Shown: positions 1 to 64,000 of the stretch, piece after piece
Position numbering within the stretch: position 1 is the first letter of the stretch
How the letters are laid out: the number at the start of each line of letters is the position of its first letter
IMG/VR virus record: IMGVR_UViG_3300031787_007614
Location: 62,001 to 126,000 of that record
Direction: 5' to 3' (one strand)
DNA length: 64,000 nt
The notes under the pieces: generated by a model
Told to the model about the DNA's origin: nothing
The model's input: only the letters and a program-made list of their open reading frames with translations
Database searches by the model: none
Translations under genes and position numbers: made by a program

Positions 1-39
1 AGGATGAAATCCCCCGGGCATGATTACTACAGTGCTCAT
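1..39 (-). CDS. N-terminus of a probable HxGH-class nucleotidyltransferase (cytidylyltransferase-like), truncated by the window edge
   Basis: ATG at 39 lies 6 nt after a TAAATA motif; reads MSTVVIMPGGFHP, resembling the beta-strand-G-x-F-x-P start of this fold; only 13 codons visible. Confidence 0.4.
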   Translation of the reverse strand, partial: MSTVVIMPGGFHP

Positions 40-55
40 ACACTGTATTTAGTGC

Positions 56-496
56 TTACATGTGTTCCAGCAACCACAGATAAAATGGTGTGGTAAATTC
101 AAGTGTTATTGAGCCGTTACAGCCCATGGCTCCATAGAACTTGTCTTTTATGGGATCTTGTGTGCCATTGAAATCGTGTGCATAATCTGCTGTTTCATTC
201 AACAACTGAGTGATATCAACTCCGTCAATTGACACAGTATCAATGGTCAACATGGCATCAGCAGTGATATTGCCCTGATCATCAACTTGTGTGTGTTCTG
301 TAGTTTTGCCTGACATCACCAGTTGTAGTTTTTGTTCAGTGTCATCTGTATCTGGAATGTCAAATGTTACCTGACAGTTATCAGTCACATGATCTAACTT
401 AAAAACACTTTGGCCATTTAGTAAAGCTTCAAAACTCAGTGGTGCAGCGGACGAGGTGGTGCCTAACGTACACTGAAATTTAACAACTTCTGACAT
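56..496 (-). CDS. hypothetical protein (beta-rich, possibly virion-associated)
   Basis: 146-aa ORF with AAGGA RBS, within a tightly packed minus-strand operon. Confidence 0.7.
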   Translation of the reverse strand: MSEVVKFQCTLGTTSSAAPLSFEALLNGQSVFKLDHVTDNCQVTFDIPDTDDTEQKLQLVMSGKTTEHTQVDDQGNITADAMLTIDTVSIDGVDITQLLNETADYAHDFNGTQDPIKDKFYGAMGCNGSITLEFTTPFYLWLLEHM

Positions 497-504
497 GGAT
501 TTCC

Positions 505-867
505 TTAGTAAGTGGCGGTGACAGAATTTATAGTGCCACCAGAAAAGTTTTCAATTCTGCAACGCAGCCACACAAAATTACCAGTTATTGTTGCAGGATG
601 GTAATCAGTTATTGGTATAGTAGACCCATCATCAAAAATAAATGTGTTAAACCAAGTGGCTGATTCTGGTAGTGTATCCAGCGTGGCGTCAAGATAAATG
701 GTACCTTCAAAATTTTCAACACTAAAAGTCACAGTTTGCAAGCCGCCACGGCCGCGATAATAACTGGCTGCTGGCACAGCGTCTGATGCCCAGTCTTGAC
801 TTGACCCGTCGTAGTTGCCCGAAGGTTCTCCGTAAACTGTGGTGCCAAGAATGATTTCAGTGGTCAT
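505..867 (-). CDS. hypothetical protein (possibly virion structural)
   Basis: 120-aa ORF; start overlaps the upstream stop (TAATG). Confidence 0.7.
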   Translation of the reverse strand: MTTEIILGTTVYGEPSGNYDGSSQDWASDAVPAASYYRGRGGLQTVTFSVENFEGTIYLDATLDTLPESATWFNTFIFDDGSTIPITDYHPATITGNFVWLRCRIENFSGGTINSVTATY

Positions 868-1031
868 TATGCGCGATCAGCTTCCACAACAACACCGCTG
901 CCGGCTAGTTCTTCTGCAACTGATTGCAGGGCTGCCACAATGTCATCAGTGGCAATTGCTTCTGCTGTTGCATCGTCTTTGACCAATTTTGATAGTTTGA
1001 TCACAACTATTTCTTCATGTATTTTTGCCAT
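867..1031 (-). CDS. small hypothetical protein, 54 aa (not in ORF track)
   Basis: MAKIHEEIVVIKLSKLVKDD...VVVEADRA*; preceded by TAAATA; TAATG coupling to the next gene. Confidence 0.7.
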   Translation of the reverse strand: MAKIHEEIVVIKLSKLVKDDATAEAIATDDIVAALQSVAEELAGSGVVVEADRA

Positions 1032-1041
1032 AGTGTGTTAT

Positions 1042-1737
1042 TTATTGTTTTTTCACTATGGGCAGAGTTTTCCTAACCATGCCCGGGCATACCATACTCA
1101 GCATGGTTTCATATTGTAGGCTATTGTGCTCGATGTAGTAATAGCTTTCAGTAACATCATTGCGCCACCAATACACCCGTGTTGGCCTAATTTCAATATC
1201 TAAAAATTCTCGCAAACTCTTGCTGGCTGCAACGTCATTGCCCTGGGTGGTTATCCATGCAGCCAGTCGAGACTTTTGTGTTTTGCCAAGTGATCGCCCA
1301 CGGAAATAAGTGCGGTATTGATACTGTGGATTTTTTAATAAAATTGTATCAGGTGGCAAATTGAGTTCTGCTCGTTTGAGATCTACAGACTCAATCCAAT
1401 CGCATGCCATCAATCGACCATGCAAGCCAAGATTGTTTGTGTACACTGTGAGATAATTGTTGAAAAACACCATTTTCTTTGGGGGAGTTTCTGCTGCCAA
1501 CAGTGCTCGCATGCCTTCTAAATTGTCACAACAGCGTGTGGTAAATTTGCTTATAAATTTTTCGCCATAGCGTTGGTAATGAGAATTTCTACTAGCTTCG
1601 TACTCCATTCTCACGCGAATGTGTGACTGCATTTTCTTTTGATCAAGACTGCGAATACACCCAATTTCGTCCTGCTGCCAGGTCATGGCATATTCATATG
1701 CGTTGTAGTACAACGAACTACGCGATTCACTTCTCAT
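1042..1737 (-). CDS. hypothetical protein
   Basis: 231-aa ORF overlapping the end of clpA. Confidence 0.7.
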   Translation of the reverse strand: MRSESRSSLYYNAYEYAMTWQQDEIGCIRSLDQKKMQSHIRVRMEYEASRNSHYQRYGEKFISKFTTRCCDNLEGMRALLAAETPPKKMVFFNNYLTVYTNNLGLHGRLMACDWIESVDLKRAELNLPPDTILLKNPQYQYRTYFRGRSLGKTQKSRLAAWITTQGNDVAASKSLREFLDIEIRPTRVYWWRNDVTESYYYIEHNSLQYETMLSMVCPGMVRKTLPIVKKQ

Positions 1738-4009
1738 TGTCCACCACTATAATTCCATCAACATTTACACTTGCAATCACTTCCACAGGTGCGTCCGCTT
1801 GAACATCAAACACAATTTTGTCCGCCACAACATCCGCAGTGATAGTACAATCACGCAAGCGATCAAACAGGATCTTCTTGCTCAACGGCACACGAATCAG
1901 TTCATCAATCTTCCTCGAGAGTGGTCGCGCACCCAGCTTCGAATCATAGCCCTTGTCAGCAAGCAGGTCAACTGCGCCTTCGGATAAGTTGAGACGTATA
2001 CCTTTTGCAAGCAAACTCGTTTTGAGTTCATCCACAAACTTGACCACAACTTTCTTGATTGCCAAAGTATCCAGCTTGGAGAATTTAACAATTTGGTCGA
2101 TTCTGTTGCGTAGTTCAGGCTTGAAAAACTCTTTGAGAGCTCGGTCGTCCTCACCAGTCTTTTCAAAGCTGCCAAAGCCAATGTTGTTTGCTTCACTGTC
2201 CCGTGCTCCTAAGTTTGAAGTCATGATAATGATGGTATTCTTGCAGTTGGCTTTCTTGCCGTTCGAACTGGTAATAACACCTTCATCCAGCATCTGCAAC
2301 AAGATGTTGGTAACATCAGGGTGCGCCTTTTCAATCTCATCAAACAATATTACTGCGAAGGGATTCTTGCTGATGTCAGAGATCAGTTTGCCGCCACCTA
2401 CATTGCCATCTTCAAATCCCACATAACCCGGAGGCGCACCAATAAGGCTGCTGACTGAATGACGCTCTTGGAATTCACTCATGTCATATTTCAGCAGTTT
2501 CATATCCAAATTGTCACTCAACAGTCGTGCTAGTTCTGTTTTACCTGTGCCTGTTGGGCCCAAGAACAAGAAACTCGCCATGGGCTTTTTGTCATTGGCA
2601 ATGCCAGCAAAGTTGATGTACACACGTTCCAGCACTGAATCAACTGCTGAATCTTGTCCGTACAATTTCTGCTTGATGTTGCCTTCAAGATCCACAATCT
2701 TAGCTGAACGTTCGTTTTGCAGTTTGTCTGTGGGCACACCAGTCACACGAGTCAACTGTTCTTCAATCATGGCCTTGGTAACTACTACTGTGCCCAGATC
2801 TTTCACACGCTCTCTAGCACAGGCTGCATCAATCAAGTCAATTGATTTGTCAGGATTCTTACGATCGTGTATGTAACGATTGGCCAGTTCCACAGCCGCA
2901 GTCATTGCTTCAGTTTCAATCAGCACATTATGAAACGTTTCGAGCCGGGGAGATAGACCAATAAGAATCTGCTCCGTGGTTGCAGTATCTGGTTCATCAA
3001 TTGACAAGCGGTAGAATCTGCGCATGAGTGCGCGATCTTTCTCAAATGATTCATAGTATTCTTCCCAGGTGGTCGACGCCACAACTTTCAAGTTGCCTTT
3101 GGTAATAGCAGGTTTCAGCATGTTAGCAAAGTCAAGTGAACTGTTAGAGCCTGAACCTGCGCCACGCATGGTGTGTGCTTCGTCAATGAACAAGATACAT
3201 TTCTTCTTGGTTTCAAGAGCAGCTATTACTGCTTTGAATTTTTCTTCAAACTCACCGCGATACTTTGATCCTGCCAACAATGACCCAATTTCCAGGCTCC
3301 ACACTTCGTGATCCTTAAGAAACTCTGGCACACGACCAGCCACAATTTCCTGTGCTAGTCCTTCCACAATGTGTGTTTTGCCCACACCAGGATCACCTAC
3401 CATCAGCACGTTGGCTTTGAAACGGCGTGCCAGTGTGGTGACCATTTCTTGAACTTCTGTGGCTCGCCCAATCATGGGCTCCAGACGATTGCCGCGAGCC
3501 GCACCTGTGAGATCTGTACAGTACTCAGTGAGTATTTCTGTGGCCTGTGCTTGACTCAGCTTGGCGTCTGAGTGAGTGTAGGTCTTTTGCCAATGATCCA
3601 CAAACTCCTGTTTCTTCACACCATACTTCAACAAGAAGTAGTGTGCATGACTGTTGGTTTCTGCCATGATTGAAAGATACACATCAATCACAGTGAGTGT
3701 TCTGCGTCCAGTAAACATGACCTGTACATTGGCACGATTGAAAATGCGTTCCAGTGCAGTGGTCTTTCGAGGTTGTATATCTGCGCTTTTACTCACAATA
3801 GAAATCAAGCTGTTGAGGTAGCTGTCTACTTCTTGATCCAGCATGCCAGAGTCGGTGCCAAATTTGTCCAGAGTTTTTCTAAATGGCTGGTGCCGTATCA
3901 GGGCCAACAGCAAATGTTCTGTGGTCACGTATTCGTGACTTTTGGAACGAGCCAATTCAATGGCGTCTTCTACGATACTTTCGAGTTCAGAATGTTGTGA
4001 CATGGGCAT
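1727..4009 (-). CDS. clpA: ATP-dependent Clp protease ATP-binding subunit, ClpA-like
   Basis: Clp N-domain (HEYVTTEHLLLAL), two AAA modules (GDPGVGKT / LFIDEAH; GPTGTGKT / LFDEIEKAH), IGF loop (NNIGFGS), FKPELRNRID, GARPL; 760 aa with no ClpB middle domain. Confidence 0.93.
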   Translation of the reverse strand: MPMSQHSELESIVEDAIELARSKSHEYVTTEHLLLALIRHQPFRKTLDKFGTDSGMLDQEVDSYLNSLISIVSKSADIQPRKTTALERIFNRANVQVMFTGRRTLTVIDVYLSIMAETNSHAHYFLLKYGVKKQEFVDHWQKTYTHSDAKLSQAQATEILTEYCTDLTGAARGNRLEPMIGRATEVQEMVTTLARRFKANVLMVGDPGVGKTHIVEGLAQEIVAGRVPEFLKDHEVWSLEIGSLLAGSKYRGEFEEKFKAVIAALETKKKCILFIDEAHTMRGAGSGSNSSLDFANMLKPAITKGNLKVVASTTWEEYYESFEKDRALMRRFYRLSIDEPDTATTEQILIGLSPRLETFHNVLIETEAMTAAVELANRYIHDRKNPDKSIDLIDAACARERVKDLGTVVVTKAMIEEQLTRVTGVPTDKLQNERSAKIVDLEGNIKQKLYGQDSAVDSVLERVYINFAGIANDKKPMASFLFLGPTGTGKTELARLLSDNLDMKLLKYDMSEFQERHSVSSLIGAPPGYVGFEDGNVGGGKLISDISKNPFAVILFDEIEKAHPDVTNILLQMLDEGVITSSNGKKANCKNTIIIMTSNLGARDSEANNIGFGSFEKTGEDDRALKEFFKPELRNRIDQIVKFSKLDTLAIKKVVVKFVDELKTSLLAKGIRLNLSEGAVDLLADKGYDSKLGARPLSRKIDELIRVPLSKKILFDRLRDCTITADVVADKIVFDVQADAPVEVIASVNVDGIIVVDNEK

Positions 4010-4031
4010 GAGTTAAGTTGTTACCTTGTGT

Positions 4032-4060
4032 ATTGTAGCACATTGTTGTGAGTAATGCAA
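4032..4060 (-). promoter_or_regulatory. sigma70-type promoter for clpA
   Basis: TTGCAT-N17-TACAAT on the minus strand. Confidence 0.6.
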
Positions 4061-4072
4061 TACTCAAAATAT

Positions 4073-4849
4073 TTATTTGTGATGCTTTTGGATAGCTTCA
4101 CGAATTTCTGGGGCAATGTGTATGGGCAATTCGGTTGATATGCGAACAAACGCATCGCCCTGCTGACCTTGACGATTGGGCAGACCACGACCTTTGAGTC
4201 TTAGCAGTGTGCCCGGTTGAGTGCCCGACGGCACAGTCATAGACAATTCATTGCCTAGCAAATCTCTAACTCGAATGTCCGCACCCAATATCAAATCAAA
4301 CACATTGATTTTGCGATTGGTAATCAAGTTTAGTCCTTGCCGTTCCCAGTTTGGATCTGGTTGCACTCGATACTGCACCACTAGATCTGCGCCACCTGGG
4401 CCCAGGCCTTGGTATTGCACATTGTCTCCGTCGTCAATGCCACGCGGTACTTCAATTTCAACTGCTTGGGCACCTTGCTGTGTACCAATGGTCACTGTGC
4501 GCTGTCCACCAGTTGCAACGTCAGCAAGACTGATCCAGAGACTCATTCTCACATGACCTCTACGAGCTTGCTGTTGCGCAAAGTTCTGTCCAAACATGCT
4601 TGAAAAAATATCATTCATGTTGAAGTGTGTGCCGTTGGGGAATCCCCCAAACTGTGGGCGTGGATTGTTGTACTCAGCTCGTTTGGCTTCGTCGCCTAGA
4701 GTGTCGTAGGCTGCTTGTATCTCTTGGAACTTGGCTGTATCGCCGCCCTTGTCCGGATGATGCTGGCTGGCCAGCCGACGGAAAGCTCGTTTGATTTCGT
4801 CTTGTGTGGCAGTTCGAGCAACACCTAGTGTTGCATAGTGATCGGTCAT
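4073..4849 (-). CDS. dnaJ: DnaJ/CbpA-type J-domain co-chaperone (no Zn finger)
   Basis: J-domain with HPD (HHPDKGGD), short G/F region, DnaJ C-terminal domain (PSGTQPGTLLRLKGRGLP). Confidence 0.92.
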   Translation of the reverse strand: MTDHYATLGVARTATQDEIKRAFRRLASQHHPDKGGDTAKFQEIQAAYDTLGDEAKRAEYNNPRPQFGGFPNGTHFNMNDIFSSMFGQNFAQQQARRGHVRMSLWISLADVATGGQRTVTIGTQQGAQAVEIEVPRGIDDGDNVQYQGLGPGGADLVVQYRVQPDPNWERQGLNLITNRKINVFDLILGADIRVRDLLGNELSMTVPSGTQPGTLLRLKGRGLPNRQGQQGDAFVRISTELPIHIAPEIREAIQKHHK

Positions 4850-4850
4850 G

Positions 4851-4883
4851 AAAAAGGCCCTGTATGTTTAATTATACAGGGCC
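4851..4883 (-). terminator. intrinsic terminator overlapping the dnaJ promoter
   Basis: minus strand GGCCCTGTAT-aattaaac-ATACAGGGCC followed by TTTTT. Confidence 0.65.
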
Positions 4884-4899
4884 CGGTACTGGTTGTCAA
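4871..4899 (-). promoter_or_regulatory. consensus sigma70 promoter for dnaJ
   Basis: TTGACA-N17-TATAAT. Confidence 0.8.
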
Positions 4900-4900
4900 A

Positions 4901-4978
4901 TTAACGAAACTTATTGTAGTAGTCCCAGCACCACCAGCCAATGCCAGCAGCCACCACAACAAACAATAACCATTCCAT
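4901..4978 (-). CDS. 25-aa single-pass membrane microprotein (not in ORF track)
   Basis: MEWLLFVVVAAGIGWWCWDYYNKFR*; TAATG coupling to the upstream stop. Confidence 0.5.
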   Translation of the reverse strand: MEWLLFVVVAAGIGWWCWDYYNKFR

Positions 4979-5184
4979 TACTTTTTCTCCGGCACTTTGG
5001 TGCCATCTAGTTTTTTGTGCTGTTTGACTTCTTTACAGCTTTGCTTGGTCTTGCCTGTTTTGGGATCTTTTACTTCCTTGCCGTCTTTCTTTACGTCAAC
5101 GCAGACTCGTTTGGTTTCTTTGGCTTCGTCAGCAATTGCTGGCAAACTAAGAATTAATCCTGCTACAAATATAATATTTTTCAT
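4978..5184 (-). CDS. small secreted basic protein
   Basis: signal peptide (MKNIIFVAGLILSLPAIA-), two Cys, Lys-rich mature part; AAGGA RBS. Confidence 0.7.
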   Translation of the reverse strand: MKNIIFVAGLILSLPAIADEAKETKRVCVDVKKDGKEVKDPKTGKTKQSCKEVKQHKKLDGTKVPEKK

Positions 5185-5205
5185 TTTGATTTTCCTTTTT
5201 AGTTA

Positions 5206-5742
5206 TTATCGTTCTGGATAGTCAGTTATGGCTGGCGGAGCTTTTTTACCACCAAACCCAATGGTTACTTCAGTAAATCCAGCCGCTGGTGCTCCAAAGC
5301 CTGTTGCAGGTGCGCCTCCAAATGCGCTTCCGCCTCCCAGGGGTTGTGAGCCCCAGGTGTTTGTGGTTGGTGCACCAAAACCACCGGGTGCGGCTGGCTG
5401 TTGTACTGATCCCGGAGGCGTATATGTTGTACCGACATTTGATGGTAAGTTGATTCCGCCATTGTTGGCTCCTCCTAGTTTTTCTTGTGTGCGACCATAA
5501 GCCGCAATACCCAGCACAGCACCCATGGCAATGTGATACAGGCCTGCACCTTGCAAGGTGATAGGTTGCCACTGCACGTTGACTTGACCTTTTGAAAGGC
5601 TTTGTAGTATAGACCACAACACTGGAAATATCACAAAATCTGCAATGCAGGTCAGCATGTATGACCAACCCATCATGGGCCGCCATTTTGAGTTCATCCA
5701 GTCTTCTTTTTTCTTTTCTGATTCTGACATTTTTGTTGTCAT
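5206..5742 (-). CDS. holin, 3TM / GTA-holin-like family
   Basis: KWRPMMGW motif, hydrophobic helices, GAVLGIAAYGRTQEK; low-complexity tail; near the endolysin. Confidence 0.7.
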   Translation of the reverse strand: MTTKMSESEKKKEDWMNSKWRPMMGWSYMLTCIADFVIFPVLWSILQSLSKGQVNVQWQPITLQGAGLYHIAMGAVLGIAAYGRTQEKLGGANNGGINLPSNVGTTYTPPGSVQQPAAPGGFGAPTTNTWGSQPLGGGSAFGGAPATGFGAPAAGFTEVTIGFGGKKAPPAITDYPER

Positions 5743-5754
5743 GTTGTTTCCTTA

Positions 5755-6069
5755 TTAAGTTGATAGTGTGATTGGGAATATTGTGCCAACCTTAGGCGTA
5801 TCCCAAAAAATGTCAATGTAAGTAGGACCATAGTCATCCCACTGCGTAATAGTTGCTGTGGTGCTGTCCTGAAAAGTGATTGTACTACCCACTGGATATG
5901 TGGCAATCACTGTGGCACTGTATGGTATTCCTGCGGCTTGAGGATTCCACCCTGTTACCCCACCTGTATCGCTGGTGGGAATGACCAATGGAGGCGGAGG
6001 TGGTGCGGCTCCGCTGGTTAGTTGAAGACCTGTGCCTAAAGTAATACCTGAACCTATTATCATTGCCAT
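5755..6069 (-). CDS. putative virion accessory protein (IGxGI N-terminal motif)
   Basis: MAMIIGSGITLGTG start followed by a Pro linker. Confidence 0.6.
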   Translation of the reverse strand: MAMIIGSGITLGTGLQLTSGAAPPPPPLVIPTSDTGGVTGWNPQAAGIPYSATVIATYPVGSTITFQDSTTATITQWDDYGPTYIDIFWDTPKVGTIFPITLST

Positions 6070-6072
6070 ATA

Positions 6073-6801
6073 TTAATATCCAAATCTTGTTTTGTATTGA
6101 GCGTACAAACCTTGTACGTCTCCCAGCGTTAATATTCCGTTGTAGGCCTTGACAAATCCTATGTCGCCAGTTTGCACTTCGGTGCCTGCTGAACGACTGA
6201 ATAATCTTATTTGATTGGGGCCGCCGCCGCTGCCTAGATTAGTGGCTGTAAAAGAAGTGGTAGTTGGTTGAGCACTTGTTGCTGTGTACACTTGGCCTAG
6301 GCCGGTGCTGGCGTTCCAAGTACCCCATATAAAGTTCCACACAGCATTTGTTCCTGAGCTGGGCAAGTTAACTGCATAGTTGGGATAGAATGCATTTACA
6401 AAACCATTGTAGGCACCCATCATCCAGTCTCTAGTGGCTTCACTTTGTGTGTTTAACAATCTACCAGAACTTGTGACCGACAACTTGTAGGTTGCAAACA
6501 CTGAATAACTCTGACCAGTACTCCAGTTGGGACCGCCGCGGATACTGTCAGTTCCAGTGGCGTTAGATTTTCTGAACAACCCACCATTGTCAGCTTGCCA
6601 GCTAATACTGCCGCCTGCATTGGCCACTGTTAGTGTGCGTTCTCCTGTGGTACCTGTTCCTTCTGTGACTGATCCGTTGGTGGGCACAGCTGAGTAATTG
6701 GCTGCATCTAAATCATAAATCAAACTCACTGTTGGCGCAAACCCACCACCAGCAGTGACTCCTGGTCCTATTTCAATTCCGGGTCCTATTACTATTGGCA
6801 T
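6073..6801 (-). CDS. LamG/concanavalin-A-like lectin domain virion protein
   Basis: LIYDLDAAN start; GDIGFVKAYNGILT...YAQYKTRFGY C-terminus typical of phage LamG-like domains. Confidence 0.7.
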   Translation of the reverse strand: MPIVIGPGIEIGPGVTAGGGFAPTVSLIYDLDAANYSAVPTNGSVTEGTGTTGERTLTVANAGGSISWQADNGGLFRKSNATGTDSIRGGPNWSTGQSYSVFATYKLSVTSSGRLLNTQSEATRDWMMGAYNGFVNAFYPNYAVNLPSSGTNAVWNFIWGTWNASTGLGQVYTATSAQPTTTSFTATNLGSGGGPNQIRLFSRSAGTEVQTGDIGFVKAYNGILTLGDVQGLYAQYKTRFGY

Positions 6802-6802
6802 A

Positions 6803-8350
6803 TCATGTCCTCATGCTTGTGTTACTTACTGACACTGGGCCGCTTATGTTGCCGCCGCTGGTTGTGTTAAATGCCTGATAGGCAAATCTATTGGGTCCAC
6901 CGTGCAGAATTTCTTCATTGCTGTAGTCAGTTTGCGATCCTGTGTCATACAGCATGTTGGGAGTGCTCATAGCAATGACCTTGGCTCGTATCTGTGCTGG
7001 GGTAGCTGTGGGGTAAACTTGTAGCAGTTGAGCAGCCAGGCCAGCGACATTGGGACTGGCCATTGACGTGCCTGAAATACTCATTATCAAGTAGCTGGCA
7101 TTGAATGGATATGGTGTGGTAGCACCAAATGCATTGCTGGTACTGGTGGTACTCACAATGTTTGTGCCAGGTGCATAAATATCCACCCTGGGCCCAGATT
7201 CACTAGAGCCACTTTTGTGTTCAGGATTGTCATATCCAGTGCTGACGTTGCCCACACAGATCACTCCATCAGCACTGGCCGGTGATCCGCCGCGCATGTA
7301 ATACCTAGGAGTGCTTGTTTGATAAAAAAAGTTATCGTAATCAGGGCCGCCTGGCACATCTAAAGTTTGATAGTAATTGCCGGCTGCGCCCACTAACACC
7401 ACACCTGCTGCCAGCAATTCGGCCACATCCACATCCACACTGTCTACTCTTACACCAAAGCGATTGGATGCACTGCCAATCATACCAAATGTAGCTTGTT
7501 TGGCAGACCCACTCCAGGGCGTTCCACGATAAATGCCACCATTGATACTGGTGAACGTGTTGATGTAACTCCAGCTCATGTTTACAACTGTGGGTCGTTT
7601 GTATCCTGTGGCGGGGTCCACAGTTTTGTTGTTGTGCCACCCTTTGATGCAGTCAAACACATCTGTGGTTGATATACCATTGGTGGGTGCCACGTTGAGT
7701 CCACTCACAGTCATACAGTAAATTCTAGCATTTTTAGCACGACCGTATGTTTTGCCCGCGGCAATGCCACAACAGTGTGTGCCATGTCCGTCATAGTCGG
7801 TGTAGAAATTAGCAGGCATGGTACCTGCAATACCTGACGCTGTGTACCAGTCAATTTGTTGTACTCTAGTCACGCCAGCTGCATCCGTAAACTCAGGATG
7901 GTCAACTTGCAGTCCTGAGTCTTGTACCACAAAGTCTACTCCAGTGCCGTCCAAGGGATAGTTGTAGGTCAATGTACCTGATGAACCAGGAGTGTTCATT
8001 GTGGTTGAATTCAGTCTAAACAACCCCCAATTGATTCCAAGATTGTTGGCAGGATTGGTGCCGGGACTTTTGTAATACAAGCCAGTTTGTGAGGCATTGT
8101 TGTGGATTTCAATATCTGTTCGTTGCTCAGGCGGTATCTCCACACAATACACTCTGGGGTCTTGACGCAGTTTGTCTGCTTCGTCATCAGTTAACTCATA
8201 CCAACACTGGCGTAGACTGGTGGGACGTTCATTCACAATTGCCACCCCGCGTTGGGGCACGTAGACGCTGCCTGATCCGTCAGTTTCTATTTCCTGCCAG
8301 AAAGCATCATAATCAACACCTTCATTTAATGCTACGTTATATGTGGTCAT
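6803..8350 (-). CDS. subtilisin-like S8 serine peptidase with N-terminal prodomain
   Basis: catalytic motifs VVQDSG, HGTHCCG, AAGN, GTSMASPNVAG. Confidence 0.92.
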   Translation of the reverse strand: MTTYNVALNEGVDYDAFWQEIETDGSGSVYVPQRGVAIVNERPTSLRQCWYELTDDEADKLRQDPRVYCVEIPPEQRTDIEIHNNASQTGLYYKSPGTNPANNLGINWGLFRLNSTTMNTPGSSGTLTYNYPLDGTGVDFVVQDSGLQVDHPEFTDAAGVTRVQQIDWYTASGIAGTMPANFYTDYDGHGTHCCGIAAGKTYGRAKNARIYCMTVSGLNVAPTNGISTTDVFDCIKGWHNNKTVDPATGYKRPTVVNMSWSYINTFTSINGGIYRGTPWSGSAKQATFGMIGSASNRFGVRVDSVDVDVAELLAAGVVLVGAAGNYYQTLDVPGGPDYDNFFYQTSTPRYYMRGGSPASADGVICVGNVSTGYDNPEHKSGSSESGPRVDIYAPGTNIVSTTSTSNAFGATTPYPFNASYLIMSISGTSMASPNVAGLAAQLLQVYPTATPAQIRAKVIAMSTPNMLYDTGSQTDYSNEEILHGGPNRFAYQAFNTTSGGNISGPVSVSNTSMRT

Positions 8351-8351
8351 A

Positions 8352-9098
8352 TTAAATTAAATTGGCCCAGGCACCATTTTCGTAACCCTGAAACTTGTTA
8401 GTAGATGAGTTGTAAATCATGTCACCATTGGCTGCAATTGTGTTGGCAATTTGTGCTGTGGTTAAACTAGGCAGTCGGAACGTGCCACCGCCAACTACTC
8501 TAACTGCTGACACAGCTGACAGATCCAAGTTTGTGGCTGAACTCAGTGTGGGTGTGCCTGCGCCGCCACCTATAAAGTTTGCGGCTGTTACGTTGCCAGT
8601 AACGCTGACAAAACTAAATGCATCTGCTCCAAATCCATTACCTACTAGGTTGCCGGACAAGTTGCCGCTGAGTGATGCCACTCCACCTGAAATTCCAGTC
8701 AACTGTGATCCATTGCCCACAAAGAAACTACCAATGATATTAGCGCCAGATGTGATGGTTCCTGTAGCAGAAATCAATCCTGTGGTGTTGAGGTTGCCAG
8801 CTTGTACATTACCTGTGGCACTCACTGTGGCGCCTTGTACCAGGGCCACAGACGTTACGTTGCCACCACGCACATTGCCAGTGGCCAACACGCCTGATGC
8901 TGTGTTCACGTTGCCTGTGGCTGTAACCAAGCCGCCTGTGTTCAAGTTGCCGCCTGTGATGTTGCCGGTCACAGAAGAAAAATATGTTTTCAAGTTGCTG
9001 CCTGAAATTTGATAGGTAACTCCACTGCTGACCACTGGCACAATGGCTGCATCAGTCATTGCGGCTAGTGAAGTTAGTTGTGATATTTTAATGGGCAT
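8352..9098 (-). CDS. tail-fibre-like virion protein
   Basis: IKISQL N-terminus, ATGNVxGGN repeats, GDMIYNSSTNKFQGY..GAW C-terminus. Confidence 0.75.
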   Translation of the reverse strand: MPIKISQLTSLAAMTDAAIVPVVSSGVTYQISGSNLKTYFSSVTGNITGGNLNTGGLVTATGNVNTASGVLATGNVRGGNVTSVALVQGATVSATGNVQAGNLNTTGLISATGTITSGANIIGSFFVGNGSQLTGISGGVASLSGNLSGNLVGNGFGADAFSFVSVTGNVTAANFIGGGAGTPTLSSATNLDLSAVSAVRVVGGGTFRLPSLTTAQIANTIAANGDMIYNSSTNKFQGYENGAWANLI

Positions 9099-9107
9099 GT
9101 GCTTTCC

Positions 9108-9269
9108 TTATTCTGTAATAATCTCGTCGCTGGGCGGCGAGTTTGCCAATTCTGTTGTGATGGGATCATCCGACTCTGTGGTAATGGATGTGGCCGAAGG
9201 TGTGGGCGGTGCAACTGCAACACTTATGCCCCCACCAATGGATATGCCCCCACCAATTGCTAATGGCAT
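9108..9269 (-). CDS. 53-aa protein with IGxGI N-terminal motif (not in ORF track)
   Basis: MPLAIGGGISIGGGISVAVAPPTPSATSITTESDDPITTE...IITE*; abuts the endolysin stop. Confidence 0.65.
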   Translation of the reverse strand: MPLAIGGGISIGGGISVAVAPPTPSATSITTESDDPITTELANSPPSDEIITE

Positions 9270-9884
9270 TTAGGCTCCCAACACATGCAGTGCATGTTCA
9301 GTGTGTTTGATGCGATCCTCAAGACCAATGTAGCCACCGTTGATGGCCCGTGTTAGACCTTTTGCGTCATTGGCATCTGCAAATCTATTTAGATTGTTCT
9401 GTTCCCAGTACCAACAAGCTGACTGTGCGGCACCTTCAAAAGTGGCTAGATATTCTGCGGCTTCGGCTTCAGAAATACTCAGGCTGCCTGCAAAGAATGT
9501 GTAGTTGTCCTTGCCTGTCAACTGTATTAGCCCACGACCACAATAGCGCCAGCCATCGCCTGATGCTTCGTCGCCGTTGCCCATTCTATTGGCATAGACT
9601 CTGTTGGCAATACGTTCAGGCCGGTTGGCATACTGTGCAGCCAATTCAGCTGTGGGGAAATACTTGGGGAAAACTTTTTGTAGGCTTGCGGCTTTGTAGT
9701 TGAGATTTTCTTTGATGAAAATAAAATTTCCTGACTCATGAGCGCATTGTGCAACAAAATGTGCCACACGTAGGGGTGTGTCAATGCCGTAGTCATCTAA
9801 CAGTTGATCTAGGGCTTCGTGCCAGTGATCAATGTGGGGATTCTTTACCATTTGTTTTAGTTGTTGTACGGATAGTATGCTCAT
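9270..9884 (-). CDS. glycoside hydrolase family 19 endolysin
   Basis: FVAQCAHESG, ENLNY, YANRMGNG, GRGLIQLTG, INGG..GLEDR. Confidence 0.9.
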   Translation of the reverse strand: MSILSVQQLKQMVKNPHIDHWHEALDQLLDDYGIDTPLRVAHFVAQCAHESGNFIFIKENLNYKAASLQKVFPKYFPTAELAAQYANRPERIANRVYANRMGNGDEASGDGWRYCGRGLIQLTGKDNYTFFAGSLSISEAEAAEYLATFEGAAQSACWYWEQNNLNRFADANDAKGLTRAINGGYIGLEDRIKHTEHALHVLGA

Positions 9885-10189
9885 TTTGCACCTTCAAATA
9901 TTTTTTTCTGTACTGAGTACCACTCAATCCAAGCATCTGCTTTCACAGCACAAGCATAGTAAGTGGTGTAGTTTTGTACCACAGTTCGACCAACGTCACT
10001 GAGTCGAGCTTCACCTGGAATCTGTTCCAGTTGTGGGCACGGCACCATGGCTGATCGTCCGGGTGCATCTGGAAACTTGGCCACAACAGGCACCACAGTG
10101 CTGCACCCAGTGATGGCCAACATCAGCATCACAACAATTGCAAATATAATCAAACTGGAAACAAGTTGTTGATCCTGTTGATTTTTCAT
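9881..10189 (-). CDS. o-spanin-like lipoprotein
   Basis: lipobox AITGC, Pro-rich, CPQL and YYAC cysteines; directly upstream of the endolysin. Confidence 0.7.
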   Translation of the reverse strand: MKNQQDQQLVSSLIIFAIVVMLMLAITGCSTVVPVVAKFPDAPGRSAMVPCPQLEQIPGEARLSDVGRTVVQNYTTYYACAVKADAWIEWYSVQKKIFEGAK

Positions 10190-10190
10190 G

Positions 10191-11582
10191 TCAGCAGTTC
10201 CATTTTCTCAATGCTAGAGCCTTGCGTGTGGGTTTGCCGTTGGGTTTTTTCATTGGGCCTTTAACGCCTGACATTCTGGCGCAGAATGATTTGCGTCTTT
10301 TTGCTGCCTTAGAGCCTTTCTTTAGTTTTGAAGGCTTGGTGGTCACGGCCATTTGCAATTTTGATCCAGGATTTTCTCTACGATATGATGCCACACCTTT
10401 GGCGTTTAATCCGCCTTTTTTGCTCTTGCCTTCTTTACGTCGCCAGGCGGCTGTTTCATACAGCACATTGTCCGGCATGGCTTCAAACTGTTCCCACACT
10501 AGATCTTCGCTCACACGATTTTTCACAGCCATTTCTGCTACCAACTCTTGCATGGCTTCAAACATTTCATCCACTTCGGGATCCACTTCGTCTGACGCTT
10601 CCTCTGAATACATATAGTCCCACACAGCAACCAGCATTGACTTGGCCACAGCAATCTTTTCTTGACACCATTCAGGCAAGTTATCACCTGATTGAATTAG
10701 ATCGTCAATACCTTCTACAGCACGTTGTAGCGTTTCTAAGTTGTTGTCGGCCATGCCTGCTTCGTCGTCATACTCGCCATTGTAGTCTTCCGCTACACCT
10801 TGCTCACTAAATCGCTGACGATAACTGTTGGGATTCATTGACGATCTAGAACCAACTACAGCATTACCTTCGCCACTCAGCAACAAATCATACATGAGTT
10901 TGATTACTTTTAAAGGGCTGTTCATTCTTTCCAGGGCATTTTTAAACCATTCAACTTTTTCTGGTTTCATTGGCTTGGCACTGGGCTTGCTGATCAATGC
11001 CAGTGCCTGTGCTTTCAACGTGGACAAGTCTCTGATTTGTTCAAGACGTTTTAGATCCTCAATATCAAAGTTGTAATCAGCTTTGCCTTCCGCCACACCT
11101 TGCTGATCTTTGGGCTCGTCAAACAAGGAGTCTATGGCTTTTTTGCCGCCATACAACACAGCCAACACAATGCCAGCAGGGATGGCATATTTAAAAGCCA
11201 AAGCAGACAGGTCAAGCAATGTTTTCTCGTCAATGGCCGTGCCCACCTTGGCAGCAATATCTTTGGCAATGTCTGCCACAGAAGATCCAATTTCGTAAGC
11301 ACCAGCACCCATGCCAATTTTTCCAGCATTCTTGGCTGCAATTTCTGTGCCAGCTCGAGCAGCCTGACCTGCACCGCGAGCTCCTGCTTGTCCTGCTTGG
11401 CCAAGAACCTGTGCTATTTTTGGGGCAGCAGCCATGAACAGTCTTGCACCTGCTGCCAACAACGGCGCAAATTCATCAAGCTGTTGTTCTTTGACCATGC
11501 CGGCCTTTTTCTTTTTAGCAATAGCAATGGCTGCCTGTTGAGCAGGCGACGCTGCTTCTAGTATTACGTCATTTAGTTTCAT
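10191..11582 (-). CDS. modular internal head (ejected) protein; basic C-terminal domain resembling DUF6321
   Basis: likely start MKLNDVILE at 11582; repeated QGVAE sites; C-terminal AAWRRKEGKSKKGGLN...RRKSFCARMSG...KALALRKWNC. Confidence 0.7.
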   Translation of the reverse strand: MKLNDVILEAASPAQQAAIAIAKKKKAGMVKEQQLDEFAPLLAAGARLFMAAAPKIAQVLGQAGQAGARGAGQAARAGTEIAAKNAGKIGMGAGAYEIGSSVADIAKDIAAKVGTAIDEKTLLDLSALAFKYAIPAGIVLAVLYGGKKAIDSLFDEPKDQQGVAEGKADYNFDIEDLKRLEQIRDLSTLKAQALALISKPSAKPMKPEKVEWFKNALERMNSPLKVIKLMYDLLLSGEGNAVVGSRSSMNPNSYRQRFSEQGVAEDYNGEYDDEAGMADNNLETLQRAVEGIDDLIQSGDNLPEWCQEKIAVAKSMLVAVWDYMYSEEASDEVDPEVDEMFEAMQELVAEMAVKNRVSEDLVWEQFEAMPDNVLYETAAWRRKEGKSKKGGLNAKGVASYRRENPGSKLQMAVTTKPSKLKKGSKAAKRRKSFCARMSGVKGPMKKPNGKPTRKALALRKWNC

Positions 11583-12039
11583 TTTTTGGTGCCTCCGCTG
11601 CACGATTTATAGTGGTAATGAATTCTCGAGGAATTTCACACTGTCCACCAGGTGCAAATTTTACATCGTACTTGACTATTTCTCTGTCAATATACTGTAT
11701 GATGTCTTGACCTCTACGAGTGATGTATTCAGTTTTCTTCACAACTCGTTCCACAATCTTTACATTTTCCCGTGCGCTTTCAGCTTCAGCAATCTTTAGT
11801 TTTTGTTCCACTTCAGCCACACGCTCGCGCCATTCTGCTTCCACTGCGTATCCGCCGCGAAAGTAAACTCCTAGCACCAAAAGTGCAATGCCCAGGACTT
11901 TAAAGGGCAACTGATATTGCCACACTAGAGGAATACGATGCGCAAAAAATCCTGCTACAGTAAGCACAAGGCCCGCTAATAACAGGATGTTACAAAACCA
12001 TAAGATCAAGGCATCAGGAAGAAAATGTAAAATCCACAT
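11569..12039 (-). CDS. i-spanin-like membrane protein
   Basis: N-terminal TM helices, coiled-coil periplasmic region, C-terminal Cys (CEIP); in the lysis neighbourhood. Confidence 0.65.
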   Translation of the reverse strand: MWILHFLPDALILWFCNILLLAGLVLTVAGFFAHRIPLVWQYQLPFKVLGIALLVLGVYFRGGYAVEAEWRERVAEVEQKLKIAEAESARENVKIVERVVKKTEYITRRGQDIIQYIDREIVKYDVKFAPGGQCEIPREFITTINRAAEAPKNETK

Positions 12040-12047
12040 GCCATTAT

Positions 12048-12251
12048 TTAGTTGCGCCCCCAGGATACCCGAGCCCAGGCCCGTTCATGCAACCAATACA
12101 GCACAGTATTCACACCCATTTGCACAAATGCAATGACCGAGCTAATTCCAAAACTACCAGTAATTAAATACGCAATGGTAAATGTGCTGGCGCTGCCAGT
12201 AATGCGCCAGGTCAGAGTTTTTACTAGACTACGACCATTGCTGTCGGTCAC
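12048..12251 (-). CDS. DUF2061-like small membrane protein
   Basis: RSLVKTLTWR...YWLHERAW motif. Confidence 0.8.
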   Translation of the reverse strand: MTDSNGRSLVKTLTWRITGSASTFTIAYLITGSFGISSVIAFVQMGVNTVLYWLHERAWARVSWGRN

Positions 12252-13042
12252 TTTAATCCTAATTCTTTGCGAATTTTTGTGGCTGAAATATCTGTGATTG
12301 CTTCGTCAAATGACTCTTCGCCGGCTGAATAGCCCACGCCGCGACCCCAGCCAATATGCACAATGTTGGGCACAACTTGTATTTCATACTGGCCTTGATA
12401 CAGAGGATCTAAGTCACGTCGAATAAATGATTTCACTCGTTCCACTTCAAACGGATTAGAACCCTGCCAGCCCTGTACATCACGCACTTGAATAACAACC
12501 TGCCCTGTGCGTTCTAGCAGGCGTTCAAATAACGCACGATGGCCGTCATGCCAGGGCTGCCAGCGACCCAGCATTTGCACAGTTTCTCGTTTGAAATCAA
12601 ACACAGGACGTCGACGATTGTCGATAATGTGCTCTTTAATGAAGTCCGCCCATTTCTCACAGTTCTGTTCATTTATGCGAAAGTCGTACACTTCGGGTTC
12701 CACAAACATGGCATTGGTATCAGCATATCGACCTTCACGGATGGTGTCTACCCATACAGTCCAATCTGCTTTGAACACATTGCGCATTTCCACCAAGGGT
12801 GCCACAAAGTCTGCTATCATGTAGTCATATGCTGTGAGCTTGTCTGCTAGTTCACGCATTCTTCGTGCTTGACGAATACGCCCGGCTTCTGAAAAGTCCC
12901 AGTCATTGTACTGTTCGCGGATTTCGTCTGCGTTCAGCCAACCCACTTGCTTGCCAGCTGCTTCTAGCTGTGCTTGCAATTCCCGTGCCAGTGTGGTTTT
13001 ACCCGAGCCTGGCAGGCCCATGATTAAGATACGTTGTGGCAT
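12248..13042 (-). CDS. adenylylsulfate-kinase-like (CysC) domain fused to an HxGH nucleotidyltransferase domain
   Basis: GLPGSGKTTLA, NADEIR, DFSEAGRIRQARRM; then GRWQPWHDGH and ISATKIR. Confidence 0.8.
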   Translation of the reverse strand: MPQRILIMGLPGSGKTTLARELQAQLEAAGKQVGWLNADEIREQYNDWDFSEAGRIRQARRMRELADKLTAYDYMIADFVAPLVEMRNVFKADWTVWVDTIREGRYADTNAMFVEPEVYDFRINEQNCEKWADFIKEHIIDNRRRPVFDFKRETVQMLGRWQPWHDGHRALFERLLERTGQVVIQVRDVQGWQGSNPFEVERVKSFIRRDLDPLYQGQYEIQVVPNIVHIGWGRGVGYSAGEESFDEAITDISATKIRKELGLK

Positions 13043-13938
13043 AGTGTGTCCTTTGAATTATTTAATGATGAAACTTTGACCTTTAAAATATCTGCAACCC
13101 AACCATTTTGCACCATTTCAATGGGGTGGCATTCACCGTAGTATTCATTGCTGACCCAGGCCTCGTGTTCTGCGTCATAATCAAACCAAGGGCTAAATCC
13201 CAGCACTAGATTGGTTCTGTCTGCGCTATCCACACCATGCACTCGATGGGACTGATTGGTGTCCCAGGTGTAGGCCCGGCCCAATTGTAAATTGATATCC
13301 TCACCGCGGTACTGCAAATAATGATCAGGCGATTGAGTTAAAGGTATGTTTATTCTGACATTTTCATACACAGGCTCGTCTTTGTGCAGTAGATATTCAG
13401 GATTTGTACTGTCTTGTGCATGAGCACGAATCACACTCAGTCGCGATCTTATTAGAGTTCTTGGAAAATGACTCAACAAATCACCAAATTGTTCACGTGC
13501 CACTGTGTTGGGCTGATTGAATGCATAGCTGTCATAGTATGAATTTTTTAAACGACCACGCAAGGCCAACCAAGTGCGCACGTTGCCATAAAAAAATGAT
13601 TGATTGTTAATAAAACTTGAACCCAGGGTGGAATTGAATTCTGTCACAGCAGGATCACGTATGTGGGGATTGTGTGTCAAACTCAGTGACTGATATGAAC
13701 TGCGTGATCGTCCTTGCCTGCTCAACCAGCCGTAGCTGCCATACAGTGCAAGAGCCTGTTCAGCTGCCTGTTGCAGTGCGCCAACAGGATAATTCAACTC
13801 ACACTCATGCACTTGATTTGCTGGTTGGGGCAGGCGTCGAAACAGTCGTTCAATGTTGGTGCGTAATTTTATGTATGAAAACACTGACAGAAAAGGCGGC
13901 ACATCAGCTGTACGAATCACAATCTTTTTTGTGGACAT
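13024..13938 (-). CDS. Asp/Asn beta-hydroxylase-like 2OG-Fe(II) oxygenase
   Basis: RSRLS, HxD (HKD), RINIPL, distal H (SHRV), RTNLV; likely start MSTKK at 13938. Confidence 0.7.
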   Translation of the reverse strand: MSTKKIVIRTADVPPFLSVFSYIKLRTNIERLFRRLPQPANQVHECELNYPVGALQQAAEQALALYGSYGWLSRQGRSRSSYQSLSLTHNPHIRDPAVTEFNSTLGSSFINNQSFFYGNVRTWLALRGRLKNSYYDSYAFNQPNTVAREQFGDLLSHFPRTLIRSRLSVIRAHAQDSTNPEYLLHKDEPVYENVRINIPLTQSPDHYLQYRGEDINLQLGRAYTWDTNQSHRVHGVDSADRTNLVLGFSPWFDYDAEHEAWVSNEYYGECHPIEMVQNGWVADILKVKVSSLNNSKDTLCHNVS

Positions 13939-14029
13939 TTGAAATAGTAAATGCATTTGCTGAACGCTACAATTTGCGATTGGAAACGTTCAAAAAAGAG
14001 CCCGCTGAATTGGGGCGTCTTTATTTTGT

Positions 14030-14602
14030 TTACAGCAAACCAGCAGCGGCTTGAAGTTCGCGCAGATCACGCTTGACTGCGTGAATTTGTTTTTCAGGCA
14101 GGCCAGCGGCTGCTCGCCATTCATTTAGATCCTGATCTGTGCTTTTTCTATAAGCGTCTGGCGTGAGTGGCACAGTGTCAGCAAACACCTGTTCGTCCCA
14201 GGAAAATTTGCCATTGTTGTAGTGTACCATCCAGTCGTCGGGTTCATACTCTGTGAGCGTGGAAAGATCATCCAGCAGTGTTTGCACATGCTGTGGGGCT
14301 GAACTGCGTCTGCGTATTTCCAGATAAACCAAGTATCTGTTGGGTTTGATTTCGCCGGGTGAACGGTCAGCGTCCAGCACAAAATCATAGCCTTTTTCAA
14401 ACCACGCCACAAGATCCTTGGCAGCGGCTTTGTCACGCACAAAAAAGCTCAGCACAATGATGTCTTCGTCGTCGCCCATTTTTGAGCTGAATTCATCCAC
14501 GTGAATAGTGGGCTTCATTATGCCGTCGAGGTCACGATACTGTAGACCTTCAAGCAGAGGGTTGTGAGAGTTGTTGTTGTGCATCATTTGCTTGTGAATC
14601 AC
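14030..14602 (-). CDS. hypothetical phage protein
   Basis: 190-aa ORF with well-formed globular content (IHVDEFSSKMG, FEKGYDFVLDAD). Confidence 0.75.
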   Translation of the reverse strand: MIHKQMMHNNNSHNPLLEGLQYRDLDGIMKPTIHVDEFSSKMGDDEDIIVLSFFVRDKAAAKDLVAWFEKGYDFVLDADRSPGEIKPNRYLVYLEIRRRSSAPQHVQTLLDDLSTLTEYEPDDWMVHYNNGKFSWDEQVFADTVPLTPDAYRKSTDQDLNEWRAAAGLPEKQIHAVKRDLRELQAAAGLL

Positions 14603-15146
14603 TTTGATTGGCTTCTTGATCTAGATCCTGCTCGTAGGCATCATCTAAATCTCCGAGGTCAATGTCCTCGTCTTCCATTTCAATGGAACCTGTACGTATT
14701 TCACTCATTAAGGCCTTGGGCATGACTATTTCTACCAGCCATACATCACGTTCCATGATCTTGGCTTTTTTGGTACCCGGGCGGTAGTCTGATGGGTCTG
14801 TAATTTTGATGGGAATCTTGATCTTTTGCTTTTTGTACTTTATTTCGCAGTCAAATGGCAACAAGCGTCGACCACCACGTGGGTCGGGCATGAGCTTTTC
14901 AGGCCACATGAAAATACAGCCCACTGTGTACTTGCCAATATCCGGGCCTTGTACCAGTTCGCCAATGGCCCAGTTGCGAAATGCATAGATATCTAATTCG
15001 TCCAGCACACGCTCAAAGTCCAACAGCGTGGTAAGACTGCCGTCGCTCATGTAGATGTTGCGAATATTGTCGGCTACCTGCCAATAATCTTCGTGATTTT
15101 TGAACAGTTCTTTGTCGTTGATGCCGTGTGCGTTCTTGGTTTGCAT
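14550..15146 (-). CDS. hypothetical phage protein
   Basis: 198-aa ORF preceded by TAAATA; acidic tail. Confidence 0.75.
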   Translation of the reverse strand: MQTKNAHGINDKELFKNHEDYWQVADNIRNIYMSDGSLTTLLDFERVLDELDIYAFRNWAIGELVQGPDIGKYTVGCIFMWPEKLMPDPRGGRRLLPFDCEIKYKKQKIKIPIKITDPSDYRPGTKKAKIMERDVWLVEIVMPKALMSEIRTGSIEMEDEDIDLGDLDDAYEQDLDQEANQSDSQANDAQQQLSQPSA

Positions 15147-15188
15147 GTGATTATTTATGGCAAAAACACTGTGTTGTGGTTTTTGGTT

Positions 15189-16103
15189 TTATGATGCATT
15201 GCGGCCTTTGACCGTGGGGTAAATTGTGATGTTTTGTTTGGTAATAGTAGGGCAAAATTTGCACTGTGCAATAGGGTCATCTAATCGTGCCAGCCAGTCC
15301 ACAGCAGGACCTGGCCAGTCATTCACTGTCAGCGGTTGATAGCTGTTTAATAACAGTCGATCTTGGTCGCTGATTGCTAGATTGTGCTGTTGGTCAAATT
15401 CAGGCATCAGGGCCACTGGCCCGCATTTGTACAGTTGGCCACGAATGAAATGATAGCATTTGTACTGAGCAAACCCGCAGGCTTGATGTGCAAAAAAAGG
15501 GTCTGAATCATGCAGTGCAAATTGTCCTTGATTGTTTCTGTACACTGCTGCATCGTGAAAACTGTTGGCCAAATGCATTCTGACCAGCACATTGTTCACA
15601 TCTCGTGCTGAATAGAAAGCATGATTGTCTGAGTTGTATTTGTCAACCACATCAATTGCTGTGCCATATTCTTCATTGATTGGCTGTAAAAAACTTTTTA
15701 TATTGCTTCGTATTTGATCAAAATGGTCCAAGTTGTGCAGGCTTATTTCAATATTGCCGCAGGCCAGGCCGTTGTCGGCTTTTATATTGGCAAGAGCATT
15801 GTACAAATCAGGATTGGATTTTAACTGCAATCCATTTGAAAGAATCTGTATGTTGCATTTAAAAATATCATTTAATCCCACAACCCATTCTGACAGTGTG
15901 GGGTTTAGGGTGGGTTCGCCACCCAGGATCACAATGTTTTTTAATTCAATATATTCGCCCCAGCGTCGATAGGTGTCAGCATAGTCACTCCAGCGTTGCC
16001 AACCAGTGAATCGATGATTGTTAAAACGATTGCAATTTTCACATGTCAAATTGCATACGTTGGTGATGTAGAATTCTACTTTGTTTTCAAATGTGTATTT
16101 CAA
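15189..16103 (-). CDS. radical SAM protein
   Basis: CNLTCENC, LGGEPTL, SNG; C-terminal Cys cluster (C..C, YKC, CKFCP). Confidence 0.88.
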   Translation of the reverse strand: MKYTFENKVEFYITNVCNLTCENCNRFNNHRFTGWQRWSDYADTYRRWGEYIELKNIVILGGEPTLNPTLSEWVVGLNDIFKCNIQILSNGLQLKSNPDLYNALANIKADNGLACGNIEISLHNLDHFDQIRSNIKSFLQPINEEYGTAIDVVDKYNSDNHAFYSARDVNNVLVRMHLANSFHDAAVYRNNQGQFALHDSDPFFAHQACGFAQYKCYHFIRGQLYKCGPVALMPEFDQQHNLAISDQDRLLLNSYQPLTVNDWPGPAVDWLARLDDPIAQCKFCPTITKQNITIYPTVKGRNAS

Positions 16104-16188
16104 TGCAATTCCGCCTGGTCAGTATTTAGTGATTGAATCCATCCAGATCAGTCCACATATCTTGAAGTTGTGCTGGCCGTAAATATCC

Positions 16189-16959
16189 ATGTCCATCAAG
16201 GACAAAAGGAGTATAGAAACTTTGAGCAGAAATCGAGCAGCAAAAGCACAAGCAAAACGTATGAATCAGGCGGTAGAAAACACCATCAGCTTTTCACAAG
16301 CACCCAAAGCGGCCCAACGCAGAGTAGAATTGATCCCTCGAACACGAAATCAAGAAGCTCTTGTGTTGGCTCTCATGGATCCTGATCAACATATTGTTGT
16401 CACTGCTGGACCAGCTGGTACAGGTAAAACTTACCTAGCCATGTTGGCCGCAGTAAAAGCACTTAAAGAAGGAGTATGCGATCGCATAGTACTAACACGA
16501 CCTGCCGTTGAGGTAGAAGGTGAAAAAATAGGATTCTTACCTGGCACTCTTGAAAAGAAAATGGAGCCATGGACAAGACCTTTGTTTGACGTCATGCGGG
16601 AATTTTACCGCCCAGCAGACATTACGGCCATGATAGAAGAAGGTACTATCGAAATCTCGCCACTGGCATTCATGCGAGGTCGAACCTTTAAAAACAGTTA
16701 TATAATCGCGGACGAAATGCAAAATGCAACTCCCGCACAGGCCAAAATGCTGATGACTAGAATAGGGCAAAACAGCAAGATTGTGATCACAGGTGATGTG
16801 GAGCAAGCTGATCGTAGCACTGTCAATAATGGACTATTGGATCTGTGCAATCGCTTGCAGAATCGTGATGTGAATGGTATTGCTGTGTGTAAGATGGAAA
16901 CACGGGACGTTCAACGTCACCGGATAATTGGGTCAGTGTTGAAGTTGTACGCAGATTAG
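16189..16959 (+). CDS. phoH: PhoH-like ATPase
   Basis: GPAGTGKT, LTRPAVE, GFLPG, FMRGRTF, DEMQN, TGDVEQAD; alternative TTG start at ~16222 after AGGAG. Confidence 0.95.
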   Translation: MSIKDKRSIETLSRNRAAKAQAKRMNQAVENTISFSQAPKAAQRRVELIPRTRNQEALVLALMDPDQHIVVTAGPAGTGKTYLAMLAAVKALKEGVCDRIVLTRPAVEVEGEKIGFLPGTLEKKMEPWTRPLFDVMREFYRPADITAMIEEGTIEISPLAFMRGRTFKNSYIIADEMQNATPAQAKMLMTRIGQNSKIVITGDVEQADRSTVNNGLLDLCNRLQNRDVNGIAVCKMETRDVQRHRIIGSVLKLYAD

Positions 16960-17552
16960 GAGGTGATTATCGCGTAAATTTCCCGCCAATTTTTGACGAC
17001 CGGAATTTGTTCGTTGACATGATTCATATTATGCCCGTGCTCCACCAGGATGCTACGTAACCCTAATTTGTGTCCAACTTCAGCATTTTCCGGTTTGTCT
17101 TCTATCCACCAACAGCCGGAATCTCTGTAGGGCTCCAGTGCTTCATTCTTATCTGCACCAGTTTCCAAACAAACAATCTGTTCAAACGCTGTTTTTCCAA
17201 ACAGTTTGGCAAGATTCATTTCTCTCAGTCGCTGTGCATTTACATCTGAGCTTAGACTTGTGATGCAGTGAAATCGATAGCCATGTTCTTCATGCAGGCG
17301 TTTCACATAGTACATGGCATCTCTCAAGGGTGGCAAGAACCCAATGGCAGCTGACTCGTTAAACAGTTTGATCAGCTTGCGGCCTTGGTCTTTTGAGATG
17401 CCATAGCGGTCACCAATATCGTACACAAATTCGCCGCCGGCCTGTTGTTCGTGCCCGTGCTGTTCCATCCAGATGGCAAATGCATACTCCCAGTTAAGGA
17501 GCACGCCATCTGCGTCAACTAGGATCAATTGTTTAGGGTTGTATTTTTTCAT
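16956..17552 (-). CDS. HAD-superfamily phosphatase (5'(3')-deoxyribonucleotidase-like)
   Basis: DADGVL motif I, ITS motif II, WIEDK motif IV. Confidence 0.8.
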   Translation of the reverse strand: MKKYNPKQLILVDADGVLLNWEYAFAIWMEQHGHEQQAGGEFVYDIGDRYGISKDQGRKLIKLFNESAAIGFLPPLRDAMYYVKRLHEEHGYRFHCITSLSSDVNAQRLREMNLAKLFGKTAFEQIVCLETGADKNEALEPYRDSGCWWIEDKPENAEVGHKLGLRSILVEHGHNMNHVNEQIPVVKNWREIYAIITS

Positions 17553-18195
17553 AGAGTCTGAGTATTTCGCCTTGTGTGGAAAAAATATTTCCGTTTAGTT
17601 CTGTGGTTGATTTTGTGTTAATCAAGTGTACTATATCTCGGGCTTTGTTGTCAAGTTGATTTGATAACCCACCGTCAGGATGCACACCAAAAAAACAAGC
17701 AGGAAAGTTCATTGCAAACGACTTCATGATACAAGCATTGGTAAACTTGTTGCCAATGTAATCTGCGTAACCAACATGATTGAGTTTTGGTTGCACAATT
17801 AACTCACTCAACATCCAACCAATTTTGGTACTATGATCAATCCGATTGCCCAACGCATGCACAAGATAAAATGGAAATTGACAAGATACAAAATAACTCT
17901 GTTGCCAATCTCTAGGATTTTGCACAGTAGATTTTTTAAATTTTGATTCGCTCAACGCTGATGCATTGTGATTGAAAAATACCAAGTCAATATGCTGTAA
18001 ATTTGGAATGCATTGTCGAATGTTTGCCAATTGCATTTTTTTCCATTCAACTGGTATCACAGTCACGTTGGGGGTGTGGACCCAAGCGTTAGCATTGCTG
18101 GTCACAAGATACACATGATAGTCGTGTGCCACAAGTTGTTCAGTCAATTTGGCGCCAAATTTTGATCCGCCGCCCATGATCAAACAAGTTTTCAT
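17533..18195 (-). CDS. short-chain dehydrogenase/reductase-like protein
   Basis: IMGGGSKFG Rossmann motif, FFNHN, YIGNK (YxxxK); start MKTCL at 18195 overlaps the upstream stop. Confidence 0.7.
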   Translation of the reverse strand: MKTCLIMGGGSKFGAKLTEQLVAHDYHVYLVTSNANAWVHTPNVTVIPVEWKKMQLANIRQCIPNLQHIDLVFFNHNASALSESKFKKSTVQNPRDWQQSYFVSCQFPFYLVHALGNRIDHSTKIGWMLSELIVQPKLNHVGYADYIGNKFTNACIMKSFAMNFPACFFGVHPDGGLSNQLDNKARDIVHLINTKSTTELNGNIFSTQGEILRLYEKIQP

Positions 18196-19349
18196 ACTAC
18201 CAGCTCCGGAAACACCCGGCGCCAATTGGTGCCCCGCAGCTGGTCCAAATGATCAAAATATTTGACATATCCCGAAGGATCAGACTCTACTGTTTCTAAT
18301 TCTTGTGTACATCTTGCAATATTGAACCAGGAGTTTGATTTGTTTTCAATCAGTCCAGATGTCAACAATTGATTTATCTGTGTGCAAGCAAGTTGCTTGA
18401 TTGCAGTGGGTGCATGCCTGGCACGTAGATATTGATGTTTGTACAGTTGATTGATTGTGATGTCTGTAATTCCGTGCTCTTGCACAAAATATTTGATAGT
18501 ATCAGTCAAGTCAGATACACTGCCCACAAACCATACTAGATTTAATCGTATGTCATGACCAAGTGTTTTGATAGTTTTGAGATTGTTAAGAAACTGATTC
18601 CAGTTGCCGCCTTGTCTTACATAATTGAATTTATCTTCTATACAGTCTGCACTCACAGTCCAAAGAACATTTTTAAATCGTTTGAGTTCGACAAACACTG
18701 AATTAGAGTCAGTGGCTTGACTGATGTTTGAATTGATTCTTATTGGAAGTTCTGTATTGACAAGTTTTTTGAGTAATTTAACATTGTGTTTGATCAACAA
18801 CGGTTCGCCACCAGAAAGATATATCTCTTTCATGACATACTGATTTTGTTCAATCCTAGCAATAATGTCATCAATATTCTTGTTGTCACTTCGATTGGTT
18901 GTTATGCCTTGTTCTTGTGCAATCAAACTGCTTTGAGCCGGATTGCAATACACACATTTAAAATTGCAGGTATTGTCCCAATGTAAATCAACGCCATTAA
19001 GTTCAAATGCAGTGATATCTTCATAGTTGATATCAAAGTTTTTAAACATGGGATTATAATGATTGCGTAAATCAAAGTGCTCAGTACCAGTGGTCAGGCG
19101 ATGACAAGCTGTGCAGTTTTGATTGAAAGTATCTTGTAATAAATCTTGTTTGATTGCCTGTATATCTGCTGACTGTAAGATTTGATCCAGCGGTTGATCA
19201 TTTATATTGCCAAACGGAATTCCTTTGCTGCAAGTGCGAACAGCACCATCAGAAAAAATTTGAAAATGGTTCCATGGTACTGCACAAAAATGTTTTGACT
19301 CTTTGAATAAGAAAAACTTTTTCTTATGGCTCAACAATTTCATATCCAT
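18192..19349 (-). CDS. radical SAM protein with N-terminal SPASM/twitch-like domain
   Basis: FCAVPW...GAVRTC...CTAC, then CNFKCVYC and SGGEPLL. Confidence 0.88.
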   Translation of the reverse strand: MDMKLLSHKKKFFLFKESKHFCAVPWNHFQIFSDGAVRTCSKGIPFGNINDQPLDQILQSADIQAIKQDLLQDTFNQNCTACHRLTTGTEHFDLRNHYNPMFKNFDINYEDITAFELNGVDLHWDNTCNFKCVYCNPAQSSLIAQEQGITTNRSDNKNIDDIIARIEQNQYVMKEIYLSGGEPLLIKHNVKLLKKLVNTELPIRINSNISQATDSNSVFVELKRFKNVLWTVSADCIEDKFNYVRQGGNWNQFLNNLKTIKTLGHDIRLNLVWFVGSVSDLTDTIKYFVQEHGITDITINQLYKHQYLRARHAPTAIKQLACTQINQLLTSGLIENKSNSWFNIARCTQELETVESDPSGYVKYFDHLDQLRGTNWRRVFPELVV

Positions 19350-19590
19350 TCTCGTTGAACAACCGTGTTATGGTTGATTCATAGTGTTTCATGTAGTATT
19401 CTACAATTTTGTTAAAGTCTCTAGGAACTTGCACTCCGCCCATACTGCACTTCACTACCTCTAGCTTTTTAAAATCAAGAATAACATTGGCAGTGGCATG
19501 ATCTCTTGTTTTGAGATTTTTGGCCACAGCCATAACTTCATCAATTTGGCCAGTAGGCTTCTTATAGTAGGTCAGGATTAGGTATCTCAT
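19324..19590 (-). CDS. hypothetical protein
   Basis: 88-aa ORF, ATGA-coupled to the clamp loader. Confidence 0.7.
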   Translation of the reverse strand: MRYLILTYYKKPTGQIDEVMAVAKNLKTRDHATANVILDFKKLEVVKCSMGGVQVPRDFNKIVEYYMKHYESTITRLFNENGYEIVEP

Positions 19591-20510
19591 TCAATATTAC
19601 TCAGTTCAATTAAAGTGGCACTCAAGTTGATTTCCTGATCTGCACTCAATGGAATATTCACCATGCCGTTGCGTATGATCACAATGGCTTGATCCTGACG
19701 TTCAGGTGTGTCGCCCCACAGATCCAAGTTGTTGTACATCCAAGTAAACACTTCGTCTGCATCGTCCGGGCTGGTGCTTTGTGCAATCAGTGTGCGAGCC
19801 TGGCGCACCTGTCCTGCTTTAAACAGTTCAACTGATTTCAGTCTCCAGTCTTGTGTGCCAACATCTGCTCGACCTGGTGGCAACAACGTGCCACTTTGAC
19901 TGTTGGGCTGTACCAAATTCAAACACTTGCGCAGATCAGGGTATGTTGCTTTGATATACGTGTCCAAGGTGTCCAAATCAAACTCCACACCTTCGGTGAC
20001 CAACACCGTGGCCACTCGAGCAGTGAACTCTGTGTGATCAGTTTTGATGATATGAAAACTCTGGCATCGACTGTGGATGGGTTTCATGATCTTGCTGGGA
20101 CTGTTGCAAGTTAATATAAATCTCACAGTTTGTGAGTAGTCTTCCATGAGGTTACGTAGTGCAGGCTGAACTGAGTTCACGTTCATGTAGTCAGCTTCGT
20201 CAATCAGCACAACTTTGAAAGTTCCAAATGGCATGGTCTGACAAAAAGAGATCAGCTTGTCTACCCACTCAACCTTGCGAGCTTCCTTGGATCCGTTTGC
20301 GTACATCACATCAAATTGATCCACGCCCAGTTCATTGATCAGCAGTTTGGCCAGTGTGGTTTTACCTGTGCCCGGCGACCCCGACAGCATCAAATGTGGA
20401 ATGCTTTTGTCTCGTATCCATTGTTGTACTTGCTCACGTTGTGCATCATCCACAAACACATAGCCATCGACTGTGCTAGGACGATATTTTTCTACCCATA
20501 GTTCTTTCAT
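19587..20510 (-). CDS. sliding-clamp loader subunit (RFC small / T4 gp44-like)
   Basis: LWVEKYRP, GSPGTGKTT, IDEAD, SRC, YPDLR. Confidence 0.92.
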   Translation of the reverse strand: MKELWVEKYRPSTVDGYVFVDDAQREQVQQWIRDKSIPHLMLSGSPGTGKTTLAKLLINELGVDQFDVMYANGSKEARKVEWVDKLISFCQTMPFGTFKVVLIDEADYMNVNSVQPALRNLMEDYSQTVRFILTCNSPSKIMKPIHSRCQSFHIIKTDHTEFTARVATVLVTEGVEFDLDTLDTYIKATYPDLRKCLNLVQPNSQSGTLLPPGRADVGTQDWRLKSVELFKAGQVRQARTLIAQSTSPDDADEVFTWMYNNLDLWGDTPERQDQAIVIIRNGMVNIPLSADQEINLSATLIELSNIE

Positions 20511-20716
20511 TAGTATCTGCTTCCTGGTTGTCCGGGTTCATTTGATCCGGTGCATTGTAAGTGGTGATCTGTGGAGTGCGGGCACCGTTTGTTGCCACAC
20601 GTGGGACAAACAATCATTCTGGTTAGCACCCAGGACCAACCTGATTCTGTTTCTCTGTCCTTGTTGCAATTATAGCAGAAACACTGATAGTTTGCATCCG
20701 GATCGGTAAACATCAT
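20510..20716 (-). CDS. small Cys-rich (Zn-binding) protein
   Basis: CFCYNC, CPTCGNKRCPH, CTGSNEPGQ. Confidence 0.7.
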   Translation of the reverse strand: MMFTDPDANYQCFCYNCNKDRETESGWSWVLTRMIVCPTCGNKRCPHSTDHHLQCTGSNEPGQPGSRY

Positions 20717-20904
20717 GTGCGTCCTGGCGGTAGTTTGTTGGTACCCAATTGCCGCTCAAATGAACTTTGTGTTTGTAGTTCATCAGGTAAAGGTGGCGGA
20801 ACCCAACGCGGCTTGGGTTCTTTTTTGCCAAAAATCTCAGTATGTCTGGCCGCTAGTTCTTCTTGACTGACAGTTGATTGTCGTGGTCTTGATCCTTTGC
20901 TCAT
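20713..20904 (-). CDS. hypothetical protein
   Basis: likely start MSKGSRPR at 20904, ATGA-coupled. Confidence 0.6.
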   Translation of the reverse strand: MSKGSRPRQSTVSQEELAARHTEIFGKKEPKPRWVPPPLPDELQTQSSFERQLGTNKLPPGRT

Positions 20905-21131
20905 TTCTTCAGAGCCTTCCACATTTTTTCTTTTTCCAATTGTTCCAGCCACTCTTGTTCACCAGTAAAGGTAGCAGTGTCTTTGAGCATTTCTTCCACA
21001 GCAAATTTCACACGATACAAGTCTTGTTTACAAGGCCAATTGTTCCAACCAGTTTCATAATTGTCGTTTGCACCATAGTACATTTTTTGACAGTCAGCAA
21101 TGACCTTGTCCACGTCCCAGTTGATTATCAT
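20901..21131 (-). CDS. hypothetical protein
   Basis: likely start MIINWD at 21131, just after the groES stop. Confidence 0.6.
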   Translation of the reverse strand: MIINWDVDKVIADCQKMYYGANDNYETGWNNWPCKQDLYRVKFAVEEMLKDTATFTGEQEWLEQLEKEKMWKALKK

Positions 21132-21132
21132 G

Positions 21133-21531
21133 TCAGTTGTGTTGCATATGACTAGGTTTGGCTTCCACGTGAATGGCACCCGAAAATGTTTCATCTTGCG
21201 GCTGTTCGTCACTCACCAGCATGATGTCTTTTGGATCTACTCTGCGTAGGGTTTGCTTGCCAGTTTCATCTTCTACTTCAATGCCCCTGGTCCAACGACC
21301 ATGTGCCACACACACCCATTGTCCCACAGTGACTTCATGTTGTTCTGGACCCACAGCATACACTTGTCCCCAGCGTGGACGGATACCGGTGCTTTTGCCG
21401 TTGTCGTTCAGCAACACAATACCACCTGTGGTAAAACGTTCGTCAAAGGTCATGTCAGTCACAATCACTGAATCATTCAGTGGATGGATTTGATTCTTGT
21501 TTAATTGATGTGCGGAATATGCTAGTTTCAT
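21133..21531 (-). CDS. GroES/Cpn10-like co-chaperonin
   Basis: IHPLNDSVIV, TTGGIVL mobile loop, GQVYAVGP, VTVGQWV, DIM. Confidence 0.8.
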   Translation of the reverse strand: MKLAYSAHQLNKNQIHPLNDSVIVTDMTFDERFTTGGIVLLNDNGKSTGIRPRWGQVYAVGPEQHEVTVGQWVCVAHGRWTRGIEVEDETGKQTLRRVDPKDIMLVSDEQPQDETFSGAIHVEAKPSHMQHN

Positions 21532-21731
21532 GGTGATTTCTTGTGTGTCCGGTTGTACTGTCGATTGACTTGTGCTGTCTTGCTGTTAACCACACCGCCG
21601 CGATCGTCAACTACATCGCCTCTTGCGTTGACTTTCATATTGCCCACTGCACGAACTTTTTCGTTTTGCAGACGCAATGCGCCCATGTCAATTGATTTTC
21701 CTTGAGCTGTTTTATATAAACTTTTTGTCAT
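21528..21731 (-). CDS. hypothetical protein
   Basis: 67-aa ORF with AGGAG RBS, downstream of TAAATA. Confidence 0.7.
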   Translation of the reverse strand: MTKSLYKTAQGKSIDMGALRLQNEKVRAVGNMKVNARGDVVDDRGGVVNSKTAQVNRQYNRTHKKSP

Positions 21732-21752
21732 GATTATCTCCTAAAACAATAT

Positions 21753-22271
21753 TTAACGCAAAAACTCCGCAGGATCTAATTCATAGTATAAACTGTTGAT
21801 TTGATGCACACCCAATTTGTACAGCACAAAACTGGCTGTACTAGATCCCCGGCCCACGCCCCAAATCAAATTGTTTTGTGTCATTACATCCACAAGGTAT
21901 TTGAGATAACGCAAGAGATTAAACAAGTCGCGTTCTTGAAACAACAACAGTTCTTCACCACATCGTTGTAGTTCAGCATCTGTAGTGCATAGACTCAGCA
22001 CATGTTCTGCTATGTCCATTTGCTGATATTGATCACTCATGTACCACCGGCTTTGGCACTCTCGGTCATATTCCTCTGTGGGCATGATGTCCATCAAGTC
22101 ATTGTAGGCAATTAACTTGGGCACATTGTCCAACATGAGTGCGGCTGTTTCCAGGTCCACTGACGAGTCCACTATCATGCCGTCAAAGCCCGACGGGTCA
22201 AACCCACGCATGACTAGGTCAACTAGGTCTGCTTCGTTGAATATCAGTTCACCGTGATTATTTTGCTTCAT
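21753..22271 (-). CDS. DNA polymerase III alpha (DnaE) fragment
   Basis: R..EEL...YLKYLVD...WGVGRGSSTASFVLYKLGVHQINS..YEL..EFLR; only 172 aa. Confidence 0.8.
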   Translation of the reverse strand: MKQNNHGELIFNEADLVDLVMRGFDPSGFDGMIVDSSVDLETAALMLDNVPKLIAYNDLMDIMPTEEYDRECQSRWYMSDQYQQMDIAEHVLSLCTTDAELQRCGEELLLFQERDLFNLLRYLKYLVDVMTQNNLIWGVGRGSSTASFVLYKLGVHQINSLYYELDPAEFLR

Positions 22272-22875
22272 GCTTGCGAAAGTTGGGATAGATTACAGTA
22301 TTACCAGTGGGTTCAATGCGATCTTCTGGCCACATGAGGCCATATTCGTGCCAAACATTTGGTGTGACTTTGACCACATTGTCGGGCGTTGATTCTGTTT
22401 CCAAGGTATGGTGTTGAACAGAAGGATTGTGCCACCAAGCATCTTCTGCCACTGGCCAGTGTGCAAACACACCAAGATTGTCTTCGTCGTCATGCGAGTA
22501 CCAAACAGAATCACCCAGCACACTAGAGATATCCAAACTGGTCACAGTCATTCGGCCTTCCATGATAGCATTGAGTTTGCAGTATAACATCATGCCAACA
22601 ATCTGGTCAACTGGTGCTTCAGGCAGGGTGGTGACATTGGTACCTAGCATTTGAAACATTTCTGCTTTGTCATGATCTGACGGACCAAAGAACACAGTAT
22701 TGGCCAAGTCGTGATACACAAAGCATTTGAGTCTTTCTAATGCAATGTTACTGCTGGCAGCATCTTCAGTTTGAGTTAGCAAACTCACACTAACTGAATA
22801 ACTGTTAAGTTGCAACTGGTCTTCGTAGTAGATGCCTGCCAAGAACTCTAGATCATATTGTAGTCGTACATTCAT
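22258..22875 (-). CDS. hypothetical protein
   Basis: 205-aa ORF, coupled on both sides. Confidence 0.7.
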   Translation of the reverse strand: MNVRLQYDLEFLAGIYYEDQLQLNSYSVSVSLLTQTEDAASSNIALERLKCFVYHDLANTVFFGPSDHDKAEMFQMLGTNVTTLPEAPVDQIVGMMLYCKLNAIMEGRMTVTSLDISSVLGDSVWYSHDDEDNLGVFAHWPVAEDAWWHNPSVQHHTLETESTPDNVVKVTPNVWHEYGLMWPEDRIEPTGNTVIYPNFRKHEAK

Positions 22876-23108
22876 CCGATATTAATTTTGTCTGAAAAGT
22901 CGTTATCGCCGGCTGCTTTTTTATAGCTTTCTGCCAGGCGGGCCTGATATGCATTGTAGTATGTTTCAAGGGCCATGCGTATCTGATCGGCAACATGCCC
23001 GTTACCAGTTCTTTGTGCCATGCCCAATTTTTTTTGTAAATCGCTCACGGTTTGACTCAGTTGTTCTTGAGTCAAATGTGATATGTCACCGATTAGTGGA
23101 TGTTCCAT
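22872..23108 (-). CDS. hypothetical protein (probably leaderless mRNA)
   Basis: ATG 5 nt downstream of TATAAT. Confidence 0.7.
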   Translation of the reverse strand: MEHPLIGDISHLTQEQLSQTVSDLQKKLGMAQRTGNGHVADQIRMALETYYNAYQARLAESYKKAAGDNDFSDKINIG

Positions 23109-23113
23109 AATGC

Positions 23114-23142
23114 ATTATAACATGCATTACCATCAAGGTCAA
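23114..23142 (-). promoter_or_regulatory. sigma70-type promoter
   Basis: TTGACC-N17-TATAAT; -35 overlaps the upstream TGA stop. Confidence 0.7.
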
Positions 23143-24635
23143 GCCCAGTTGCCCACAGATATCATCGAACTATTGCCTAATGGAATCAATTTGATGTAAC
23201 TGTTTGGCAACACAGTTGGTGCGCCGCCGGGTGCCGCCGAATATAGGAACTGTGGTGTGATTGCTGTGGCAGCATTGGTTTTCATAATGCCTTTGAGAGT
23301 GATCACAAGGTTCTCAGTGGCCGACGTTGATGCTCCAGTTACCACCAATGCTGTGGTTGATGTGCCGTAGATTCTGCTGACAGCAGTCAATGCAACACCT
23401 GTGGATGTGGTAACATCTGCAGTGTATGTAATACTGGTCAACGCACTGGATGCATTGAACAACACGGATGTGGTATGACTGGTAGTACCAGCTGCTCGAG
23501 TGATATAATACACCGCTTCAAATTCGTATGTGGTTGACGCAGCAAGACTCACTGCACTTGGAGATGAAAATACTGCTTGTGCTGATGTGGTGTCAGTCAA
23601 CGTGTTGTTGGACACTTGCACTCGTAAAAATTGACTTTGCAACTGCCCGCGCTGGCTGGCTACTGGTGTTGCGTAAAACACTGTGCCGTCATATTCAAAT
23701 GCACCGGCTATTGGAGTGGTCAGCAATGATCCAGCTGTAAAATCCAATGCTGCCGCTGATGTTGTGCCGGCGCTGGGATACATGTAACCGTTGATGTTTA
23801 GGCCACTGATATTGCCTGTGGCAGTGATCAATCCACCAGTGGTCAAGTTGCCACCAACTACGTTGCCAGTAGAAACTACTCGGCCGCCTGTGATCAAGTT
23901 GCCACCTGCTGTGTTGCCAGTAGCAGTGATATTACCAGTAGAAGTTACTGTGGTAAAAGCAGCAACTTTGCCTGCGCCAGTTGCGGTAATATTACCTGTA
24001 GCAGTAATGTCATCAGTGTTGATGTCAGCACTGGTAAAGTTGGTCAGCGCACGGTTCAAGTCAAACAGTGTGATGGTACTGCCGCCATCAGATGTGCTAA
24101 ATGCAAACTCATAATAACCTGTGGCACCAAATGTAATGGTATTGCTCACTCCAGATGTGCCAGGGCTGATGCCTTGAATACCACTCAGCCCCAAACTCAC
24201 CGCAGCCGGCAGTGTGAGAGTGTGTGCAATGTTGGTGATATTAAACTGTATACGCATGTATCCATACTCGCCCGATATTGGAAAATTTTGGAATGATAAA
24301 CTGATGCTGCCAGTGGTAGATATAGTTTGATAATGTCCTGTTGCGTAATTAACAGTGAGAGCACCCGAAGTACCAGTTATAGCTACTTTAGTGGCTGCAA
24401 AGTCTTTTATCAGGGCAGCATACAACAGATTGCCACCCATATTGTTGTCCAGGGTTTGTCCAGTTAAGGCTGCTTTAAGAATTGCTTTGGCTTGGAGATC
24501 GTTAAGTTCGTCTTCAGCATACTGGAAATTCTGCTTGGTGTTGGTAAAGTTATCGCGGAATCCTTGACTGTTGTTGTCTTGTCCAGCTACAGGATATGAT
24601 CCGTCAATGTTGTTTGGGTTAATATTACTTGCCAT
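23139..24635 (-). CDS. virion structural protein (baseplate / fibre)
   Basis: YPVAGQDNNSQGFRDNF N-terminus, ATGNxxGGN repeats, Thr/Gly-rich. Confidence 0.75.
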   Translation of the reverse strand: MASNINPNNIDGSYPVAGQDNNSQGFRDNFTNTKQNFQYAEDELNDLQAKAILKAALTGQTLDNNMGGNLLYAALIKDFAATKVAITGTSGALTVNYATGHYQTISTTGSISLSFQNFPISGEYGYMRIQFNITNIAHTLTLPAAVSLGLSGIQGISPGTSGVSNTITFGATGYYEFAFSTSDGGSTITLFDLNRALTNFTSADINTDDITATGNITATGAGKVAAFTTVTSTGNITATGNTAGGNLITGGRVVSTGNVVGGNLTTGGLITATGNISGLNINGYMYPSAGTTSAAALDFTAGSLLTTPIAGAFEYDGTVFYATPVASQRGQLQSQFLRVQVSNNTLTDTTSAQAVFSSPSAVSLAASTTYEFEAVYYITRAAGTTSHTTSVLFNASSALTSITYTADVTTSTGVALTAVSRIYGTSTTALVVTGASTSATENLVITLKGIMKTNAATAITPQFLYSAAPGGAPTVLPNSYIKLIPLGNSSMISVGNWA

Positions 24636-24647
24636 TTTTTGTCCTTG

Positions 24648-27600
24648 TTAAGCCAAAATATTGGCTTTGGGAAATACGAGATATTTATCTGAGCGGTCTG
24701 ACGGATCGTACATATCCACTGGTTCGATAAATTGCAAACTACCTTGATCAAATATTGTTTCTGTGCTAACCACAGTGGTAGCAGTGATCAAAGGCAGCCA
24801 TTTTACATAGATTAGATCCTGCGGTGCATTGCCAGGTCTATAGAGGTATGTGCCACCAGTGTATTTTTGCCCTTGCGTGGTGGTCACATAATCATTGGTC
24901 ACAGTTTGCGTGTATTCTGTTAGGTTTACAATGTAGTTTATGGCTTCGGCATTCATGACTCCGGTAGCAGTAACCAAATTTACTGTGGGCCCACCTTGAA
25001 CATTGCTAATTGCAAATCGATTGTTGCTTGCGTCTATTGACACAATGTAATACAGTTGATCACTGCTGATGCCGCCAATCAACGTTCCGGTAAAATAAAT
25101 TTGATAATTTATACCAAGCAACCCAATGCTACCAGTGGTAATCCAATTTCCAATGCTGGTGGTTGCTGTACAAATTATATCTCCGCCGGTATTTTCAAGA
25201 TTCACAGTGTACATGCTCATACGGTCATTGCCATAATTTGCAGTCATGGTGCCTGCCGCTGTGCTCAACGTCACAGCAGTACTGGATCCTGCTGTGGCTG
25301 TAACTGTAAACGCTCCATAATAAACAGTCATAGATCCCGAAGCTGAACTCAATCCCAATGCTGATCCGCCTAGAGTTTCACTGACTACAATTGTGGTTGC
25401 TGTAGGAACGTCAACCACATAATAGGGTTTGGGCAGTCCAGTGGCGGCGTATCGAGAAATATTTCCAAAAACTGTGCCGCTGAACCAAACTTCATCACCT
25501 ATTGCAAACGGAGTACTGCTAGACACAGTGATTCGATTTGACCCTGTTAAAGTAGCACTAGCGGTAACGTTGCTCACAGTTCTTACATAGTATACCTCTG
25601 TTTGTGCATTGCTATTTTCATTGTCAATGCCACCAAACGTGGTGCCAGTGAACCACACTTTGTCTCCAACTGTCATGCCTAGTGTACTGTCGCAAGTAAT
25701 TACGTTTGTGGAGGCAGTTGTGGCTGTGCAGGTTTGTGCATATCCTTCATTTACCAATGGACCATAGTCATAAGTTCCTGGAATGGCCACAGCTGAGCTT
25801 GCGGCGCTGTCAAACCCTTCTTCGTCAAAACTGTCAATGTTGTTGGACCAAGCCTGGTTGAGATCACTGTAGTTGCTGCCAGGTGATCCACTGTAGCCTT
25901 CTTGTTTGACAAATATTATTATGCTGCCATCTTCCAAATACACCTCAGCATCAGGCGCAGGGAAGCTGCCAATTATGACTTCGGTAGTACCATCTATACC
26001 ACCTAGGGCGTTGATTTCGGCCAAGGTGCGACCGTTAACATCTGCAAATGCCAGTTCAGTTGCGCCGTTCACTAGACCAAGATCAGTAAATCCAGTGGTG
26101 TTCACACGATCAAACGTGGTAAGATTTGGTTGCGGAGTCCAGTCTTGTGTGGTAGTGTCCCAGTTACGGCTTAGTGTTGCATCAAGCTCATATCGATCAA
26201 CTTTGAAATCAATTTTGTTCAGTTGATTGCCAAAGTATTCTTCAAGGTAATATGCAATTTGTTTGCTGCGATTTGGTTTGGCATAACAGATCACCCAGGC
26301 AGGTGTAAATCCCAACACACGACCATTGGATTGTTTGGAAGTCATCCACAGTGGTAGTTTGGTAGAAATTTGCCCCACAACATCAATCACTTGATCTCTC
26401 ATGTTGATCAAACTGTTGGGATACACTGATGTCAATTGTGTGCTGCCATCTAAGGGATCTATAATAGCATACGGCAGTGTTACTATCTTGTTAACACTTT
26501 GTCCACTGGCATTCACTAGATTGTCAATAATTTTGCTGTAAACCACTTCGTATACAACTTCACCAGTGACTGGATCAACTGCTTGTGCAGTAGAAATTTC
26601 ACCAAGCACTAGATTTTTCCAATAGTGATTTAAATACAGACTTTCCACATAAGTTGAAAAACTGTCAGGAGCAAGTCCAAATGCATGTTCGTATTTCACA
26701 CGAGTGCTAAGTCCAAAGTTAGGATCGTCTGGGCGAAATATATAGTCAGGAACAAAAATATCTGTATTGGTCAGCAGTTGTCTGAGTAACGCACGATCAT
26801 TCTGTGGAGGCATAGCCAACACAAAGAGATTTTGGTAGGGTTTGTTGTACTCTCTTATCACTCGAACTGTGAATGTTTTAAACACAGAAATCACGTCTCT
26901 TGTGCCAGTGGGTGCCATGACTACTGAGAGGTTTGCTCCTGATCCTGCACCTGTTATTGTGAATGTTGCTGGGCTAGTATATCCAGCACCTTGTTCAGTA
27001 ATTGTCACAGCAGTAATTGCTCCTGCGCTTGCAGTCAGTGTACCTTCTGCTTGAACCGCAGTGGCACCAATTGGAGTACTAAATTCTATAGTTGGCGAAC
27101 TGTAACCAATGCCGCCGCTGTTGACAATAACTTCACTGACTTTGTATATAATTTGTTCAGTGTCTTCAGCATAGGCATTTACTGTGAATGTAAACGAGCT
27201 GTCCCAAGTGGTTTCTTGAGTGCCTGATATGGTGCTTTGGCTGCGATCAAATGTGGTTTCTCCTAAGTCAATAGCAAACGTATTAAATGTAACACGGCCT
27301 GCTATTTCTCCTGACGGCAGCAATACTAGACCTTGTGGCAACTCATTGAATGCGCCACTCTTGAGTCTGTACAGTAGTTCTACGCCACCACGATTCACAG
27401 CTTCAACTTTGAGCAAGCTGGTTGATCCATTTTCTATTGATCCAAGATCGCTTGGAGTGAGCCAGGTAACTTCGGCATCAACTGCTCCTGAGATAGTGAG
27501 TGTAAATGGATATAACTGACTTTGTGGAATGTCAACTGGCACGCCTTTAAGTTCGCCAGTGGCAGTTGACAGCGTAATGGGCGATCCAACAATGCTGGTA

Positions 27601-29267
27601 GCAATTTGGAAAGTGGTAGTGGTTGGAATGGCCACAACATAATATGTGGTGCCAGCAGTGATTCCGCCAAAACTGGTTCCTTCAAAAACCACTTCGGCAC
27701 CAATATAAAAATCTGCTCTTGCAGTACTGTTGCAAGTTATTATGTTTGTGCCAGCTGTGGTTGCTGTGCAAATTACACTTTTTGCCCGTACCTGAATATT
27801 AAAACTGTAGGTTACTTCTGTAACACCTTGATCAGGAATAAAGCCATAATACCATCCTGAGTTTGGATCCAATGTCAATCCTGGTGGTAGTCCAAACCCT
27901 TGATTGACCGAAATGACGTAGTCAAGTTCGTCTTTGTCGTAGTCTTGTCCAATGAATCTGTATGCATAGTAATTGTCTCCTCGAGCAATGCCAAGATCGC
28001 TAGGATCATAATTCAACAAGAACGGAGCACGTTCGGGAGTTTCATCAGCAGTAACAAACACCGAGTCAGCAGTAATGTATGTGTCATCAGCCACAAGGTC
28101 TTCACGATTGTAAACAAATATAGTGAATGTTCTTATGTTGCTGGTTTTACCATCAGTGATTTCCAATGTAAATTGATAGTTACGACTCACTGCTGCACTG
28201 ATAAAGTCAAAAGGTACTGTGGCTATAGGTGTGAGGTCGTATCCTGGAGTTTCGTCTTCGTTGGGTGCAGGTGCAATATATCCTGAAATCAATCCACTGG
28301 TGCTCAGTCGCAATCCTGGCGGCAACTCACCAGCAATTTTTCTAATTATCACAGCCTCATTGTTATCAGTAGTGGTGTATTCAATTTGCAATTCAACTCT
28401 ATCGCCATCATAGTATTCACCAACCACACCGTTGATTGGAGTGCTGGTCATTGACTGGCTGATACTAACTGCGTAGGTACCAGTTCCGCCCACACCGTTG
28501 ATTAGCCCAATGATAGTGGTACCTACTTCGATGCCAGGCCCTTTGAGACTCATGCCCAGTTGCACAGTTCCAGACACCAATGAAGTAACGTTTAGTGTGG
28601 TTCCTGAAATGCTGCCAATAAAGCTCGCAGTATTATTGTCTGCAAACGCACCAGCAGGAGTCACAAACTCTGGAATATCATTGCCACTCACAGTAATTTC
28701 AAACGTTCGATCTGCAATACGGTCAGGAACTTCGATGCCGTTTACCATTTTTTCTGTATATGCTCTTAGCGTAAATTTACTGGTAACATCCTCGTTGACT
28801 TCTGTAGGAACACCTTGTAAGCTGGCAACAGCCTGCGGAACTCCAGCAATCAATCCAGTGGCACTGCATTGAACACCTGCTGGCAGTGTGCCAGCAATCA
28901 TTCTGTAGTACAATGGTTTGTACAGTCTGGCTACCAGCAAGCCAGTAGCAGTGGTCAATGCTACAGCAGTGGTGGCAGTGGCAGTGGTTGCAACAGAAAA
29001 TTGTGTTGCGCTGTTGATTGTAAAAACATAGTATTGTGCCAGTTGCGTCAACCCACCAAAACTAGTACCATTAAAAACAATAACCTGACCAACTATCATA
29101 CCAGTGGTGCTGTCGCAAGTTATGAGATTGGTAGTAGCTGTGGTAGTAGTACAAGTTATTGGGTCGCCCACTGGTGGTGTGGTTGCCCGCATGGACTGCT
29201 GGTAAAATACACCTTCGGGTATGACCCCTAGGTCGCCTGCTGGAGTGATCCAAGTTGGTTGTGCCAT
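24648..29267 (-). CDS. large baseplate/tail structural protein with Ig-like and repeated beta modules
   Basis: 1539 aa; several LPxGLxL..G.ISG Ig-like motifs; about 5 repeats of CTATT..TN.ITC.ST...VG..V.F.GT.FGG...YYV. Confidence 0.8.
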   Translation of the reverse strand: MAQPTWITPAGDLGVIPEGVFYQQSMRATTPPVGDPITCTTTTATTNLITCDSTTGMIVGQVIVFNGTSFGGLTQLAQYYVFTINSATQFSVATTATATTAVALTTATGLLVARLYKPLYYRMIAGTLPAGVQCSATGLIAGVPQAVASLQGVPTEVNEDVTSKFTLRAYTEKMVNGIEVPDRIADRTFEITVSGNDIPEFVTPAGAFADNNTASFIGSISGTTLNVTSLVSGTVQLGMSLKGPGIEVGTTIIGLINGVGGTGTYAVSISQSMTSTPINGVVGEYYDGDRVELQIEYTTTDNNEAVIIRKIAGELPPGLRLSTSGLISGYIAPAPNEDETPGYDLTPIATVPFDFISAAVSRNYQFTLEITDGKTSNIRTFTIFVYNREDLVADDTYITADSVFVTADETPERAPFLLNYDPSDLGIARGDNYYAYRFIGQDYDKDELDYVISVNQGFGLPPGLTLDPNSGWYYGFIPDQGVTEVTYSFNIQVRAKSVICTATTAGTNIITCNSTARADFYIGAEVVFEGTSFGGITAGTTYYVVAIPTTTTFQIATSIVGSPITLSTATGELKGVPVDIPQSQLYPFTLTISGAVDAEVTWLTPSDLGSIENGSTSLLKVEAVNRGGVELLYRLKSGAFNELPQGLVLLPSGEIAGRVTFNTFAIDLGETTFDRSQSTISGTQETTWDSSFTFTVNAYAEDTEQIIYKVSEVIVNSGGIGYSSPTIEFSTPIGATAVQAEGTLTASAGAITAVTITEQGAGYTSPATFTITGAGSGANLSVVMAPTGTRDVISVFKTFTVRVIREYNKPYQNLFVLAMPPQNDRALLRQLLTNTDIFVPDYIFRPDDPNFGLSTRVKYEHAFGLAPDSFSTYVESLYLNHYWKNLVLGEISTAQAVDPVTGEVVYEVVYSKIIDNLVNASGQSVNKIVTLPYAIIDPLDGSTQLTSVYPNSLINMRDQVIDVVGQISTKLPLWMTSKQSNGRVLGFTPAWVICYAKPNRSKQIAYYLEEYFGNQLNKIDFKVDRYELDATLSRNWDTTTQDWTPQPNLTTFDRVNTTGFTDLGLVNGATELAFADVNGRTLAEINALGGIDGTTEVIIGSFPAPDAEVYLEDGSIIIFVKQEGYSGSPGSNYSDLNQAWSNNIDSFDEEGFDSAASSAVAIPGTYDYGPLVNEGYAQTCTATTASTNVITCDSTLGMTVGDKVWFTGTTFGGIDNENSNAQTEVYYVRTVSNVTASATLTGSNRITVSSSTPFAIGDEVWFSGTVFGNISRYAATGLPKPYYVVDVPTATTIVVSETLGGSALGLSSASGSMTVYYGAFTVTATAGSSTAVTLSTAAGTMTANYGNDRMSMYTVNLENTGGDIICTATTSIGNWITTGSIGLLGINYQIYFTGTLIGGISSDQLYYIVSIDASNNRFAISNVQGGPTVNLVTATGVMNAEAINYIVNLTEYTQTVTNDYVTTTQGQKYTGGTYLYRPGNAPQDLIYVKWLPLITATTVVSTETIFDQGSLQFIEPVDMYDPSDRSDKYLVFPKANILA

Positions 29268-29277
29268 ATGTTATTTC

Positions 29278-32200
29278 TTAAGCTATTTGGTCCCAAGCAG
29301 ACCCGGTCCATAATCTCAAAGCGCCAAAGCTGGTACTGTAATAAAGTTGGCCTGTAACAGGGCTTGCTGGATCGCTAGACGCAACGGGTATAATCATTCT
29401 GGATGTGGCCTGTACATTTCCACCGGTGACATTCCCAGCACTTGTCTCACCTGTGACACTTAGGCTAGTCAGTGTTCCTACAGAAGTAATATTGGGTTGT
29501 GCCGCAGTGGTCACTGTACCAGCAGTGGTAGCAGAAGTAGCAGAAGTAGCAGTGGTAGCAGATGACGCACTGGCTGCAAAAATAGCATTGGCTACTGATC
29601 CAGTAACATTAGCACCAGGAATGAAAGACAAGCCAGCGCCTGAGCCAATGAATAGAGCTGCCACTACGTTAGCAGAGGCTGAAATAGTAGTACCACTGAT
29701 TACATTGGCGCCGGTGATATTACCAGTAGCGCCTGTGGTAACAAATCCGCCACCAGTGACATTACCAGTAACGGATAAATTGGCCAATGTGCCTAATTGT
29801 GTGATGTTGGTCTGTATTGATGTAGTTAGTAATCCGCTGACCTGGGTTGCTGAAACATTATTGGCAATCACATTTCCTAACGCTGACAAGTTGCCAGATG
29901 CTGAAACACTACCGCCGGTGACAATATTGGCACCATTGATGTTGCCAGTCACTAGCAAATTATTGGTTATTTTATTAAATTGCAATCCAGATGTGGCATT
30001 GGCTGTGTTGTTGTCATTGAACAGCACAAACGTATTACCGCCAGGTGCTGTCAAATTACCTGTGACGGTAGTAGCTATAATATTACCCACAAACAACGGT
30101 GCAATAACATTGGCAGCAGCAGAAATCTGACCAGTAGCGGTGTAATTGCCACCACTGATGTTTGCAGCTGAAGTAATGTTTCCAGTAGCAGTGACCAATC
30201 CCACAGTGGTTACATTACCACCAATCACGTTGCCTGTAGAGCTAAACACGCCAGATGAATACATGCTACCACCTGTAACAATGTTGCCACCAATCACGTT
30301 GCCTGTACTTGATACTACCCCGCCGGTGTTTATGTTGCCGCCGGTGACGTTACCTGTGGATGTGATTAGTCCACCTGTGGTTAAGTTTCCACCAATCACA
30401 TTGGCTGTCACGCTGACAGTTGTGCCAGTGTGATTTGTAGCAGAAATATTTCCGCCAATGATGTTACCGGTAGCCGTGATCAACCCAGCAGTTCGTATGT
30501 TTCCTCCAGTTACGTTGCCTGTGCCAGAAATAGCGCCAGCAGCTTGCACATCACCTGTGGCGCTGACTGTGCCCTGTGCGTCAATGTTGCCCACAACTAA
30601 ATTTCCATAGTTGTTGACAGTAACAACTTCACTGGCAATAGTAACTTGAACTGCGGCAATCAATTTGTCTGCAGAATTGTCGTAACCAATAAATGCTGAT
30701 CTTTCAGCTGTGGTAAAATACCAAAGTTGTTCACCACGGTCCTTACCATCATTGGTTACCAATGGTTGATTGTTTGCAGCTCTACCAATACCAATGATTG
30801 GATCCTCAACTGCTAGAGTGGTAACATTGGTATATTCTGTGTCGCCTGACACAGTTAGGTTACCAGCAATTACTGCGTCACCGCCCACAATAAGACCCGC
30901 CGAAGTCACAACATTGGCACCATTTACATTGCCTGCGGTAGAAATATTGCCGCCAATTATGTTACCACTTATGGTAAACACATTGGAAGTCTTGTCAAAA
31001 GTCATTCCAGCACTGGCGTTGGCCAAACCATTATCATTAAAAAGAACTTGTGTGTTTGATCCAGCAACTGAAAGATTTCCAGATATGTTACCAACCACAT
31101 TGCCAATGAAATTTGGAGCAGTTATGTTACCGCTTGCTGTTACAGTTCCACCAGTAAGCAAGTTGCCACCAGTGATATTGCTCACTGCACTCAACGTGGA
31201 TCCTACCACCACACTGTTCACAATGTTTGCAGATCCCAACCCAATTATGTTGTTACCAGTGACGTCGCCTGTGGCACTAACTTGACCAGCTGTTCTTAAA
31301 TTACCGCCTGTGACGTTGCCACTTGCGGATATAATAGTGCTGGTGATGTTGTTGGTTGAGCTGATGTTGTTGCCAGTTACGTTGGCATTGGCAACTATAT
31401 TGGCGCCAGTTATGTCTCCGCTGGCAGTGATTGTGCCACCAACAGATATCAATCCAACAGTAACAAAGTTGGCGCCAATGATGTTACCTGTTGCTGATAC
31501 AGTTGCACTGGTTGACAAGTTGTTACTGGTAATATTTCCTGATCCACCAAGCGCATTGCTTACCACCAATGAATTTAAATCACCAAGCGTGGTCAAACTT
31601 GAGTTGATCACGTTAGCACTGAGTGTGGTTCCTGTAAGCAACGCAGCATTTGAACTAACGCTGATGCCTGTTAATTGACTGCCGTTACCAATGACGTATG
31701 CACCTGTAACGTTGCCTGCGGCACTGATTGTGCCAGTGGCCAACACACTACCTGACAAAATTGCACTGTCACCTATTAAATTGCCAGATGCATTCACAAT
31801 ACCAGTGTTTATGTTTTGTGAAATAATATTGCCAGATGAAGAAACTACTCCAGCTGTGGTTAGGTTCCCGCCAACCACATTTCCAGTAGCAGTGAGATTG
31901 GCCAGTGTGCCAACTGTGGTAAAACTGGCCGAAGTTACGTTGGCACTGAGTACATTTCCAGTCAATAATGCTGCATTGGCCTGGCTAACCACACCAGTAA
32001 GTTGACTGCCGTTACCAATATAAAATCCGCCGGCGCTGATGTTGCCAGTGGCACTGATTGCTGAGTTTGCTAATAATGTGCCTTTTACTGTGGCACCTGT
32101 GCCCGAAACAACCAGCACGTTTGCAACGTTGGCTGCACTCACACTAACTGTTGAATTTTCAACAATTTGAATGTTTGAAGTACCGTTAGCAATGCCCGAA

Positions 32201-32319
32201 ATACCACCAATATTGTAGAGTTCTGTAAAATTGTCATTGACAATTGTGAACGCTGTTCTCAGTGGTGATCCGGTGCCGTCGTTGGCAGTATTGCCAGTAT
32301 CAATAAATTGTTGTGCCAT
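29278..32319 (-). CDS. long tail-fibre-like protein
   Basis: N-terminal TGNTANDGTGSPLRTAF..NDNFTELY baseplate-attachment motif; extensive SATGNVxGGN repeats. Confidence 0.8.
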   Translation of the reverse strand: MAQQFIDTGNTANDGTGSPLRTAFTIVNDNFTELYNIGGISGIANGTSNIQIVENSTVSVSAANVANVLVVSGTGATVKGTLLANSAISATGNISAGGFYIGNGSQLTGVVSQANAALLTGNVLSANVTSASFTTVGTLANLTATGNVVGGNLTTAGVVSSSGNIISQNINTGIVNASGNLIGDSAILSGSVLATGTISAAGNVTGAYVIGNGSQLTGISVSSNAALLTGTTLSANVINSSLTTLGDLNSLVVSNALGGSGNITSNNLSTSATVSATGNIIGANFVTVGLISVGGTITASGDITGANIVANANVTGNNISSTNNITSTIISASGNVTGGNLRTAGQVSATGDVTGNNIIGLGSANIVNSVVVGSTLSAVSNITGGNLLTGGTVTASGNITAPNFIGNVVGNISGNLSVAGSNTQVLFNDNGLANASAGMTFDKTSNVFTISGNIIGGNISTAGNVNGANVVTSAGLIVGGDAVIAGNLTVSGDTEYTNVTTLAVEDPIIGIGRAANNQPLVTNDGKDRGEQLWYFTTAERSAFIGYDNSADKLIAAVQVTIASEVVTVNNYGNLVVGNIDAQGTVSATGDVQAAGAISGTGNVTGGNIRTAGLITATGNIIGGNISATNHTGTTVSVTANVIGGNLTTGGLITSTGNVTGGNINTGGVVSSTGNVIGGNIVTGGSMYSSGVFSSTGNVIGGNVTTVGLVTATGNITSAANISGGNYTATGQISAAANVIAPLFVGNIIATTVTGNLTAPGGNTFVLFNDNNTANATSGLQFNKITNNLLVTGNINGANIVTGGSVSASGNLSALGNVIANNVSATQVSGLLTTSIQTNITQLGTLANLSVTGNVTGGGFVTTGATGNITGANVISGTTISASANVVAALFIGSGAGLSFIPGANVTGSVANAIFAASASSATTATSATSATTAGTVTTAAQPNITSVGTLTSLSVTGETSAGNVTGGNVQATSRMIIPVASSDPASPVTGQLYYSTSFGALRLWTGSAWDQIA

Positions 32320-32337
32320 AATCCAGTCCTAGTAAGC

Positions 32338-32369
32338 TATTTACCAAAACTCTGTGCACCGCTAAATAC
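32338..32369. promoter_or_regulatory. divergent late-type promoters (TAAATA on both strands)
   Basis: TATTTA at ~32338 and TAAATA at ~32364, between divergently transcribed structural genes. Confidence 0.55.
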
Positions 32370-32387
32370 ACCAGCTCGGAGTAAACA

Positions 32388-34655
32388 ATGTCATATATCA
32401 TCAATAACAGCAGAGGACAAACAATTGCTGTGGTCCCAGACGGCACTATTAACACCACTAGCACTAGTTTGAATCTAGTAGGTCGTGCTGTGTCTAGTTA
32501 TGGCACGGCAGAAAACGAAAACTATGTGTTTTTGTTGGAAAACTTTGCCAATGATACTGGACCATTGCAACCAATTTTAGGACAACTTTGGTACAATTCC
32601 AGTACTGATGTTATTTCTGTATACAGTTCTGGCAATACTTTCACTGCATTGGCCAGCCAAGATTATGTGCAAGCTCAAAAAATCAGTCCTGCTTTTACTG
32701 GAGTTCCCACAGCACCCACAGCCGCTGCCGGCACAGCCAACACACAATTAGCAACCACTGCATTTGTTTCCAACAGTCCACAATTAAGTGGCGTGCCCAC
32801 TGCTCCTACTGCTGCGGCTGGCACAGCAACCACACAGATTGCAACCACAGCATTTGTTTCCAACAGTCCACAATTGAGTGGTGTGCCCACAGCACCCACT
32901 GCCTCATCGGGTACAGCAACCACACAGATTGCAACCACAGCATTTGTAACTGCTGGACCAGCCTTTGCAGGCATACCCACTGCACCAACACCAGCAAATG
33001 TGTCTAACAACACTCAATTGGCTACCACTGAGTTTGTGCAAAATCAAAAAGACAGTCCAGCGTTGGTTGGGATTCCCACTGCGCCTACCGCAGCCGCTGG
33101 AACCAACACTTCGCAGTTGGCCACTACTGCTTTTGTTCAAGGCGAAAAAGTAAGTCCAGCATTTTTGGGAGTGCCCACAGCACCAACCGCAGTGGTAGGC
33201 ACAGCCAACACTCAATTGGCCACCACTGGGTTTGTTTACAGTGTAACTGGTAACTTGGGAACAGCCAGTCAGCAAAATGCCAACGCTATTGCAATCACTG
33301 GTGGAACAATAACAGGTATCACTCCACTGGCTATTATTGATGGCGGCACCGGCGGAAACACTGCTGCCACAGCTAGATCCAGTTTAGGACTTGGATCAGT
33401 ATCACAACAAGATGCCAACGCAGTTGCAATTTCAGGTGGCGAGATAACTGGCATTATTGACTTGGCAGTGGCCGATGGCGGCACTGGGGCAAGTACCGCA
33501 GCTGGCGCCAGAACCAATTTGGGACTAGGAACAATATCCACACAAAATTCCACTGCTGTAAACATCACAGGTGGTACAATTACAGGCATCACTCCATTGG
33601 CCATAAGTGCAGGTGGTACTGGGGGATTCGACGTTGTTTCTGCTAGAGACAATCTTGGACTTGGTACTATTGCTATTCAGCAGTCCAATGCAGTTGCAAT
33701 CACTGGTGGTGCAATTGAAGGTGTAACCATACAAAGTTTAGCAACACCATTGCCTATTGCCAGCGGCGGAACTGGTGCAACCAGTAATGTTAATGCTCGA
33801 ATTAATCTGGGTCTTAACAGCATGGCCACACAGGCTTCTGACAATGTCACTATTACTGGTGGTCAAATAAGCGGTATCAGTGCTATTGCAATTGTATCTG
33901 GCGGAACTGGCGCAACCACTGAGGTGCAAGCCAGAACCAATTTGGGCCTTGGTACCATGGCCACTCAAAATTCGTCAAACATCACCATCACTGGCGGTAC
34001 CATCACAGGCATCACTCCGTTGTCAATTGCACAAGGTGGCACCGGTGCATCAGACTCGGCCGGCGCTAGAAGTAATTTGGGATTGGAAACTGGTGCTACC
34101 ACAAACGTAGGCACCATGGCCACTCAAAATGCCAATGCAGTAACTATTGAAGGCGGTTCTATTACTGGTATCACTCCATTGACAATTCCCAATGGCGGTA
34201 CCGGAGCGTCCACAGCAGGCAATGCTAGAGCAGCTCTTGGCATTCCTGATTTCCCACTGTCTCTTCTAAATGGTGGTACAGGTGCCACCACTGCGGCCGG
34301 TGCAAGAACTGCATTGCAGTTAGAGTCTGGCGCTACTACTACAGTAGGGACAATGGCCACTCAAAATGCCAATAGTGTGGCCATCACTGGCGGCTACATA
34401 ACTACATTGACTGCACCAATACCTATCGAATCTGGTGGAACAAATGGAGCCACAGCAGCAGCCGCAAGAACAAGTCTAGGGGTTCCTCCATTAACTAGAG
34501 CTATCAATACAGGCAATGGGCTGGCTGGAGGCGGCAACTTGGCATCTGATCTCACACTCAGTATTGCAACAAACAGCAATGGCTATGGTGTAAGATACAT
34601 TTCGTTTGATCTTCCAACTGGTGGTAATGACGGCGACGTTTGGTATCAAATTTAA
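32388..34655 (+). CDS. tail fibre protein with two repeat blocks
   Basis: LLENFA...GQLWY N-terminus; about 7 SPAFxGVPTAPTAAAGTxxTQLATTAFV repeats; about 9 GGTGAxxAxxARxNLGL repeats; GNDGDVWYQ end. Confidence 0.85.
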   Translation: MSYIINNSRGQTIAVVPDGTINTTSTSLNLVGRAVSSYGTAENENYVFLLENFANDTGPLQPILGQLWYNSSTDVISVYSSGNTFTALASQDYVQAQKISPAFTGVPTAPTAAAGTANTQLATTAFVSNSPQLSGVPTAPTAAAGTATTQIATTAFVSNSPQLSGVPTAPTASSGTATTQIATTAFVTAGPAFAGIPTAPTPANVSNNTQLATTEFVQNQKDSPALVGIPTAPTAAAGTNTSQLATTAFVQGEKVSPAFLGVPTAPTAVVGTANTQLATTGFVYSVTGNLGTASQQNANAIAITGGTITGITPLAIIDGGTGGNTAATARSSLGLGSVSQQDANAVAISGGEITGIIDLAVADGGTGASTAAGARTNLGLGTISTQNSTAVNITGGTITGITPLAISAGGTGGFDVVSARDNLGLGTIAIQQSNAVAITGGAIEGVTIQSLATPLPIASGGTGATSNVNARINLGLNSMATQASDNVTITGGQISGISAIAIVSGGTGATTEVQARTNLGLGTMATQNSSNITITGGTITGITPLSIAQGGTGASDSAGARSNLGLETGATTNVGTMATQNANAVTIEGGSITGITPLTIPNGGTGASTAGNARAALGIPDFPLSLLNGGTGATTAAGARTALQLESGATTTVGTMATQNANSVAITGGYITTLTAPIPIESGGTNGATAAAARTSLGVPPLTRAINTGNGLAGGGNLASDLTLSIATNSNGYGVRYISFDLPTGGNDGDVWYQI
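32753..32947 (+). repeat. near-identical 90-bp tandem repeat within the tail fibre gene
   Basis: gcatttgtttccaacagtccacaatt and acagcaaccacacagattgcaaccacagcatttgt each recur at a 90-bp period. Confidence 0.8.
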
Positions 34656-34658
34656 TAT

Positions 34659-36866
34659 ATGGCAGAAGTAATAAGAGAAGCAGGGTACACTGGGTTTGTC
34701 CAGAGATTGACCTGGGTGCATGGCAACGCTGTGCCTGTGACTGCATACTTGTGGGGCGGTGGTGGTGCAGGCGGCGCTAGGGCGCCAACTGGGTCATTTA
34801 CAACCAGTTATCAAGGCGATATTCAGCAGGATCCTTGGTTTGGTCCACTGATACCAAATAAATCTGGTTATTATGAACTTGGTTATAACGTTTTTAACGA
34901 AGGACCAGAAACCTATTACCCAATAGCATGGGTTGTGGTAATAAATGGAATTATAGTTTATGGTTCTCCAGTTCCGCCACCGCCACCTGCACCAAATCCA
35001 GCCAGACTTAATAATCCACCACCCACAATCCTGGCTAACCCAACAACGTTTCAAGGCGTAACAATATACACACAAAATGGAGTACAGTCTCCGTATTTTG
35101 TGAAAGTTTACGATTTTGATTATACCACGTACACAAGTGGCGCAGCAGTAGGCGGCACCGGCGGCGGCGGTGCGTATGCACAGGTTAATTTTACCATCAA
35201 CGAAGGTGACATACTTGATGTTGCAGTAGGACAAGGTGGTGGTGCCGGCGGCGTCACTGCATTGGCCTCTGGAATAACACCAGGCGGCGAAGCTGGTGCT
35301 GGTTTACTTACATCGAGTCTTTTTAACACTGTTACTAACACTGCCTCCCCACCTGTTTATCGTGAATTCAGTCCGACCTACTGCACATTTTTAAACAATT
35401 ACGGAGTTTGGGTAGACCCGCCTTCGGCATCAGTGTTTGACAGAACATATACCGTGGCATTTCCGTCGACTGGCAACTATCAATTTACCATATGCTCTAA
35501 TGGACGAGCAGATTTTTATGTAGATGGTGAATTTGCGGCATTCAGTTATGATCCACAAATTCCCTGGACTGTGGGAGTTATTGTTACAGCTGGCAATAGA
35601 ACTATTAGAATAGTGTCAACTGCTGCTACCGGCAAACGAGGCGCCGTTGCATTAGTTATTGGATCTGGTGTTAATTATGCCGGTGCCCGGGGCGGTGATG
35701 GAATAGCAGGTGGTGGCGGAGCCGGGGGTGGCGGCGGCGCTACAATAATTTTAAAGAATGATGTGATAATTGGTGCAGCCGGTGGCGGAGGCGGAGGCGG
35801 AGCTGGTGGTATCACCAGTGCAGGTGCTAGTGCTCCGGGCGCACGCGGTCAGAATGCCGCAGGATTTTTTGCTGGTCAAAATGGCACCAGCAGAGTGTAT
35901 TATAATGGCGGTGGCTGCGGCGGAGGCGGTGGCGGCATCACAGGTGGCCGTGGTGGTGCATCCCCAGGTGCAGGCGGCGACGGCGGCACATCAGGATCAT
36001 TTGGTGGCAGCACTGGAATTGAAGTGCAAAATCCTTCGGGTAGAACTCCTGGTGGCACAACCAACATTTATTATCGAGCAGGTGTTGCATTAGGTGGACA
36101 GTCTCAAGCCGTTGTTGGCAATCTTGAAGGAAATGGCAGAAACGGCTATGCGGTATTTGTGTTTGAAGTGCCGGACATACATGTAAAAACTGCTGGCACA
36201 TGGAATCCAGTGACCAAAACTTTTGTAAAATATACTGGACTATGGCGCTTGGCTAAGAAAAAATTTATAAAAATAAACGGCGAATGGGTACCAACAATTG
36301 CATCAACCAGTCCGGTGTTTGCAAATTATCTTGGCCTTGGAACAAATCCATTGCCAGCAGATTTTGAAGAATTACCACCACCTCCTCCACCAAGTGGCGG
36401 CGGAGATGGGTATGGCGGTTGGGACGGTGGTGGAGGAGGTGGTGGTGGCAAAGTGATCTGTACAGCACTGTACGAACTTGGCTACATGGAAAAAGAAATA
36501 TTTGAATACGACCAAGCCTATGGTTTATGGTTGTATCAAAATGATTTTGTGTCTTATCGTGGCTACAGAGCCTGGGCTGATGTACTTGTACAATATGTCA
36601 AAGGGCAAGGTCGACCCATGTTGCCTAAATTGTTATTCTGGAAAACCGCTGATGAACAACAACGATTGAGTCAGCAGTTGGCCATATCACTAGCACGAGT
36701 CATCGGTGGCGCATTCTCTAAAGAAATTGCTCGACGTGCTGGGCACAACATTCCATTCAGCATTGGAGGATGGGCATGTGTGACTGTGGGTCTTGCAGTT
36801 AACAAAGCCATTGGTTATATTGTAAAGAAAATTAAAAAGACCAGTACTATTGATTACAAGGAATAA
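34659..36866 (+). CDS. Gly-rich tail fibre / receptor-binding protein with C-terminal KVICT domain
   Basis: YLWGGGGAGG and GGGGAY Gly-rich domain, central beta domain, poly-G linker, then KVICTAL...GYRAWA, a hydrophobic helix and a basic tail. Confidence 0.75.
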   Translation: MAEVIREAGYTGFVQRLTWVHGNAVPVTAYLWGGGGAGGARAPTGSFTTSYQGDIQQDPWFGPLIPNKSGYYELGYNVFNEGPETYYPIAWVVVINGIIVYGSPVPPPPPAPNPARLNNPPPTILANPTTFQGVTIYTQNGVQSPYFVKVYDFDYTTYTSGAAVGGTGGGGAYAQVNFTINEGDILDVAVGQGGGAGGVTALASGITPGGEAGAGLLTSSLFNTVTNTASPPVYREFSPTYCTFLNNYGVWVDPPSASVFDRTYTVAFPSTGNYQFTICSNGRADFYVDGEFAAFSYDPQIPWTVGVIVTAGNRTIRIVSTAATGKRGAVALVIGSGVNYAGARGGDGIAGGGGAGGGGGATIILKNDVIIGAAGGGGGGGAGGITSAGASAPGARGQNAAGFFAGQNGTSRVYYNGGGCGGGGGGITGGRGGASPGAGGDGGTSGSFGGSTGIEVQNPSGRTPGGTTNIYYRAGVALGGQSQAVVGNLEGNGRNGYAVFVFEVPDIHVKTAGTWNPVTKTFVKYTGLWRLAKKKFIKINGEWVPTIASTSPVFANYLGLGTNPLPADFEELPPPPPPSGGGDGYGGWDGGGGGGGGKVICTALYELGYMEKEIFEYDQAYGLWLYQNDFVSYRGYRAWADVLVQYVKGQGRPMLPKLLFWKTADEQQRLSQQLAISLARVIGGAFSKEIARRAGHNIPFSIGGWACVTVGLAVNKAIGYIVKKIKKTSTIDYKE

Positions 36867-36867
36867 T

Positions 36868-37113
36868 ATGTTTACCATACAAGAACTTACACAGAAATTT
36901 CATGCGCTTGATGACAGCACAAAAGACAAGGTGTTTGAACAGGTGACCAAGAACGCAGCTCAGTATAATGAAATTATACCCAACGTCCCATTATTTCTTT
37001 ACATACTGCAAGGTGATGGTGGTGTTCCTGTGTGGGCCAAAAACAGTTCAATTCTGTTGCAGTATAAGGCTTGGGCATCAAACCCAAAAAATCGATCTAA
37101 ACTGCAAAGCTAG
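36868..37113 (+). CDS. hypothetical protein
   Basis: start MFTIQE directly after the upstream stop, AAGGA RBS. Confidence 0.65.
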
Positions 37114-37417
37114 ATCCACAACCACAGGTTGAAGAAGCCTGTGGATTGTTGATTACAAAACTGGCACTCATCAAATCTTCTTTGTAGTCAATTGATGCGC
37201 CGTTGAGATATTGCATGCTCATAGCATCCACAACTACCTTGACTTCATCATATGCAAAGTCAAAATCATCTTCGTTTTTGGTTTCTTCAAATGTGAATCC
37301 ATAACTGAATCCTGAACAGCCGCCGCCCTGCACAAACACTCTGAGCATGAGATTAGGGTTATTTTCTTCAGCAATCAGTTCGCGTAATTTTGACACAGCA
37401 CCAGTTTCTAAATTCAT
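37097..37417 (-). CDS. erpA: iron-sulfur cluster insertion protein ErpA (HesB/IscA family)
   Basis: [34 protein letters not shown]; start MNLETG coupled (TAATG) to SOD. Confidence 0.9.
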
Positions 37418-37965
37418 TATAGTCTTTCGTTGCAAACGTCCCAGTTGATTATCTTCCACACGTTGTTGAGATAACCTTCTTTGTCCGCTTGATAATCTAA
37501 CGCCCATGCATGTTCCCACCAGTCTACCAAACAGCAGATGTCTGTGCGTACAGCATGATTGGCGATGGTCTTGATGTCACCACCAGTACTCAAATACACC
37601 CAACCTGATCCTTGGATCTTCATGGCAGTTTCTTTGAACTGCTCCTTGAAGTCTTCCCAAGTTTTAAATTTTTCTTCTATCAACGCGAGTACTGCGCCGC
37701 GGGGACGGTTGGTAGCTTTAGGAGCCCTAAGCTGAGGGAAGAACTTATTGTGTAAAAAACTGCCAGCACGATTAAAATCCGCATTGCCTTCTCCTGCGTT
37801 GTAACGCTTTGCATAGCCTTTGGCCAAGTGGTCAAAGTGATAGTCTATTGTGGCTCGGCTCATCACAGGCTCAAGATCCTTGATGCCGTAGGGCAAAGGA
37901 GTGGTTTCCAGTTTTGCCGGACGTGTGCTTGCTTCTACAAGATTGATGTGATTGCGAATTTCCAT
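37417..37965 (-). CDS. Fe/Mn superoxide dismutase
   Basis: LPY..LEP.MS, IDYH, FLHN, QGSGW, DWWEHA; all four metal ligands appear present. Confidence 0.9.
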
Positions 37966-37973
37966 AAACTTAT

Positions 37974-38975
37974 TTATTTTGCAATGTCGGCAATTTCTGC
38001 AATCTCAGTTATTTCGCCAGTGTAAAAAAACACCAGTTTTTCGTTAGGGGTTTTATAACAACTTTTTTGTGGGTCCACCCAAGGTACTAGTTTTTCTAAA
38101 TCCAGTGGTTCTTCAATGTTGTAGACCCATGCTTGTACAGGTTCGTTTTTCAATCTAACTGAATCTCTGTTCCACTGCCCCAACAACATGCCATAACTAA
38201 AACTCCACTCTTGTGGTTTTCGATGCACAAAATTTACTTTCCAAACTTCTGGATTGTATCTAATCAATGGCACAGTTTCTTCAGTGCAATGCACTTCGAT
38301 GGTGATGGGTGTGGGTTTTTGTTCAGTCCAGTCTTTACAAAAACGACGCCACCAGGTTTGTATTTGCATGCCCGTGGCCAACTGTGTTTGTAAAAACTGA
38401 GGAATGTATTCTGGATCGTATTTGGTATGACGAACAATTGTACGGTCCAGGCGCATTTGTTGAGCCACATCATCAAAATGCATTTCTATTCCATGGTCAA
38501 CATTGTCTAGTCCCAACATCTGTTCAAAATGTTCAGTTGACTCGATCAACGTACCAGGTCCCCATTGCGTAAAATTTGATTTAGGAGTACCGTACACAAT
38601 TACTGGAATATTTTCAGCTGGCAATCCATTCAAGATCAACGCTGCCAGTCGATTGTTGCCCACAGTAACATCGCCGGTGTCACACATCACAAATGGAGGA
38701 AAGAAAAACTTTTCTCGGCGGTACTTGTATGTCATGTCGTTTATTTTGCTAATTTTTCTTGACGCATCAGCATCATCAGACTCTATTGCAGTTTTGACCA
38801 CACTGTTGAAACAAGTTTCTACATATGAATCATAAAACGCCTGGGGAATCCCAGTCAAATAATACATTTTGAGATCAGGCATGGTTTCAAGCCAGCCGGT
38901 TCCATATTTGCGAACTATGTAGCTTGGACCGTTTTTTTGATCGGTAAGATATTGTATGCTTTCTTTTACTGACAT
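37974..38975 (-). CDS. hypothetical protein with a possible ParB/Srx-like N-terminal motif
   Basis: PPFV...VGNNRLAAL...IPVIV; start MSVKES at 38975. Confidence 0.6.
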   Translation of the reverse strand: MSVKESIQYLTDQKNGPSYIVRKYGTGWLETMPDLKMYYLTGIPQAFYDSYVETCFNSVVKTAIESDDADASRKISKINDMTYKYRREKFFFPPFVMCDTGDVTVGNNRLAALILNGLPAENIPVIVYGTPKSNFTQWGPGTLIESTEHFEQMLGLDNVDHGIEMHFDDVAQQMRLDRTIVRHTKYDPEYIPQFLQTQLATGMQIQTWWRRFCKDWTEQKPTPITIEVHCTEETVPLIRYNPEVWKVNFVHRKPQEWSFSYGMLLGQWNRDSVRLKNEPVQAWVYNIEEPLDLEKLVPWVDPQKSCYKTPNEKLVFFYTGEITEIAEIADIAK

Positions 38976-39643
38976 TATTGTTCCCTCTTTGTTGGCATTA
39001 ATCGATAACCTAGACCTTTGACAAATTCCCATGACATTGAGTCTGCTTCAAAGTCTTCTCGCATGGCTGTGCCACCATGCAGTTTGCAAAAACTATATTC
39101 TGTTGCGTAAAAATTCATTCCAGTAAAATAACTTATGTTTGCTAATCTTTCAAGCCCCAGGCCATGATTGTGAGTACACATCTGCCAACTGTGCCCGGCC
39201 ACTATCCAATGTCTACAAGGCTCCGGTAACAAGGAAGTGTGATGTAAAAAATCAACATCATTGTTAAAAAAAATACTTTGTTCGTTGTCTAACAAATATC
39301 GTTGCACAAGATGTGATGTTTGCTCATGTTGTCCTGAACTTTTTAAGATATTTAATGCAACCCAAAGATCTGCGTCTGTTGGTGTTTCTGTTGGATTGTT
39401 TCGTAGATCATTATTGTAAGTCCAACAGTACCGCTGAAAAGTGTTACGCAGACTCCGATCGTTCCAGTCAAATCGATTGTGTGTTAGGCTGTTGACTATA
39501 CATTTGAAATTGTATTCTCGCAACTGATGTATGAGATTTGCATAAAAATAGTCTTTAAAAAATTGCCCGCCTGCAGGCTCCCAACAATCCAACAAGATCA
39601 ATCCATCTACAGTTGGTATTGTGTTGGTTTTTGAAACTATCAT
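38975..39643 (-). CDS. divergent cysteine-hydrolase (isochorismatase-fold)-like protein
   Basis: GLILLDCWE and IVAGHSWQMC motifs; family call tentative. Confidence 0.5.
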   Translation of the reverse strand: MIVSKTNTIPTVDGLILLDCWEPAGGQFFKDYFYANLIHQLREYNFKCIVNSLTHNRFDWNDRSLRNTFQRYCWTYNNDLRNNPTETPTDADLWVALNILKSSGQHEQTSHLVQRYLLDNEQSIFFNNDVDFLHHTSLLPEPCRHWIVAGHSWQMCTHNHGLGLERLANISYFTGMNFYATEYSFCKLHGGTAMREDFEADSMSWEFVKGLGYRLMPTKREQ

Positions 39644-39861
39644 TTGCGTCTTGTGATACGACCTCGTGATAGATCGTATGGGCTGAATACAATTTCTACT
39701 CGATCGCCAAGAAGAACTTTGATGTTGTTGGTCCGCATACGCCCTGACAGGTATCCAATCACCACATTATCTATGCTATCTAATCTGATGCGAAACATAG
39801 CGGCAGGCAAAATCTCCTCTACTGTTCCTTCCATACTGATTGTTTCTTCTTGTTTGGCCAT
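39640..39861 (-). CDS. infA: translation initiation factor IF-1
   Basis: MAKQE.I.MEGTVEEILPAAMFRI...SGRMR.NNIKVLLGDRVE...SPYDLSRGRIT.R. Confidence 0.95.
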   Translation of the reverse strand: MAKQEETISMEGTVEEILPAAMFRIRLDSIDNVVIGYLSGRMRTNNIKVLLGDRVEIVFSPYDLSRGRITRRK

Positions 39862-39873
39862 ATAAGTGTTTAC

Positions 39874-40260
39874 TTATTCGAATTTCAATTCCGCAGTGAT
39901 CTTCTTCAGTCGATCAAAACGGAAACTGCGCCATTCTTGTTTTTCTAGGTCAAACACACGAAGGCTATGTGGATCAGGTTCCTTGCGCGGTTTTTTGCTT
40001 TCTTTAACAATACCATCCACTGGTAATACTGGAGTTATTGCAGCTGAGGGAATGAAATCCCAGTTGAGTGTGCAAAGCATTTCGCGATCGGTGCCATCTG
40101 CTTTGACAAAGGTCACTTTGATGGTACTTTTTTGTAGCAGGCTCTTGATCCAATCACGGATGATGGCCTTGTTGACATCATCTGCCTCTTGATATTGTGT
40201 GCCTGGCGCTCCCTTGAGCAGTCGCACCACTTCTTGTTTTTCCCATGTAGCCATATCCAT
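39874..40260 (-). CDS. WYL-like / SH3 beta-barrel protein
   Basis: VTFVKADGTDREMLCTL, VFDLEKQEWRSFR; start MDMATW after GGAG. Confidence 0.7.
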   Translation of the reverse strand: MDMATWEKQEVVRLLKGAPGTQYQEADDVNKAIIRDWIKSLLQKSTIKVTFVKADGTDREMLCTLNWDFIPSAAITPVLPVDGIVKESKKPRKEPDPHSLRVFDLEKQEWRSFRFDRLKKITAELKFE

Positions 40261-40298
40261 TTGGAGTTCTCCTCTATAAGTTAATTGACGTTTTTTCT

Positions 40299-41459
40299 TC
40301 ATGCTAAAAATTTTGTCAATGCCAGCACCACATTGGTACCACCAAATGCAAAGCTGTTGTTCAAACACACATCTTGTTCATGCTCAACAACCTCAGTTGG
40401 TAGGTACACACCTTCAGGAATTGCAGGATCAGGATCAGTTAGATTCCAATTGGGAATAATTTGATTTGTTTTTAGCACAGCCAAACAAGCCAGCAGTTCC
40501 ATGGCTCCAGAGTTGCCCAACAAGTGCCCGTGCAGTGCCTTGGTTGAACTGATGGGAACGCCACTGCCAAATACTTTTTGTATACTACTTAATTCAACCA
40601 AGTCTCCAACAGGTGTGCCTGTGCCATGTGCGTTGATATAGGTCACACGACTTGGATCAATACCATTCAGTGCAGATTGCATGGCAGAGATCTGACCTTG
40701 TTCACTGGGCTTGGTTAGAGTTTCGCTGCCACAACTGATACCATATCCCACAATTTCTGCATGTATCACAGCATTTCGAACCAGCGCATGATCCAAACTT
40801 TCTAGAACATAAACAACACTGCCTTCGCCCAAGATGATGCCATCTCGTGTGGCACTGAATGGTGCAGACTTTGTGCCCATGGCCCGCATGGCCCGCCATT
40901 GGTCCACTAAAATGGGACTGAGGCAAAATTCGGCGCCGCCGGCTGCCATAACGCTGACCTCGCCATGTTTGATGGCTTTGTATGCTTCTCCAATAGACAC
41001 ACTGCTGGAAGCACATGCCGCTGTGTGTGTGAACACAGGACCTGTGATGTTGTCTTTTGACGCAATAAAACTGGCTGCGCCACTGCTCATTGATGATACC
41101 AAACTGTTTGGACGCACTCGACCTTTATCCTGGAATTCAAGAATGGTGTTGTTCACTTCGTAGGCAGCACCTGCGCCTGTACCAATGTAAACACCATCCA
41201 CACTGGTTTTTGCATCTGCTTTTGCTTGTTGGTATGCCAGCATGGTGGCGCGAGCAAACAAACTTGTGGCCGCAGTATCATAACGATCAAATTGATCATT
41301 GATGTTGCTGTGTCCTAATCCAACCTTGGCAGTGTTGGCCTGGAGAGTTTCACTAAAAATGATGCCTGATGTTCCTGCATACATGGCAGCAACAACTTGA
41401 TCATAACTATTGCCCAATGGAGTAATGCAACCCACTCCTGTAATAACTACTCTATTCAT
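40299..41459 (-). CDS. beta-ketoacyl-ACP synthase (FabF / NodE-like)
   Basis: RVVITGVG, TAACASS (Cys), INAHGTGT (His), KALHGHLLG (His), NSFAFGG. Confidence 0.95.
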   Translation of the reverse strand: MNRVVITGVGCITPLGNSYDQVVAAMYAGTSGIIFSETLQANTAKVGLGHSNINDQFDRYDTAATSLFARATMLAYQQAKADAKTSVDGVYIGTGAGAAYEVNNTILEFQDKGRVRPNSLVSSMSSGAASFIASKDNITGPVFTHTAACASSSVSIGEAYKAIKHGEVSVMAAGGAEFCLSPILVDQWRAMRAMGTKSAPFSATRDGIILGEGSVVYVLESLDHALVRNAVIHAEIVGYGISCGSETLTKPSEQGQISAMQSALNGIDPSRVTYINAHGTGTPVGDLVELSSIQKVFGSGVPISSTKALHGHLLGNSGAMELLACLAVLKTNQIIPNWNLTDPDPAIPEGVYLPTEVVEHEQDVCLNNSFAFGGTNVVLALTKFLA

Positions 41460-42205
41460 GTTTTGATCAGTCGAATAAATTGTGCCGCATAGTCAACTTC
41501 CCACCACTGCTCACGTTGATTCCACCGTTGTGGATTGGCATGATGATTGTTGTGCCATTCTCCAATGACTAGGGCTAGATAGCTATTTGAACTGGTATCC
41601 TTTGTGGCATGATTCTGATAGGTGGTCAAACCGTGAGTGTGACACACGGTGTTCACAAAACCCATGGCCAACAATGCTCCTGCATTAGCAATACTATAGC
41701 ACAAAAACAATACGGGGTCAATGGCCAATAGCACCAATGCAAACGTCAAAACAATCAATGCGTAATAATTGTGAGTGAACTTCATCCAAGGATCTCTTAG
41801 ATCTCTAATGCCATCCCACATGCTGAGATTGGACAAGTTCCAATTGAACAGTATCACATTGAGAATTCCAATGTCTGGAGCATGTGGATCTTGTGCAGTG
41901 TCTGTGTGTACATGATGGGCTCGGTGGATGATGGAATAACCAACTGGTGACCCAAAACAGGCCAAACAAGAACTCACACACAAAAATGCATGCCAAAACG
42001 GAGTGACTGTGTAACTGCGGTGTGAGAAGTATCTATGCAATCCTGCATGGTGTGAGATGAACAACAAAAAACTGTAAAAGAACACAAGGTATATTGCGTA
42101 CCACCAATGCCATTGATATACCAATACTGGTATGCCCAGCATCGCAACAATCAATTGAACTGAGAGAACCTGTTTGGTTCTGTCAGGATCACCTTGCCAA
42201 ATCAT
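41456..42205 (-). CDS. membrane fatty acid desaturase (delta-9-like, His-box family)
   Basis: HRYFSH, HRAHH, DPH, EWHNNHH boxes; hydrophobic segments. Confidence 0.92.
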   Translation of the reverse strand: MIWQGDPDRTKQVLSVQLIVAMLGIPVLVYQWHWWYAIYLVFFYSFLLFISHHAGLHRYFSHRSYTVTPFWHAFLCVSSCLACFGSPVGYSIIHRAHHVHTDTAQDPHAPDIGILNVILFNWNLSNLSMWDGIRDLRDPWMKFTHNYYALIVLTFALVLLAIDPVLFLCYSIANAGALLAMGFVNTVCHTHGLTTYQNHATKDTSSNSYLALVIGEWHNNHHANPQRWNQREQWWEVDYAAQFIRLIKT

Positions 42206-42480
42206 TTTTTAACACGATTGACCGGATCGTTCACAGCTTCGGTCAAACTGTCAATGATTTCTGCCAAGTTAGCTGGCTGACTCATGTCAGCAGAGTTTAC
42301 TTTGATGCCAAGTTCATCTTCAACATCAAATATCATTTCAATCACAGACAGTGAATCAATCTTGGGATTGATATTTTGCAAGTCTGCAAGAGGTGCATCC
42401 TCTGCAAAGTTGTCAATGTCTAGATCGTACTGTTTTTTGCAAATCCTCAAAATAACTGTTTTGACTTCGTCGCGTGTCAT
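42202..42480 (-). CDS. acyl carrier protein
   Basis: acidic 92 aa; IDSLSVIEMIFDVEDELGI phosphopantetheine-attachment motif. Confidence 0.9.
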   Translation of the reverse strand: MTRDEVKTVILRICKKQYDLDIDNFAEDAPLADLQNINPKIDSLSVIEMIFDVEDELGIKVNSADMSQPANLAEIIDSLTEAVNDPVNRVKK

Positions 42481-42499
42481 GTTTTACCTTTCTATAATT

Positions 42500-42766
42500 T
42501 CATGCAAATTTTAACAAAAATACAAGATACTTTTTCTCATCCACAATCTCAACTTCTCGACTGTATCCATTCATGTGAGTGTCCGATGGCAACAACCGGA
42601 TGCCGTATGTGTCCCGGAACCATGCTATTGTATCCATATCAGTTTTACAATGCGTTCTGCCTTCTTCTGACTGTCGACACTTTTGCATTCGTACCCAAAA
42701 GCCAGCATCACCTAGAATGGTGTCTAGTCTTTTTTCCGGCGTTGAATACAAGTCGTTGTTAGCCAC
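42500..42766 (-). CDS. small hypothetical protein of the F-x-L-x-W C-terminal motif family
   Basis: ends EIVDEKKYLVFLLKFA. Confidence 0.7.
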   Translation of the reverse strand: MANNDLYSTPEKRLDTILGDAGFWVRMQKCRQSEEGRTHCKTDMDTIAWFRDTYGIRLLPSDTHMNGYSREVEIVDEKKYLVFLLKFA

Positions 42767-43157
42767 GGCGCATGGTTGCTATATCATGTGCTTCTTCATT
42801 TGAGAAGATGGGCACAGCATTGGACTTGTGCATGGTACCCACACCAATCATCTTGGTGCCAGTGTACTGCGGAATTGCCTTGCTGGACACAGGGCCCAAC
42901 ACAGAGTCAGCACGACTAGGAATGTTGTGTCCTGTGGGACGGCCTATAGGTGTGCTCAATTTGTAGTCCAGTGCAGGTGCTTTCATGGCACGAGTGCGGC
43001 GCTTTTGGTCAGCATCCACTTCCCACTTCTTTTGCAGTTCTTTCCACGAAGCATCAAGCTCGCGGGCTTTTTTTGCTTCCTCGGCGTTGCGAAACTTGAC
43101 TTTGCCTTTGCGCTTGCCGCCAAGACTGAGACTGGGGTGGTGGAGGTGCATGCTCAT
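42759..43157 (-). CDS. hypothetical phage protein
   Basis: 132 aa, basic; GTMHKSNAVPIF motif. Confidence 0.75.
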   Translation of the reverse strand: MSMHLHHPSLSLGGKRKGKVKFRNAEEAKKARELDASWKELQKKWEVDADQKRRTRAMKAPALDYKLSTPIGRPTGHNIPSRADSVLGPVSSKAIPQYTGTKMIGVGTMHKSNAVPIFSNEEAHDIATMRRG

Positions 43158-43306
43158 GGTAGGTCTTTCAAAGGTCGCTCAGGGCGGGTGGTACAAAATT
43201 CACAGGTGGGATCGTCACACTTGGAGTCAATCCATTCATTGATCACTGGATTGTAGTAAGCGTCATGCTCCGCAGAATATGCAGTGTCTTTTTCATCATT
43301 GATCAT
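43154..43306 (-). CDS. 50-aa Cys-containing protein (not in ORF track)
   Basis: MINDEKDTAYSAEHDAYYNPVINEWIDSKCDDPTCEFCTTRPERPLKDLP*; ATGA-coupled on both sides. Confidence 0.7.
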   Translation of the reverse strand: MINDEKDTAYSAEHDAYYNPVINEWIDSKCDDPTCEFCTTRPERPLKDLP

Positions 43307-43485
43307 TTGCTTCTGGCCTTTCTACATGCTTCGCGCATGGCAGTTGAAAAATCAGGGCTGATTTCGCTCCAAGTGCAGTCAATCCTGCGTTCACTTGATT
43401 GCAAGGAATTACTCCACACAATAAAAACAAACATCAAAATGGCCAGAGCAACCACAGCCAGCATTATCAATGTGTCACGTATCAT
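43303..43485 (-). CDS. small membrane protein
   Basis: N-terminal TM helix; two Cys. Confidence 0.65.
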   Translation of the reverse strand: MIRDTLIMLAVVALAILMFVFIVWSNSLQSSERRIDCTWSEISPDFSTAMREACRKARSK

Positions 43486-43712
43486 TTGCGTAGGAGTTCC
43501 ATGGTGTACTCAACATCTCGCATGTGAGCAACAGGCTTGAGCCAGCCGTTGTTGATGCATTCTGCAATGACTTGTTTATATTGTGCAGGACAATGATTAC
43601 TAACTTCAAATCCAGCCCTAGGCACTACTCGAATGCCATCGGGCGAGAATGTGAAATCTGAATCATTTTGACGCAGTGTTTTGTGGGGGCGGCTTGCAGA
43701 AATCTTAATCAT
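43482..43712 (-). CDS. hypothetical protein (probably leaderless mRNA)
   Basis: ATG 6 nt after the -10 box. Confidence 0.65.
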   Translation of the reverse strand: MIKISASRPHKTLRQNDSDFTFSPDGIRVVPRAGFEVSNHCPAQYKQVIAECINNGWLKPVAHMRDVEYTMELLRK

Positions 43713-43718
43713 GCATGC

Positions 43719-43747
43719 AGTATAGCATATCCTGATTTATTGGTCAA
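43719..43747 (-). promoter_or_regulatory. repeat-family early promoter
   Basis: TTGACC-aataaatcaggatatgc-TATACT. Confidence 0.7.
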
Positions 43748-44062
43748 TTACTTAAAAAGTATTAAGGCCATCAAAACCGCTTGCACAATGAATCCTGCAC
43801 CCACTGTGATGATGTTGAGCATGTCTTTGAGCACCACTGCCCGTAAGAACAGCAGGACCAGGCCGGCCCACATAAACAGCACAATGTCCAAACTGGGTGT
43901 GCGATCACTAAGTCCGGTCATCAGCGCCAAAAGTGTGGGAATGGTTGCGGCATGAATCACAATGGCCGCTAGCCAACCTAGTGTTTCTGCGGAGATTTTT
44001 GGCAAGTGATCTTTCAGCCAAAGTTGCAGGATTTCGGCTGTGTGTTGCAAGTCAAATTTCAT
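43748..44062 (-). CDS. 3-TM membrane protein
   Basis: three hydrophobic helices; ETLGW...IP motif. Confidence 0.7.
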   Translation of the reverse strand: MKFDLQHTAEILQLWLKDHLPKISAETLGWLAAIVIHAATIPTLLALMTGLSDRTPSLDIVLFMWAGLVLLFLRAVVLKDMLNIITVGAGFIVQAVLMALILFK

Positions 44063-44667
44063 CGTTTATCTCCGTAAAAAATGTGTCGGCCAATCTTTTC
44101 AATACGCGGTTTGCCCCAGTTGGGATTCACATAGTCTGCATGATAATATAGGGCGTTTTTCAAGCCAGGCAATCGGAAGTTTTCCAACAGCACCTTCTTG
44201 GCCACTTCTTCGCTTTCGCGCCACAGTGGAGTATAAACTGCTCGTGTTTTGTGATTGGTTTCGCAGTACCAGGAGAACTGGCATACTACCTTTTCATAAA
44301 ACACATTTTTTTGATAAACCACGCCACACACGGAATCAGGAAAACGTCCAGATTCCACACGGTTCATTGTGACTTGAGCCACTGCCACTTTGCCTTCAAA
44401 AGGCTCTGAGGCTGCTTCCCAGTAGATGTTACGGGTAAGGCAGTCCAGTTGTCGAGTGCGCTCGGCAGCAGACACATAGCCTGCTGGTAGATTTCCTGTT
44501 TGTTCGCGCAAGGCATCCAGTCGGCTTTGACACACTGCAATCACAGTGGCAACGACCAACCAGAAGCCTAGGGCTTTCAGGATGCGTGAGCTCCATGTGG
44601 CCCACCTGTTGAGAGAGATAGTTTTTTCTTTCATGGTAGTTTTACTTACTGGAATGGTTGCTATCAC
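44059..44667 (-). CDS. cell wall hydrolase (SleB / Hydrolase_2 family)
   Basis: CLTRNIYWEA.SEP.EGKVAVAQVTMNRV, CQFSW, YYHADYVNPNW, IGRHIFY. Confidence 0.9.
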   Translation of the reverse strand: MIATIPVSKTTMKEKTISLNRWATWSSRILKALGFWLVVATVIAVCQSRLDALREQTGNLPAGYVSAAERTRQLDCLTRNIYWEAASEPFEGKVAVAQVTMNRVESGRFPDSVCGVVYQKNVFYEKVVCQFSWYCETNHKTRAVYTPLWRESEEVAKKVLLENFRLPGLKNALYYHADYVNPNWGKPRIEKIGRHIFYGDKR

Positions 44668-44721
44668 CGGAATTACCGGGCCAAAATGGTGCCGTTTTTA
44701 AACAAACGGCGCAGTTAACTA

Positions 44722-45534
44722 TCAAAACTTGCAGACCGGTATTGGCAGCATCTTGTGCATGTTTCTAGCACGAATGTCTTGGTACCGCTTGAGTTTTTTT
44801 CTATCATCTGCTGACAATTTGGCGCTGCCAGGCATGTCGGAGTCCACAGCCTTGCATCGTTGCAAAAAGTCCAAGGCCATCATGCGCTCAAGATCTGGGT
44901 AGCTCATGCCCAGTTGACCTTCGTCTGTGCGCCCATCATCCCACAAGCCGTCGGTGGGTGCGGCATCAATGATTTCTTGTGGCAGCCCAAACTCTCTACC
45001 CATATCCCATACTTCTGTTTTCATGCAGTCGCCGATGGGGCTGATATCCACACCACCATCACCATACTTGGTAAAGAAGCCCACACCAAAGTCTTCCACT
45101 CGGTTGCCGGTGCCTACTACAATACCACCATGGCATTGTGCAATTTGGTACAAGGTCATCATACGCAATCTAGCACGTGAGTTGGCAAAAGCCAGTTCAA
45201 CTTGTGATGCATTTTCTGCATCACAAAATGGCACAGTTTTCTTTTCAAACGCAGAGAACACAGACGTCAAATCCATGCTCATGTGTGTGACGTTTTTGTA
45301 GCGTTCCATCAACCAGGTAGCCTGCATTGAACTGCGATTGTCCAGCTTCTTGTTTTGGCGGATGGGCATTTGCACCACAATGGTTGTGAGTCCTGTTTCG
45401 GCGCATAATGCACTCACAACAGATGAGTCAATCCCACCTGAGATCCCTACAACTAGTGTAGAGATCTTGTTTTTTGTTGCGTATTGTCGGATCCATTTTA
45501 CAATGTGCTTGATACGTTGCTTTGGTGTTACCAT
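44722..45534 (-). CDS. nadE: NH3-dependent NAD+ synthetase
   Basis: GISGGIDSS, NSRARLRM, GTGN, GFFTKYGDGG, PTDGLW, DEGQLG; start MVTPK at 45534. Confidence 0.93.
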   Translation of the reverse strand: MVTPKQRIKHIVKWIRQYATKNKISTLVVGISGGIDSSVVSALCAETGLTTIVVQMPIRQNKKLDNRSSMQATWLMERYKNVTHMSMDLTSVFSAFEKKTVPFCDAENASQVELAFANSRARLRMMTLYQIAQCHGGIVVGTGNRVEDFGVGFFTKYGDGGVDISPIGDCMKTEVWDMGREFGLPQEIIDAAPTDGLWDDGRTDEGQLGMSYPDLERMMALDFLQRCKAVDSDMPGSAKLSADDRKKLKRYQDIRARNMHKMLPIPVCKF

Positions 45535-46064
45535 TTGACCTCCGGCTTGGGCATTGCTTTTAGTTTGTTCCATACTTCTGCTTTTTCCTTGCATTTCTTT
45601 TCCAGCTTGCGATAGCGTTCTCCCAGTCGGCGCAGATCATCCCACTCTCGTTCCAGTTCAGGATTTGGTGTGAGAATGTTCAGGCGTTCTTCAACCTTTT
45701 CCATCCAGTCTTTAAGACTCTTGCCATTGATGTCAAGATCAGCTTTGTCCCCTCTAAGACTCATCTTGCCACCTTGTTCAATCGTAGATCCTACTGCACT
45801 GTAATTTGCACCAATTGTAAAACTGCCTGTGGTTGTGTTGTTTGTGGTCCAAACAGTGTTGGAGCCAGTGGCACCGTTGAGTCCACCAATGGTGTATCCG
45901 CCAGTGATGTTGGTGGTATCACTTATGATTACAGTTGGCATGGTATTTGCATCAAATGCACTTACCAATGGGGGAATAGCACCGTAAGAAGGGTCGGTTG
46001 TTAGGTCGTTATATTCGTATTCTTTGAGGTTGAGGTTTACCCAGTCGTTTTTATAAGTTGCCAT
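45528..46064 (-). CDS. hypothetical protein
   Basis: 178 aa; Thr-rich N-terminus and coiled-coil C-terminus. Confidence 0.65.
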   Translation of the reverse strand: MATYKNDWVNLNLKEYEYNDLTTDPSYGAIPPLVSAFDANTMPTVIISDTTNITGGYTIGGLNGATGSNTVWTTNNTTTGSFTIGANYSAVGSTIEQGGKMSLRGDKADLDINGKSLKDWMEKVEERLNILTPNPELEREWDDLRRLGERYRKLEKKCKEKAEVWNKLKAMPKPEVKW

Positions 46065-46204
46065 GTTCCGTCTTTGTTGTCAATCCACTGAACGGTGTCG
46101 CCTACGGCCCAGCCTAGTTCGGCGCACAATTCAGTGCCAAGATCCAACAACAGTTCTTCAGGGTTGTTGGGATCCTCAATTACCTGTACAGTCCTAGTCA
46201 TCAT
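46037..46204 (-). CDS. AbrB/MazE-like small DNA-binding protein (not in ORF track)
   Basis: MMTRTVQVIEDPNNPEELLLDLGTELCAELGWAVGDTVQWIDNKDGTWQLIK; LGW..GD.V.W signature. Confidence 0.65.
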   Translation of the reverse strand: MMTRTVQVIEDPNNPEELLLDLGTELCAELGWAVGDTVQWIDNKDGTWQLIKTTG

Positions 46205-46889
46205 TTTTGATGCCAAACAGTTGCAGTAGGTTCACAAAAATGTTGATGAAGTCCATGTACAATGTGAGCGCACCTAAGATTTCTGCAGGTGTATCTGCGT
46301 CATCTGTGGATACCATTTCACGGATTTGTTGTGTGTCGTAGGCTGTGAGGCCCAGGAATATAATGATCGCAATGGCAGAGATAACCATGGTCATCACTGA
46401 ACTGCCAATAAAGATGTTCACAATACTTGCAATGATTATGGCAACAAGTCCTATGATCAAAAATTGCCCAAAGCTCTCCAAACTGCGTTTGGTAAAGTAT
46501 CCGTAAAAACTCATGGTAGCAAACAGAATGGCACTTGAAGCAAACGCCATTACCAAACTACCTGTGGTATAAACATGCACAATGGCGCCCATGCTCAGGC
46601 CCATTACACCTGCGAATCCATGCAACAGTCCCACAGCCACTCGGTGTGGTGGGTTGTTGGCCAGTGCATAACTAACTCCAAATACTGCTACCAAGGGCAA
46701 GAACAGCGTGATCCATTTCATCACTCCAGTGAAAAAGAATGCCATTGCGGCTGGACTGGATGCTACTAATCCAGCTACTACGGCACTGGTCACAATGGCC
46801 ATGAGCATATGATTGTACACACGCAACATGGCCGAATTGACTTCACCTGCTGTTCTGTAAGATGTTTCCTGTATGGTTGCTTCGTACAT
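46194..46889 (-). CDS. Bax inhibitor-1 / YccA family membrane protein
   Basis: about 7 TM helices; RVY..M, YGY.TKR.L, TAYDTQ.I, GAL.LY.DFIN.F. Confidence 0.9.
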   Translation of the reverse strand: MYEATIQETSYRTAGEVNSAMLRVYNHMLMAIVTSAVVAGLVASSPAAMAFFFTGVMKWITLFLPLVAVFGVSYALANNPPHRVAVGLLHGFAGVMGLSMGAIVHVYTTGSLVMAFASSAILFATMSFYGYFTKRSLESFGQFLIIGLVAIIIASIVNIFIGSSVMTMVISAIAIIIFLGLTAYDTQQIREMVSTDDADTPAEILGALTLYMDFINIFVNLLQLFGIKNDD

Positions 46890-47031
46890 GATGTTCTCCT
46901 CGAAGTTTACTATAATGGTGAGCCCGAGCAAATTTGTTTTGAATCAATTGCTCGCGTTGCTCTCGGGACATAAACATGGGCCAAGATTCCTCATGTGGTT
47001 TATGTAATTGCTGTTCCTTATCCTTGGTCAT
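46843..47031 (-). CDS. hypothetical protein
   Basis: 62-aa ORF, ATGA-coupled to the upstream gene. Confidence 0.45.
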   Translation of the reverse strand: MTKDKEQQLHKPHEESWPMFMSREQREQLIQNKFARAHHYSKLRGEHHVRSNHTGNILQNSR

Positions 47032-47213
47032 TTTGCGGCTAGTGCTTCTTTCTCAGCGGTAATTTCTTTACGGCGCTCTTTGATGGCTTTGCTCATCTCT
47101 TGCAAGGCCTTGCGGGCACGAGCGGCAGCGGCTTTCACACCCTTGCCAGTAAATTTTTCGTTCTCTGAAATATAAGTTTCGAAAGCGGTTTTGAGTTGTT
47201 CATGATTGGTCAT
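47028..47213 (-). CDS. histone-H1-like (Hc1-type) small basic protein
   Basis: KGVKAAAARARKALQEMSKAIKERRKEI. Confidence 0.7.
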   Translation of the reverse strand: MTNHEQLKTAFETYISENEKFTGKGVKAAAARARKALQEMSKAIKERRKEITAEKEALAAK

Positions 47214-47237
47214 AGATGTTTCCTTTGTAAAATACTA

Positions 47238-47266
47238 ATTATACATTGTGCGTCTCACAATGTCAA
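47238..47266 (-). promoter_or_regulatory. consensus sigma70 promoter
   Basis: TTGACA-N17-TATAAT. Confidence 0.8.
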
Positions 47267-47293
47267 GAAAAACTTGGAGTTTTGGCACTCCAC

Positions 47294-47539
47294 CTAGATG
47301 TAGATGTGGCGCCGGTTCCAAGTGTCCCATACTGTCACTGCGTCCCAATTGTGTGTCCACGAAATTAAAAATCTATCAAACGCTTGTTGATGATGTAGCA
47401 TCATTCGATTGCCTGACACGGTGGCGTGATCAACTCTATGTTCTTTGATCCAAGCCTTGAGCTGGCTTTCTGCTTGATTGTTGTTTCGTACAATCACAAT
47501 GTACAGCGGTTCGGCTGTACGAAACTGAGTTATAGACAT
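47294..47539 (-). CDS. hypothetical protein
   Basis: 81-aa ORF abutting the upstream stop. Confidence 0.65.
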   Translation of the reverse strand: MSITQFRTAEPLYIVIVRNNNQAESQLKAWIKEHRVDHATVSGNRMMLHHQQAFDRFLISWTHNWDAVTVWDTWNRRHIYI

Positions 47540-47797
47540 TTAGTGGATTATGGCACCTTTGGGAATTTGCGGTGCTAGGCGTTCAACAATATTTAATTGC
47601 GCGGCAATCTCACCAAAATTTTCTTCTATTTCGATGCGCTCTGAATCATGTTTGCTGGCAGTTTCATCGTCTACACCCATGAGTCTCATAGCGGCACCCA
47701 CATGCATGGTTCGTCGGCCATTAACATACAGCACTGCCATGATCTCCAACAGCATGTTCTTTGCATAATGGTAGACTTTGTCGTCTTCGTCTTGCAT
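47540..47797 (-). CDS. hypothetical protein
   Basis: likely start MQDEDD. Confidence 0.6.
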   Translation of the reverse strand: MQDEDDKVYHYAKNMLLEIMAVLYVNGRRTMHVGAAMRLMGVDDETASKHDSERIEIEENFGEIAAQLNIVERLAPQIPKGAIIH

Positions 47798-47817
47798 AGT
47801 ATTAATTAGCACAAATA

Positions 47818-47850
47818 AAAAAAAGCGGCCCAATTCGAGCCGCTGTTTTT
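47818..47850. terminator. intrinsic terminator
   Basis: AGCGGC-loop-GCCGCT flanked by A and T runs. Confidence 0.6.
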
Positions 47851-47863
47851 GTGCTGTGTACTA

Positions 47864-48220
47864 TCAGGCTTTGGCAGCCTCAACCAATTGCTCGGCAGTA
47901 ACAGACTTGGTGGCTTTGGCTTTGACACCTTTAGCAGCCACTTTGACTTCGCCTTTCTTGGCGACTTTGGCACGTTCGGCCAGCTTGTTGGCTACCACGT
48001 AGCCGGCATCACCTTCGGTGATACCCAGGGTCTGCAAGTGTTGCAGAGCTTCTATCTTGGTCATTGCACGGGGCAACTCAACCAAGTTGATCTCAGTGCA
48101 TCCAGCCTTGTTTAGGATCTTGATGCGGGCTACCAGGTCGTTTGCAAAACGAGCCTTAACGGTGCCATCGGCGTTGATTGCGGTACCAGCCACGGTAAAA
48201 GTTTTTTCAGTTGCGGACAT
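47864..48220 (-). CDS. hypothetical protein with Lys/Ala-rich tail
   Basis: FTVAG..KARFAND motif; start MSATEK. Confidence 0.7.
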   Translation of the reverse strand: MSATEKTFTVAGTAINADGTVKARFANDLVARIKILNKAGCTEINLVELPRAMTKIEALQHLQTLGITEGDAGYVVANKLAERAKVAKKGEVKVAAKGVKAKATKSVTAEQLVEAAKA

Positions 48221-48288
48221 AATGTTGCCTTTCAAAGTTTACTTACAGAGTTTAAAAAATGTTTTGCATCGCTGCTCAACATATCAAT

Positions 48289-48319
48289 ATTATAGCAAAA
48301 GAGCAGATTCTGGTCAACC
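48289..48319 (-). promoter_or_regulatory. repeat-family early promoter
   Basis: GGTTGACC-N17-TATAAT. Confidence 0.7.
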
Positions 48320-48353
48320 ACTTTTGCAATAATTTTGATTTGATTTGCCCAAA

Positions 48354-48482
48354 TCACTGGGCCAGTTCCTTGCTTTGGGTTTGGATGGTTTGCACACCTT
48401 TGTCAAACATTCGAGCAATGCCCGAAAAGCCGACAGCACTGACCACCAAGCCTAAAATGAATCCAATTATGAGTTTGCTCAT
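48354..48482 (-). CDS. 42-aa membrane protein (not in ORF track)
   Basis: MSKLIIGFILGLVVSAVGFSGIARMFDKGVQTIQTQSKELAQ*; AAGGA RBS. Confidence 0.65.
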   Translation of the reverse strand: MSKLIIGFILGLVVSAVGFSGIARMFDKGVQTIQTQSKELAQ

Positions 48483-48491
48483 GATGTTTCC

Positions 48492-49283
48492 TTATACAAT
48501 TTTAACACGGTTCAGTTGAGTTTTACCATCGCGGTAGCCCTTGACAGTACCAGTAATGGTATGACGATCACCGGCCTTGAGTGCGACCTTGTAACTAAAG
48601 AACACCGGCTGATCAGCGTCATTCACAGCATTGACCCAGTAGATGTTGAAGTTCTGGCTGTAACTGGCACTCACCACTTCTACATCCATGCCTACCTTGT
48701 CACCCACGGAGCCAACTGTGCCACCAGTTGCTTTCTTCAAGCGGGCTTGCTGTTCTTGACGAGCCATACTGCGCAGATGGCTTTGGGGCAAGCAGGCAAT
48801 CACTGCCAGTTCATATCGATGTTGTTGCGGAAAGAAGCGATCTGTTACTGCCAGCACCTTCTGAGTGGATTGATCAAAGTCATTCAGCTGACCCTTGAGC
48901 GCACGGAAGGTAAGATCATTGCGCAGGAAATTCTGGCACTCCGCACCTTGTGCAATATCTTCTGGCAACAGGCATTCAGGGTGATGCAGGAATTGCAACA
49001 TGACATCACGGTTACGTGGCGTGGTACTCAGCACTTCGCCTTGCTCACCCATGATGTTGCGACCCTCTTTCAGGTACTCACCATTGATGCGTTGAGCGGC
49101 ACAGGCAGCGGCCCACACATTTTCTACAGCATAGCCAGGATGCCCGCCACCGGGTGTGACTTGCACAGAACGGCGTGCGCCACGACGTGGGCGAAGCTCA
49201 TCAGGGGTGTCATCATCAGCATGACCTAGACGTTGCACTTCTCGAGTGCTCCAGCCAGTGACGTCAATAAAACCTGCCATCAT
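48492..49283 (-). CDS. hypothetical protein with possible C-terminal OB-fold
   Basis: start MMAGF after AAGGAG; VGSVGDK...ITGTVKG...TQLNRVK. Confidence 0.65.
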   Translation of the reverse strand: MMAGFIDVTGWSTREVQRLGHADDDTPDELRPRRGARRSVQVTPGGGHPGYAVENVWAAACAAQRINGEYLKEGRNIMGEQGEVLSTTPRNRDVMLQFLHHPECLLPEDIAQGAECQNFLRNDLTFRALKGQLNDFDQSTQKVLAVTDRFFPQQHRYELAVIACLPQSHLRSMARQEQQARLKKATGGTVGSVGDKVGMDVEVVSASYSQNFNIYWVNAVNDADQPVFFSYKVALKAGDRHTITGTVKGYRDGKTQLNRVKIV

Positions 49284-49293
49284 GTTCTGCTCC

Positions 49294-49539
49294 TTAGCAA
49301 TAAAAAGGTGTGCGGAAACCCAGGGCGGAGTACACACATTCGCGCACAGCAGTGTCGGTGGCTTCGCCAAATTCTGCCTGCTCACTCAATGCACACAAGG
49401 CACGATAAGTCTGGGGCCAGGTGAGTTTGTTTTCACGAGCCGACACAACCACGGCATGAACTGCGGCGTTGCCAAGTTCGGTGAACATAGCATAGTCTTT
49501 GATGCCGCCTGTCAAGTTGTATTCAATTTCAATTTCCAT
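49294..49539 (-). CDS. hypothetical early protein
   Basis: start MEIEIE after the repeat promoter/RBS; EATDTAVRE motif. Confidence 0.7.
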   Translation of the reverse strand: MEIEIEYNLTGGIKDYAMFTELGNAAVHAVVVSARENKLTWPQTYRALCALSEQAEFGEATDTAVRECVYSALGFRTPFYC

Positions 49540-49540
49540 T

Positions 49541-49600
49541 TTGAACTCCTTTTTGCTTAACATGTCCATATTATAGCATTTTGGCAATTATTGGTCAACC
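49541..49600 (-). repeat. early promoter/RBS repeat element
   Basis: GGTTGACCAATAATTGCCAAAATGCTATAAT...AAAAAGGAG. Confidence 0.8.
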
Positions 49601-50085
49601 GTTTCTGCCTGCAGAGCCTCGCTCAACAGAGTTAGGCGCTTGCTAAGGGGGTGGGTGTTTTCGTATGTAGTACCAACATACCACACGCCATCTTTCATGA
49701 TGTAGTAGAACTCAGCACCACACCCATCAGCCTGCTCAAGGAACTCTTCAAAGGTGTCGGCTACTTTCCACTCACAGCCAGTCTCGCCGCGATCGCGACC
49801 GTAAAAGGTGCACCAGCCTTCGCTCTTGACCAGTTCCATCAAGGCCAATTTGGCTTCACGCTCAGGGTCATCTTCTTTGATCTCAAACTGGGAGAACGGA
49901 TGTGCTTGACCTATCACTGGGCCCAGGCTTGACATGTCACCCAGAGACACCAAGTGGTTGGCGCGAGCACTATCATAGTGATTTTGTAGGATCTGACCAT
50001 TGTGCTCTAGATAGCCGTCCCAGTGACAGTAAATTGATTTGACTTTGTCACCGTGCATAACACCAATTCTTGAACGTGTACCCAT
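49588..50085 (-). CDS. hypothetical early protein
   Basis: MGTRSRIG..SIYCHWDGY, FYGRDRGE motifs. Confidence 0.75.
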   Translation of the reverse strand: MGTRSRIGVMHGDKVKSIYCHWDGYLEHNGQILQNHYDSARANHLVSLGDMSSLGPVIGQAHPFSQFEIKEDDPEREAKLALMELVKSEGWCTFYGRDRGETGCEWKVADTFEEFLEQADGCGAEFYYIMKDGVWYVGTTYENTHPLSKRLTLLSEALQAETVDQ

Positions 50086-50091
50086 TTTGGA

Positions 50092-50148
50092 CTCCTTTGT
50101 GTTAACTAGTCTCTATTATAGCAAATTGGGATTTTTTGGTCAACCAAA
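50092..50148 (-). repeat. early promoter/RBS repeat (57 bp, 1 mismatch to 50421-50477)
   Basis: direct sequence comparison. Confidence 0.9.
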
Positions 50149-50415
50149 TTCATACATGTGCTGGGCCATGCTGGGATCCAATTGAACCAGGGCAGTTGCG
50201 GCCGCATTAAGCTCGCGATAGCGTCGATTGACTTCTGCACGAGGCAGTTCACCGTCACAGCTGAGATTCTCAGGGCTAAGAGCGCAGTCAATCATTTTGG
50301 CCACTCGCAGGCGGCCTGCCTCAGTTTGAATTTCGTACAAGGGTTCTGTACGCTGACCTCGGAACAAGGCCTGGTATTTGTTCTGACGATCAATGTAGGC
50401 TTGCAGTGCTTTCAT
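50140..50415 (-). CDS. hypothetical early protein
   Basis: LSPENLSCDGEL motif; bracketed by the repeats. Confidence 0.75.
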   Translation of the reverse strand: MKALQAYIDRQNKYQALFRGQRTEPLYEIQTEAGRLRVAKMIDCALSPENLSCDGELPRAEVNRRYRELNAAATALVQLDPSMAQHMYEFG

Positions 50416-50420
50416 CTTGG

Positions 50421-50477
50421 CTCCTTTGTGTTAACTAGTCTCTATTATAGCAAATTGGGATTTATTGGTCAACCAAA
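50421..50477 (-). repeat. early promoter/RBS repeat
   Basis: TTTGGTTGACCAATAAATCCCAATTTGCTATAATAGAGACTAGTTAACACAAAGGAG. Confidence 0.9.
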
Positions 50478-50654
50478 ATAGTTGTCAACGGCACCTTCAA
50501 TGCCTTCCTCAAAGGTGTCCGAATAGTAGCCTGGGATGTCTTGCTCAAAGAAGGCTTTTAGTTCTTTCTTGGAGGGAGTCTTGCCTGTGAGTTCTTTGGC
50601 ATACTCTTTGACAGCTTCGATAGCAGACTTAGGTACAGTGATAGTGATTTCCAT
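50469..50654 (-). CDS. hypothetical early protein
   Basis: start MEITIT after AAGGAG; stop lies inside the next repeat. Confidence 0.7.
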   Translation of the reverse strand: MEITITVPKSAIEAVKEYAKELTGKTPSKKELKAFFEQDIPGYYSDTFEEGIEGAVDNYFG

Positions 50655-50659
50655 TTGCG

Positions 50660-50715
50660 GCTCCTTTTGCGTTAATATGTCCATAGTATAGCAGATCGGG
50701 AATTATTGGTCAACC
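50660..50715 (-). repeat. early promoter/RBS repeat
   Basis: GGTTGACCAATAATTCCCGATCTGCTATACT...AAAAGGAG. Confidence 0.8.
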
Positions 50716-50716
50716 C

Positions 50717-50747
50717 AAAAAAAAGCCCTACAATCTGTAGGGCTTTT
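50717..50747 (-). terminator. intrinsic terminator
   Basis: AAAAGCCCTACA-gat-TGTAGGGCTTTTTTTT. Confidence 0.8.
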
Positions 50748-50761
50748 GTAGTACTTGAGTA

Positions 50762-50971
50762 TTACTTTTTGAACTCGCGTTGCACATAGTACTTGACCAA
50801 GGCTCGCTGGCACATGGTGATCAAGTCCCCATGGTCCTCGGGCACAATAAAACGATATGGGCATCGTCCCCAAGACTTGTGCGTGACAAATTGATTGTAC
50901 CAACGTCGATGTTCTCGGTTGGCAGGATCAAACACAGTGTACGGTCGAGAGTTAAATTGTAAAATGCTCAT
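50762..50971 (-). CDS. hypothetical protein
   Basis: FDPANREHR...WG.CP.RF motif. Confidence 0.7.
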   Translation of the reverse strand: MSILQFNSRPYTVFDPANREHRRWYNQFVTHKSWGRCPYRFIVPEDHGDLITMCQRALVKYYVQREFKK

Positions 50972-50978
50972 GTTGGTA

Positions 50979-51287
50979 CTATCTAATTTGCGTTACTTTG
51001 AGATGTCGTTCTTGCACAATGTCTTTAACAAAATCTAGCAGTTGCTCGGCACTCCATCCGTTGTCTAACCATTCGGTTTGCCACTCATCAAGTCTCCAAA
51101 GCATATCTCTATGAATAGTTTTAATGACGTTTTCTAAACGCTTAACATGTGCAGTAGGTCCTTCAAACAGATATTTGAATTCTGCTTCACCACCCCACGC
51201 ACCTGTGTAGTCTTTGGCACGGCGCTCATGATTGGATGTAATGCCAAAGCCCAATCTATAAGGTCCTGGTAAAATATAAAAGTACAT
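50979..51287 (-). CDS. possible GIY-YIG / T5orf172-like small protein
   Basis: YFYIL...GFGIT..HERR...Y...LE..IK pattern; family call tentative. Confidence 0.55.
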   Translation of the reverse strand: MYFYILPGPYRLGFGITSNHERRAKDYTGAWGGEAEFKYLFEGPTAHVKRLENVIKTIHRDMLWRLDEWQTEWLDNGWSAEQLLDFVKDIVQERHLKVTQIR

Positions 51288-51290
51288 AAT

Positions 51291-52418
51291 TTACTCGTAC
51301 AATGCTTTGATGTCGTCGTCGATAAAATCCATGATCTTTTCAAACCTGTCCAACATGTGTTGTGGCAATTGTTGTGTGCCCCCCATGCGTTGATACATGT
51401 GCAACAACACTACCGCAATGGCGTCATCTTGCCAAGGAAACTTTTCAATATTGTATACTGCCTTGCCCCAACGCTTGTGAGCGGCATGAACTGCTTCGTG
51501 GAATTCTGCCAAACCAGCAAAACACCCTTGCAGTAGACCTGCTAACTCACCTAAGAAATTGTCGGTAATTTTAATATTAGCCGCATCAAACCCAGTTTTA
51601 ATGTCGTCAAACATAAACCACAAAGAACCATTGATAGGATCGTAGTGGAAATATTCATTGTGAAACTTACAAGCCAATTCTAGTGTAGCATCGGGCAAAC
51701 TAAATGCCTTCATGTGGGTGAAAGCGCCAGGAGTAGTACCGGCATGTGGGCTATCCTCGTCCACTGCATAACAATTGTACTTTTCACAAATGGTTTGTTT
51801 ACGCTCTGCATCTACGTCATCTTCATCTTCACTGCCATCGATTCGCACACTCATAACTTTGGTGCGGTGCTCATACCAGGGACTAATTTTCTTTTTGCCT
51901 TTGCCGTTGATCAATGCAAAGGCTTTGCGAGCAAACGCCTTGTTGTCTGTTTCGATGTATAACACCGGAACTTCAACGTTGCGCCAATCTGTTTCACCTT
52001 CAAATACGCCGGCGGCTACCATAGCGGCTACAATTGTGGCAGTATGTTGACCATCTACTGCATGATATTCATCTAGTCCCGGCGCTTTAATACAATACAC
52101 AACTTGGAGAAGTCTAGGATCAAATATACCAATGGTAGAAATCTTGCGACAATGCTTGGGATCCAATGCACGTTGGATGTCTTCATCAATCAACAATAAA
52201 CCAAGTTTAACCATTTTAATCATAGGACGCAGACTTGGGCTAAGTTTAATTCCCGAAGTCTGATATGATTCCATCAGCTTGACCCACTCTTTGTACGACT
52301 GGAGTTCAGTAATTCTGGTCTCAAGGTCTACCACAGTGGCAATGGTATTTTTTAAAGGATTGAGATTTTTCAGTTTATTCGGCTTGCGCACAACTTCTTC
52401 GTAGGCTGGGATCATCAA
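51291..52418 (-). CDS. ParB-like / DGQHR-type domain protein
   Basis: IDEDIQRAL, AVDGQHT, AFALING. Confidence 0.65.
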   Translation of the reverse strand: MMIPAYEEVVRKPNKLKNLNPLKNTIATVVDLETRITELQSYKEWVKLMESYQTSGIKLSPSLRPMIKMVKLGLLLIDEDIQRALDPKHCRKISTIGIFDPRLLQVVYCIKAPGLDEYHAVDGQHTATIVAAMVAAGVFEGETDWRNVEVPVLYIETDNKAFARKAFALINGKGKKKISPWYEHRTKVMSVRIDGSEDEDDVDAERKQTICEKYNCYAVDEDSPHAGTTPGAFTHMKAFSLPDATLELACKFHNEYFHYDPINGSLWFMFDDIKTGFDAANIKITDNFLGELAGLLQGCFAGLAEFHEAVHAAHKRWGKAVYNIEKFPWQDDAIAVVLLHMYQRMGGTQQLPQHMLDRFEKIMDFIDDDIKALYE

Positions 52419-52420
52419 AG

Positions 52421-52473
52421 GCTCCTTGGTTAAGATGTATGTAGTATAGCAAATTGGGAAATATTGGTCAACC
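52421..52473 (-). repeat. early promoter/RBS repeat
   Basis: GGTTGACCAATATTTCCCAATTTGCTATACT...AAGGAG. Confidence 0.8.
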
Positions 52474-52799
52474 TAGACAATGGCCGCTTTTTGCGTTTGG
52501 CGATCACTGTGGAACACCGTGCCAATCTCTCGAATGGTGTCAGCGGCATGCTGTGGCGATGCCTCAAACATTTCGCGAATGTCCTCGGCTGTGATGCCTT
52601 TCACAGTTTCAAACACATAGATTTCATAGTGCCGCTGAGAGTTGTACCGAGCCCGCAGGCGCCAGTGCAAGATGTTGGGAAGTTTAGGCGGTTCTGTACC
52701 TTTGAGCAAGGCAAAGGTGGTTTCAGCAGGATCGGGCAGTTGTTCCACGGCCTCAAGGCCATTGCAGTCCCACATCACAGCAAAGCGATTGTGTTTCAC
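52473..52799 (-). CDS. hypothetical protein
   Basis: MWDCNGLE, LRARYNSQRHYEIY motifs. Confidence 0.7.
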   Translation of the reverse strand: MKHNRFAVMWDCNGLEAVEQLPDPAETTFALLKGTEPPKLPNILHWRLRARYNSQRHYEIYVFETVKGITAEDIREMFEASPQHAADTIREIGTVFHSDRQTQKAAIV

Positions 52800-53020
52800 A
52801 GTCGGAACCTTGCCAACACGGCTTGCGCTTCGGTTATGTCTTCCACTGCTTGGTCGTCTACCAGCGCCAGCTCTTGCATGGCCAATTCTGTACGAGCCGC
52901 TTGAAGCAGTTCCAATGCATATTTGTAATCATCTGCATCAGCGTAGAAATGCCATTCTTCTAGCGTTTCTTTGCTGGCGTTCATCAAGAAGTTAAGATTG
53001 TCGCGGTCCCAGTCGTTCAT
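52796..53020 (-). CDS. hypothetical protein
   Basis: 74 aa; AGGAG RBS. Confidence 0.7.
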   Translation of the reverse strand: MNDWDRDNLNFLMNASKETLEEWHFYADADDYKYALELLQAARTELAMQELALVDDQAVEDITEAQAVLARFRL

Positions 53021-53045
53021 TCAAATCTCCTAAAAACATGCTTTA

Positions 53046-53074
53046 AGTATAGCATGAATGAGATTATTAGTCAA
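53046..53074 (-). promoter_or_regulatory. sigma70-type early promoter
   Basis: TTGACT-N17-TATACT. Confidence 0.7.
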
Positions 53075-53093
53075 GTACTACTGAAGTATTAGT

Positions 53094-53339
53094 TTATGCC
53101 CAGTGTAGCACAAACGCAAAGAAGTCGCGGTCAGAGTCAAAGTAAAAAATGTATCTGCCAGGGCGGTGATCCGAACTGCCATCAATCAGTTGCCAACGCC
53201 ACTCATCTATCAGTTCAGTTTTGCACCAAGCCAGCACACGATCCAGTTCGCCGTAGGGTTTGAGAATTTCACGAGCATAGCGGAAGCTGTCCCCTGGGCG
53301 TATTTCTTGTGAAGAATGATGTCTTAGCAGGTTCATCAA
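53094..53339 (-). CDS. small protein of the F-x-L-x-W C-terminal motif family
   Basis: ends FYFDSDRDFFAFVLHWA. Confidence 0.7.
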   Translation of the reverse strand: MMNLLRHHSSQEIRPGDSFRYAREILKPYGELDRVLAWCKTELIDEWRWQLIDGSSDHRPGRYIFYFDSDRDFFAFVLHWA

Positions 53340-54154
53340 TAGTATGTATTGGCAAATTCCTGTGGTTGCAAATTTTGATCCAGCACATGATTGTACATGA
53401 TGTTTTTAACTGTGTTCAATCGATCAATTTTTGTTCTACTGCCCAGTACCACAATCACATACTGTTGTCCACGTTGATTGGCAACCAAGCCCACACACCA
53501 CCCAGCAGCCGAAGTCAGTCCAGTTTTGCTTACCACAATGTTGTCGAATGTGAACAAGATGTTGCCCGAAGTGTGGTCTAACCGAATGGTTCGGATTTGT
53601 TTTTTGTGCCGTGTTTCCAAGGCCACTTGTTTTTTAGTACTGGTCTCACGGATAAACCAATAGTTGGAAGCCAAAGTTATCATTGCAGCCACATCATGCA
53701 CTGTGGAGGTGTTGGCAGCACCCAGTCCCGAAGCATCTTCAAACTGTGTGTGTTTGAGATCCCAAGCCTGAGCTTGACTGTTCATTCGTGCAATAAAAGC
53801 AGTTCTGCCGCCAGGATAATCTTCTGCTAGAGTTTCGGCAGCCGCGTTGTCAGATTTTACCAACATGGCTTCCAGCAGTTGTTCTCTAGTGTATTGTTGC
53901 CTGGGCAAATAACTGCCCACACGCTTGGTCAGTGTGAGTCGTCTGCTGAGATCCTTGTCATAGTCCAAGGCAACCATGGCAGTCATGATCTTGGTGATTG
54001 ACGCAATGGCTCGCACACGATCCGCATTGCGAGAGAGTTCAATATGATTGGTACTGGTGTTTAGTAGTAGTACTGATTCTGAATTTGGTGTGGGCCGGAC
54101 AGGCTTGGCCACAGCCACATTTGCCATCATCGCAAGTATCAAAATCCATCGCAT
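53336..54154 (-). CDS. peptidase S11 D-Ala-D-Ala carboxy/endopeptidase (PBP7-like)
   Basis: signal peptide; SxxK (ASITK), SDN, KTG. Confidence 0.9.
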   Translation of the reverse strand: MRWILILAMMANVAVAKPVRPTPNSESVLLLNTSTNHIELSRNADRVRAIASITKIMTAMVALDYDKDLSRRLTLTKRVGSYLPRQQYTREQLLEAMLVKSDNAAAETLAEDYPGGRTAFIARMNSQAQAWDLKHTQFEDASGLGAANTSTVHDVAAMITLASNYWFIRETSTKKQVALETRHKKQIRTIRLDHTSGNILFTFDNIVVSKTGLTSAAGWCVGLVANQRGQQYVIVVLGSRTKIDRLNTVKNIMYNHVLDQNLQPQEFANTYY

Positions 54155-54161
54155 GATTTAC

Positions 54162-54509
54162 TTATGCCCAACGCAACATGAACCAAGCCAGGTCCTTTTC
54201 ATCTCTAAACCAAAATTTAGCATTGTTGGCATACCAACGCCCATTGGGTTCAGTCTGCCAAGGTGAAGATAATTCTCCAAATGCATGATTGCACCACAGC
54301 ATCATATCATCCCACAGTCGGCGACTGTCTTGCCATTCAAGATTGCGTGGTTCCACTGTGTGATATTGAGTGCCAAACACTGTGCCAGTATCACGCACCA
54401 ATTGCACATCTTTGTAGTAGCCCATACTTTTCAATACACTGCGGTCAATCTCGGCGGCAAGTTGTTTGGCGGCTGTTTCAATAATATCTTGTTCTATGTT
54501 CATGCCCAT
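54162..54509 (-). CDS. small protein of the F-x-L-x-W C-terminal motif family
   Basis: ends FWFRDEKDLAWFMLRWA. Confidence 0.7.
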   Translation of the reverse strand: MGMNIEQDIIETAAKQLAAEIDRSVLKSMGYYKDVQLVRDTGTVFGTQYHTVEPRNLEWQDSRRLWDDMMLWCNHAFGELSSPWQTEPNGRWYANNAKFWFRDEKDLAWFMLRWA

Positions 54510-54712
54510 TTCAACTGATAAAATGTTGCCAAGGACGGACTGCGGAAAATAAAAGTCACATGCTTAGAGCGTTCTTGAGTGAAGCCATCCCACATGGGCG
54601 GATGCCATTCCCACTCAAAATCTTCATGCATGACCAAGCCATCACGCACCAGTTGGTCTTTCAACCATAAGGCTTCGATGGGTTCTATGTCTGTAATGAC
54701 AACTCTATGCAT
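54500..54712 (-). CDS. small protein of the F-x-L-x-W C-terminal motif family
   Basis: ends FIFRSPSLATFYQLKWA. Confidence 0.65.
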   Translation of the reverse strand: MHRVVITDIEPIEALWLKDQLVRDGLVMHEDFEWEWHPPMWDGFTQERSKHVTFIFRSPSLATFYQLKWA

Positions 54713-55077
54713 CGGGCCTGTCCATTTCTCAACACAAACAACATGCGGTCCTGTGGATCACGGAACCACCATACCATTTCATTCACATTGATTTCAGTGA
54801 TATAACGATCACCGGGCAGGCCAAACGTTTCAATACCCCATGTGGCCACTTCGTCCCACTTGGTTATGGTGTCGTAGGGTCTGCCCCAGGCCAGGTGTGC
54901 TCCGTGTGAAAAATCAGGGTCTTGCAAGCCAGTCCGCTCGGATAATGCTATCGCACTTGACCCAATCTCGTTCGTAATACAGTCGATTGTCTTGTATGTT
55001 GAAGTGATTGCAGAAACTTTGTCCATATCTGATATTGACCAATGCGTCCCAAGTGTATTCACGCTGCCATTGTTCAT
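54685..55077 (-). CDS. small protein of the F-x-L-x-W motif family (true start probably near 54927)
   Basis: WGIETFGLPGDRY...WWFRDPQDRMLFVLR. Confidence 0.6.
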   Translation of the reverse strand: MNNGSVNTLGTHWSISDMDKVSAITSTYKTIDCITNEIGSSAIALSERTGLQDPDFSHGAHLAWGRPYDTITKWDEVATWGIETFGLPGDRYITEINVNEMVWWFRDPQDRMLFVLRNGQARCIELSLQT

Positions 55078-55222
55078 AGAGTTCTATGCTGACACTATTG
55101 TCTTCAGTTGGTAAATGATATTCTGTAGTCATGTCATTGACCATATTTGCAAACACAGTTTCGCCCATACACACCTTTAGAGTTAAAAAATCAATCCCAG
55201 AGATTCTGATAGTACCGACCAA
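54914..55222 (-). CDS. hypothetical protein (start uncertain)
   Basis: RYGQSFCNHF motif. Confidence 0.6.
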   Translation of the reverse strand: MVGTIRISGIDFLTLKVCMGETVFANMVNDMTTEYHLPTEDNSVSIELYEQWQREYTWDALVNIRYGQSFCNHFNIQDNRLYYERDWVKCDSIIRADWLARP

Positions 55223-55919
55223 ACAAGCGGAAGCCGTTTTGAATACGCTCCTCTACTTTTTTCATACCATCGTAATCGCATTTGTAGGTATCATTAGGAC
55301 CATGTCTCATTTCAGTGTACTTGTGTTCACCTTTGGGCACTTCATTACCGTCTGCATCCACAGGCACCCACAGTATGTCATGCTCACCTTCACGGAACGC
55401 ATCTTGCCATGAGTCATCTACCTTGCATTCAAACGCAAAAATCATTTCATCCATGACCCAGTTCCAGCGAGCAAAGTGGTTGCTATCAGTGTCATACTCG
55501 TTTTCTTTGGGGGCCGCTTCGGTACTGCGTAGGCCAATTCCTTCGGGCACATCTGAATCATCCACAAATCCAGCGCCGTGTTGTTTTTCTTTCAGTTGTT
55601 TCAGCATGGGCAACACAATATCAGCAAGAGTGTGATCCATGCTCCAGGTGTCATAGCGATCAATCTTCACATACTTGATAGCCGGATGCACACGATCCCA
55701 TACCCATTGAATTGCACGACTGACGGGTGTAAGGCGGTCCGCCCACTTTTCCGCCCACTCTGGACGTTCAATGTATTTGTGTTTGCGTTCTTCTTCTAGT
55801 GAACGGATCACAGTTTTATCACGAGCACACTTTGACCAGTCAGTCCAGAAAAACGCATAGTCTAGCATGGTGTAAGGTGAGATCCAATGATCTCTATAAC
55901 CGCTAATGTAAACCTTCAT
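55191..55919 (-). CDS. hypothetical phage protein
   Basis: YVKIDRYDTWSMDHTLA, GFRLFGRYYQNLWD; AAGGAG RBS. Confidence 0.8.
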   Translation of the reverse strand: MKVYISGYRDHWISPYTMLDYAFFWTDWSKCARDKTVIRSLEEERKHKYIERPEWAEKWADRLTPVSRAIQWVWDRVHPAIKYVKIDRYDTWSMDHTLADIVLPMLKQLKEKQHGAGFVDDSDVPEGIGLRSTEAAPKENEYDTDSNHFARWNWVMDEMIFAFECKVDDSWQDAFREGEHDILWVPVDADGNEVPKGEHKYTEMRHGPNDTYKCDYDGMKKVEERIQNGFRLFGRYYQNLWD

Positions 55920-55934
55920 TTGTTAACTCCTTAA

Positions 55935-56036
55935 TTATTTACACTTGTGATTTGAATGCCATGTTCCGTCTCGGAGCGTTTGAGAGAAGCGATCCCAACA
56001 CTTGGGGCAATACATTTTTGCAGTGTGATACTTCAT
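55935..56036 (-). CDS. 33-aa CxxC microprotein (not in ORF track)
   Basis: MKYHTAKMYCPKCWDRFSQTLRDGTWHSNHKCK*; ATGA-coupled. Confidence 0.45.
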   Translation of the reverse strand: MKYHTAKMYCPKCWDRFSQTLRDGTWHSNHKCK

Positions 56037-56230
56037 TCTTTTACCTTTTGCGGATAATAATATTGACATTCATGACGATAAGGAAACCAATCTCCTGCCA
56101 TGCCACCCAAGTGTTGTAAAGCACAACGAGCTCGATCTTCTACGTGATTCATCTTGGCAATCCAAGGCGTTGCTGTTTGAGCCACAATATACTGCTTGAG
56201 ATAGCAAAAACTTTGTTCACGAGGCAACAT
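56033..56230 (-). CDS. hypothetical protein
   Basis: 65 aa, TAATG-coupled. Confidence 0.55.
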   Translation of the reverse strand: MLPREQSFCYLKQYIVAQTATPWIAKMNHVEDRARCALQHLGGMAGDWFPYRHECQYYYPQKVKE

Positions 56231-56436
56231 TACCAGCTTCCATCATCTACCCAAAAACGCACAGTCACAAACAACCAACTTGCACGCCAGGTGCGTTCGT
56301 TGGGACTGGGCCAGCCATCATTATATTCACGGCGAGCCCGCGGCATCAAGCTCCAATGCAGTGGGTTCAGTGAAACAATCACTGCGGCACCACTGTATCG
56401 AATCCACTTTAGATATCTACTGTGATCAGTTGCCAT
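56230..56436 (-). CDS. hypothetical protein
   Basis: LNPLHW...WVDDGSW. Confidence 0.65.
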   Translation of the reverse strand: MATDHSRYLKWIRYSGAAVIVSLNPLHWSLMPRARREYNDGWPSPNERTWRASWLFVTVRFWVDDGSW

Positions 56437-57296
56437 CTGTCTGCTGATTCCTCATAGTTAATATAGCCTCTGGGATTGCACACCACACGGGTTGACCCAA
56501 TCCGGTAGTCAAAGTCGTGATGTGTGTGCCCATGTGTCCACAGTTTGATCTGTGGATGATCGATGATGTAGTCATCTAGACTGCTGGAGTAGCCACCATT
56601 CATGACGGCATCATCTGCATACCGCGCATGAGTTGACATCCTGCTGGGTGCATGATGTCCTGCCACCACAAACTTTTGATCAAACTTGCCTTCGACAATT
56701 TGCTGAATATAACTGGTAAACTTTTTAAATTCATCCACAGCATCCTCAGGCGAAAACTTGCCCACACGCTCACGGAATACAGGTCGTTCTCTATTGTCCA
56801 CACCGTTGATCTGCTCGTAGGTTTTGTAGTTGACAACTCTGTTGCTGTTGGTTACACAGCGGAAGTCATTCATCATGCTCTTCATGTGATACAGTGTGGT
56901 GGGATCTTCTTTATTCATGTCTGTCCACAAGGTGCCACCAATGAAAGTGACATCATCAATCTGTTTGATTTCATTGTCCAACAGGTAAACATTACTCAGC
57001 ATGTTTGACTCCAACATGCTCTTGATCTTGTTGTAAGTGGTAGCAAAGTCTCCATGGTAGTGTTCGTGGTTGCCCAAGATATAAATCACATGCGGAAACT
57101 GAAACGAACAACGTTTGAAAAAATCCACAATTCTATTGCTTCTAGCACTTTCCAAAATGCCATGCGGGTCCGGGCGGCTAATATCAGCCGCAACACAAAT
57201 GTCGCCTGACAGGATCAACACATCAGCATGGTCCTTGTTGTCAAAATACAAGTCTCCAAATTCAAGATGCAGATCCGACGCTACTGCTATTTTCAT
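56409..57296 (-). CDS. calcineurin-like metallophosphoesterase
   Basis: SDLHLE, SGDI, GNHEHY, HHAP, HGHTH, NPRGY. Confidence 0.92.
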   Translation of the reverse strand: MKIAVASDLHLEFGDLYFDNKDHADVLILSGDICVAADISRPDPHGILESARSNRIVDFFKRCSFQFPHVIYILGNHEHYHGDFATTYNKIKSMLESNMLSNVYLLDNEIKQIDDVTFIGGTLWTDMNKEDPTTLYHMKSMMNDFRCVTNSNRVVNYKTYEQINGVDNRERPVFRERVGKFSPEDAVDEFKKFTSYIQQIVEGKFDQKFVVAGHHAPSRMSTHARYADDAVMNGGYSSSLDDYIIDHPQIKLWTHGHTHHDFDYRIGSTRVVCNPRGYINYEESADRWQLITVDI

Positions 57297-57669
57297 TCAT
57301 TTCTTTCAATTGCTTTTTGAGCACTGTTAGGGCTGACTCATCACCATTGTAAATTGCGGCACTTTTGCTGGGGAACCGTTCACGGAACCGTTCGCGTATT
57401 TCTTCCAAGTCCCGACCCTGACACACAAACACCATGGTCTGTGCATTGTAGCACAAAAATTGATCTCCGTCAACCTCTACTGTGAGTGCAATTAGCTTTT
57501 CCTCTTCAAGGTCCTGGGCAATGTCACCCAGTTCTTCCGCCATTCGGGCTTCAATTCGAGCCTCAATTCGTCGGGCTATCCAAAACACCAACAAGTTGAA
57601 TGCCATAATGACCAGGGCCGTTACCATTGCCACTTCGCCCAACCACATTAAAAATTCAGCAATTTCCAT
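57262..57669 (-). CDS. membrane-anchored hypothetical protein
   Basis: N-terminal TM helix; FVCQG motif; TAAATA upstream. Confidence 0.7.
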   Translation of the reverse strand: MEIAEFLMWLGEVAMVTALVIMAFNLLVFWIARRIEARIEARMAEELGDIAQDLEEEKLIALTVEVDGDQFLCYNAQTMVFVCQGRDLEEIRERFRERFPSKSAAIYNGDESALTVLKKQLKEMNENSSSVGSAS

Positions 57670-57682
57670 AGTATATTTACTT

Positions 57683-57997
57683 TCAGCCTCGCATGGATTC
57701 TAGGGTGATCATCTTGCCCAATTCACGCTCAAAGTCCAGTTCGTCGTGAATCACATACAGTCTGTGCGTGTGGCGATCAGTCTTGTGATCATAAGTGCGG
57801 AATGTAATGATCTTGCCGCCCATGGCGTTGCGCACTGTGATGTTGAGTCCTTGCTCACTGTCTATATCATCGGATCCTCTTAGCAGTCGAGATACTTTGC
57901 TTCCACGCACAGTGTCTACTGGCACGTTGCCATCGCGGAGATCACGGTTGAAATCCCAACCCCACTTCATGATAAAACTCCAAATGTACCTAATCAT
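57683..57997 (-). CDS. hypothetical protein
   Basis: start MIRYIW; AMGGKII...LYVI. Confidence 0.65.
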   Translation of the reverse strand: MIRYIWSFIMKWGWDFNRDLRDGNVPVDTVRGSKVSRLLRGSDDIDSEQGLNITVRNAMGGKIITFRTYDHKTDRHTHRLYVIHDELDFERELGKMITLESMRG

Positions 57998-58449
57998 ACG
58001 CCAGCCTTTCTGTTTGCCAAATATTGTTCCCACTGCACCCATTGATTACGAACCAAGAAGCCCCAGTCTCTTTGCTTGATACCGGGCATGAACAAGGTCC
58101 AACATTCTACCGCCGGATCCAATTCAACTCTGTGATAGGTATTGGCACCTGCACATCTAAAACTGCCCGCACCACACCAACGAGCCACTTCGTTGATCTT
58201 CATACCATTCTCATCAAACTGTGGGCGCCATTCCCAGTATCCACCTTTGAGGATCAAGGTGGCATAGGGCCATGGATGATCATGCACATCGTCTGGATCT
58301 GACTTTAGAAACTTGTGTACAAACACATTGAATGGGAATCGTTTTCGATCCTTGAGAAACACATAGTAGCGTTCCAAATACGGCTCACCATTCACACGGT
58401 CCATGATTATGCGATATCGACCCAAACGCTGGAAGAATTTTTTAAGCAT
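57994..58449 (-). CDS. cupin-fold protein
   Basis: YLERY, HKF..SD.D..HDHPW, GGYWE, HRV, WTLF, WGF. Confidence 0.75.
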   Translation of the reverse strand: MLKKFFQRLGRYRIIMDRVNGEPYLERYYVFLKDRKRFPFNVFVHKFLKSDPDDVHDHPWPYATLILKGGYWEWRPQFDENGMKINEVARWCGAGSFRCAGANTYHRVELDPAVECWTLFMPGIKQRDWGFLVRNQWVQWEQYLANRKAGV

Positions 58450-58455
58450 ACAGCT

Positions 58456-58484
58456 ATTATACAGGAAAAGTCAATTTCAGTCAA
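58456..58484 (-). promoter_or_regulatory. sigma70-type promoter (leaderless transcript)
   Basis: TTGACT-N17-TATAAT; ATG 6 nt downstream. Confidence 0.7.
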
Positions 58485-58485
58485 G

Positions 58486-58513
58486 AAAAAGCCCTACCGT
58501 AAGTAGGGCTTTT
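58486..58513 (-). terminator. intrinsic terminator
   Basis: AAAAGCCCTAC-ttacg-GTAGGGCTTTTT. Confidence 0.8.
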
Positions 58514-58551
58514 GTCAGTGTGTCCAGTGGGATTTGGACAGCGAGTTTGGT

Positions 58552-58818
58552 TTAGGCCAAACCAAGAGCCATTGCTTTGTAACCAGCGGCTACCAACTTG
58601 CGTGAAGGCTTGCCAATCACGTACTCGGTAACTTGCAGGCCATTGCCGGCTTTACGGCTGTTGGCATACACGGCAAAGCCGGCTTGACGAACACGGCTGA
58701 CTTCAGCACTCATGTTCTTGATGCCAAATCGCTTTTCAGCGGCAGCAGGGGTAATTGCTTCGCCATTTTGCAAGGCGGTGAACAATTTAAAGGTTTTGGT
58801 GGTTTCACTAATACGCAT
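58552..58818 (-). CDS. winged-HTH-like DNA-binding protein
   Basis: LQNGEAIT...RFGIKN.SAEVSRVR..GFAVY...Y.IG.PSR. Confidence 0.65.
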   Translation of the reverse strand: MRISETTKTFKLFTALQNGEAITPAAAEKRFGIKNMSAEVSRVRQAGFAVYANSRKAGNGLQVTEYVIGKPSRKLVAAGYKAMALGLA

Positions 58819-58860
58819 TTTTATCTCCTATAAGTGTAGCTGTTGCGTCAGCATTTCACT

Positions 58861-58889
58861 ATTATATAGGATCCTTGTTGTAAATGCAA
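58861..58889 (-). promoter_or_regulatory. sigma70-type promoter
   Basis: TTGCAT-N17-TATAAT. Confidence 0.65.
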
Positions 58890-59029
58890 CACAGTTTGGC
58901 AAGTCATTTGCCAAAGTATTTTAGATTGGCAACATGCCCAAACTCAGTAAACCCTTTGCCAGGCTGCCGCGTTATATATGTGTAGCCAGGAAGGTCTTGG
59001 TCTACAAGTTTCTAACTCAAGGAGATACC

Positions 59030-59233
59030 ATGAAACAATTGATCGCTCTCATTGCCGCTGCCGTTGCAGTTACCGCTTTTGCCCAGGCACCTGCTGCCAA
59101 AAAAGAAGAAGCCAAAAAGCCTGCTGACAAGGTTGAAGCCAAGGCACCTGCTGCCGCTCCTGCTGCCGCTCCTGCTGCCGCTCCTGCACCAGCTGCCAAG
59201 AAAGATGAAAAGAAAGCCGACGCCAAGAAGTGA
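59030..59233 (+). CDS. small secreted Ala/Pro/Lys-rich protein
   Basis: AAGGAG RBS; signal peptide MKQLIALIAAAVAVTAFA; (PAAA)n repeat. Confidence 0.8.
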   Translation: MKQLIALIAAAVAVTAFAQAPAAKKEEAKKPADKVEAKAPAAAPAAAPAAAPAPAAKKDEKKADAKK

Positions 59234-59452
59234 ATCCTGGTTCGTAGGCCCCACCTAGTTCTCATTGATCCCAATCTGCTAGATGATTCTGAAGTAATTG
59301 ATTATGGCGAATTTGGTCTGCACCGTGGGTATTCAAGACCCAGAATGGTACAAGACTCAGACAACGATGAAGAAGTTTCAGACCATGTGGCAGTTAGACT
59401 GTGGATTGCAAGGCTCAGGGCCATGGAAAAGTTTCGTGAAGTAACTTCATAA
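59234..59452 (+). CDS. probable 72-codon gene lacking a canonical start, in frame with the upstream gene
   Basis: open frame ILVRRPHLVLIDPNLLDD...VRLWIARLRAMEKFREVTS* ending just before a terminator. Confidence 0.45.
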   Translation: MLVRRPHLVLIDPNLLDDSEVIDYGEFGLHRGYSRPRMVQDSDNDEEVSDHVAVRLWIARLRAMEKFREVTS

Positions 59453-59461
59453 GATTTTGCC

Positions 59462-59485
59462 AAAAAGCCCGCTTCGGCGGGCTTT
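59462..59485 (+). terminator. intrinsic terminator (UUCG hairpin)
   Basis: AAAGCCCGC-TTCG-GCGGGCTTT. Confidence 0.8.
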
Positions 59486-59538
59486 GTCATTTTAGTTTAA
59501 CATACAAAGATATAAATAGGCTTATAACATAAGAGAGC

Positions 59539-59976
59539 GTGACTATGTTGCATACCATAACAACACCCGATGACGGTTTGATCACATTGATCAAAGATGA
59601 CCCAGTGCGTCCTGAAATTCCAGCCAGTGATCGTGTGAATTCAAACTCTAGAATTTACGTTTGGAAACAGGATGACCAACCTGCGGCCGTGGTGTGTGTG
59701 AAGTTTTTGGAAAGCATTCCAGCCGCAGTAGACGACATGGTTGACTTGGTCGGGAGTGCCACAACTGCGGTATTTTACACTATTTGGTCATACACTGCTG
59801 GCGCGGGTCGTACATTGATCTTGGAAGCTACTAAAAGCATTGAATCAGAGTTTCCGGGCATTGAAACTTATGTGACTCTAAGTCCAAAGACCGAAATGGC
59901 TCGAAAATTTCACCTGAAGAATGGTGCTCGAGAACTGCGAGAAAATTCTACCACCGTTAATTACATCTATAAGTAA
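59539..59976 (+). CDS. minimal malonyl-CoA decarboxylase-like GNAT-fold protein
   Basis: TAVFYTIWS, GAGR.LI, EFPGIETYVTLSP, FHLKNGA motifs; TATAAATA upstream. Confidence 0.6.
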   Translation: MTMLHTITTPDDGLITLIKDDPVRPEIPASDRVNSNSRIYVWKQDDQPAAVVCVKFLESIPAAVDDMVDLVGSATTAVFYTIWSYTAGAGRTLILEATKSIESEFPGIETYVTLSPKTEMARKFHLKNGARELRENSTTVNYIYK

Positions 59977-60048
59977 TTTTGCTCGTGTAGCAATCTTGTC
60001 CTGCAAGGGGCGGGGCTTGATCACACACACATTACACAGGAGAAAAAC

Positions 60049-60276
60049 ATGAGCAAAACACCTTACGAGATCCGTCTCGAACTTCTTACCTTGGCCAAGG
60101 AAATCCTCCAGGCGCCAATTTACGAAAAACGCAGTGAACTTACCAATGAATATCATTCCAAGTTGACCGACGCAAACCGTGAACACTTACCGTTCCCAAC
60201 CATGCCAGACTTTCCGTCCACAACGGACATTATCAGCAAGGCAGAAGAACTCAAGAAGTTTATAGACCAAGCGTAA
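60049..60276 (+). CDS. hypothetical phage protein
   Basis: MSKTPYEIRLELL.LAK...P...DII.KAEELKKFI; AGGAG RBS. Confidence 0.75.
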   Translation: MSKTPYEIRLELLTLAKEILQAPIYEKRSELTNEYHSKLTDANREHLPFPTMPDFPSTTDIISKAEELKKFIDQA

Positions 60277-60281
60277 AAAAG

Positions 60282-60304
60282 AAAAGCCCCGCAAGGGGCT
60301 TTTT
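60282..60304. terminator. bidirectional intrinsic terminator
   Basis: AAAAGCCCC-GCAA-GGGGCTTTTT between convergent genes. Confidence 0.85.
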
Positions 60305-60322
60305 AGTTTGCGCTATCGGAGT

Positions 60323-60553
60323 TTACTTCTTGTTGAAGGACCAATAGATCACTGCCAATGCCACCAAACCAACCAAACCTTGAGAGCCTAAAGCACCCAC
60401 GAATTTGATAAGACTTGCGGTCACATCGATTGCCAAGAACGGAACTGCGGCACCAAAAAGGATTTGCAGAACCACGCCAGCGGCAATCAGCTTGATGCCG
60501 ATATCGATGATACCGACCAATAGGCCATTGGCCTTAGATAACACATTGTCCAT
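60323..60553 (-). CDS. small membrane protein
   Basis: hydrophobic; LGSQGLVGL; AAGGAG RBS. Confidence 0.7.
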   Translation of the reverse strand: MDNVLSKANGLLVGIIDIGIKLIAAGVVLQILFGAAVPFLAIDVTASLIKFVGALGSQGLVGLVALAVIYWSFNKK

Positions 60554-60659
60554 AAAATAGACTCCTTAAAAAAACAAGCCTCGAAGGCTTGCGGACAAAT
60601 ATTTAAGGAAGCAAAAGAGATCTGGCCCGTTTAGGCCAGATTATGGTGGGGTTTGGTCA

Positions 60660-61010
60660 TTAACTGCGCAGTTCTTTCACATGTTTACATTCACCACGGA
60701 ATTTGAACCCTGAACATGTGCAAGACCAGTTGCCGTTGATTTCAGTCAATTTGTAAACATCTCCCCGGCTGCCCTGCACTTCAATCACGCGACCTTCGGG
60801 CTCGGGTTCAGCCACTTGGGTTGGAAACTGCACAGGATTCACCATGAACTTGCGCCCACGCATGTCCATGCGGATGGGATTCCGAAACACTTTGATGCTG
60901 TTGGTCACTGGACTGCGGAAAGCATACATCTTGCTCTTGGAGTCATCCAACAGGTAAACGCCGTTCTTGATGGCATCCCGGTAGTCAGTTGTTTCGGCAA
61001 ACCATTTCAT
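60660..61010 (-). CDS. SWIM zinc-finger protein
   Basis: GSRG..Y...WSCTCSGFKFRGECKH. Confidence 0.75.
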   Translation of the reverse strand: MKWFAETTDYRDAIKNGVYLLDDSKSKMYAFRSPVTNSIKVFRNPIRMDMRGRKFMVNPVQFPTQVAEPEPEGRVIEVQGSRGDVYKLTEINGNWSCTCSGFKFRGECKHVKELRS

Positions 61011-61240
61011 ACCAATTCTCCTGTTGCATCGTTGACCTTGCCGTAGTAGACAGCCTCGAATCCGTTGCCGTTCTCAAGCCAACCATTTATGTTCCAGTTA
61101 TCACGGTGCTGGTTGTAGAATCCCGCCCACATGAGTGCATCTTCACGGGTGTTAAACTCTTCCTCACGCTTGACCTTGTACAGGTTGGGTTCACCAAGTT
61201 CCACGGGGTGGACATAAACGATGTGTACGTATTTTGTCAT
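61007..61240 (-). CDS. hypothetical protein
   Basis: 77 aa, ATGA-coupled. Confidence 0.6.
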   Translation of the reverse strand: MTKYVHIVYVHPVELGEPNLYKVKREEEFNTREDALMWAGFYNQHRDNWNINGWLENGNGFEAVYYGKVNDATGELV

Positions 61241-61389
61241 TCTTCAACTCCATACTTGGAAAGTTCTTCAAAGGTATCAATGGTGCCGTCTTCAATCAAT
61301 TCAATCAAGCAATTAAACTCGTCACGCTCACTAGAGCCAAACACTTCATCTTCCTGCTTGTAAGCAAGGGCTAGTAATTGTTCTTTCAT
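61237..61389 (-). CDS. 50-aa acidic protein (not in ORF track)
   Basis: MKEQLLALAYKQEDEVFG...SKYGVEE*; ATGA-coupled. Confidence 0.6.
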   Translation of the reverse strand: MKEQLLALAYKQEDEVFGSSERDEFNCLIELIEDGTIDTFEELSKYGVEE

Positions 61390-61502
61390 TTTGCCATGAT
61401 CCTTGACAACACTTCCTGCGCCGCGCTCAAGTCTGTGATGGCGAACTCCAAGGGTTCCCAGGCAGTGTAGGGCTGTGTCCAGCGGATGGTGTAGAGTGTC
61501 AT
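61386..61502 (-). CDS. 38-aa protein (not in ORF track)
   Basis: MTLYTIRWTQPYTAWEPLEFAITDLSAAQEVLSRIMAK*. Confidence 0.5.
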   Translation of the reverse strand: MTLYTIRWTQPYTAWEPLEFAITDLSAAQEVLSRIMAK

Positions 61503-61505
61503 TAT

Positions 61506-61649
61506 TTAGAGTCCGGTGTGGAAAGGGTTGCGTTTGCGAAGATGGGCCAGTGCGGCTTCTTTGGTTTCAAATCTACCACTAATGGGTGTTTGGTGTGCGC
61601 CGCGCACAATAAACCAACCTGCCAAAACGCTGTTATAGATAACTTTCAT
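61506..61649 (-). CDS. small hypothetical protein
   Basis: start MKVIYN; GWFIVRG.HQTPISGRF. Confidence 0.6.
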   Translation of the reverse strand: MKVIYNSVLAGWFIVRGAHQTPISGRFETKEAALAHLRKRNPFHTGL

Positions 61650-61650
61650 A

Positions 61651-61929
61651 TCACATGCTCCAGTAAGTTTCGCTGGCAGGGTTGCAACACCATGGAGTGT
61701 CTGCGTCAATTTCTACAGGCTTACCTGACATCAAATTGCGAACAGTGATCTTGGGTGCAACATAAGTGTCACGAGCAACAATGCTCAAATCATTCACTGA
61801 CCAACCTGCTTTATTGCAAAGACGAGTGCGAGTGGCATGGGCGGCACCAAAAGTTTTGTATGCACGGTTTTTAATAGGACCGTCTGTAACAATAAGACCT
61901 GTACCTTTTGCGACAATTACGTATGACAT
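61651..61929 (-). CDS. hypothetical early protein
   Basis: VRNLMSG...DTPWCCNPASETYWSM. Confidence 0.75.
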   Translation of the reverse strand: MSYVIVAKGTGLIVTDGPIKNRAYKTFGAAHATRTRLCNKAGWSVNDLSIVARDTYVAPKITVRNLMSGKPVEIDADTPWCCNPASETYWSM

Positions 61930-61932
61930 TTT

Positions 61933-61990
61933 GGGCTCCTTTTTGTTAAACTATGCTATATTATAGCAAATCGGGCATTATTGGTCAACC
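61933..61990 (-). repeat. early promoter/RBS repeat
   Basis: GGTTGACCAATAATGCCCGATTTGCTATAAT...AAAAAGGAG. Confidence 0.8.
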
Positions 61991-62218
61991 GAATGCTTTC
62001 ACAAGCCCCGTAAGTCCAATTGCTACACTTACAAGATTCACAAACATCTGTGGTTTATTTGCAACACGGATGCACCATATCAGAAACAGTATGGTTCCTA
62101 TAAAAAATGTAAGGATATTGTAGGGATAGGCCGCGGGCCCGATAGCGTTGAGGCTGTGCCCTGCTACAATAAACACGGCACCTGCCCACTGCAAAATTTC
62201 GTTAGTATCTAATTTCAT
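61985..62218 (-). CDS. small 3-TM membrane protein (probably leaderless)
   Basis: three hydrophobic segments; stop lies inside the repeat. Confidence 0.7.
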   Translation of the reverse strand: MKLDTNEILQWAGAVFIVAGHSLNAIGPAAYPYNILTFFIGTILFLIWCIRVANKPQMFVNLVSVAIGLTGLVKAFG

Positions 62219-62224
62219 ACCTTA

Positions 62225-62255
62225 ATTATAGCAGTTTGGGCATTATTGGTCAACC
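62225..62255 (-). repeat. early promoter repeat (no RBS)
   Basis: GGTTGACCAATAATGCCCAAACTGCTATAAT. Confidence 0.8.
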
Positions 62256-62277
62256 AAAAAGTAGTACTTTTGTAGTA

Positions 62278-62484
62278 CTACTTTTTGAGGATTTCGTAAA
62301 ATTGCTGGTTGAGCGCATCCATTTCCGCCTGACTCACGTAGAAGTCAGTACGGGGGTCATAGTAGGCACCCTCTTTGTTGTCATAATACAACACTCTGCC
62401 TGAGAAGTTGAACGGGCCTTCTAGCCCGGCACGAGCACTGTATTTTTCGCGCATGTTGTCAACTTCAAAGACTTTGTAACCCAT
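62278..62484 (-). CDS. hypothetical early protein
   Basis: GLEGPF...GRVLYYD.KEG.YYDP.TDFY. Confidence 0.75.
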   Translation of the reverse strand: MGYKVFEVDNMREKYSARAGLEGPFNFSGRVLYYDNKEGAYYDPRTDFYVSQAEMDALNQQFYEILKK

Positions 62485-62489
62485 TGCCA

Positions 62490-62545
62490 GCTCCTTTTGT
62501 GTCTGTATGCCCAAATTATAGCAAATTGGGAATTATTGGTCAACC
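62490..62545 (-). repeat. early promoter/RBS repeat
   Basis: GGTTGACCAATAATTCCCAATTTGCTATAAT...AAAAGGAG. Confidence 0.8.
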
Positions 62546-62607
62546 AGGCCGTTATATATTAGTAGAAACCATTAGTACTAGTGGTAAATACTGAGAAGGA
62601 GAAAACC

Positions 62608-62775
62608 ATGTCAGAACTAATGCAAAAATTAGTAGAACGCTTGGCCGAGATGTTTCCAGGCTCGGGCTACCAATCCCGATTGGAAGCATACATTGCCGGC
62701 AGACGTCCATGTGACGTATTTGATGTTGAACGATTCCAAAAAGAGTTCAGCCAAGAATTTAAAGGATTTTTATGA
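62608..62775 (+). CDS. small hypothetical protein
   Basis: TAAATA, AAGGAG RBS, MSELMQ start. Confidence 0.65.
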   Translation: MSELMQKLVERLAEMFPGSGYQSRLEAYIAGRRPCDVFDVERFQKEFSQEFKGFL

Positions 62776-62876
62776 TTGCTAAATTTTTTAATCGTGTGTT
62801 TGAACTGTTGGTAGCCTGGGGCGACACTGTGCATGAGTACAGAATGAGCCGCGCCAGTCGTACCTGGTACTATTAA
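62772..62876 (+). CDS. 34-aa protein (not in ORF track)
   Basis: [34 protein letters not shown]; ATGA-coupled. Confidence 0.5.
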
Positions 62877-63460
62877 TCTCGTTTGATTAATATTTTATCA
62901 GCAAGGCCATATTCAACTGCTTCGCCAGCAGTCATGAAATTGTCACGTTCCATATCAGCTTTGAGTTGTTTGTGGGGTTTGCCAGTGTGTTTGACATAGA
63001 TATCAGTCAACACAGTTTTCCAACGCAATAGTTCTCGAGCTTGAATTTCCACGTCTGTGGCCTGACCCGATGCGCCGCCCAGGGGTTGATGGATCATGTG
63101 GCGTGCATTGGGCAGGATGTAGCGATTGCCCTTGTCGCCAGCAGCGGCCAACAACGAGCCCATGCTGGCAGCCTGCCCCATCACAATAGTGTGAATTTTG
63201 GGCTTGATAAAGTTCATGGTATCGTAAATGGCCATACCTGCTGTGACTGATCCGCCGGGTGAGTTGATGTACAAGCTGATGGCTTTGTCGGGGTTGTCAC
63301 TTTCCAAAAACAATAACTGCGCACAGATCAAGCTGGCTGTGTGTTGGGTGACTTCTCCGTCCAGCATGATCACACGATCTTTGAGCAAGCGGCTGTAAAG
63401 GTCGTAACTGCGTTCGCCTCGGGAAGTGTTTTCGATAACAATTGGCACTAGATTTGACAT
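62873..63460 (-). CDS. clpP: ATP-dependent Clp protease proteolytic subunit
   Basis: [28 protein letters not shown] (Ser), MIHQP (His), ERD (Asp); start MSNLVP. Confidence 0.96.
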
Positions 63461-63483
63461 GGGGTCTCCTGGTTGATTGCATA

Positions 63484-63512
63484 AGTATAGCATTATTCTC
63501 GGAAGAAAACAA
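63484..63512 (-). promoter_or_regulatory. sigma70-type promoter for clpP
   Basis: TTGTTT-N17-TATACT. Confidence 0.5.
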
Positions 63513-64000
63513 TGCGTGATCTACTCAATTTACTCGACAACATACTGACTGAAGAAGTCAACGCTCAATTTGCCCCTGAACTTGAAGGCATGAAAGACGT
63601 GATTTCTAGAAGAATCAAGGATCTTCCAGACGACCCTGCTACTGCAAAAGCTCTTAAAGAAATTGAAGATCTGCTGTCGCATATTTCACATGGTGGAAGA
63701 ATGGGATCAATCAGTAAAGAAATTGAAGCTGTGCAAGATCAAGCTGTGCAAGATGCTAAAAAAGTTCTGGCAAGACTAGCAATGAACATCATGGAAGAAG
63801 TTGGTGCCACGCCGTTGCAACGTGCTGATTTTTTCAATACCTGGAAAAGCGATCGGTTGGTCAACACCCAGGCCCTGCTGAGCAATGAAAAAGTTGACTT
63901 TCCTGTGGTATTCACTGGTTATACTGAAAATCCAGTCACAAAAGAATTTGTTGACGAAGTTATGATGATCCAGGAATTAGGCATGGGACGAGGCGAATTT
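63512..64000 (+). CDS. probable internal head protein, truncated by the window edge
   Basis: 163 open codons [15 protein letters not shown]...GMGRGEF; N-terminal L-x-E propeptide-like segment. Confidence 0.7.

What the first reader, a model, noticed from the sequence alone, without database searches (positions are those of the whole stretch)
48289..53074. Array of single-gene cassettes bounded by a conserved promoter+RBS repeat
Seen: the minus-strand element GGTTGACCAATAATTCCCAATTTGCTATAAT-(N~20)-AAAGGAG-N5-7-ATG recurs at ~48289 (no AGGAG), 49541, 50092, 50421, 50660 and 52421, with a weaker copy at 53046 and further copies at 43719 and 61933-62545. The 17-nt spacer is conserved, which sigma70 recognition does not require. 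The copies at 50092-50148 and 50421-50477 are 57 bp with one mismatch and exactly bracket one gene. Stop codons fall inside or against the repeat: three unrelated genes end in F-G-stop because the repeat supplies GGT TGA (50140, 50469, 61985). Inference: the repeats serve both as strong early promoters and as recombination joints for acquiring, deleting and shuffling early (host-takeover / anti-defence) genes, as proposed for PeSL-type repeats in T4-like phages.
Basis: partly seen in the sequence, partly recalled or inferred. Interest (0 to 1): 0.7.

Follow-up and report, generated by a model that had tools for sequence, protein, structure and literature searches.

The report
Promoter repeats that shuffle phage genes
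A 364-kb freshwater T4-type phage carries about 30 copies of a roughly 60-base promoter-plus-ribosome-site repeat in front of small genes of unknown function, and its relatives gain, lose and move those genes at the repeats: a known kind of phage gene-shuffling device (PeSL-like) in a phage group where it had not been described.

Summary
The 31-mer GGTTGACCAATAATTCCCAATTTGCTATAAT occurs 8 times in the window at 3 mismatches or fewer (0 expected). At 9 or fewer it occurs 29 times in the 364-kb genome, all on the minus strand. Each copy lies before a small ORF. Copies end at an AAAGGAG ribosome site about 61 nt from the repeat start, or at an ATG at +37.

The genome is a jumbo phage with a T4-type (Gp23) capsid. 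Its nearest cultured relatives are in the PA5oct / Vibrio 2.275.O group.

- In about 200 related contigs, junctions carrying the repeat have lost synteny in 95% of comparisons, against 63% at other junctions.
- Cassettes F (241 bp) and H (545 bp) of the focal array are missing from relatives. A single repeat sits at each junction and aligns to both flanking copies.
- An extra cassette is inserted between F and G in other relatives.
- One cassette (w61929) sits in three different repeat clusters in different genomes.
- Repeats flanking a gene in one genome are more alike than same-position copies in other genomes (p<=0.0005), which indicates exchange between copies.

Promoter activity, early timing and anti-defence roles remain untested. 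The stem-loop that defines PeSLs accompanies only about 7 of 29 copies. I therefore call this a PeSL-like variant, not a PeSL.

The parts
62485..62545 (-). Repeat copy with 0 mismatches to the 31-mer consensus, followed by leader, AAAGGAG and an ATG at 62484
62278..62484 (-). Cassette gene, 68 aa. Its homologues lie in at least 8 different neighbour contexts in relatives
62219..62255 (-). Repeat copy of the leaderless type: the ATG at 62218 lies 7 nt after the -10. An AT-rich hairpin lies just upstream
61985..62218 (-). Cassette gene, 77 aa, with a sub-threshold DUF6552 match. It ends AFG* using GGT TGA of the next repeat
61930..61990 (-). Repeat copy (2 mismatches) with SD leader
61651..61929 (-). 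Cassette gene, 92 aa. It is found with its repeat in three different repeat clusters in relatives, and homology starts within 6 nt of the repeat's 5' end
53021..53076 (-). Weak, diverged copy (TTGACT-17-TATACT) before the 74-aa gene at 52796-53020
52416..52473 (-). Repeat copy (2 mismatches). It is the left breakpoint of the C-D module replacement in L136
50979..52415 (-). Two-gene module: C (374 aa, unknown) and D (102 aa, weak T5orf172/GIY-YIG-like match). It is replaced as a block in L136
50762..50971 (-). Gene E (69 aa), followed by an intrinsic terminator at 50721-50747
50655..50715 (-). Repeat copy (3 mismatches) directly after the terminator. This is the composite terminator-promoter form
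50469..50654 (-). Cassette F (61 aa, ends YFG*). The 241-bp unit 50475-50715 is absent from L135, L136 and L155
50416..50477 (-). Repeat copy, 56 of 57 identical to the copy at 50092-50148
50140..50415 (-). Cassette G (91 aa, ends EFG*). Across 80 metagenome loci its homologues have 47 distinct neighbour pairs
50086..50148 (-). Repeat copy, the other member of the 57-bp near-identical pair
49588..50085 (-). Cassette H (165 aa, phrog_1987, function unknown). The 545-bp unit 49601-50145 is absent from L118, L162, L169 and L173
49540..49600 (-). Repeat copy (3 mismatches). H's stop (TAA) lies in its spacer
48354..49539 (-). Genes I (81 aa), J (263 aa) and K (42 aa, hydrophobic), read from the 49600 repeat with no repeat between them
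48289..48319 (-). Degenerate copy (8 mismatches) with a 68-nt leader to the ATG at 48220. This form is conserved in L124, L113 and L136
43713..43749 (-). Degenerate copy (8 mismatches) with the same short spacing to its start codon as the leaderless class (ATG at 43712, +37). It fell outside the <=7-mismatch set counted

Best explanation
The element is a dispersed family of a complete expression signal about 60 bp long. It consists of GG, a -35 (TTGACC), a 17-bp spacer ending in an extended -10 (TGC TATAAT), a predicted start at the conserved CATA 7 nt downstream, a short A-rich leader, AAAGGAG and an ATG at +61. A minority form has its ATG at +37.

Each copy most likely acts as a promoter for the host sigma70-type RNA polymerase and drives one or a few small genes. 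Early timing is inferred by analogy.

The copies are co-oriented, nearly identical for 30-57 bp, and fill the whole gap between adjacent genes. They therefore also serve as substrates for the phage's homologous recombination system. Exchange between two copies in one genome deletes or duplicates the cassette between them and homogenises the copies. Exchange between co-infecting relatives swaps, inserts or moves cassettes.

The repeat carries stops in all three frames on its 5' side and a ribosome site on its 3' side, so any such join leaves both neighbouring genes intact and expressed.

Shown here: the family, its anatomy, cassette indels and translocations with junctions in the repeat, and concerted evolution of the copies. 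Inferred: promoter activity, timing, the recombination mechanism, and what the cassette genes do.
For: Family and statistics:
- 8 copies against 0 expected in the window; 29 in the genome, all on the minus strand.
- Sigma70-type sites number 77 on the gene-rich minus strand and 15 on the plus strand.
- Across 226 distinct copies the 5' boundary is sharp: information content jumps from 0.1-0.3 to 1.3-2.0 bits at the GG. The conserved CATA and AAAAAGGAG leader follow.

Cassette indels at the repeats:
- L118 lacks H. Its two alignment blocks (to w50770-50090 and to w49600-49352) overlap on exactly the one 57-bp repeat.
- L136 lacks F. Its blocks (to w50971-50649 and to w50477-48458) overlap by 70 nt, which is the one repeat.
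- L163, L184, L213 and L214 carry an extra cassette of about 330 bp, with its own promoter, between F and G.

Translocation and shuffling:
- The w61929 cassette lies in the 124k cluster in this genome, in the 155k cluster in L025 and L097, and in the 112k cluster in L013. Homology begins at g123991-123996, at the repeat's 5' end.
- Cassette genes recur with a promoter upstream in many neighbour contexts, and the neighbours are mostly cassettes from other clusters.
- Among 80 loci chosen only for holding a G homologue there are 47 distinct neighbour pairs. A sigma70-type promoter lies upstream of G in 75 of 80.

Enrichment: repeat junctions are broken in 301 of 318 comparisons, other junctions in 811 of 1278 (odds ratio 10). 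At the junction level, Mann-Whitney p=0.004.

Mosaic identity: in L178 and L193 adjacent cassettes E, F, G and H are 97-98, 81, 73-76 and 95% identical in protein.

Concerted evolution: flanking copies within a locus are 0.758 identical, against 0.691 for same-position copies in other loci (permutation p<=0.0005). L012 carries three tandem near-identical 65-bp copies with a lineage-specific spacer.

Crossover position: identity gradients along the repeat fit crossovers inside it. The 3' leader follows the downstream gene and the -35 side follows the upstream gene.

Machinery and relatives:
- A RecA/UvsX-like gene is present and no tyrosine recombinase was found.
- The related phage PA5oct depends on host RNA polymerase and uses TTGAC/TATAATA promoters (PMC7318152).
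- The same model was proposed, and supported experimentally with mini-circles, for PeSLs in T4-type phages (PMC2839356, PMC4122927).
Against: - No transcription data are available, so promoter activity and timing rest on the consensus match and on analogy.
- The repeats occupy nearly all the intergenic space. Selection for intact genes would concentrate surviving breakpoints there even if recombination began elsewhere.
- 63% of non-repeat junctions in these regions are also broken, and some breakpoints lie at plain gene boundaries. The whole region is plastic.
- The junction counts are pseudo-replicated, because the relatives are related to one another.
- The closest strains (L009-L011, L099, about 100% identical) show no cassette differences. 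No very recent event was caught.
- Logan contigs break at the repeats, so they give no read-level evidence for deletions or circles.
- The same spacer recurs in relatives only 72-90% identical in DNA. That could reflect a functional constraint and not copying.
Confidence: 0.75

Rival explanations
1. Passive promoters. The repeats are only a strongly constrained class of promoter with its 5'UTR. Gene turnover comes from illegitimate or micro-homology recombination anywhere in the region, and selection keeps only events that fall between genes. Breakpoints then appear to coincide with the repeats because the repeats are the only intergenic DNA.
For: - Intergenic gaps consist almost entirely of the repeat, and upstream stops often lie inside it.
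- Non-repeat junctions are also broken in 63% of comparisons.
- In L136 the C-D replacement ends at a repeat-free gene boundary.
- Promoter-less junctions such as GGTTAAGGAG..ATG and GGTTGACATG occur after G in some lineages.
Against: - In the F and H indels a single repeat aligns with both flanking copies, with no extra or missing bases. This is the signature of homologous exchange, not end-joining.
- Copies within a genome are homogenised in both spacer and leader (L012; the 56/57 pair).
- About half of the genome's sigma70-type sites have unrelated spacers, so the spacer is not needed for a promoter as such.
Confidence: 0.15
2. Regulatory constraint. The conserved spacer and start-site region are a binding site for a phage or host factor, or a class-specific RNA polymerase contact, that defines a co-regulated (for example immediate-early) gene set. 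Similarity between copies would then reflect convergent or purifying selection and not copying. This could hold alongside the recombination role.
For: - The same spacer consensus is kept in at least 119 viral contigs that are only 72-90% identical to this genome in aligned DNA.
- Spacer positions carry 0.8-1.7 bits in 226 copies, although those copies were selected by similarity to the motif.
- Family-type copies precede small ORFs, whereas generic sigma70-type sites precede tRNAs and other genes.
Against: - Lineage-specific variants replace the spacer wholesale while the local copies stay identical to each other (L012; L174, L177, L206 and L211). This fits copying better than a fixed binding site.
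- No inverted-repeat or covarying structure was found in the core.
- No regulator candidate was identified.
Confidence: 0.25
3. A site-specific or self-mobile element. The repeats would be recombination sites for a dedicated recombinase (integron-like), or miniature mobile elements or homing-endonuclease targets that insert by themselves.
For: - The arrangement looks like an array of single-gene cassettes.
- A small T5orf172/GIY-YIG-like ORF lies in the array at 50979-51287 (below the Pfam cut-off).
Against: - No tyrosine recombinase is present in the genome.
- The repeats are direct, co-oriented with the genes and always placed at a start codon. They have no terminal inverted repeats or target duplications and no attC-like folding.
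- Integron cassettes typically lack their own promoter (from general knowledge), whereas each cassette here carries one.
Confidence: 0.04

Closest known systems
PeSLs (promoter-early stem-loops) of T4-type phages: RB49/phi1, T4/PST, KVP40/nt-1 (Arbiol et al. 2010, PMC2839356; Comeau et al. 2014, PMC4122927)
   Same: - A repeated sigma70-like promoter, with the upstream gene's stop at its 5' side and SD plus ATG at its 3' side.
- Copies are clustered in plastic regions before ORFans.
- Indels and replacements between relatives have junctions in the repeats.
- The host genome has a T4-type (Gp23) capsid gene.
- The proposed mechanism is the same: homologous exchange between copies.
   Different: - The defining stem-loop is not part of the repeat. 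The core folds no better than shuffled sequence (mean z +0.15) and shows no covariation. Only about 7 of 29 copies have a terminator-like hairpin just upstream.
- There is no conserved AT-rich block upstream of the -35.
- The conserved unit includes the whole 5'UTR.
- A second class of copies has its ATG at the predicted transcription start.
- The phage is a 364-kb uncultured freshwater jumbo phage whose capsid is nearest the PA5oct / Vibrio 2.275.O group.
- Mini-circles are untested.
T4 early promoters (extended consensus beyond the two hexamers; review PMC2988021 listed but not read, so this comparison is from general knowledge)
   Same: Many strong sigma70-type promoters with a TGn extended -10 and conservation outside the hexamers, read by unmodified host polymerase early in infection.
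   Different: From general knowledge, T4's -35 is GTTTAC-like with A-rich upstream elements. Here the -35 is GGTTGACC, with no upstream element and a much more uniform spacer and leader.
Morons of lambdoid phages (promoter, gene and terminator units inserted between genes; from general knowledge)
   Same: Autonomous single-gene expression units that come and go between otherwise syntenic genes.
   Different: Morons do not share a common repeated promoter that could itself serve as the recombination site. Here the shared repeat is the junction.
Integron gene cassettes
   Same: Arrays of single small genes that are gained, lost and reordered at a repeated site.
   Different: There is no integrase. 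The site is a direct repeat holding a promoter upstream of each gene, not an attC hairpin downstream of a promoter-less gene. Exchange is most likely by general homologous recombination.
Promoters of Pseudomonas phage PA5oct (Lood et al. 2020, PMC7318152)
   Same: It is a capsid relative (65% identical), depends on host RNA polymerase, and has 32 putative promoters with TTGAC and TATAATA motifs near transcription starts.
   Different: In the passages I read, that paper makes no claim of a conserved spacer or leader repeat or of cassette shuffling. I did not examine its promoter table.

Membership tests
PeSL (promoter-early stem-loop) of T4-type phages | Repeated sigma70-like promoter (-35, about 17 nt, -10) | tested here: met
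   TTGACC-17-TATAAT with TGn. There are 29 copies, all co-oriented, against 0 expected. Promoter activity itself was not tested.
PeSL (promoter-early stem-loop) of T4-type phages | A stable stem-loop within or beside the promoter, acting as terminator or attenuator | tested here: not met
   The core from 0 to +60 folds no better than shuffles (mean z +0.15). There is no covariation between the spacer and the start region in 226 copies (z 1.2-1.6). A significant hairpin just upstream occurs in only about 7 of 29 copies, for example 50721-50747.
PeSL (promoter-early stem-loop) of T4-type phages | [quoted passage not shown] | tested here: not met
   Information content is 0.0-0.3 bits at positions -45 to -1, with only a weak T run. 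The upstream stops lie inside the repeat instead, at GGT TGA or CAA TAA.
PeSL (promoter-early stem-loop) of T4-type phages | Shine-Dalgarno and start codon of the downstream gene at the 3' end | tested here: met
   279 of 337 distinct copies have an SD, with the ATG mostly at +60 to +62. 32 instead have the ATG at +36 to +38.
PeSL (promoter-early stem-loop) of T4-type phages | Concentrated in plastic regions, immediately upstream of ORFans | tested here: met
   Copies are clustered at 8 places in the genome. Downstream proteins have no informative Pfam or PHROG family. The regions show high synteny loss.
PeSL (promoter-early stem-loop) of T4-type phages | Indels and replacements between related phages have their junctions at the repeats | tested here: met
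   The F and H cassette indels each leave a single repeat at the junction. There are also insertions, translocations and mosaic identity, and enrichment with odds ratio 10.
PeSL (promoter-early stem-loop) of T4-type phages | Formation of mini-circles by exchange between neighbouring copies | not testable with these tools
   Only Logan contigs were available, and they break at the repeats.
PeSL (promoter-early stem-loop) of T4-type phages | Host genome belongs to the T4 superfamily | tested here: met
   The Gp23 major capsid family PF07068 matches at E 7e-98, and a RecA/UvsX-like gene is present. However, no TATAAATA late promoter lies before the capsid gene, and the nearest cultured capsids are PA5oct-group jumbo phages.
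Integron cassette array | Tyrosine-recombinase integrase and attC sites downstream of promoter-less cassettes | tested here: not met
   PF00589 is absent from the complete genome. The repeats hold promoters, lie upstream of the genes and have no hairpin.

The most novel reading that the evidence does not exclude
The repeat may be more than a promoter that happens to recombine. It could be a selected, clade-wide cassette-exchange platform of uncultured freshwater jumbo phages: a standard 60-bp connector that ends any upstream gene in all three frames and supplies transcription and translation signals downstream, in either an SD or a leaderless version. Recombination at it might be actively promoted, for example by a phage nuclease or by transcription-coupled breaks. 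The whole clade would then share one pool of freely combinable accessory genes.
Probability: 0.15. Interest if true: 0.75.

Novelty: new variant of a known kind. Interest (0 to 1): 0.55.

Why it matters
It extends promoter-repeat-mediated modular shuffling, so far documented for a few cultured T4-type phage pairs, to a large and abundant clade of uncultured freshwater jumbo phages.
- At least 119 viral contigs hold the exact motif, and more than 480 metagenome stretches encode one cassette gene.
- The metagenome comparisons sample many more related genomes than the cultured phage pairs did. They yielded clean single-cassette indels, the same cassette in several clusters, and measurable homogenisation of the repeats.

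It shows that the stem-loop is dispensable for the shuffling pattern.

The repeat also gives a practical handle. It marks the accessory-gene pool of these phages, which are candidate host-takeover or counter-defence genes. It could also serve as a PCR or search anchor for recovering cassettes from metagenomes.

Tried and rejected
- Cultured near-relatives: megablast of the region against 50,697 phage records gave no match.
- Read-level evidence for the 329-bp deletion or a circle: only Logan contigs were available. They end at the repeats, and their 'joints' have sides of 30-36 nt or come from other copies. I judged them uninformative and did not use the second read-laying run.
- A stem-loop spanning the -10: this was suggested by CCCAATTT..AATTTGGG in the copy at 62545. 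It was rejected because there is no covariation across 226 copies and no folding excess.
- A T4-type late promoter (TATAAATA) as a timing contrast: it is not used before the capsid gene, and there are only 9 copies in the genome.
- AGTACTAC as a further motif: 15 copies on the minus strand, mostly inside genes. It is only part of a few terminator flanks.
- Function of the cassette proteins: Pfam, PHROG and one Atlas search gave only unknown viral families.
- My first gapped pattern had the wrong spacing and found nothing.
- The stop-position census mis-assigns a few copies where two frames are open, so I treat its fractions as approximate.

Full report
**What the window is.** The window is bases 62,001-126,000 of a 364,404-bp virus record with direct terminal repeats, rated complete.
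- It encodes a T4-type major capsid protein (Pfam Gp23, E 7e-98).
- The nearest cultured capsids, at 65% identity, belong to Vibrio phage 2.275.O and the Pseudomonas PA5oct group of jumbo phages.
- It has a RecA/UvsX-like gene. No sigma70-type factor and no tyrosine recombinase were found.
- The public runs that hold this DNA are mostly labelled freshwater or lake metagenomes; several are labelled fungus metagenomes.
- No record in the phage collection is similar at the DNA level.

**Checking the observation.** All of it holds.
- The 31-mer GGTTGACCAATAATTCCCAATTTGCTATAAT has 8 matches in the window at 3 mismatches or fewer, all on the minus strand, against 0.00 expected.
- The genome has 11 matches at 3 or fewer and 29 at 9 or fewer, all on the minus strand. 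The plus strand has none at 9 or fewer.
- The copies lie in eight clusters: about 9.6-10.3k, 105.7-115k, 124k, 128.6-130.2k, 154.6-155.1k, 190.8-191.6k, 235k and 345-353k.
- A scan using the two hexamers alone finds 77 sigma70-type sites on the minus strand and 15 on the plus strand. About half of the minus-strand sites have unrelated spacers.
- The 57-bp copies at 50092-50148 and 50421-50477 differ at one position, and identity collapses immediately outside them.
- The genes ending at 50140, 50469 and 61985 end in FG* through GGT TGA of the repeat.
- The TGC before TATAAT is the extended -10, so that part of the spacer is expected.

**Anatomy.** I aligned 226 distinct copies from this genome and its relatives.
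- The 5' edge is sharp. Information content rises from 0.1-0.3 bits to 1.3-2.0 bits at the first G, and there is no conserved AT-rich upstream block.
- After the -10 come a conserved CATA (its first A is 7 nt after the hexamer, the expected start site), an A-rich leader and AAAAAGGAG.
- Start codons fall in two sharp classes. Most lie at +54 to +63, mainly +61. A second class lies at +36 to +38, with none between +41 and +50.
- By type, 279 of 337 distinct copies have an SD, and 32 have an ATG at the predicted start site with no SD after it. Six of the 32 are in this genome, including the copy at 62255; the degenerate copy at 43749 has the same +37 spacing but fell outside that count.
- The repeat has a stop in each frame. 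In roughly half of the copies the upstream gene ends inside it.
- The core folds no better than shuffled sequence (mean z +0.15). Only about 7 of 29 copies have a significant terminator-like hairpin directly upstream, for example 50721-50747.
- A hairpin across the -10, suggested by one copy, is not supported by covariation.

**Relatives, first set.** Where these contigs align to this genome they are mostly 72-90% identical, so they form a diverse clade.

Four relatives were found through gene C. L009 is near-identical. L012 is 80% identical in that protein, and L013 and L014 are 66-67%. They show heavy reshuffling.
- L012 has four cassettes after D, three of them preceded by a near-identical 65-bp repeat whose spacer differs from the one here. 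Two of those genes are homologues of genes that lie in other repeat clusters of this genome.
- L013 has the w61929 cassette between D and G.

The w61929 cassette also sits in the 155k cluster in L025 and L097. In each comparison, homology to this genome starts at g123991-123996, within 6 nt of the repeat's 5' end.

In six relatives (L028, L061, L094, L102, L104, L127), cassettes that are spread over four or five clusters here lie side by side in one array.

**A junction test.** For every pair of neighbouring genes in this genome I asked whether the neighbourhood is kept in each relative. Repeat junctions were broken in 301 of 318 comparisons (95%). Other junctions in the same contigs were broken in 811 of 1278 (63%). 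The odds ratio is 10, and taking each junction once gives Mann-Whitney p=0.004. The background is high because the regions are plastic as a whole, and the comparisons are not independent.

**Relatives, second set.** I fetched 80 metagenome loci chosen only because they encode a homologue of cassette G, at 68-89% identity.
- They show at least 25 upstream and at least 24 downstream neighbour families, and 47 distinct neighbour pairs.
- A sigma70-type promoter lies directly upstream of G in 75 of 80 loci and directly downstream in 52 of 80.
- G ends in EFG* in 69 of 80.

**Clean events in the focal array.**
- Cassette F (241 bp, 50475-50715) is absent from L135, L136 and L155. In L136 the alignment blocks to w50971-50649 and w50477-48458 overlap by 70 nt, which is the single repeat left at the junction.
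- Cassette H (545 bp, 49601-50145) is absent from L118, L162, L169 and L173. In L118 the two blocks overlap on the 57-bp repeat.
- L163, L184, L213 and L214 have an extra cassette of about 330 bp, with its own promoter, between F and G.
- In L178 and L193 the order is the same as here, but protein identity for E, F, G and H runs 97-98, 81, 73-76 and 95%. This mosaic fits allele replacement cassette by cassette.
- A counter-example: L136 replaces C-D as a block. The left end lies in the repeat at 52473 and the right end lies at a plain gene boundary.

**Do the repeats themselves exchange?**
- In the G-anchored loci, the two repeats flanking G in one genome are 0.758 identical. Copies at the same position (upstream of G) in different genomes are 0.691 identical (permutation p<=0.0005). 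The difference holds separately for spacer and leader.
- Several lineages have their own spacer or leader variant shared by neighbouring copies (L012; L174, L177, L206 and L211).
- In this genome the copies before G and before H share one leader, whereas the copy before G in L118 has another.
- Among pairs of copies that share the downstream gene but not the upstream one, the SD-proximal leader stays similar (0.73, against a background of 0.47). Pairs that share only the upstream gene keep more of the -35 side.
- These patterns fit crossovers inside the repeat and gene conversion between copies. A lineage-specific constraint could contribute.

**Mechanism.** The best-supported account is a sigma70-type promoter and 5'UTR family that doubles as the substrate for homologous recombination by the phage's own machinery. 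It produces deletion, duplication, insertion, replacement and movement of single-gene cassettes. Both neighbours stay intact because the repeat supplies stops on one side and translation signals on the other.

Promoter activity and early timing are inferences. They rest on the consensus match and on the host-polymerase dependence of the relative PA5oct (PMC7318152). The anti-defence or host-takeover role of the genes is not supported by any result here, since the proteins are of unknown function.

**Comparison with the known.** The closest described system is the PeSL of T4-type phages (PMC2839356, PMC4122927).
- Shared: the layout (stop, promoter, SD, ATG), the location before ORFans in plastic regions, and junctions of indels at the repeats.
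- Different: the stem-loop and the AT-rich upstream block that define PeSLs are not part of this repeat. The conserved unit extends through the 5'UTR, there is a class with the ATG at the start site, and the phage group is different.

It therefore works like a PeSL but fails two defining features, and I class it as a new variant of a known kind. It is not an integron-like system. A search of the held literature found no description of such repeats in this jumbo-phage group.

**Limits.**
- Read-level evidence could not be obtained, because the available runs are kept as contigs that break at the repeats.
- The nearest strains (about 100% identical) show no cassette differences, so no very recent event was seen.
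- Gene calls in my scripts are simple ORF calls. Counts that depend on them are approximate.

Noticed in passing
window 62219-62255 (ATG 62218); genome copies at g235210, g191576, g155149, g129866, g10255: In a sub-class of the repeat the start codon sits at +36 to +38, so its A lies 7 nt after the -10, where the transcript should start, and no SD follows. This predicts leaderless mRNAs. It covers 32 of 337 distinct copies across the clade. Start positions are sharply bimodal, at +37 or about +61. The degenerate copy at window 43713-43749 (ATG 43712) has the same +37 spacing but was not in that count.
   Followed up: partly
window 53336-54154 (-): A 272-aa D-alanyl-D-alanine carboxypeptidase (Peptidase_S11, E 4e-37) is encoded just upstream of the array. 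This is an unusual cell-wall enzyme for a phage.
   Followed up: no
window 50979-51287 (-): A 102-aa ORF inside the array has a weak, sub-threshold match to the T5orf172 (GIY-YIG-like) domain (E 0.0014). It could be a remnant or a small nuclease near the recombining repeats.
   Followed up: no
L009 against window 58405-58470, 47987-48054 and 61164-61173: An otherwise near-identical strain (99.75-100% in the aligned blocks) has deletions of about 65, 66 and 10 bp. The first removes the -10 of a non-family promoter and the start of the next ORF. None lies at a family repeat. They may be real variants or assembly errors.
   Followed up: partly
L148, L164, L165, L179, L182, L189, L194-L198 and L205 (after the G homologue); also L156, L171, L163: Promoter-less junctions retain pieces of the repeat. 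Examples are GGT TAA GGAG..ATG, GGTTGAC ATG and GGTTGACCAAAAAGGA..ATG. They look as if the segment between the -35 and the SD had been deleted or was never present.
   Followed up: no
whole genome G000: Sigma70-type sites are strongly strand-biased, 77 on the minus strand against 15 on the plus strand. Several precede tRNA genes, for example g151105, g359043 and g4127. No T4-type late promoter (TATAAATA) precedes the Gp23-type capsid gene at g260210-261406.
   Followed up: partly
window 50721-50760; g130260-130303; g348070-348117: A longer composite repeat of about 120 bp (AGTACTACAAAAGCCCTAC..GTAGGGC, a T-run, then the promoter repeat) recurs at three places at 82-90% identity. It is a terminator-promoter form of the element.
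   Followed up: partly
window 51291-52415 (-): The 374-aa protein C carries a DGQH-like motif but matches no Pfam family. It is conserved (66-80%) in L012-L014 but replaced by unrelated sequence in L136.
   Followed up: no

What the first reader, a model, noticed from the sequence alone, without database searches (positions are those of the whole stretch)
59539..59976. Minimal malonyl-CoA decarboxylase-like GNAT retaining both catalytic motifs
Seen: the 145-aa protein carries TAVFYTIWS, EFPGIETYVTLSP and FHLKNGA. Established: the MCD catalytic domain has AIFYSIS, (T/S)LSP containing the catalytic Ser, and NFHLxNGA containing the catalytic His; GNAT-fold decarboxylases also prime PKS loading modules. 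Here the long insert between the Ser and His motifs and the N-terminal helical domain are absent. Inference: a stripped-down malonyl-CoA/ACP decarboxylase that could supply starter units to the ACP-KAS cassette or drain host malonyl-CoA; it may instead be an acetyltransferase.
Basis: partly seen in the sequence, partly recalled or inferred. Interest (0 to 1): 0.7.

Follow-up and report, generated by a model that had tools for sequence, protein, structure and literature searches.

The report
Minimal phage malonyl-CoA decarboxylase homologue
A 143-residue gene of a 364-kb freshwater phage is a true, stripped-down relative of malonyl-CoA decarboxylase that keeps the catalytic residues, belongs to a large uncharacterised phage-only family, probably destroys the host's fatty-acid building block, and is not tied to the phage's own ACP/KAS genes.

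Summary
The ORF is real, but it starts at ATG 59545 (143 aa), not GTG 59539. It carries all three motifs. It matches Pfam MCD (PF05292) above the curated cut-off. In the PDB, its family profile hits only the five MCD structures.

The AlphaFold model (pLDDT 96.8) is a bare GNAT fold. All 143 residues superpose on the MCD catalytic domain at 1.8-2.0 Å (Z 15.6-16.0, 27-34% identity). Ser113, His123, Tyr142 and Phe77 align with human Ser329, His423, Tyr456 and Phe288. Ser, His and Tyr are each kept in 77 of 78 diverse family members.

Missing relative to MCD are:
- the N-terminal helical domain
- the β5-β6 helical insert
- part of the β4-α loop
- the β6-β7 loop
- the C-terminal tail

The family is large: over 7,400 clusters at 90% identity and 369 at 50%. 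It appears to be phage-only, with one cultured carrier, pelagiphage Mosig.

The proposed link to the ACP/KAS cassette is not supported. Near-complete relatives and Mosig carry the gene without KAS or ACP, and no neighbour is conserved.

Most likely it is a cofactor-free malonyl-thioester decarboxylase that drains host malonyl-CoA. The activity and the physiological role are inferred, not shown.

The parts
59545..59976 (+). CDS of the minimal MCD-like GNAT (143 aa plus stop).
   Evidence: for the start and length. Pfam PF05292 at 35.4 bits. AF2 pLDDT 96.8. dN/dS 0.08-0.18.
59599..59634 (+). Codons 19-30, the DPVRPxIPxxxR loop between helix 1 and helix 2. D19 is invariant and P20, V21, R22, P23 and R30 are at least 90% conserved in the family. 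It aligns to HPVK...RR of human MCD, at positions 184-195 of the 4f0x chain in the HMMER alignment.
59695..59697 (+). Cys51 codon, invariant in the mini-family (78/78). Bacterial MCDs have Glu here and human MCD has His254. It is probably a second-shell packing residue.
   Evidence: Froese et al. (PMC3701320) place His254 against Ser290/Tyr289.
59764..59790 (+). Strand β4, TAVFYTIWS (residues 74-82). Phe77 equals human Phe288 and Tyr78 is invariant. Trp81 is family-specific (MCD has Ser).
59791..59817 (+). CoA-pyrophosphate loop (GNAT motif A), Y83-x-x-G86-x-G88-x-x-L91, with canonical GxG spacing. The link from β4 to this loop is 5 residues shorter than in MCD.
59875..59886 (+). T111-L-S113-P114. 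Ser113 (59881-59883) equals the catalytic Ser329 of human MCD and Ser312 of R. palustris MCD. Ser is present in 77/78 members.
59908..59928 (+). F122-H123-L-K-N126-G127-A128. His123 (59911-59913) equals the catalytic His423/His389. Lys121 just before it sits at the position of the 3'-phosphate-binding Arg387 of CurA and RpMCD.
59959..59970 (+). N139-Y-I-Y142 in the last strand. Tyr142 (59968-59970) equals human Tyr456, which hydrogen-bonds the catalytic His. The protein ends one residue later.
   Evidence: The structural alignment ends at human residue 457.
59464..59485 (+). Intrinsic-terminator-like hairpin with a T tract, ending the upstream plus-strand genes. The MCD-like gene therefore seems to start its own unit.
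   Evidence: and the sequence.
60049..60276 (+). 75-aa ORF of unknown function, co-oriented and probably co-transcribed with the MCD-like gene. It is not a conserved partner in other phages.
60282..60303 (.). GC-rich hairpin flanked by A and T runs, a likely bidirectional terminator that closes the plus-strand unit.

Best explanation
The gene encodes the bare GNAT catalytic core of a malonyl-CoA decarboxylase. The protein is a stand-alone, phage-borne enzyme.

Proposed mechanism (inferred):
- It binds the CoA (or phosphopantetheine) arm along strand β4 and the G86-x-G88 loop.
- It uses the Ser113-His123 dyad to polarise the thioester carbonyl. His123 is held by Tyr142.
- It releases CO2 over Phe77 and protonates the enolate, turning malonyl-CoA into acetyl-CoA. 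No cofactor is needed.

Proposed role (inferred): made from its own small transcription unit during infection, it would collapse the host malonyl-CoA pool. That would starve type II fatty-acid synthesis and return C2 units to acetyl-CoA.

Status of each step:
- Shown here: homology, fold, residue conservation, phage-restricted distribution, and independence from the ACP/KAS cassette.
- Not shown: the enzymatic activity, the thioester carrier (CoA or ACP), and the physiological purpose.
For: Sequence:
- PF05292 is above its cut-off and is the only Pfam hit.
- The family profile hits only the five MCD structures in the PDB.

Structure:
- The AF2 model has pLDDT 96.8 and pTM 0.91.
- Foldseek's top 17 PDB hits are all MCD chains.
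- VIA-align gives Z 16.0, 15.7, 15.6 and 14.7 for human, A. vitis and R. palustris MCD. It aligns 141-143 of 143 residues at 1.8-2.1 Å and 27-34% identity.
- Next come the known GNAT-type decarboxylases: SxtA Z 14.2, GphF 13.3, CurA 13.0. Ordinary acetyltransferases share only 9-15% identity.

Residues:
- Ser113, His123 and Tyr142 are each kept in 77/78 members. Phe122, Thr111 and Ala128 are kept in 78/78.
- The columns conserved in both the mini-family and 19 full-length MCDs are the active-site columns.
- Froese et al. show that S329A lowers kcat 110-fold and H423N 7-fold. They also report that other subunits contribute little to the active site and that the β5-β6 insert is poorly conserved. 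A core-only enzyme is therefore plausible.

Distribution:
- There are over 7,400 clusters at 90% identity and 369 at 50%, nearly all 135-160 aa.
- At least 596 IMG/VR contigs carry it.
- All the nearest ESM Atlas clusters shown are viral, mostly 100% and one 88%.
- Only 7 loci were found in 185,579 species genomes, and all are MAG contigs.
- dN/dS is about 0.1.
Against: - No activity data exist for any member.
- The parts MCD has and this protein lacks could matter for substrate binding. These are the helical domain, the insert, the β6-β7 loop with its conserved Asp, and the longer β4-α loop.
- The family has its own invariant residues (Cys51, Trp81, Pro59, the DPVRP loop) whose roles are unknown. 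They could signal a changed substrate or chemistry.
- Phe77 is kept in only 51/78 members.
- With host acetyl-CoA carboxylase still active, an MCD would create an ATP-wasting cycle. The benefit to the phage is therefore not obvious.
- This phage also carries a KAS that needs malonyl-ACP, which sits awkwardly with draining malonyl-CoA.
- Genomic context gives no functional hint.
- Transcription evidence is one low-depth metatranscriptome contig.
- I could not read model coordinates. The Ser-His proximity is inferred from the superposition on MCD, not measured.
Confidence: 0.55

Rival explanations
1. Malonyl-ACP decarboxylase that makes acetyl-ACP primers for the phage's own ACP/desaturase/KAS cassette.
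For: - PKS GNAT-like domains (CurA, GphF, LynB1) decarboxylate malonyl-ACP to prime a KS, and they are close structural matches.
- The genome has ACP and a FabF-type KAS but no FabH, FabD or PPTase, so an alternative primer route would be useful.
- One related phage fragment also carries both genes.
Against: - The gene lies 17 kb from the cassette, on the other strand, in its own terminator-bounded unit.
- The 18 other sampled records with the gene have neither KAS nor ACP. They include records 95% and 98% complete, and complete Mosig.
- KAS-bearing phage contigs 47-69% complete lack the gene.
- FabF-type enzymes can self-prime.
- A basic residue at the 3'-phosphate position (Lys/Arg in 48/78) fits CoA better than ACP, though only weakly.
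Confidence: 0.12
2. An acyltransferase (N-, O- or S-acyl transfer from acetyl- or malonyl-CoA to a host or phage target) that merely descends from the MCD lineage.
For: - The fold is GNAT, and ordinary acetyltransferases score Z 12-13.7.
- Motif A has the canonical GxG spacing.
- 2 of 77 members, and some remote Atlas clusters, also touch PF00583.
- The family-specific invariant Cys51 and Trp81 could serve a new chemistry.
Against: - The general-acid Tyr position of canonical GNATs is His in 77/78 members. The MCD/CurA-type Ser and the His-holding Tyr are kept.
- The window protein gives no PF00583 hit even at E<=10.
- Cys51 aligns with human His254. The MCD paper describes that residue as packing against Ser290/Tyr289, away from the pantetheine.
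- From my own knowledge, unverified here: later work on PKS GNAT-like domains found decarboxylation only (Skiba et al. 2020; the paper was not held).
Confidence: 0.15
3. A decarboxylase of a different carboxy-acyl thioester, such as methylmalonyl-CoA or another substituted malonyl thioester, rather than malonyl-CoA.
For: - GNAT-like decarboxylases accept substituted malonyl units. GphF and SxtA are among the best structural matches.
- Phe77 is variable in the family (Leu, Pro or Ala in 23/78), and Trp81 replaces the MCD Ser next to the pocket.
Against: - Sequence and structure are closest to true MCDs, at 27-34% identity against 13-17%.
- No context genes point to propionate or methylmalonyl metabolism.
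Confidence: 0.1
4. A non-catalytic CoA or acyl-CoA binding protein, acting as a sensor or sequestering factor.
For: The protein is small and lacks several MCD elements. No activity has been shown.
Against: Near-invariance of exactly the catalytic Ser, His and Tyr across members as little as 31% identical to this protein is hard to explain without catalysis.
Confidence: 0.03

Closest known systems
Malonyl-CoA decarboxylase (MCD/MLYCD, bacterial MatA-type; Pfam PF05292; PDB 4f0x, 2ygw, 4ksa, 4ksf, 4ks9)
   Same: - GNAT catalytic core superposes over all 143 residues at 1.8-2.1 Å and 27-34% identity.
- Shared motifs: FY on β4, TLSP with the catalytic Ser, FHLxNGA with the catalytic His, NYxY with the His-holding Tyr, and a conserved Arg30.
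- The active site lies within one subunit.
   Different: - No N-terminal helical oligomerisation domain (about 190 aa).
- No α5-α7 insert between β5 and β6 (11 residues against 56-101).
- The link from β4 into the motif-A loop is 5 residues shorter. The β6-β7 loop is about 14 residues shorter and lacks the conserved Asp. There is no C-terminal tail.
- Cys replaces Glu/His on β3, and Trp replaces Ser at the end of β4.
- It is phage-borne rather than cellular.
GNAT-like decarboxylase domains of PKS loading modules and SxtA (CurA GNAT_L 2ree/2ref, GphF 6mfc, SxtA 7uci)
   Same: - Cofactor-free decarboxylation of malonyl-type thioesters on a GNAT fold, with a His-Ser/Thr dyad and a Tyr that holds the His.
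- 141 of 143 residues align (Z 13.0-14.2).
- They are small, with no MCD helical domain.
   Different: - Only 13-17% identity.
- They are domains inside megasynthases, next to an ACP and a KS, and they act on carrier-bound substrates.
- They use Thr rather than Ser, and CurA has Arg404.
- The phage protein is free-standing and usually has no ACP or KS in the genome.
MadA/MadB (YiiD) malonyl-ACP decarboxylases
   Same: Small bacterial enzymes that decarboxylate malonyl-phosphopantetheine thioesters to acetyl thioesters and thereby affect initiation of fatty-acid synthesis.
   Different: - Catalysis is in a hot-dog fold domain with an Asn loop.
- The GNAT domain of MadA is inactive as a decarboxylase.
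- There is no homology to the phage protein.
Canonical GNAT N-acetyltransferases (Pfam PF00583)
   Same: Overall fold, the β4/β5 splay, a motif-A GxG loop, and a size of about 140-170 aa.
   Different: - 9-15% identity.
[quoted passage not shown] I did not map it in the mini-family.
- The window protein gives no PF00583 hit.

Membership tests
MCD family (Pfam PF05292) | Significant match to the MCD catalytic-domain model | tested here: met
   35.4 bits against a cut-off of 23.2. However, the aligned stretch covers only profile positions 37-145 of 253. 39 of 77 family representatives match at E<=0.01.
MCD family (Pfam PF05292) | Catalytic Ser in (T/S)LSP (human Ser329, RpMCD Ser312) | tested here: met
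   Ser113 aligns to it. Ser is present in 77/78 members.
MCD family (Pfam PF05292) | Catalytic His in FHLxNGA (human His423, RpMCD His389) | tested here: met
   His123 aligns to it. His is present in 77/78 members.
MCD family (Pfam PF05292) | Tyr that hydrogen-bonds the catalytic His (human Tyr456), and Phe on β4 (human Phe288) | tested here: met
   Tyr142 is present in 77/78 members. Phe77 is present here and in 51/78 members. The structural alignment runs to human residue 457.
MCD family (Pfam PF05292) | GNAT-fold catalytic domain structurally closest to MCD | tested here: met
   Z 15.6-16.0 with 143/143 residues aligned, top of both the Foldseek-dependent and the independent search.
MCD family (Pfam PF05292) | N-terminal helical domain (Pfam MCD_N) that mediates dimer/tetramer formation | tested here: not met
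   The protein is 143 aa and its residue 1 aligns to human residue 196. There is no upstream in-frame coding, and a terminator sits at 59464-59485.
MCD family (Pfam PF05292) | Helical insert (α5-α7) between β5 and β6 | tested here: not met
   11 residues between TLSP and FH, against 56-101 in 19 MCDs. The model goes straight from β5 to a single helix.
MCD family (Pfam PF05292) | Malonyl-CoA decarboxylase activity | not testable with these tools
   This needs an enzyme assay. The CoA co-folding job was not run by the tool.
PKS loading-module GNAT-like decarboxylases (CurA type) | Embedded in a PKS module with an adjacent ACP and KS | tested here: not met
   It is a stand-alone gene. KAS and ACP are 17 kb away here and absent from most carriers.
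PKS loading-module GNAT-like decarboxylases (CurA type) | His-Thr dyad plus Arg404 | tested here: not met
   The dyad residue is Ser (MCD type). The β6-β7 loop that carries the Arg404/Asp position is deleted.
Canonical GNAT N-acetyltransferases (PF00583) | Match to the Acetyltransf_1 model, and a Tyr general acid on the helix after β5 | tested here: not met
   No PF00583 hit at E<=10. The position is His in 77/78 members.
Canonical GNAT N-acetyltransferases (PF00583) | Motif A (Q/R)xxGx(G/A) pyrophosphate loop | tested here: met
   YxxG86xG88xxL91 has canonical spacing, with Tyr in place of Q/R.

The most novel reading that the evidence does not exclude
A very abundant, phage-exclusive family of 143-residue enzymes is the minimal functional unit of malonyl-CoA decarboxylase. 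On this reading it is a previously unrecognised auxiliary metabolic gene. Aquatic phages, from T4-like pelagiphages to 350-kb jumbo phages, would use it to wipe out host malonyl-CoA and so switch off membrane-lipid synthesis during infection. It would also show that the MCD helical domain and insert are dispensable for catalysis.
Probability: 0.4. Interest if true: 0.75.

Novelty: new variant of a known kind. Interest (0 to 1): 0.6.

Why it matters
**Phage biology.** If active, this would be the smallest known MCD-type decarboxylase. It would also be a new class of phage auxiliary metabolic gene aimed at the committed intermediate of bacterial fatty-acid synthesis. It is present in thousands of aquatic phage lineages, and one cultured model (pelagiphage Mosig on Pelagibacter HTCC1062) could be used to test it.

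**Enzymology.** It defines which parts of MCD are needed for chemistry. Human MCD is a disease gene and a drug target.

**Engineering.** It would offer a compact tool for manipulating malonyl-CoA pools.

**Annotation.** Automatic pipelines already tag some members as 'MCD C-terminal domain'. I found no paper that describes or tests the family.

Tried and rejected
- **CoA co-folding.** It gives no evidence either way.
- **Model coordinates.** They are not readable, so I could not measure the Ser-His distance. I rely on the superposition on MCD.
- **Job failures.** The first exhaustive representative search was lost and had to be re-run. The 77-row alignment was too diverse for pattern-based locus finding, so I used the 11-row one. 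That search reaches only close relatives, so 'rare in cellular genomes' is a lower-sensitivity statement.
- **Other libraries.** PHROGs gave only a meaningless 0.26 hit. NCBIfam and PADLOC gave nothing. BFVD gave only generic GNATs.
- **Fusions.** Longer family members (188-359 aa) showed no informative fusion domain.
- **Neighbours.** Clustering the neighbours of 82 loci found no partner present in more than about half. The recurrent ones look like synteny within one phage group: a DnaB-like helicase, a nucleotidyltransferase, Bax1-I and a 2OG oxygenase. Distant members sit among small early-type genes.
- **Cultured phages.** tblastn with three different members found only Mosig.
- **Transcription.** Metatranscriptome contigs cover only the first third of the gene, at low depth.
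- **Phylogeny.** Whether the family is a reduced MCD or an early offshoot therefore stays open.
- **Literature.** The Skiba et al. 2020 paper was not held.

Full report
**1. The observation**

The ORF at 59539..59976 (+) is present and translates to a protein containing TAVFYTIWS, EFPGIETYVTLSP and FHLKNGA. Homologues are almost all 143-145 aa and begin MLH.... An AAGAGAG run lies 7 nt before ATG 59545. The real CDS is therefore 59545..59976 (143 aa).

A terminator-like hairpin with a T tract sits at 59464-59485, just upstream. A second GC-rich hairpin at 60282-60303 follows a co-oriented 75-aa ORF at 60049-60276. The gene thus heads a small plus-strand unit in a region that is otherwise mostly minus-strand.

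dN/dS against relatives is about 0.08-0.18, with saturated dS. One low-depth metatranscriptome contig runs from 59366 to 59720. That is weak evidence of transcription.

**2. Homology to malonyl-CoA decarboxylase**

- Pfam gives a single hit at E<=10: PF05292 (MCD C-terminal domain), 35.4 bits against a curated cut-off of 23.2.
- phmmer against PDB sequences finds bacterial MCDs 4ksf and 4ksa.
- A profile of 77 diverse family members hits the five MCD entries and no other GNAT.
- In those alignments the block from the DPVRP loop to TLSP aligns as one stretch. The FHLxNGA block aligns separately, about 65-90 residues further along the MCD chain.
- In 19 full-length alphaproteobacterial MCDs fetched here, TLSP to FH spans 56-101 residues. 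In this protein it spans 11.

**3. Structure**

AlphaFold2 with the 77-row alignment gives pLDDT 96.8 and pTM 0.91. The topology is a plain GNAT: β1, α1, α2, β2, β3, β4, α3, β5, α4, β6, β7.

| Search | Result |
|---|---|
| Foldseek against the PDB | First 17 hits are all MCD chains (E 1.5e-8 to 6e-7, 19-29% identity). Ordinary GNATs follow at about 1e-5, and CurA is at rank 33. |
| VIA-align, second look | Human MCD Z 16.0 and 15.7, A. vitis 15.6, R. palustris 14.7. 141-143 of 143 residues aligned at 1.8-2.1 Å, 27-34% identity, onto human residues 196-457. |
| VIA-align, next hits | SxtA decarboxylase domain 14.2, serotonin N-acetyltransferase 13.7, GphF GNAT-like decarboxylase 13.3, CurA GNAT_L 13.0. 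|
| VIA-align, independent of Foldseek | Same order as above. |
| AlphaFold DB clusters | Best match is a 132-aa metagenomic mini-member, followed by full-length MCDs. |

Every residue of the phage protein therefore has a counterpart in the MCD catalytic domain. MCD carries about 119 extra residues within that range, plus the helical domain.

**4. Residue map**

I used the HMMER alignments, a MAFFT alignment of 40 mini-members with 19 MCDs, and the MCD structure paper (PMC3701320).

| Phage residue | MCD equivalent | Role in MCD | Conservation in family |
|---|---|---|---|
| Ser113 | human Ser329 / RpMCD Ser312 | catalytic | 77/78 |
| His123 | His423 / His389 | catalytic | 77/78 |
| Tyr142 | Tyr456 | holds the His | 77/78 |
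| Phe77 | Phe288 | lies under the leaving carboxylate | 51/78 |
| Lys121 | Arg387 of CurA and RpMCD | binds the 3'-phosphate | Lys/Arg in 48/78 |
| G86-x-G88-x-x-L91 | motif A | CoA pyrophosphate loop | canonical spacing |

The columns conserved and identical in both families are Arg30, Leu65, Ala75, Tyr78, Gly86, TLSP, FH, NGA, Asn134, Asn139 and Tyr142.

Family-specific invariants are Asp19-Pro-Val-Arg-Pro23, Cys51, Pro59, Trp81 and Thr116. MCD has Glu or His at the Cys51 position and Ser at the Trp81 position. Human His254, the Cys51 equivalent, is described as packing against Ser290/Tyr289. Cys51 is therefore more likely structural than catalytic. This is an inference.

The paper also reports three points that make an active core-only enzyme plausible:
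- S329A costs 110-fold in kcat and H423N costs 7-fold.
- Other subunits contribute little to the active site.
- The β5-β6 insert is poorly conserved.

Relative to MCD, the phage protein lacks:
- the helical domain
- the insert
- 5 residues between β4 and the motif-A loop
- about 14 residues of the β6-β7 loop, including the conserved Asp
- the C-terminal tail

**5. The family and where it lives**

- The word-indexed search found 7,405 clusters (90% identity) at E<=1e-3, nearly all 143 aa and mostly labelled hypothetical.
- The exhaustive search found 369 clusters at 50% identity, 208 of them at E<=1e-10.
- At least 596 IMG/VR contigs encode a relative.
- All the nearest ESM Atlas clusters shown are viral, mostly 100% and one 88%.
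- Only 7 loci appear in one-genome-per-species sets of 185,579 prokaryotes. All are in MAG contigs and were found with patterns that reach only close relatives.
- Among 50,697 GenBank phage records, only Pelagibacter phage Mosig has it. The gene is Mosig_00145, labelled hypothetical, and lies between thyX and gp59 in the replication module.

The window belongs to a complete 364,404-bp virus record with terminal repeats. The sequence recurs in freshwater and lake metagenomes.

**6. Link to the ACP/KAS cassette**

The window does carry ACP (42202-42480), a membrane fatty-acid desaturase (41456-42205) and a FabF-type KAS (40299-41459) on the minus strand. The genome lacks FabD, FabH and a PPTase.

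I searched 21 records that carry the mini-MCD:
- KAS and ACP were found only in this phage and its two identical records.
- They were absent from relatives that are 95% and 98% complete, and from complete Mosig.

Searching from the KAS side gave a matching picture:
- One further related fragment has both genes.
- Three more distant KAS-bearing contigs (47-69% complete) have no mini-MCD.

No neighbour is shared by more than about half of 82 loci, and none is lipid-related. The gene is therefore a free-standing accessory gene, and the cassette link fails as a general explanation. It remains possible as a local side use in this phage.

**7. Mechanism**

I commit to a cofactor-free malonyl-thioester decarboxylase, most likely acting on malonyl-CoA. 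It would work as MCD does, through enolate stabilisation by the Ser-His dyad.

The physiological reading is inference. Draining host malonyl-CoA would stop type II fatty-acid synthesis and return acetyl-CoA. It has real difficulties: a futile cycle with acetyl-CoA carboxylase, and coexistence with a phage KAS in this genome.

The rivals are a malonyl-ACP primer enzyme, an acyltransferase, a decarboxylase with another substrate, and a non-catalytic binder. Each is listed in the report with what would refute it.

**8. Comparison and novelty**

It works like MCD and like the PKS GNAT-like decarboxylases. It meets the sequence, fold and catalytic-residue criteria of the MCD family. It fails the architectural criteria: no helical domain and no insert.

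It is not a PKS domain and not a canonical acetyltransferase. MadA/MadB are functional analogues on a different fold.

Literature searches found no description of a phage MCD. I rate it a new variant of a known kind, real, abundant and untested.

Noticed in passing
window 40299-42480 (-): A compact cassette of ACP (92 aa), a membrane fatty-acid desaturase (249 aa) and a FabF-type beta-ketoacyl-ACP synthase (386 aa). The genome has no FabD, FabH or PPTase. The cassette recurs in a few other large phage contigs at 47-75% identity.
   Followed up: partly
window 1727-4009 (-) and 62873-63493 (-): The phage encodes both a ClpA/ClpB-like double AAA+ unfoldase (Clp_N, AAA, AAA_2, ClpB_D2-small) and a ClpP protease (273 bits). 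Together they could form a phage-borne Clp protease system.
   Followed up: no
window 24648-29267 (-) and 29278-32319 (-): Two very large adjacent ORFs (1539 and 1013 aa) with no Pfam match. The two ORFs after them on the plus strand (755 and 735 aa) are also essentially unannotated.
   Followed up: no
window 58934-59233 (+): A 99-aa protein with a signal-peptide-like start and an Ala/Pro/Lys-rich repeat tail (APAAAP repeats). This stretch had the highest summed contig depth of the region in four freshwater metatranscriptomes. Many of those contigs run on into unlike sequence, so other organisms' low-complexity genes may contribute.
   Followed up: partly
window 44722-45594 (-), 46194-46931 (-), 44059-44667 (-): NAD synthase, a Bax1-I/YccA-type membrane protein and a cell-wall hydrolase. 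The Bax1-I gene lies directly next to the mini-MCD gene in many related phages (32 of 82 loci), though not here.
   Followed up: partly
window 6803-8350 (-), 18192-19349 (-), 56409-57296 (-), 60660-61010 (-): A subtilase, a radical-SAM/SPASM enzyme, a metallophosphoesterase, and a small protein with a SWIM-like CxC...CKH zinc-finger motif.
   Followed up: no
G000:C1:363512-363808 (outside the window): A second, weak ketoacyl-synthase-like match (30 bits, 326-aa frame) near the end of the phage genome.
   Followed up: no
L002 (Pelagibacter phage Mosig MT647606) 7920-8405: The only cultured-phage member of the family, Mosig_00145 (161 aa, hypothetical). It lies between thyX and the gp59 helicase loader, next to a phage tmRNA gene, and offers a laboratory handle on the family.
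   Followed up: partly
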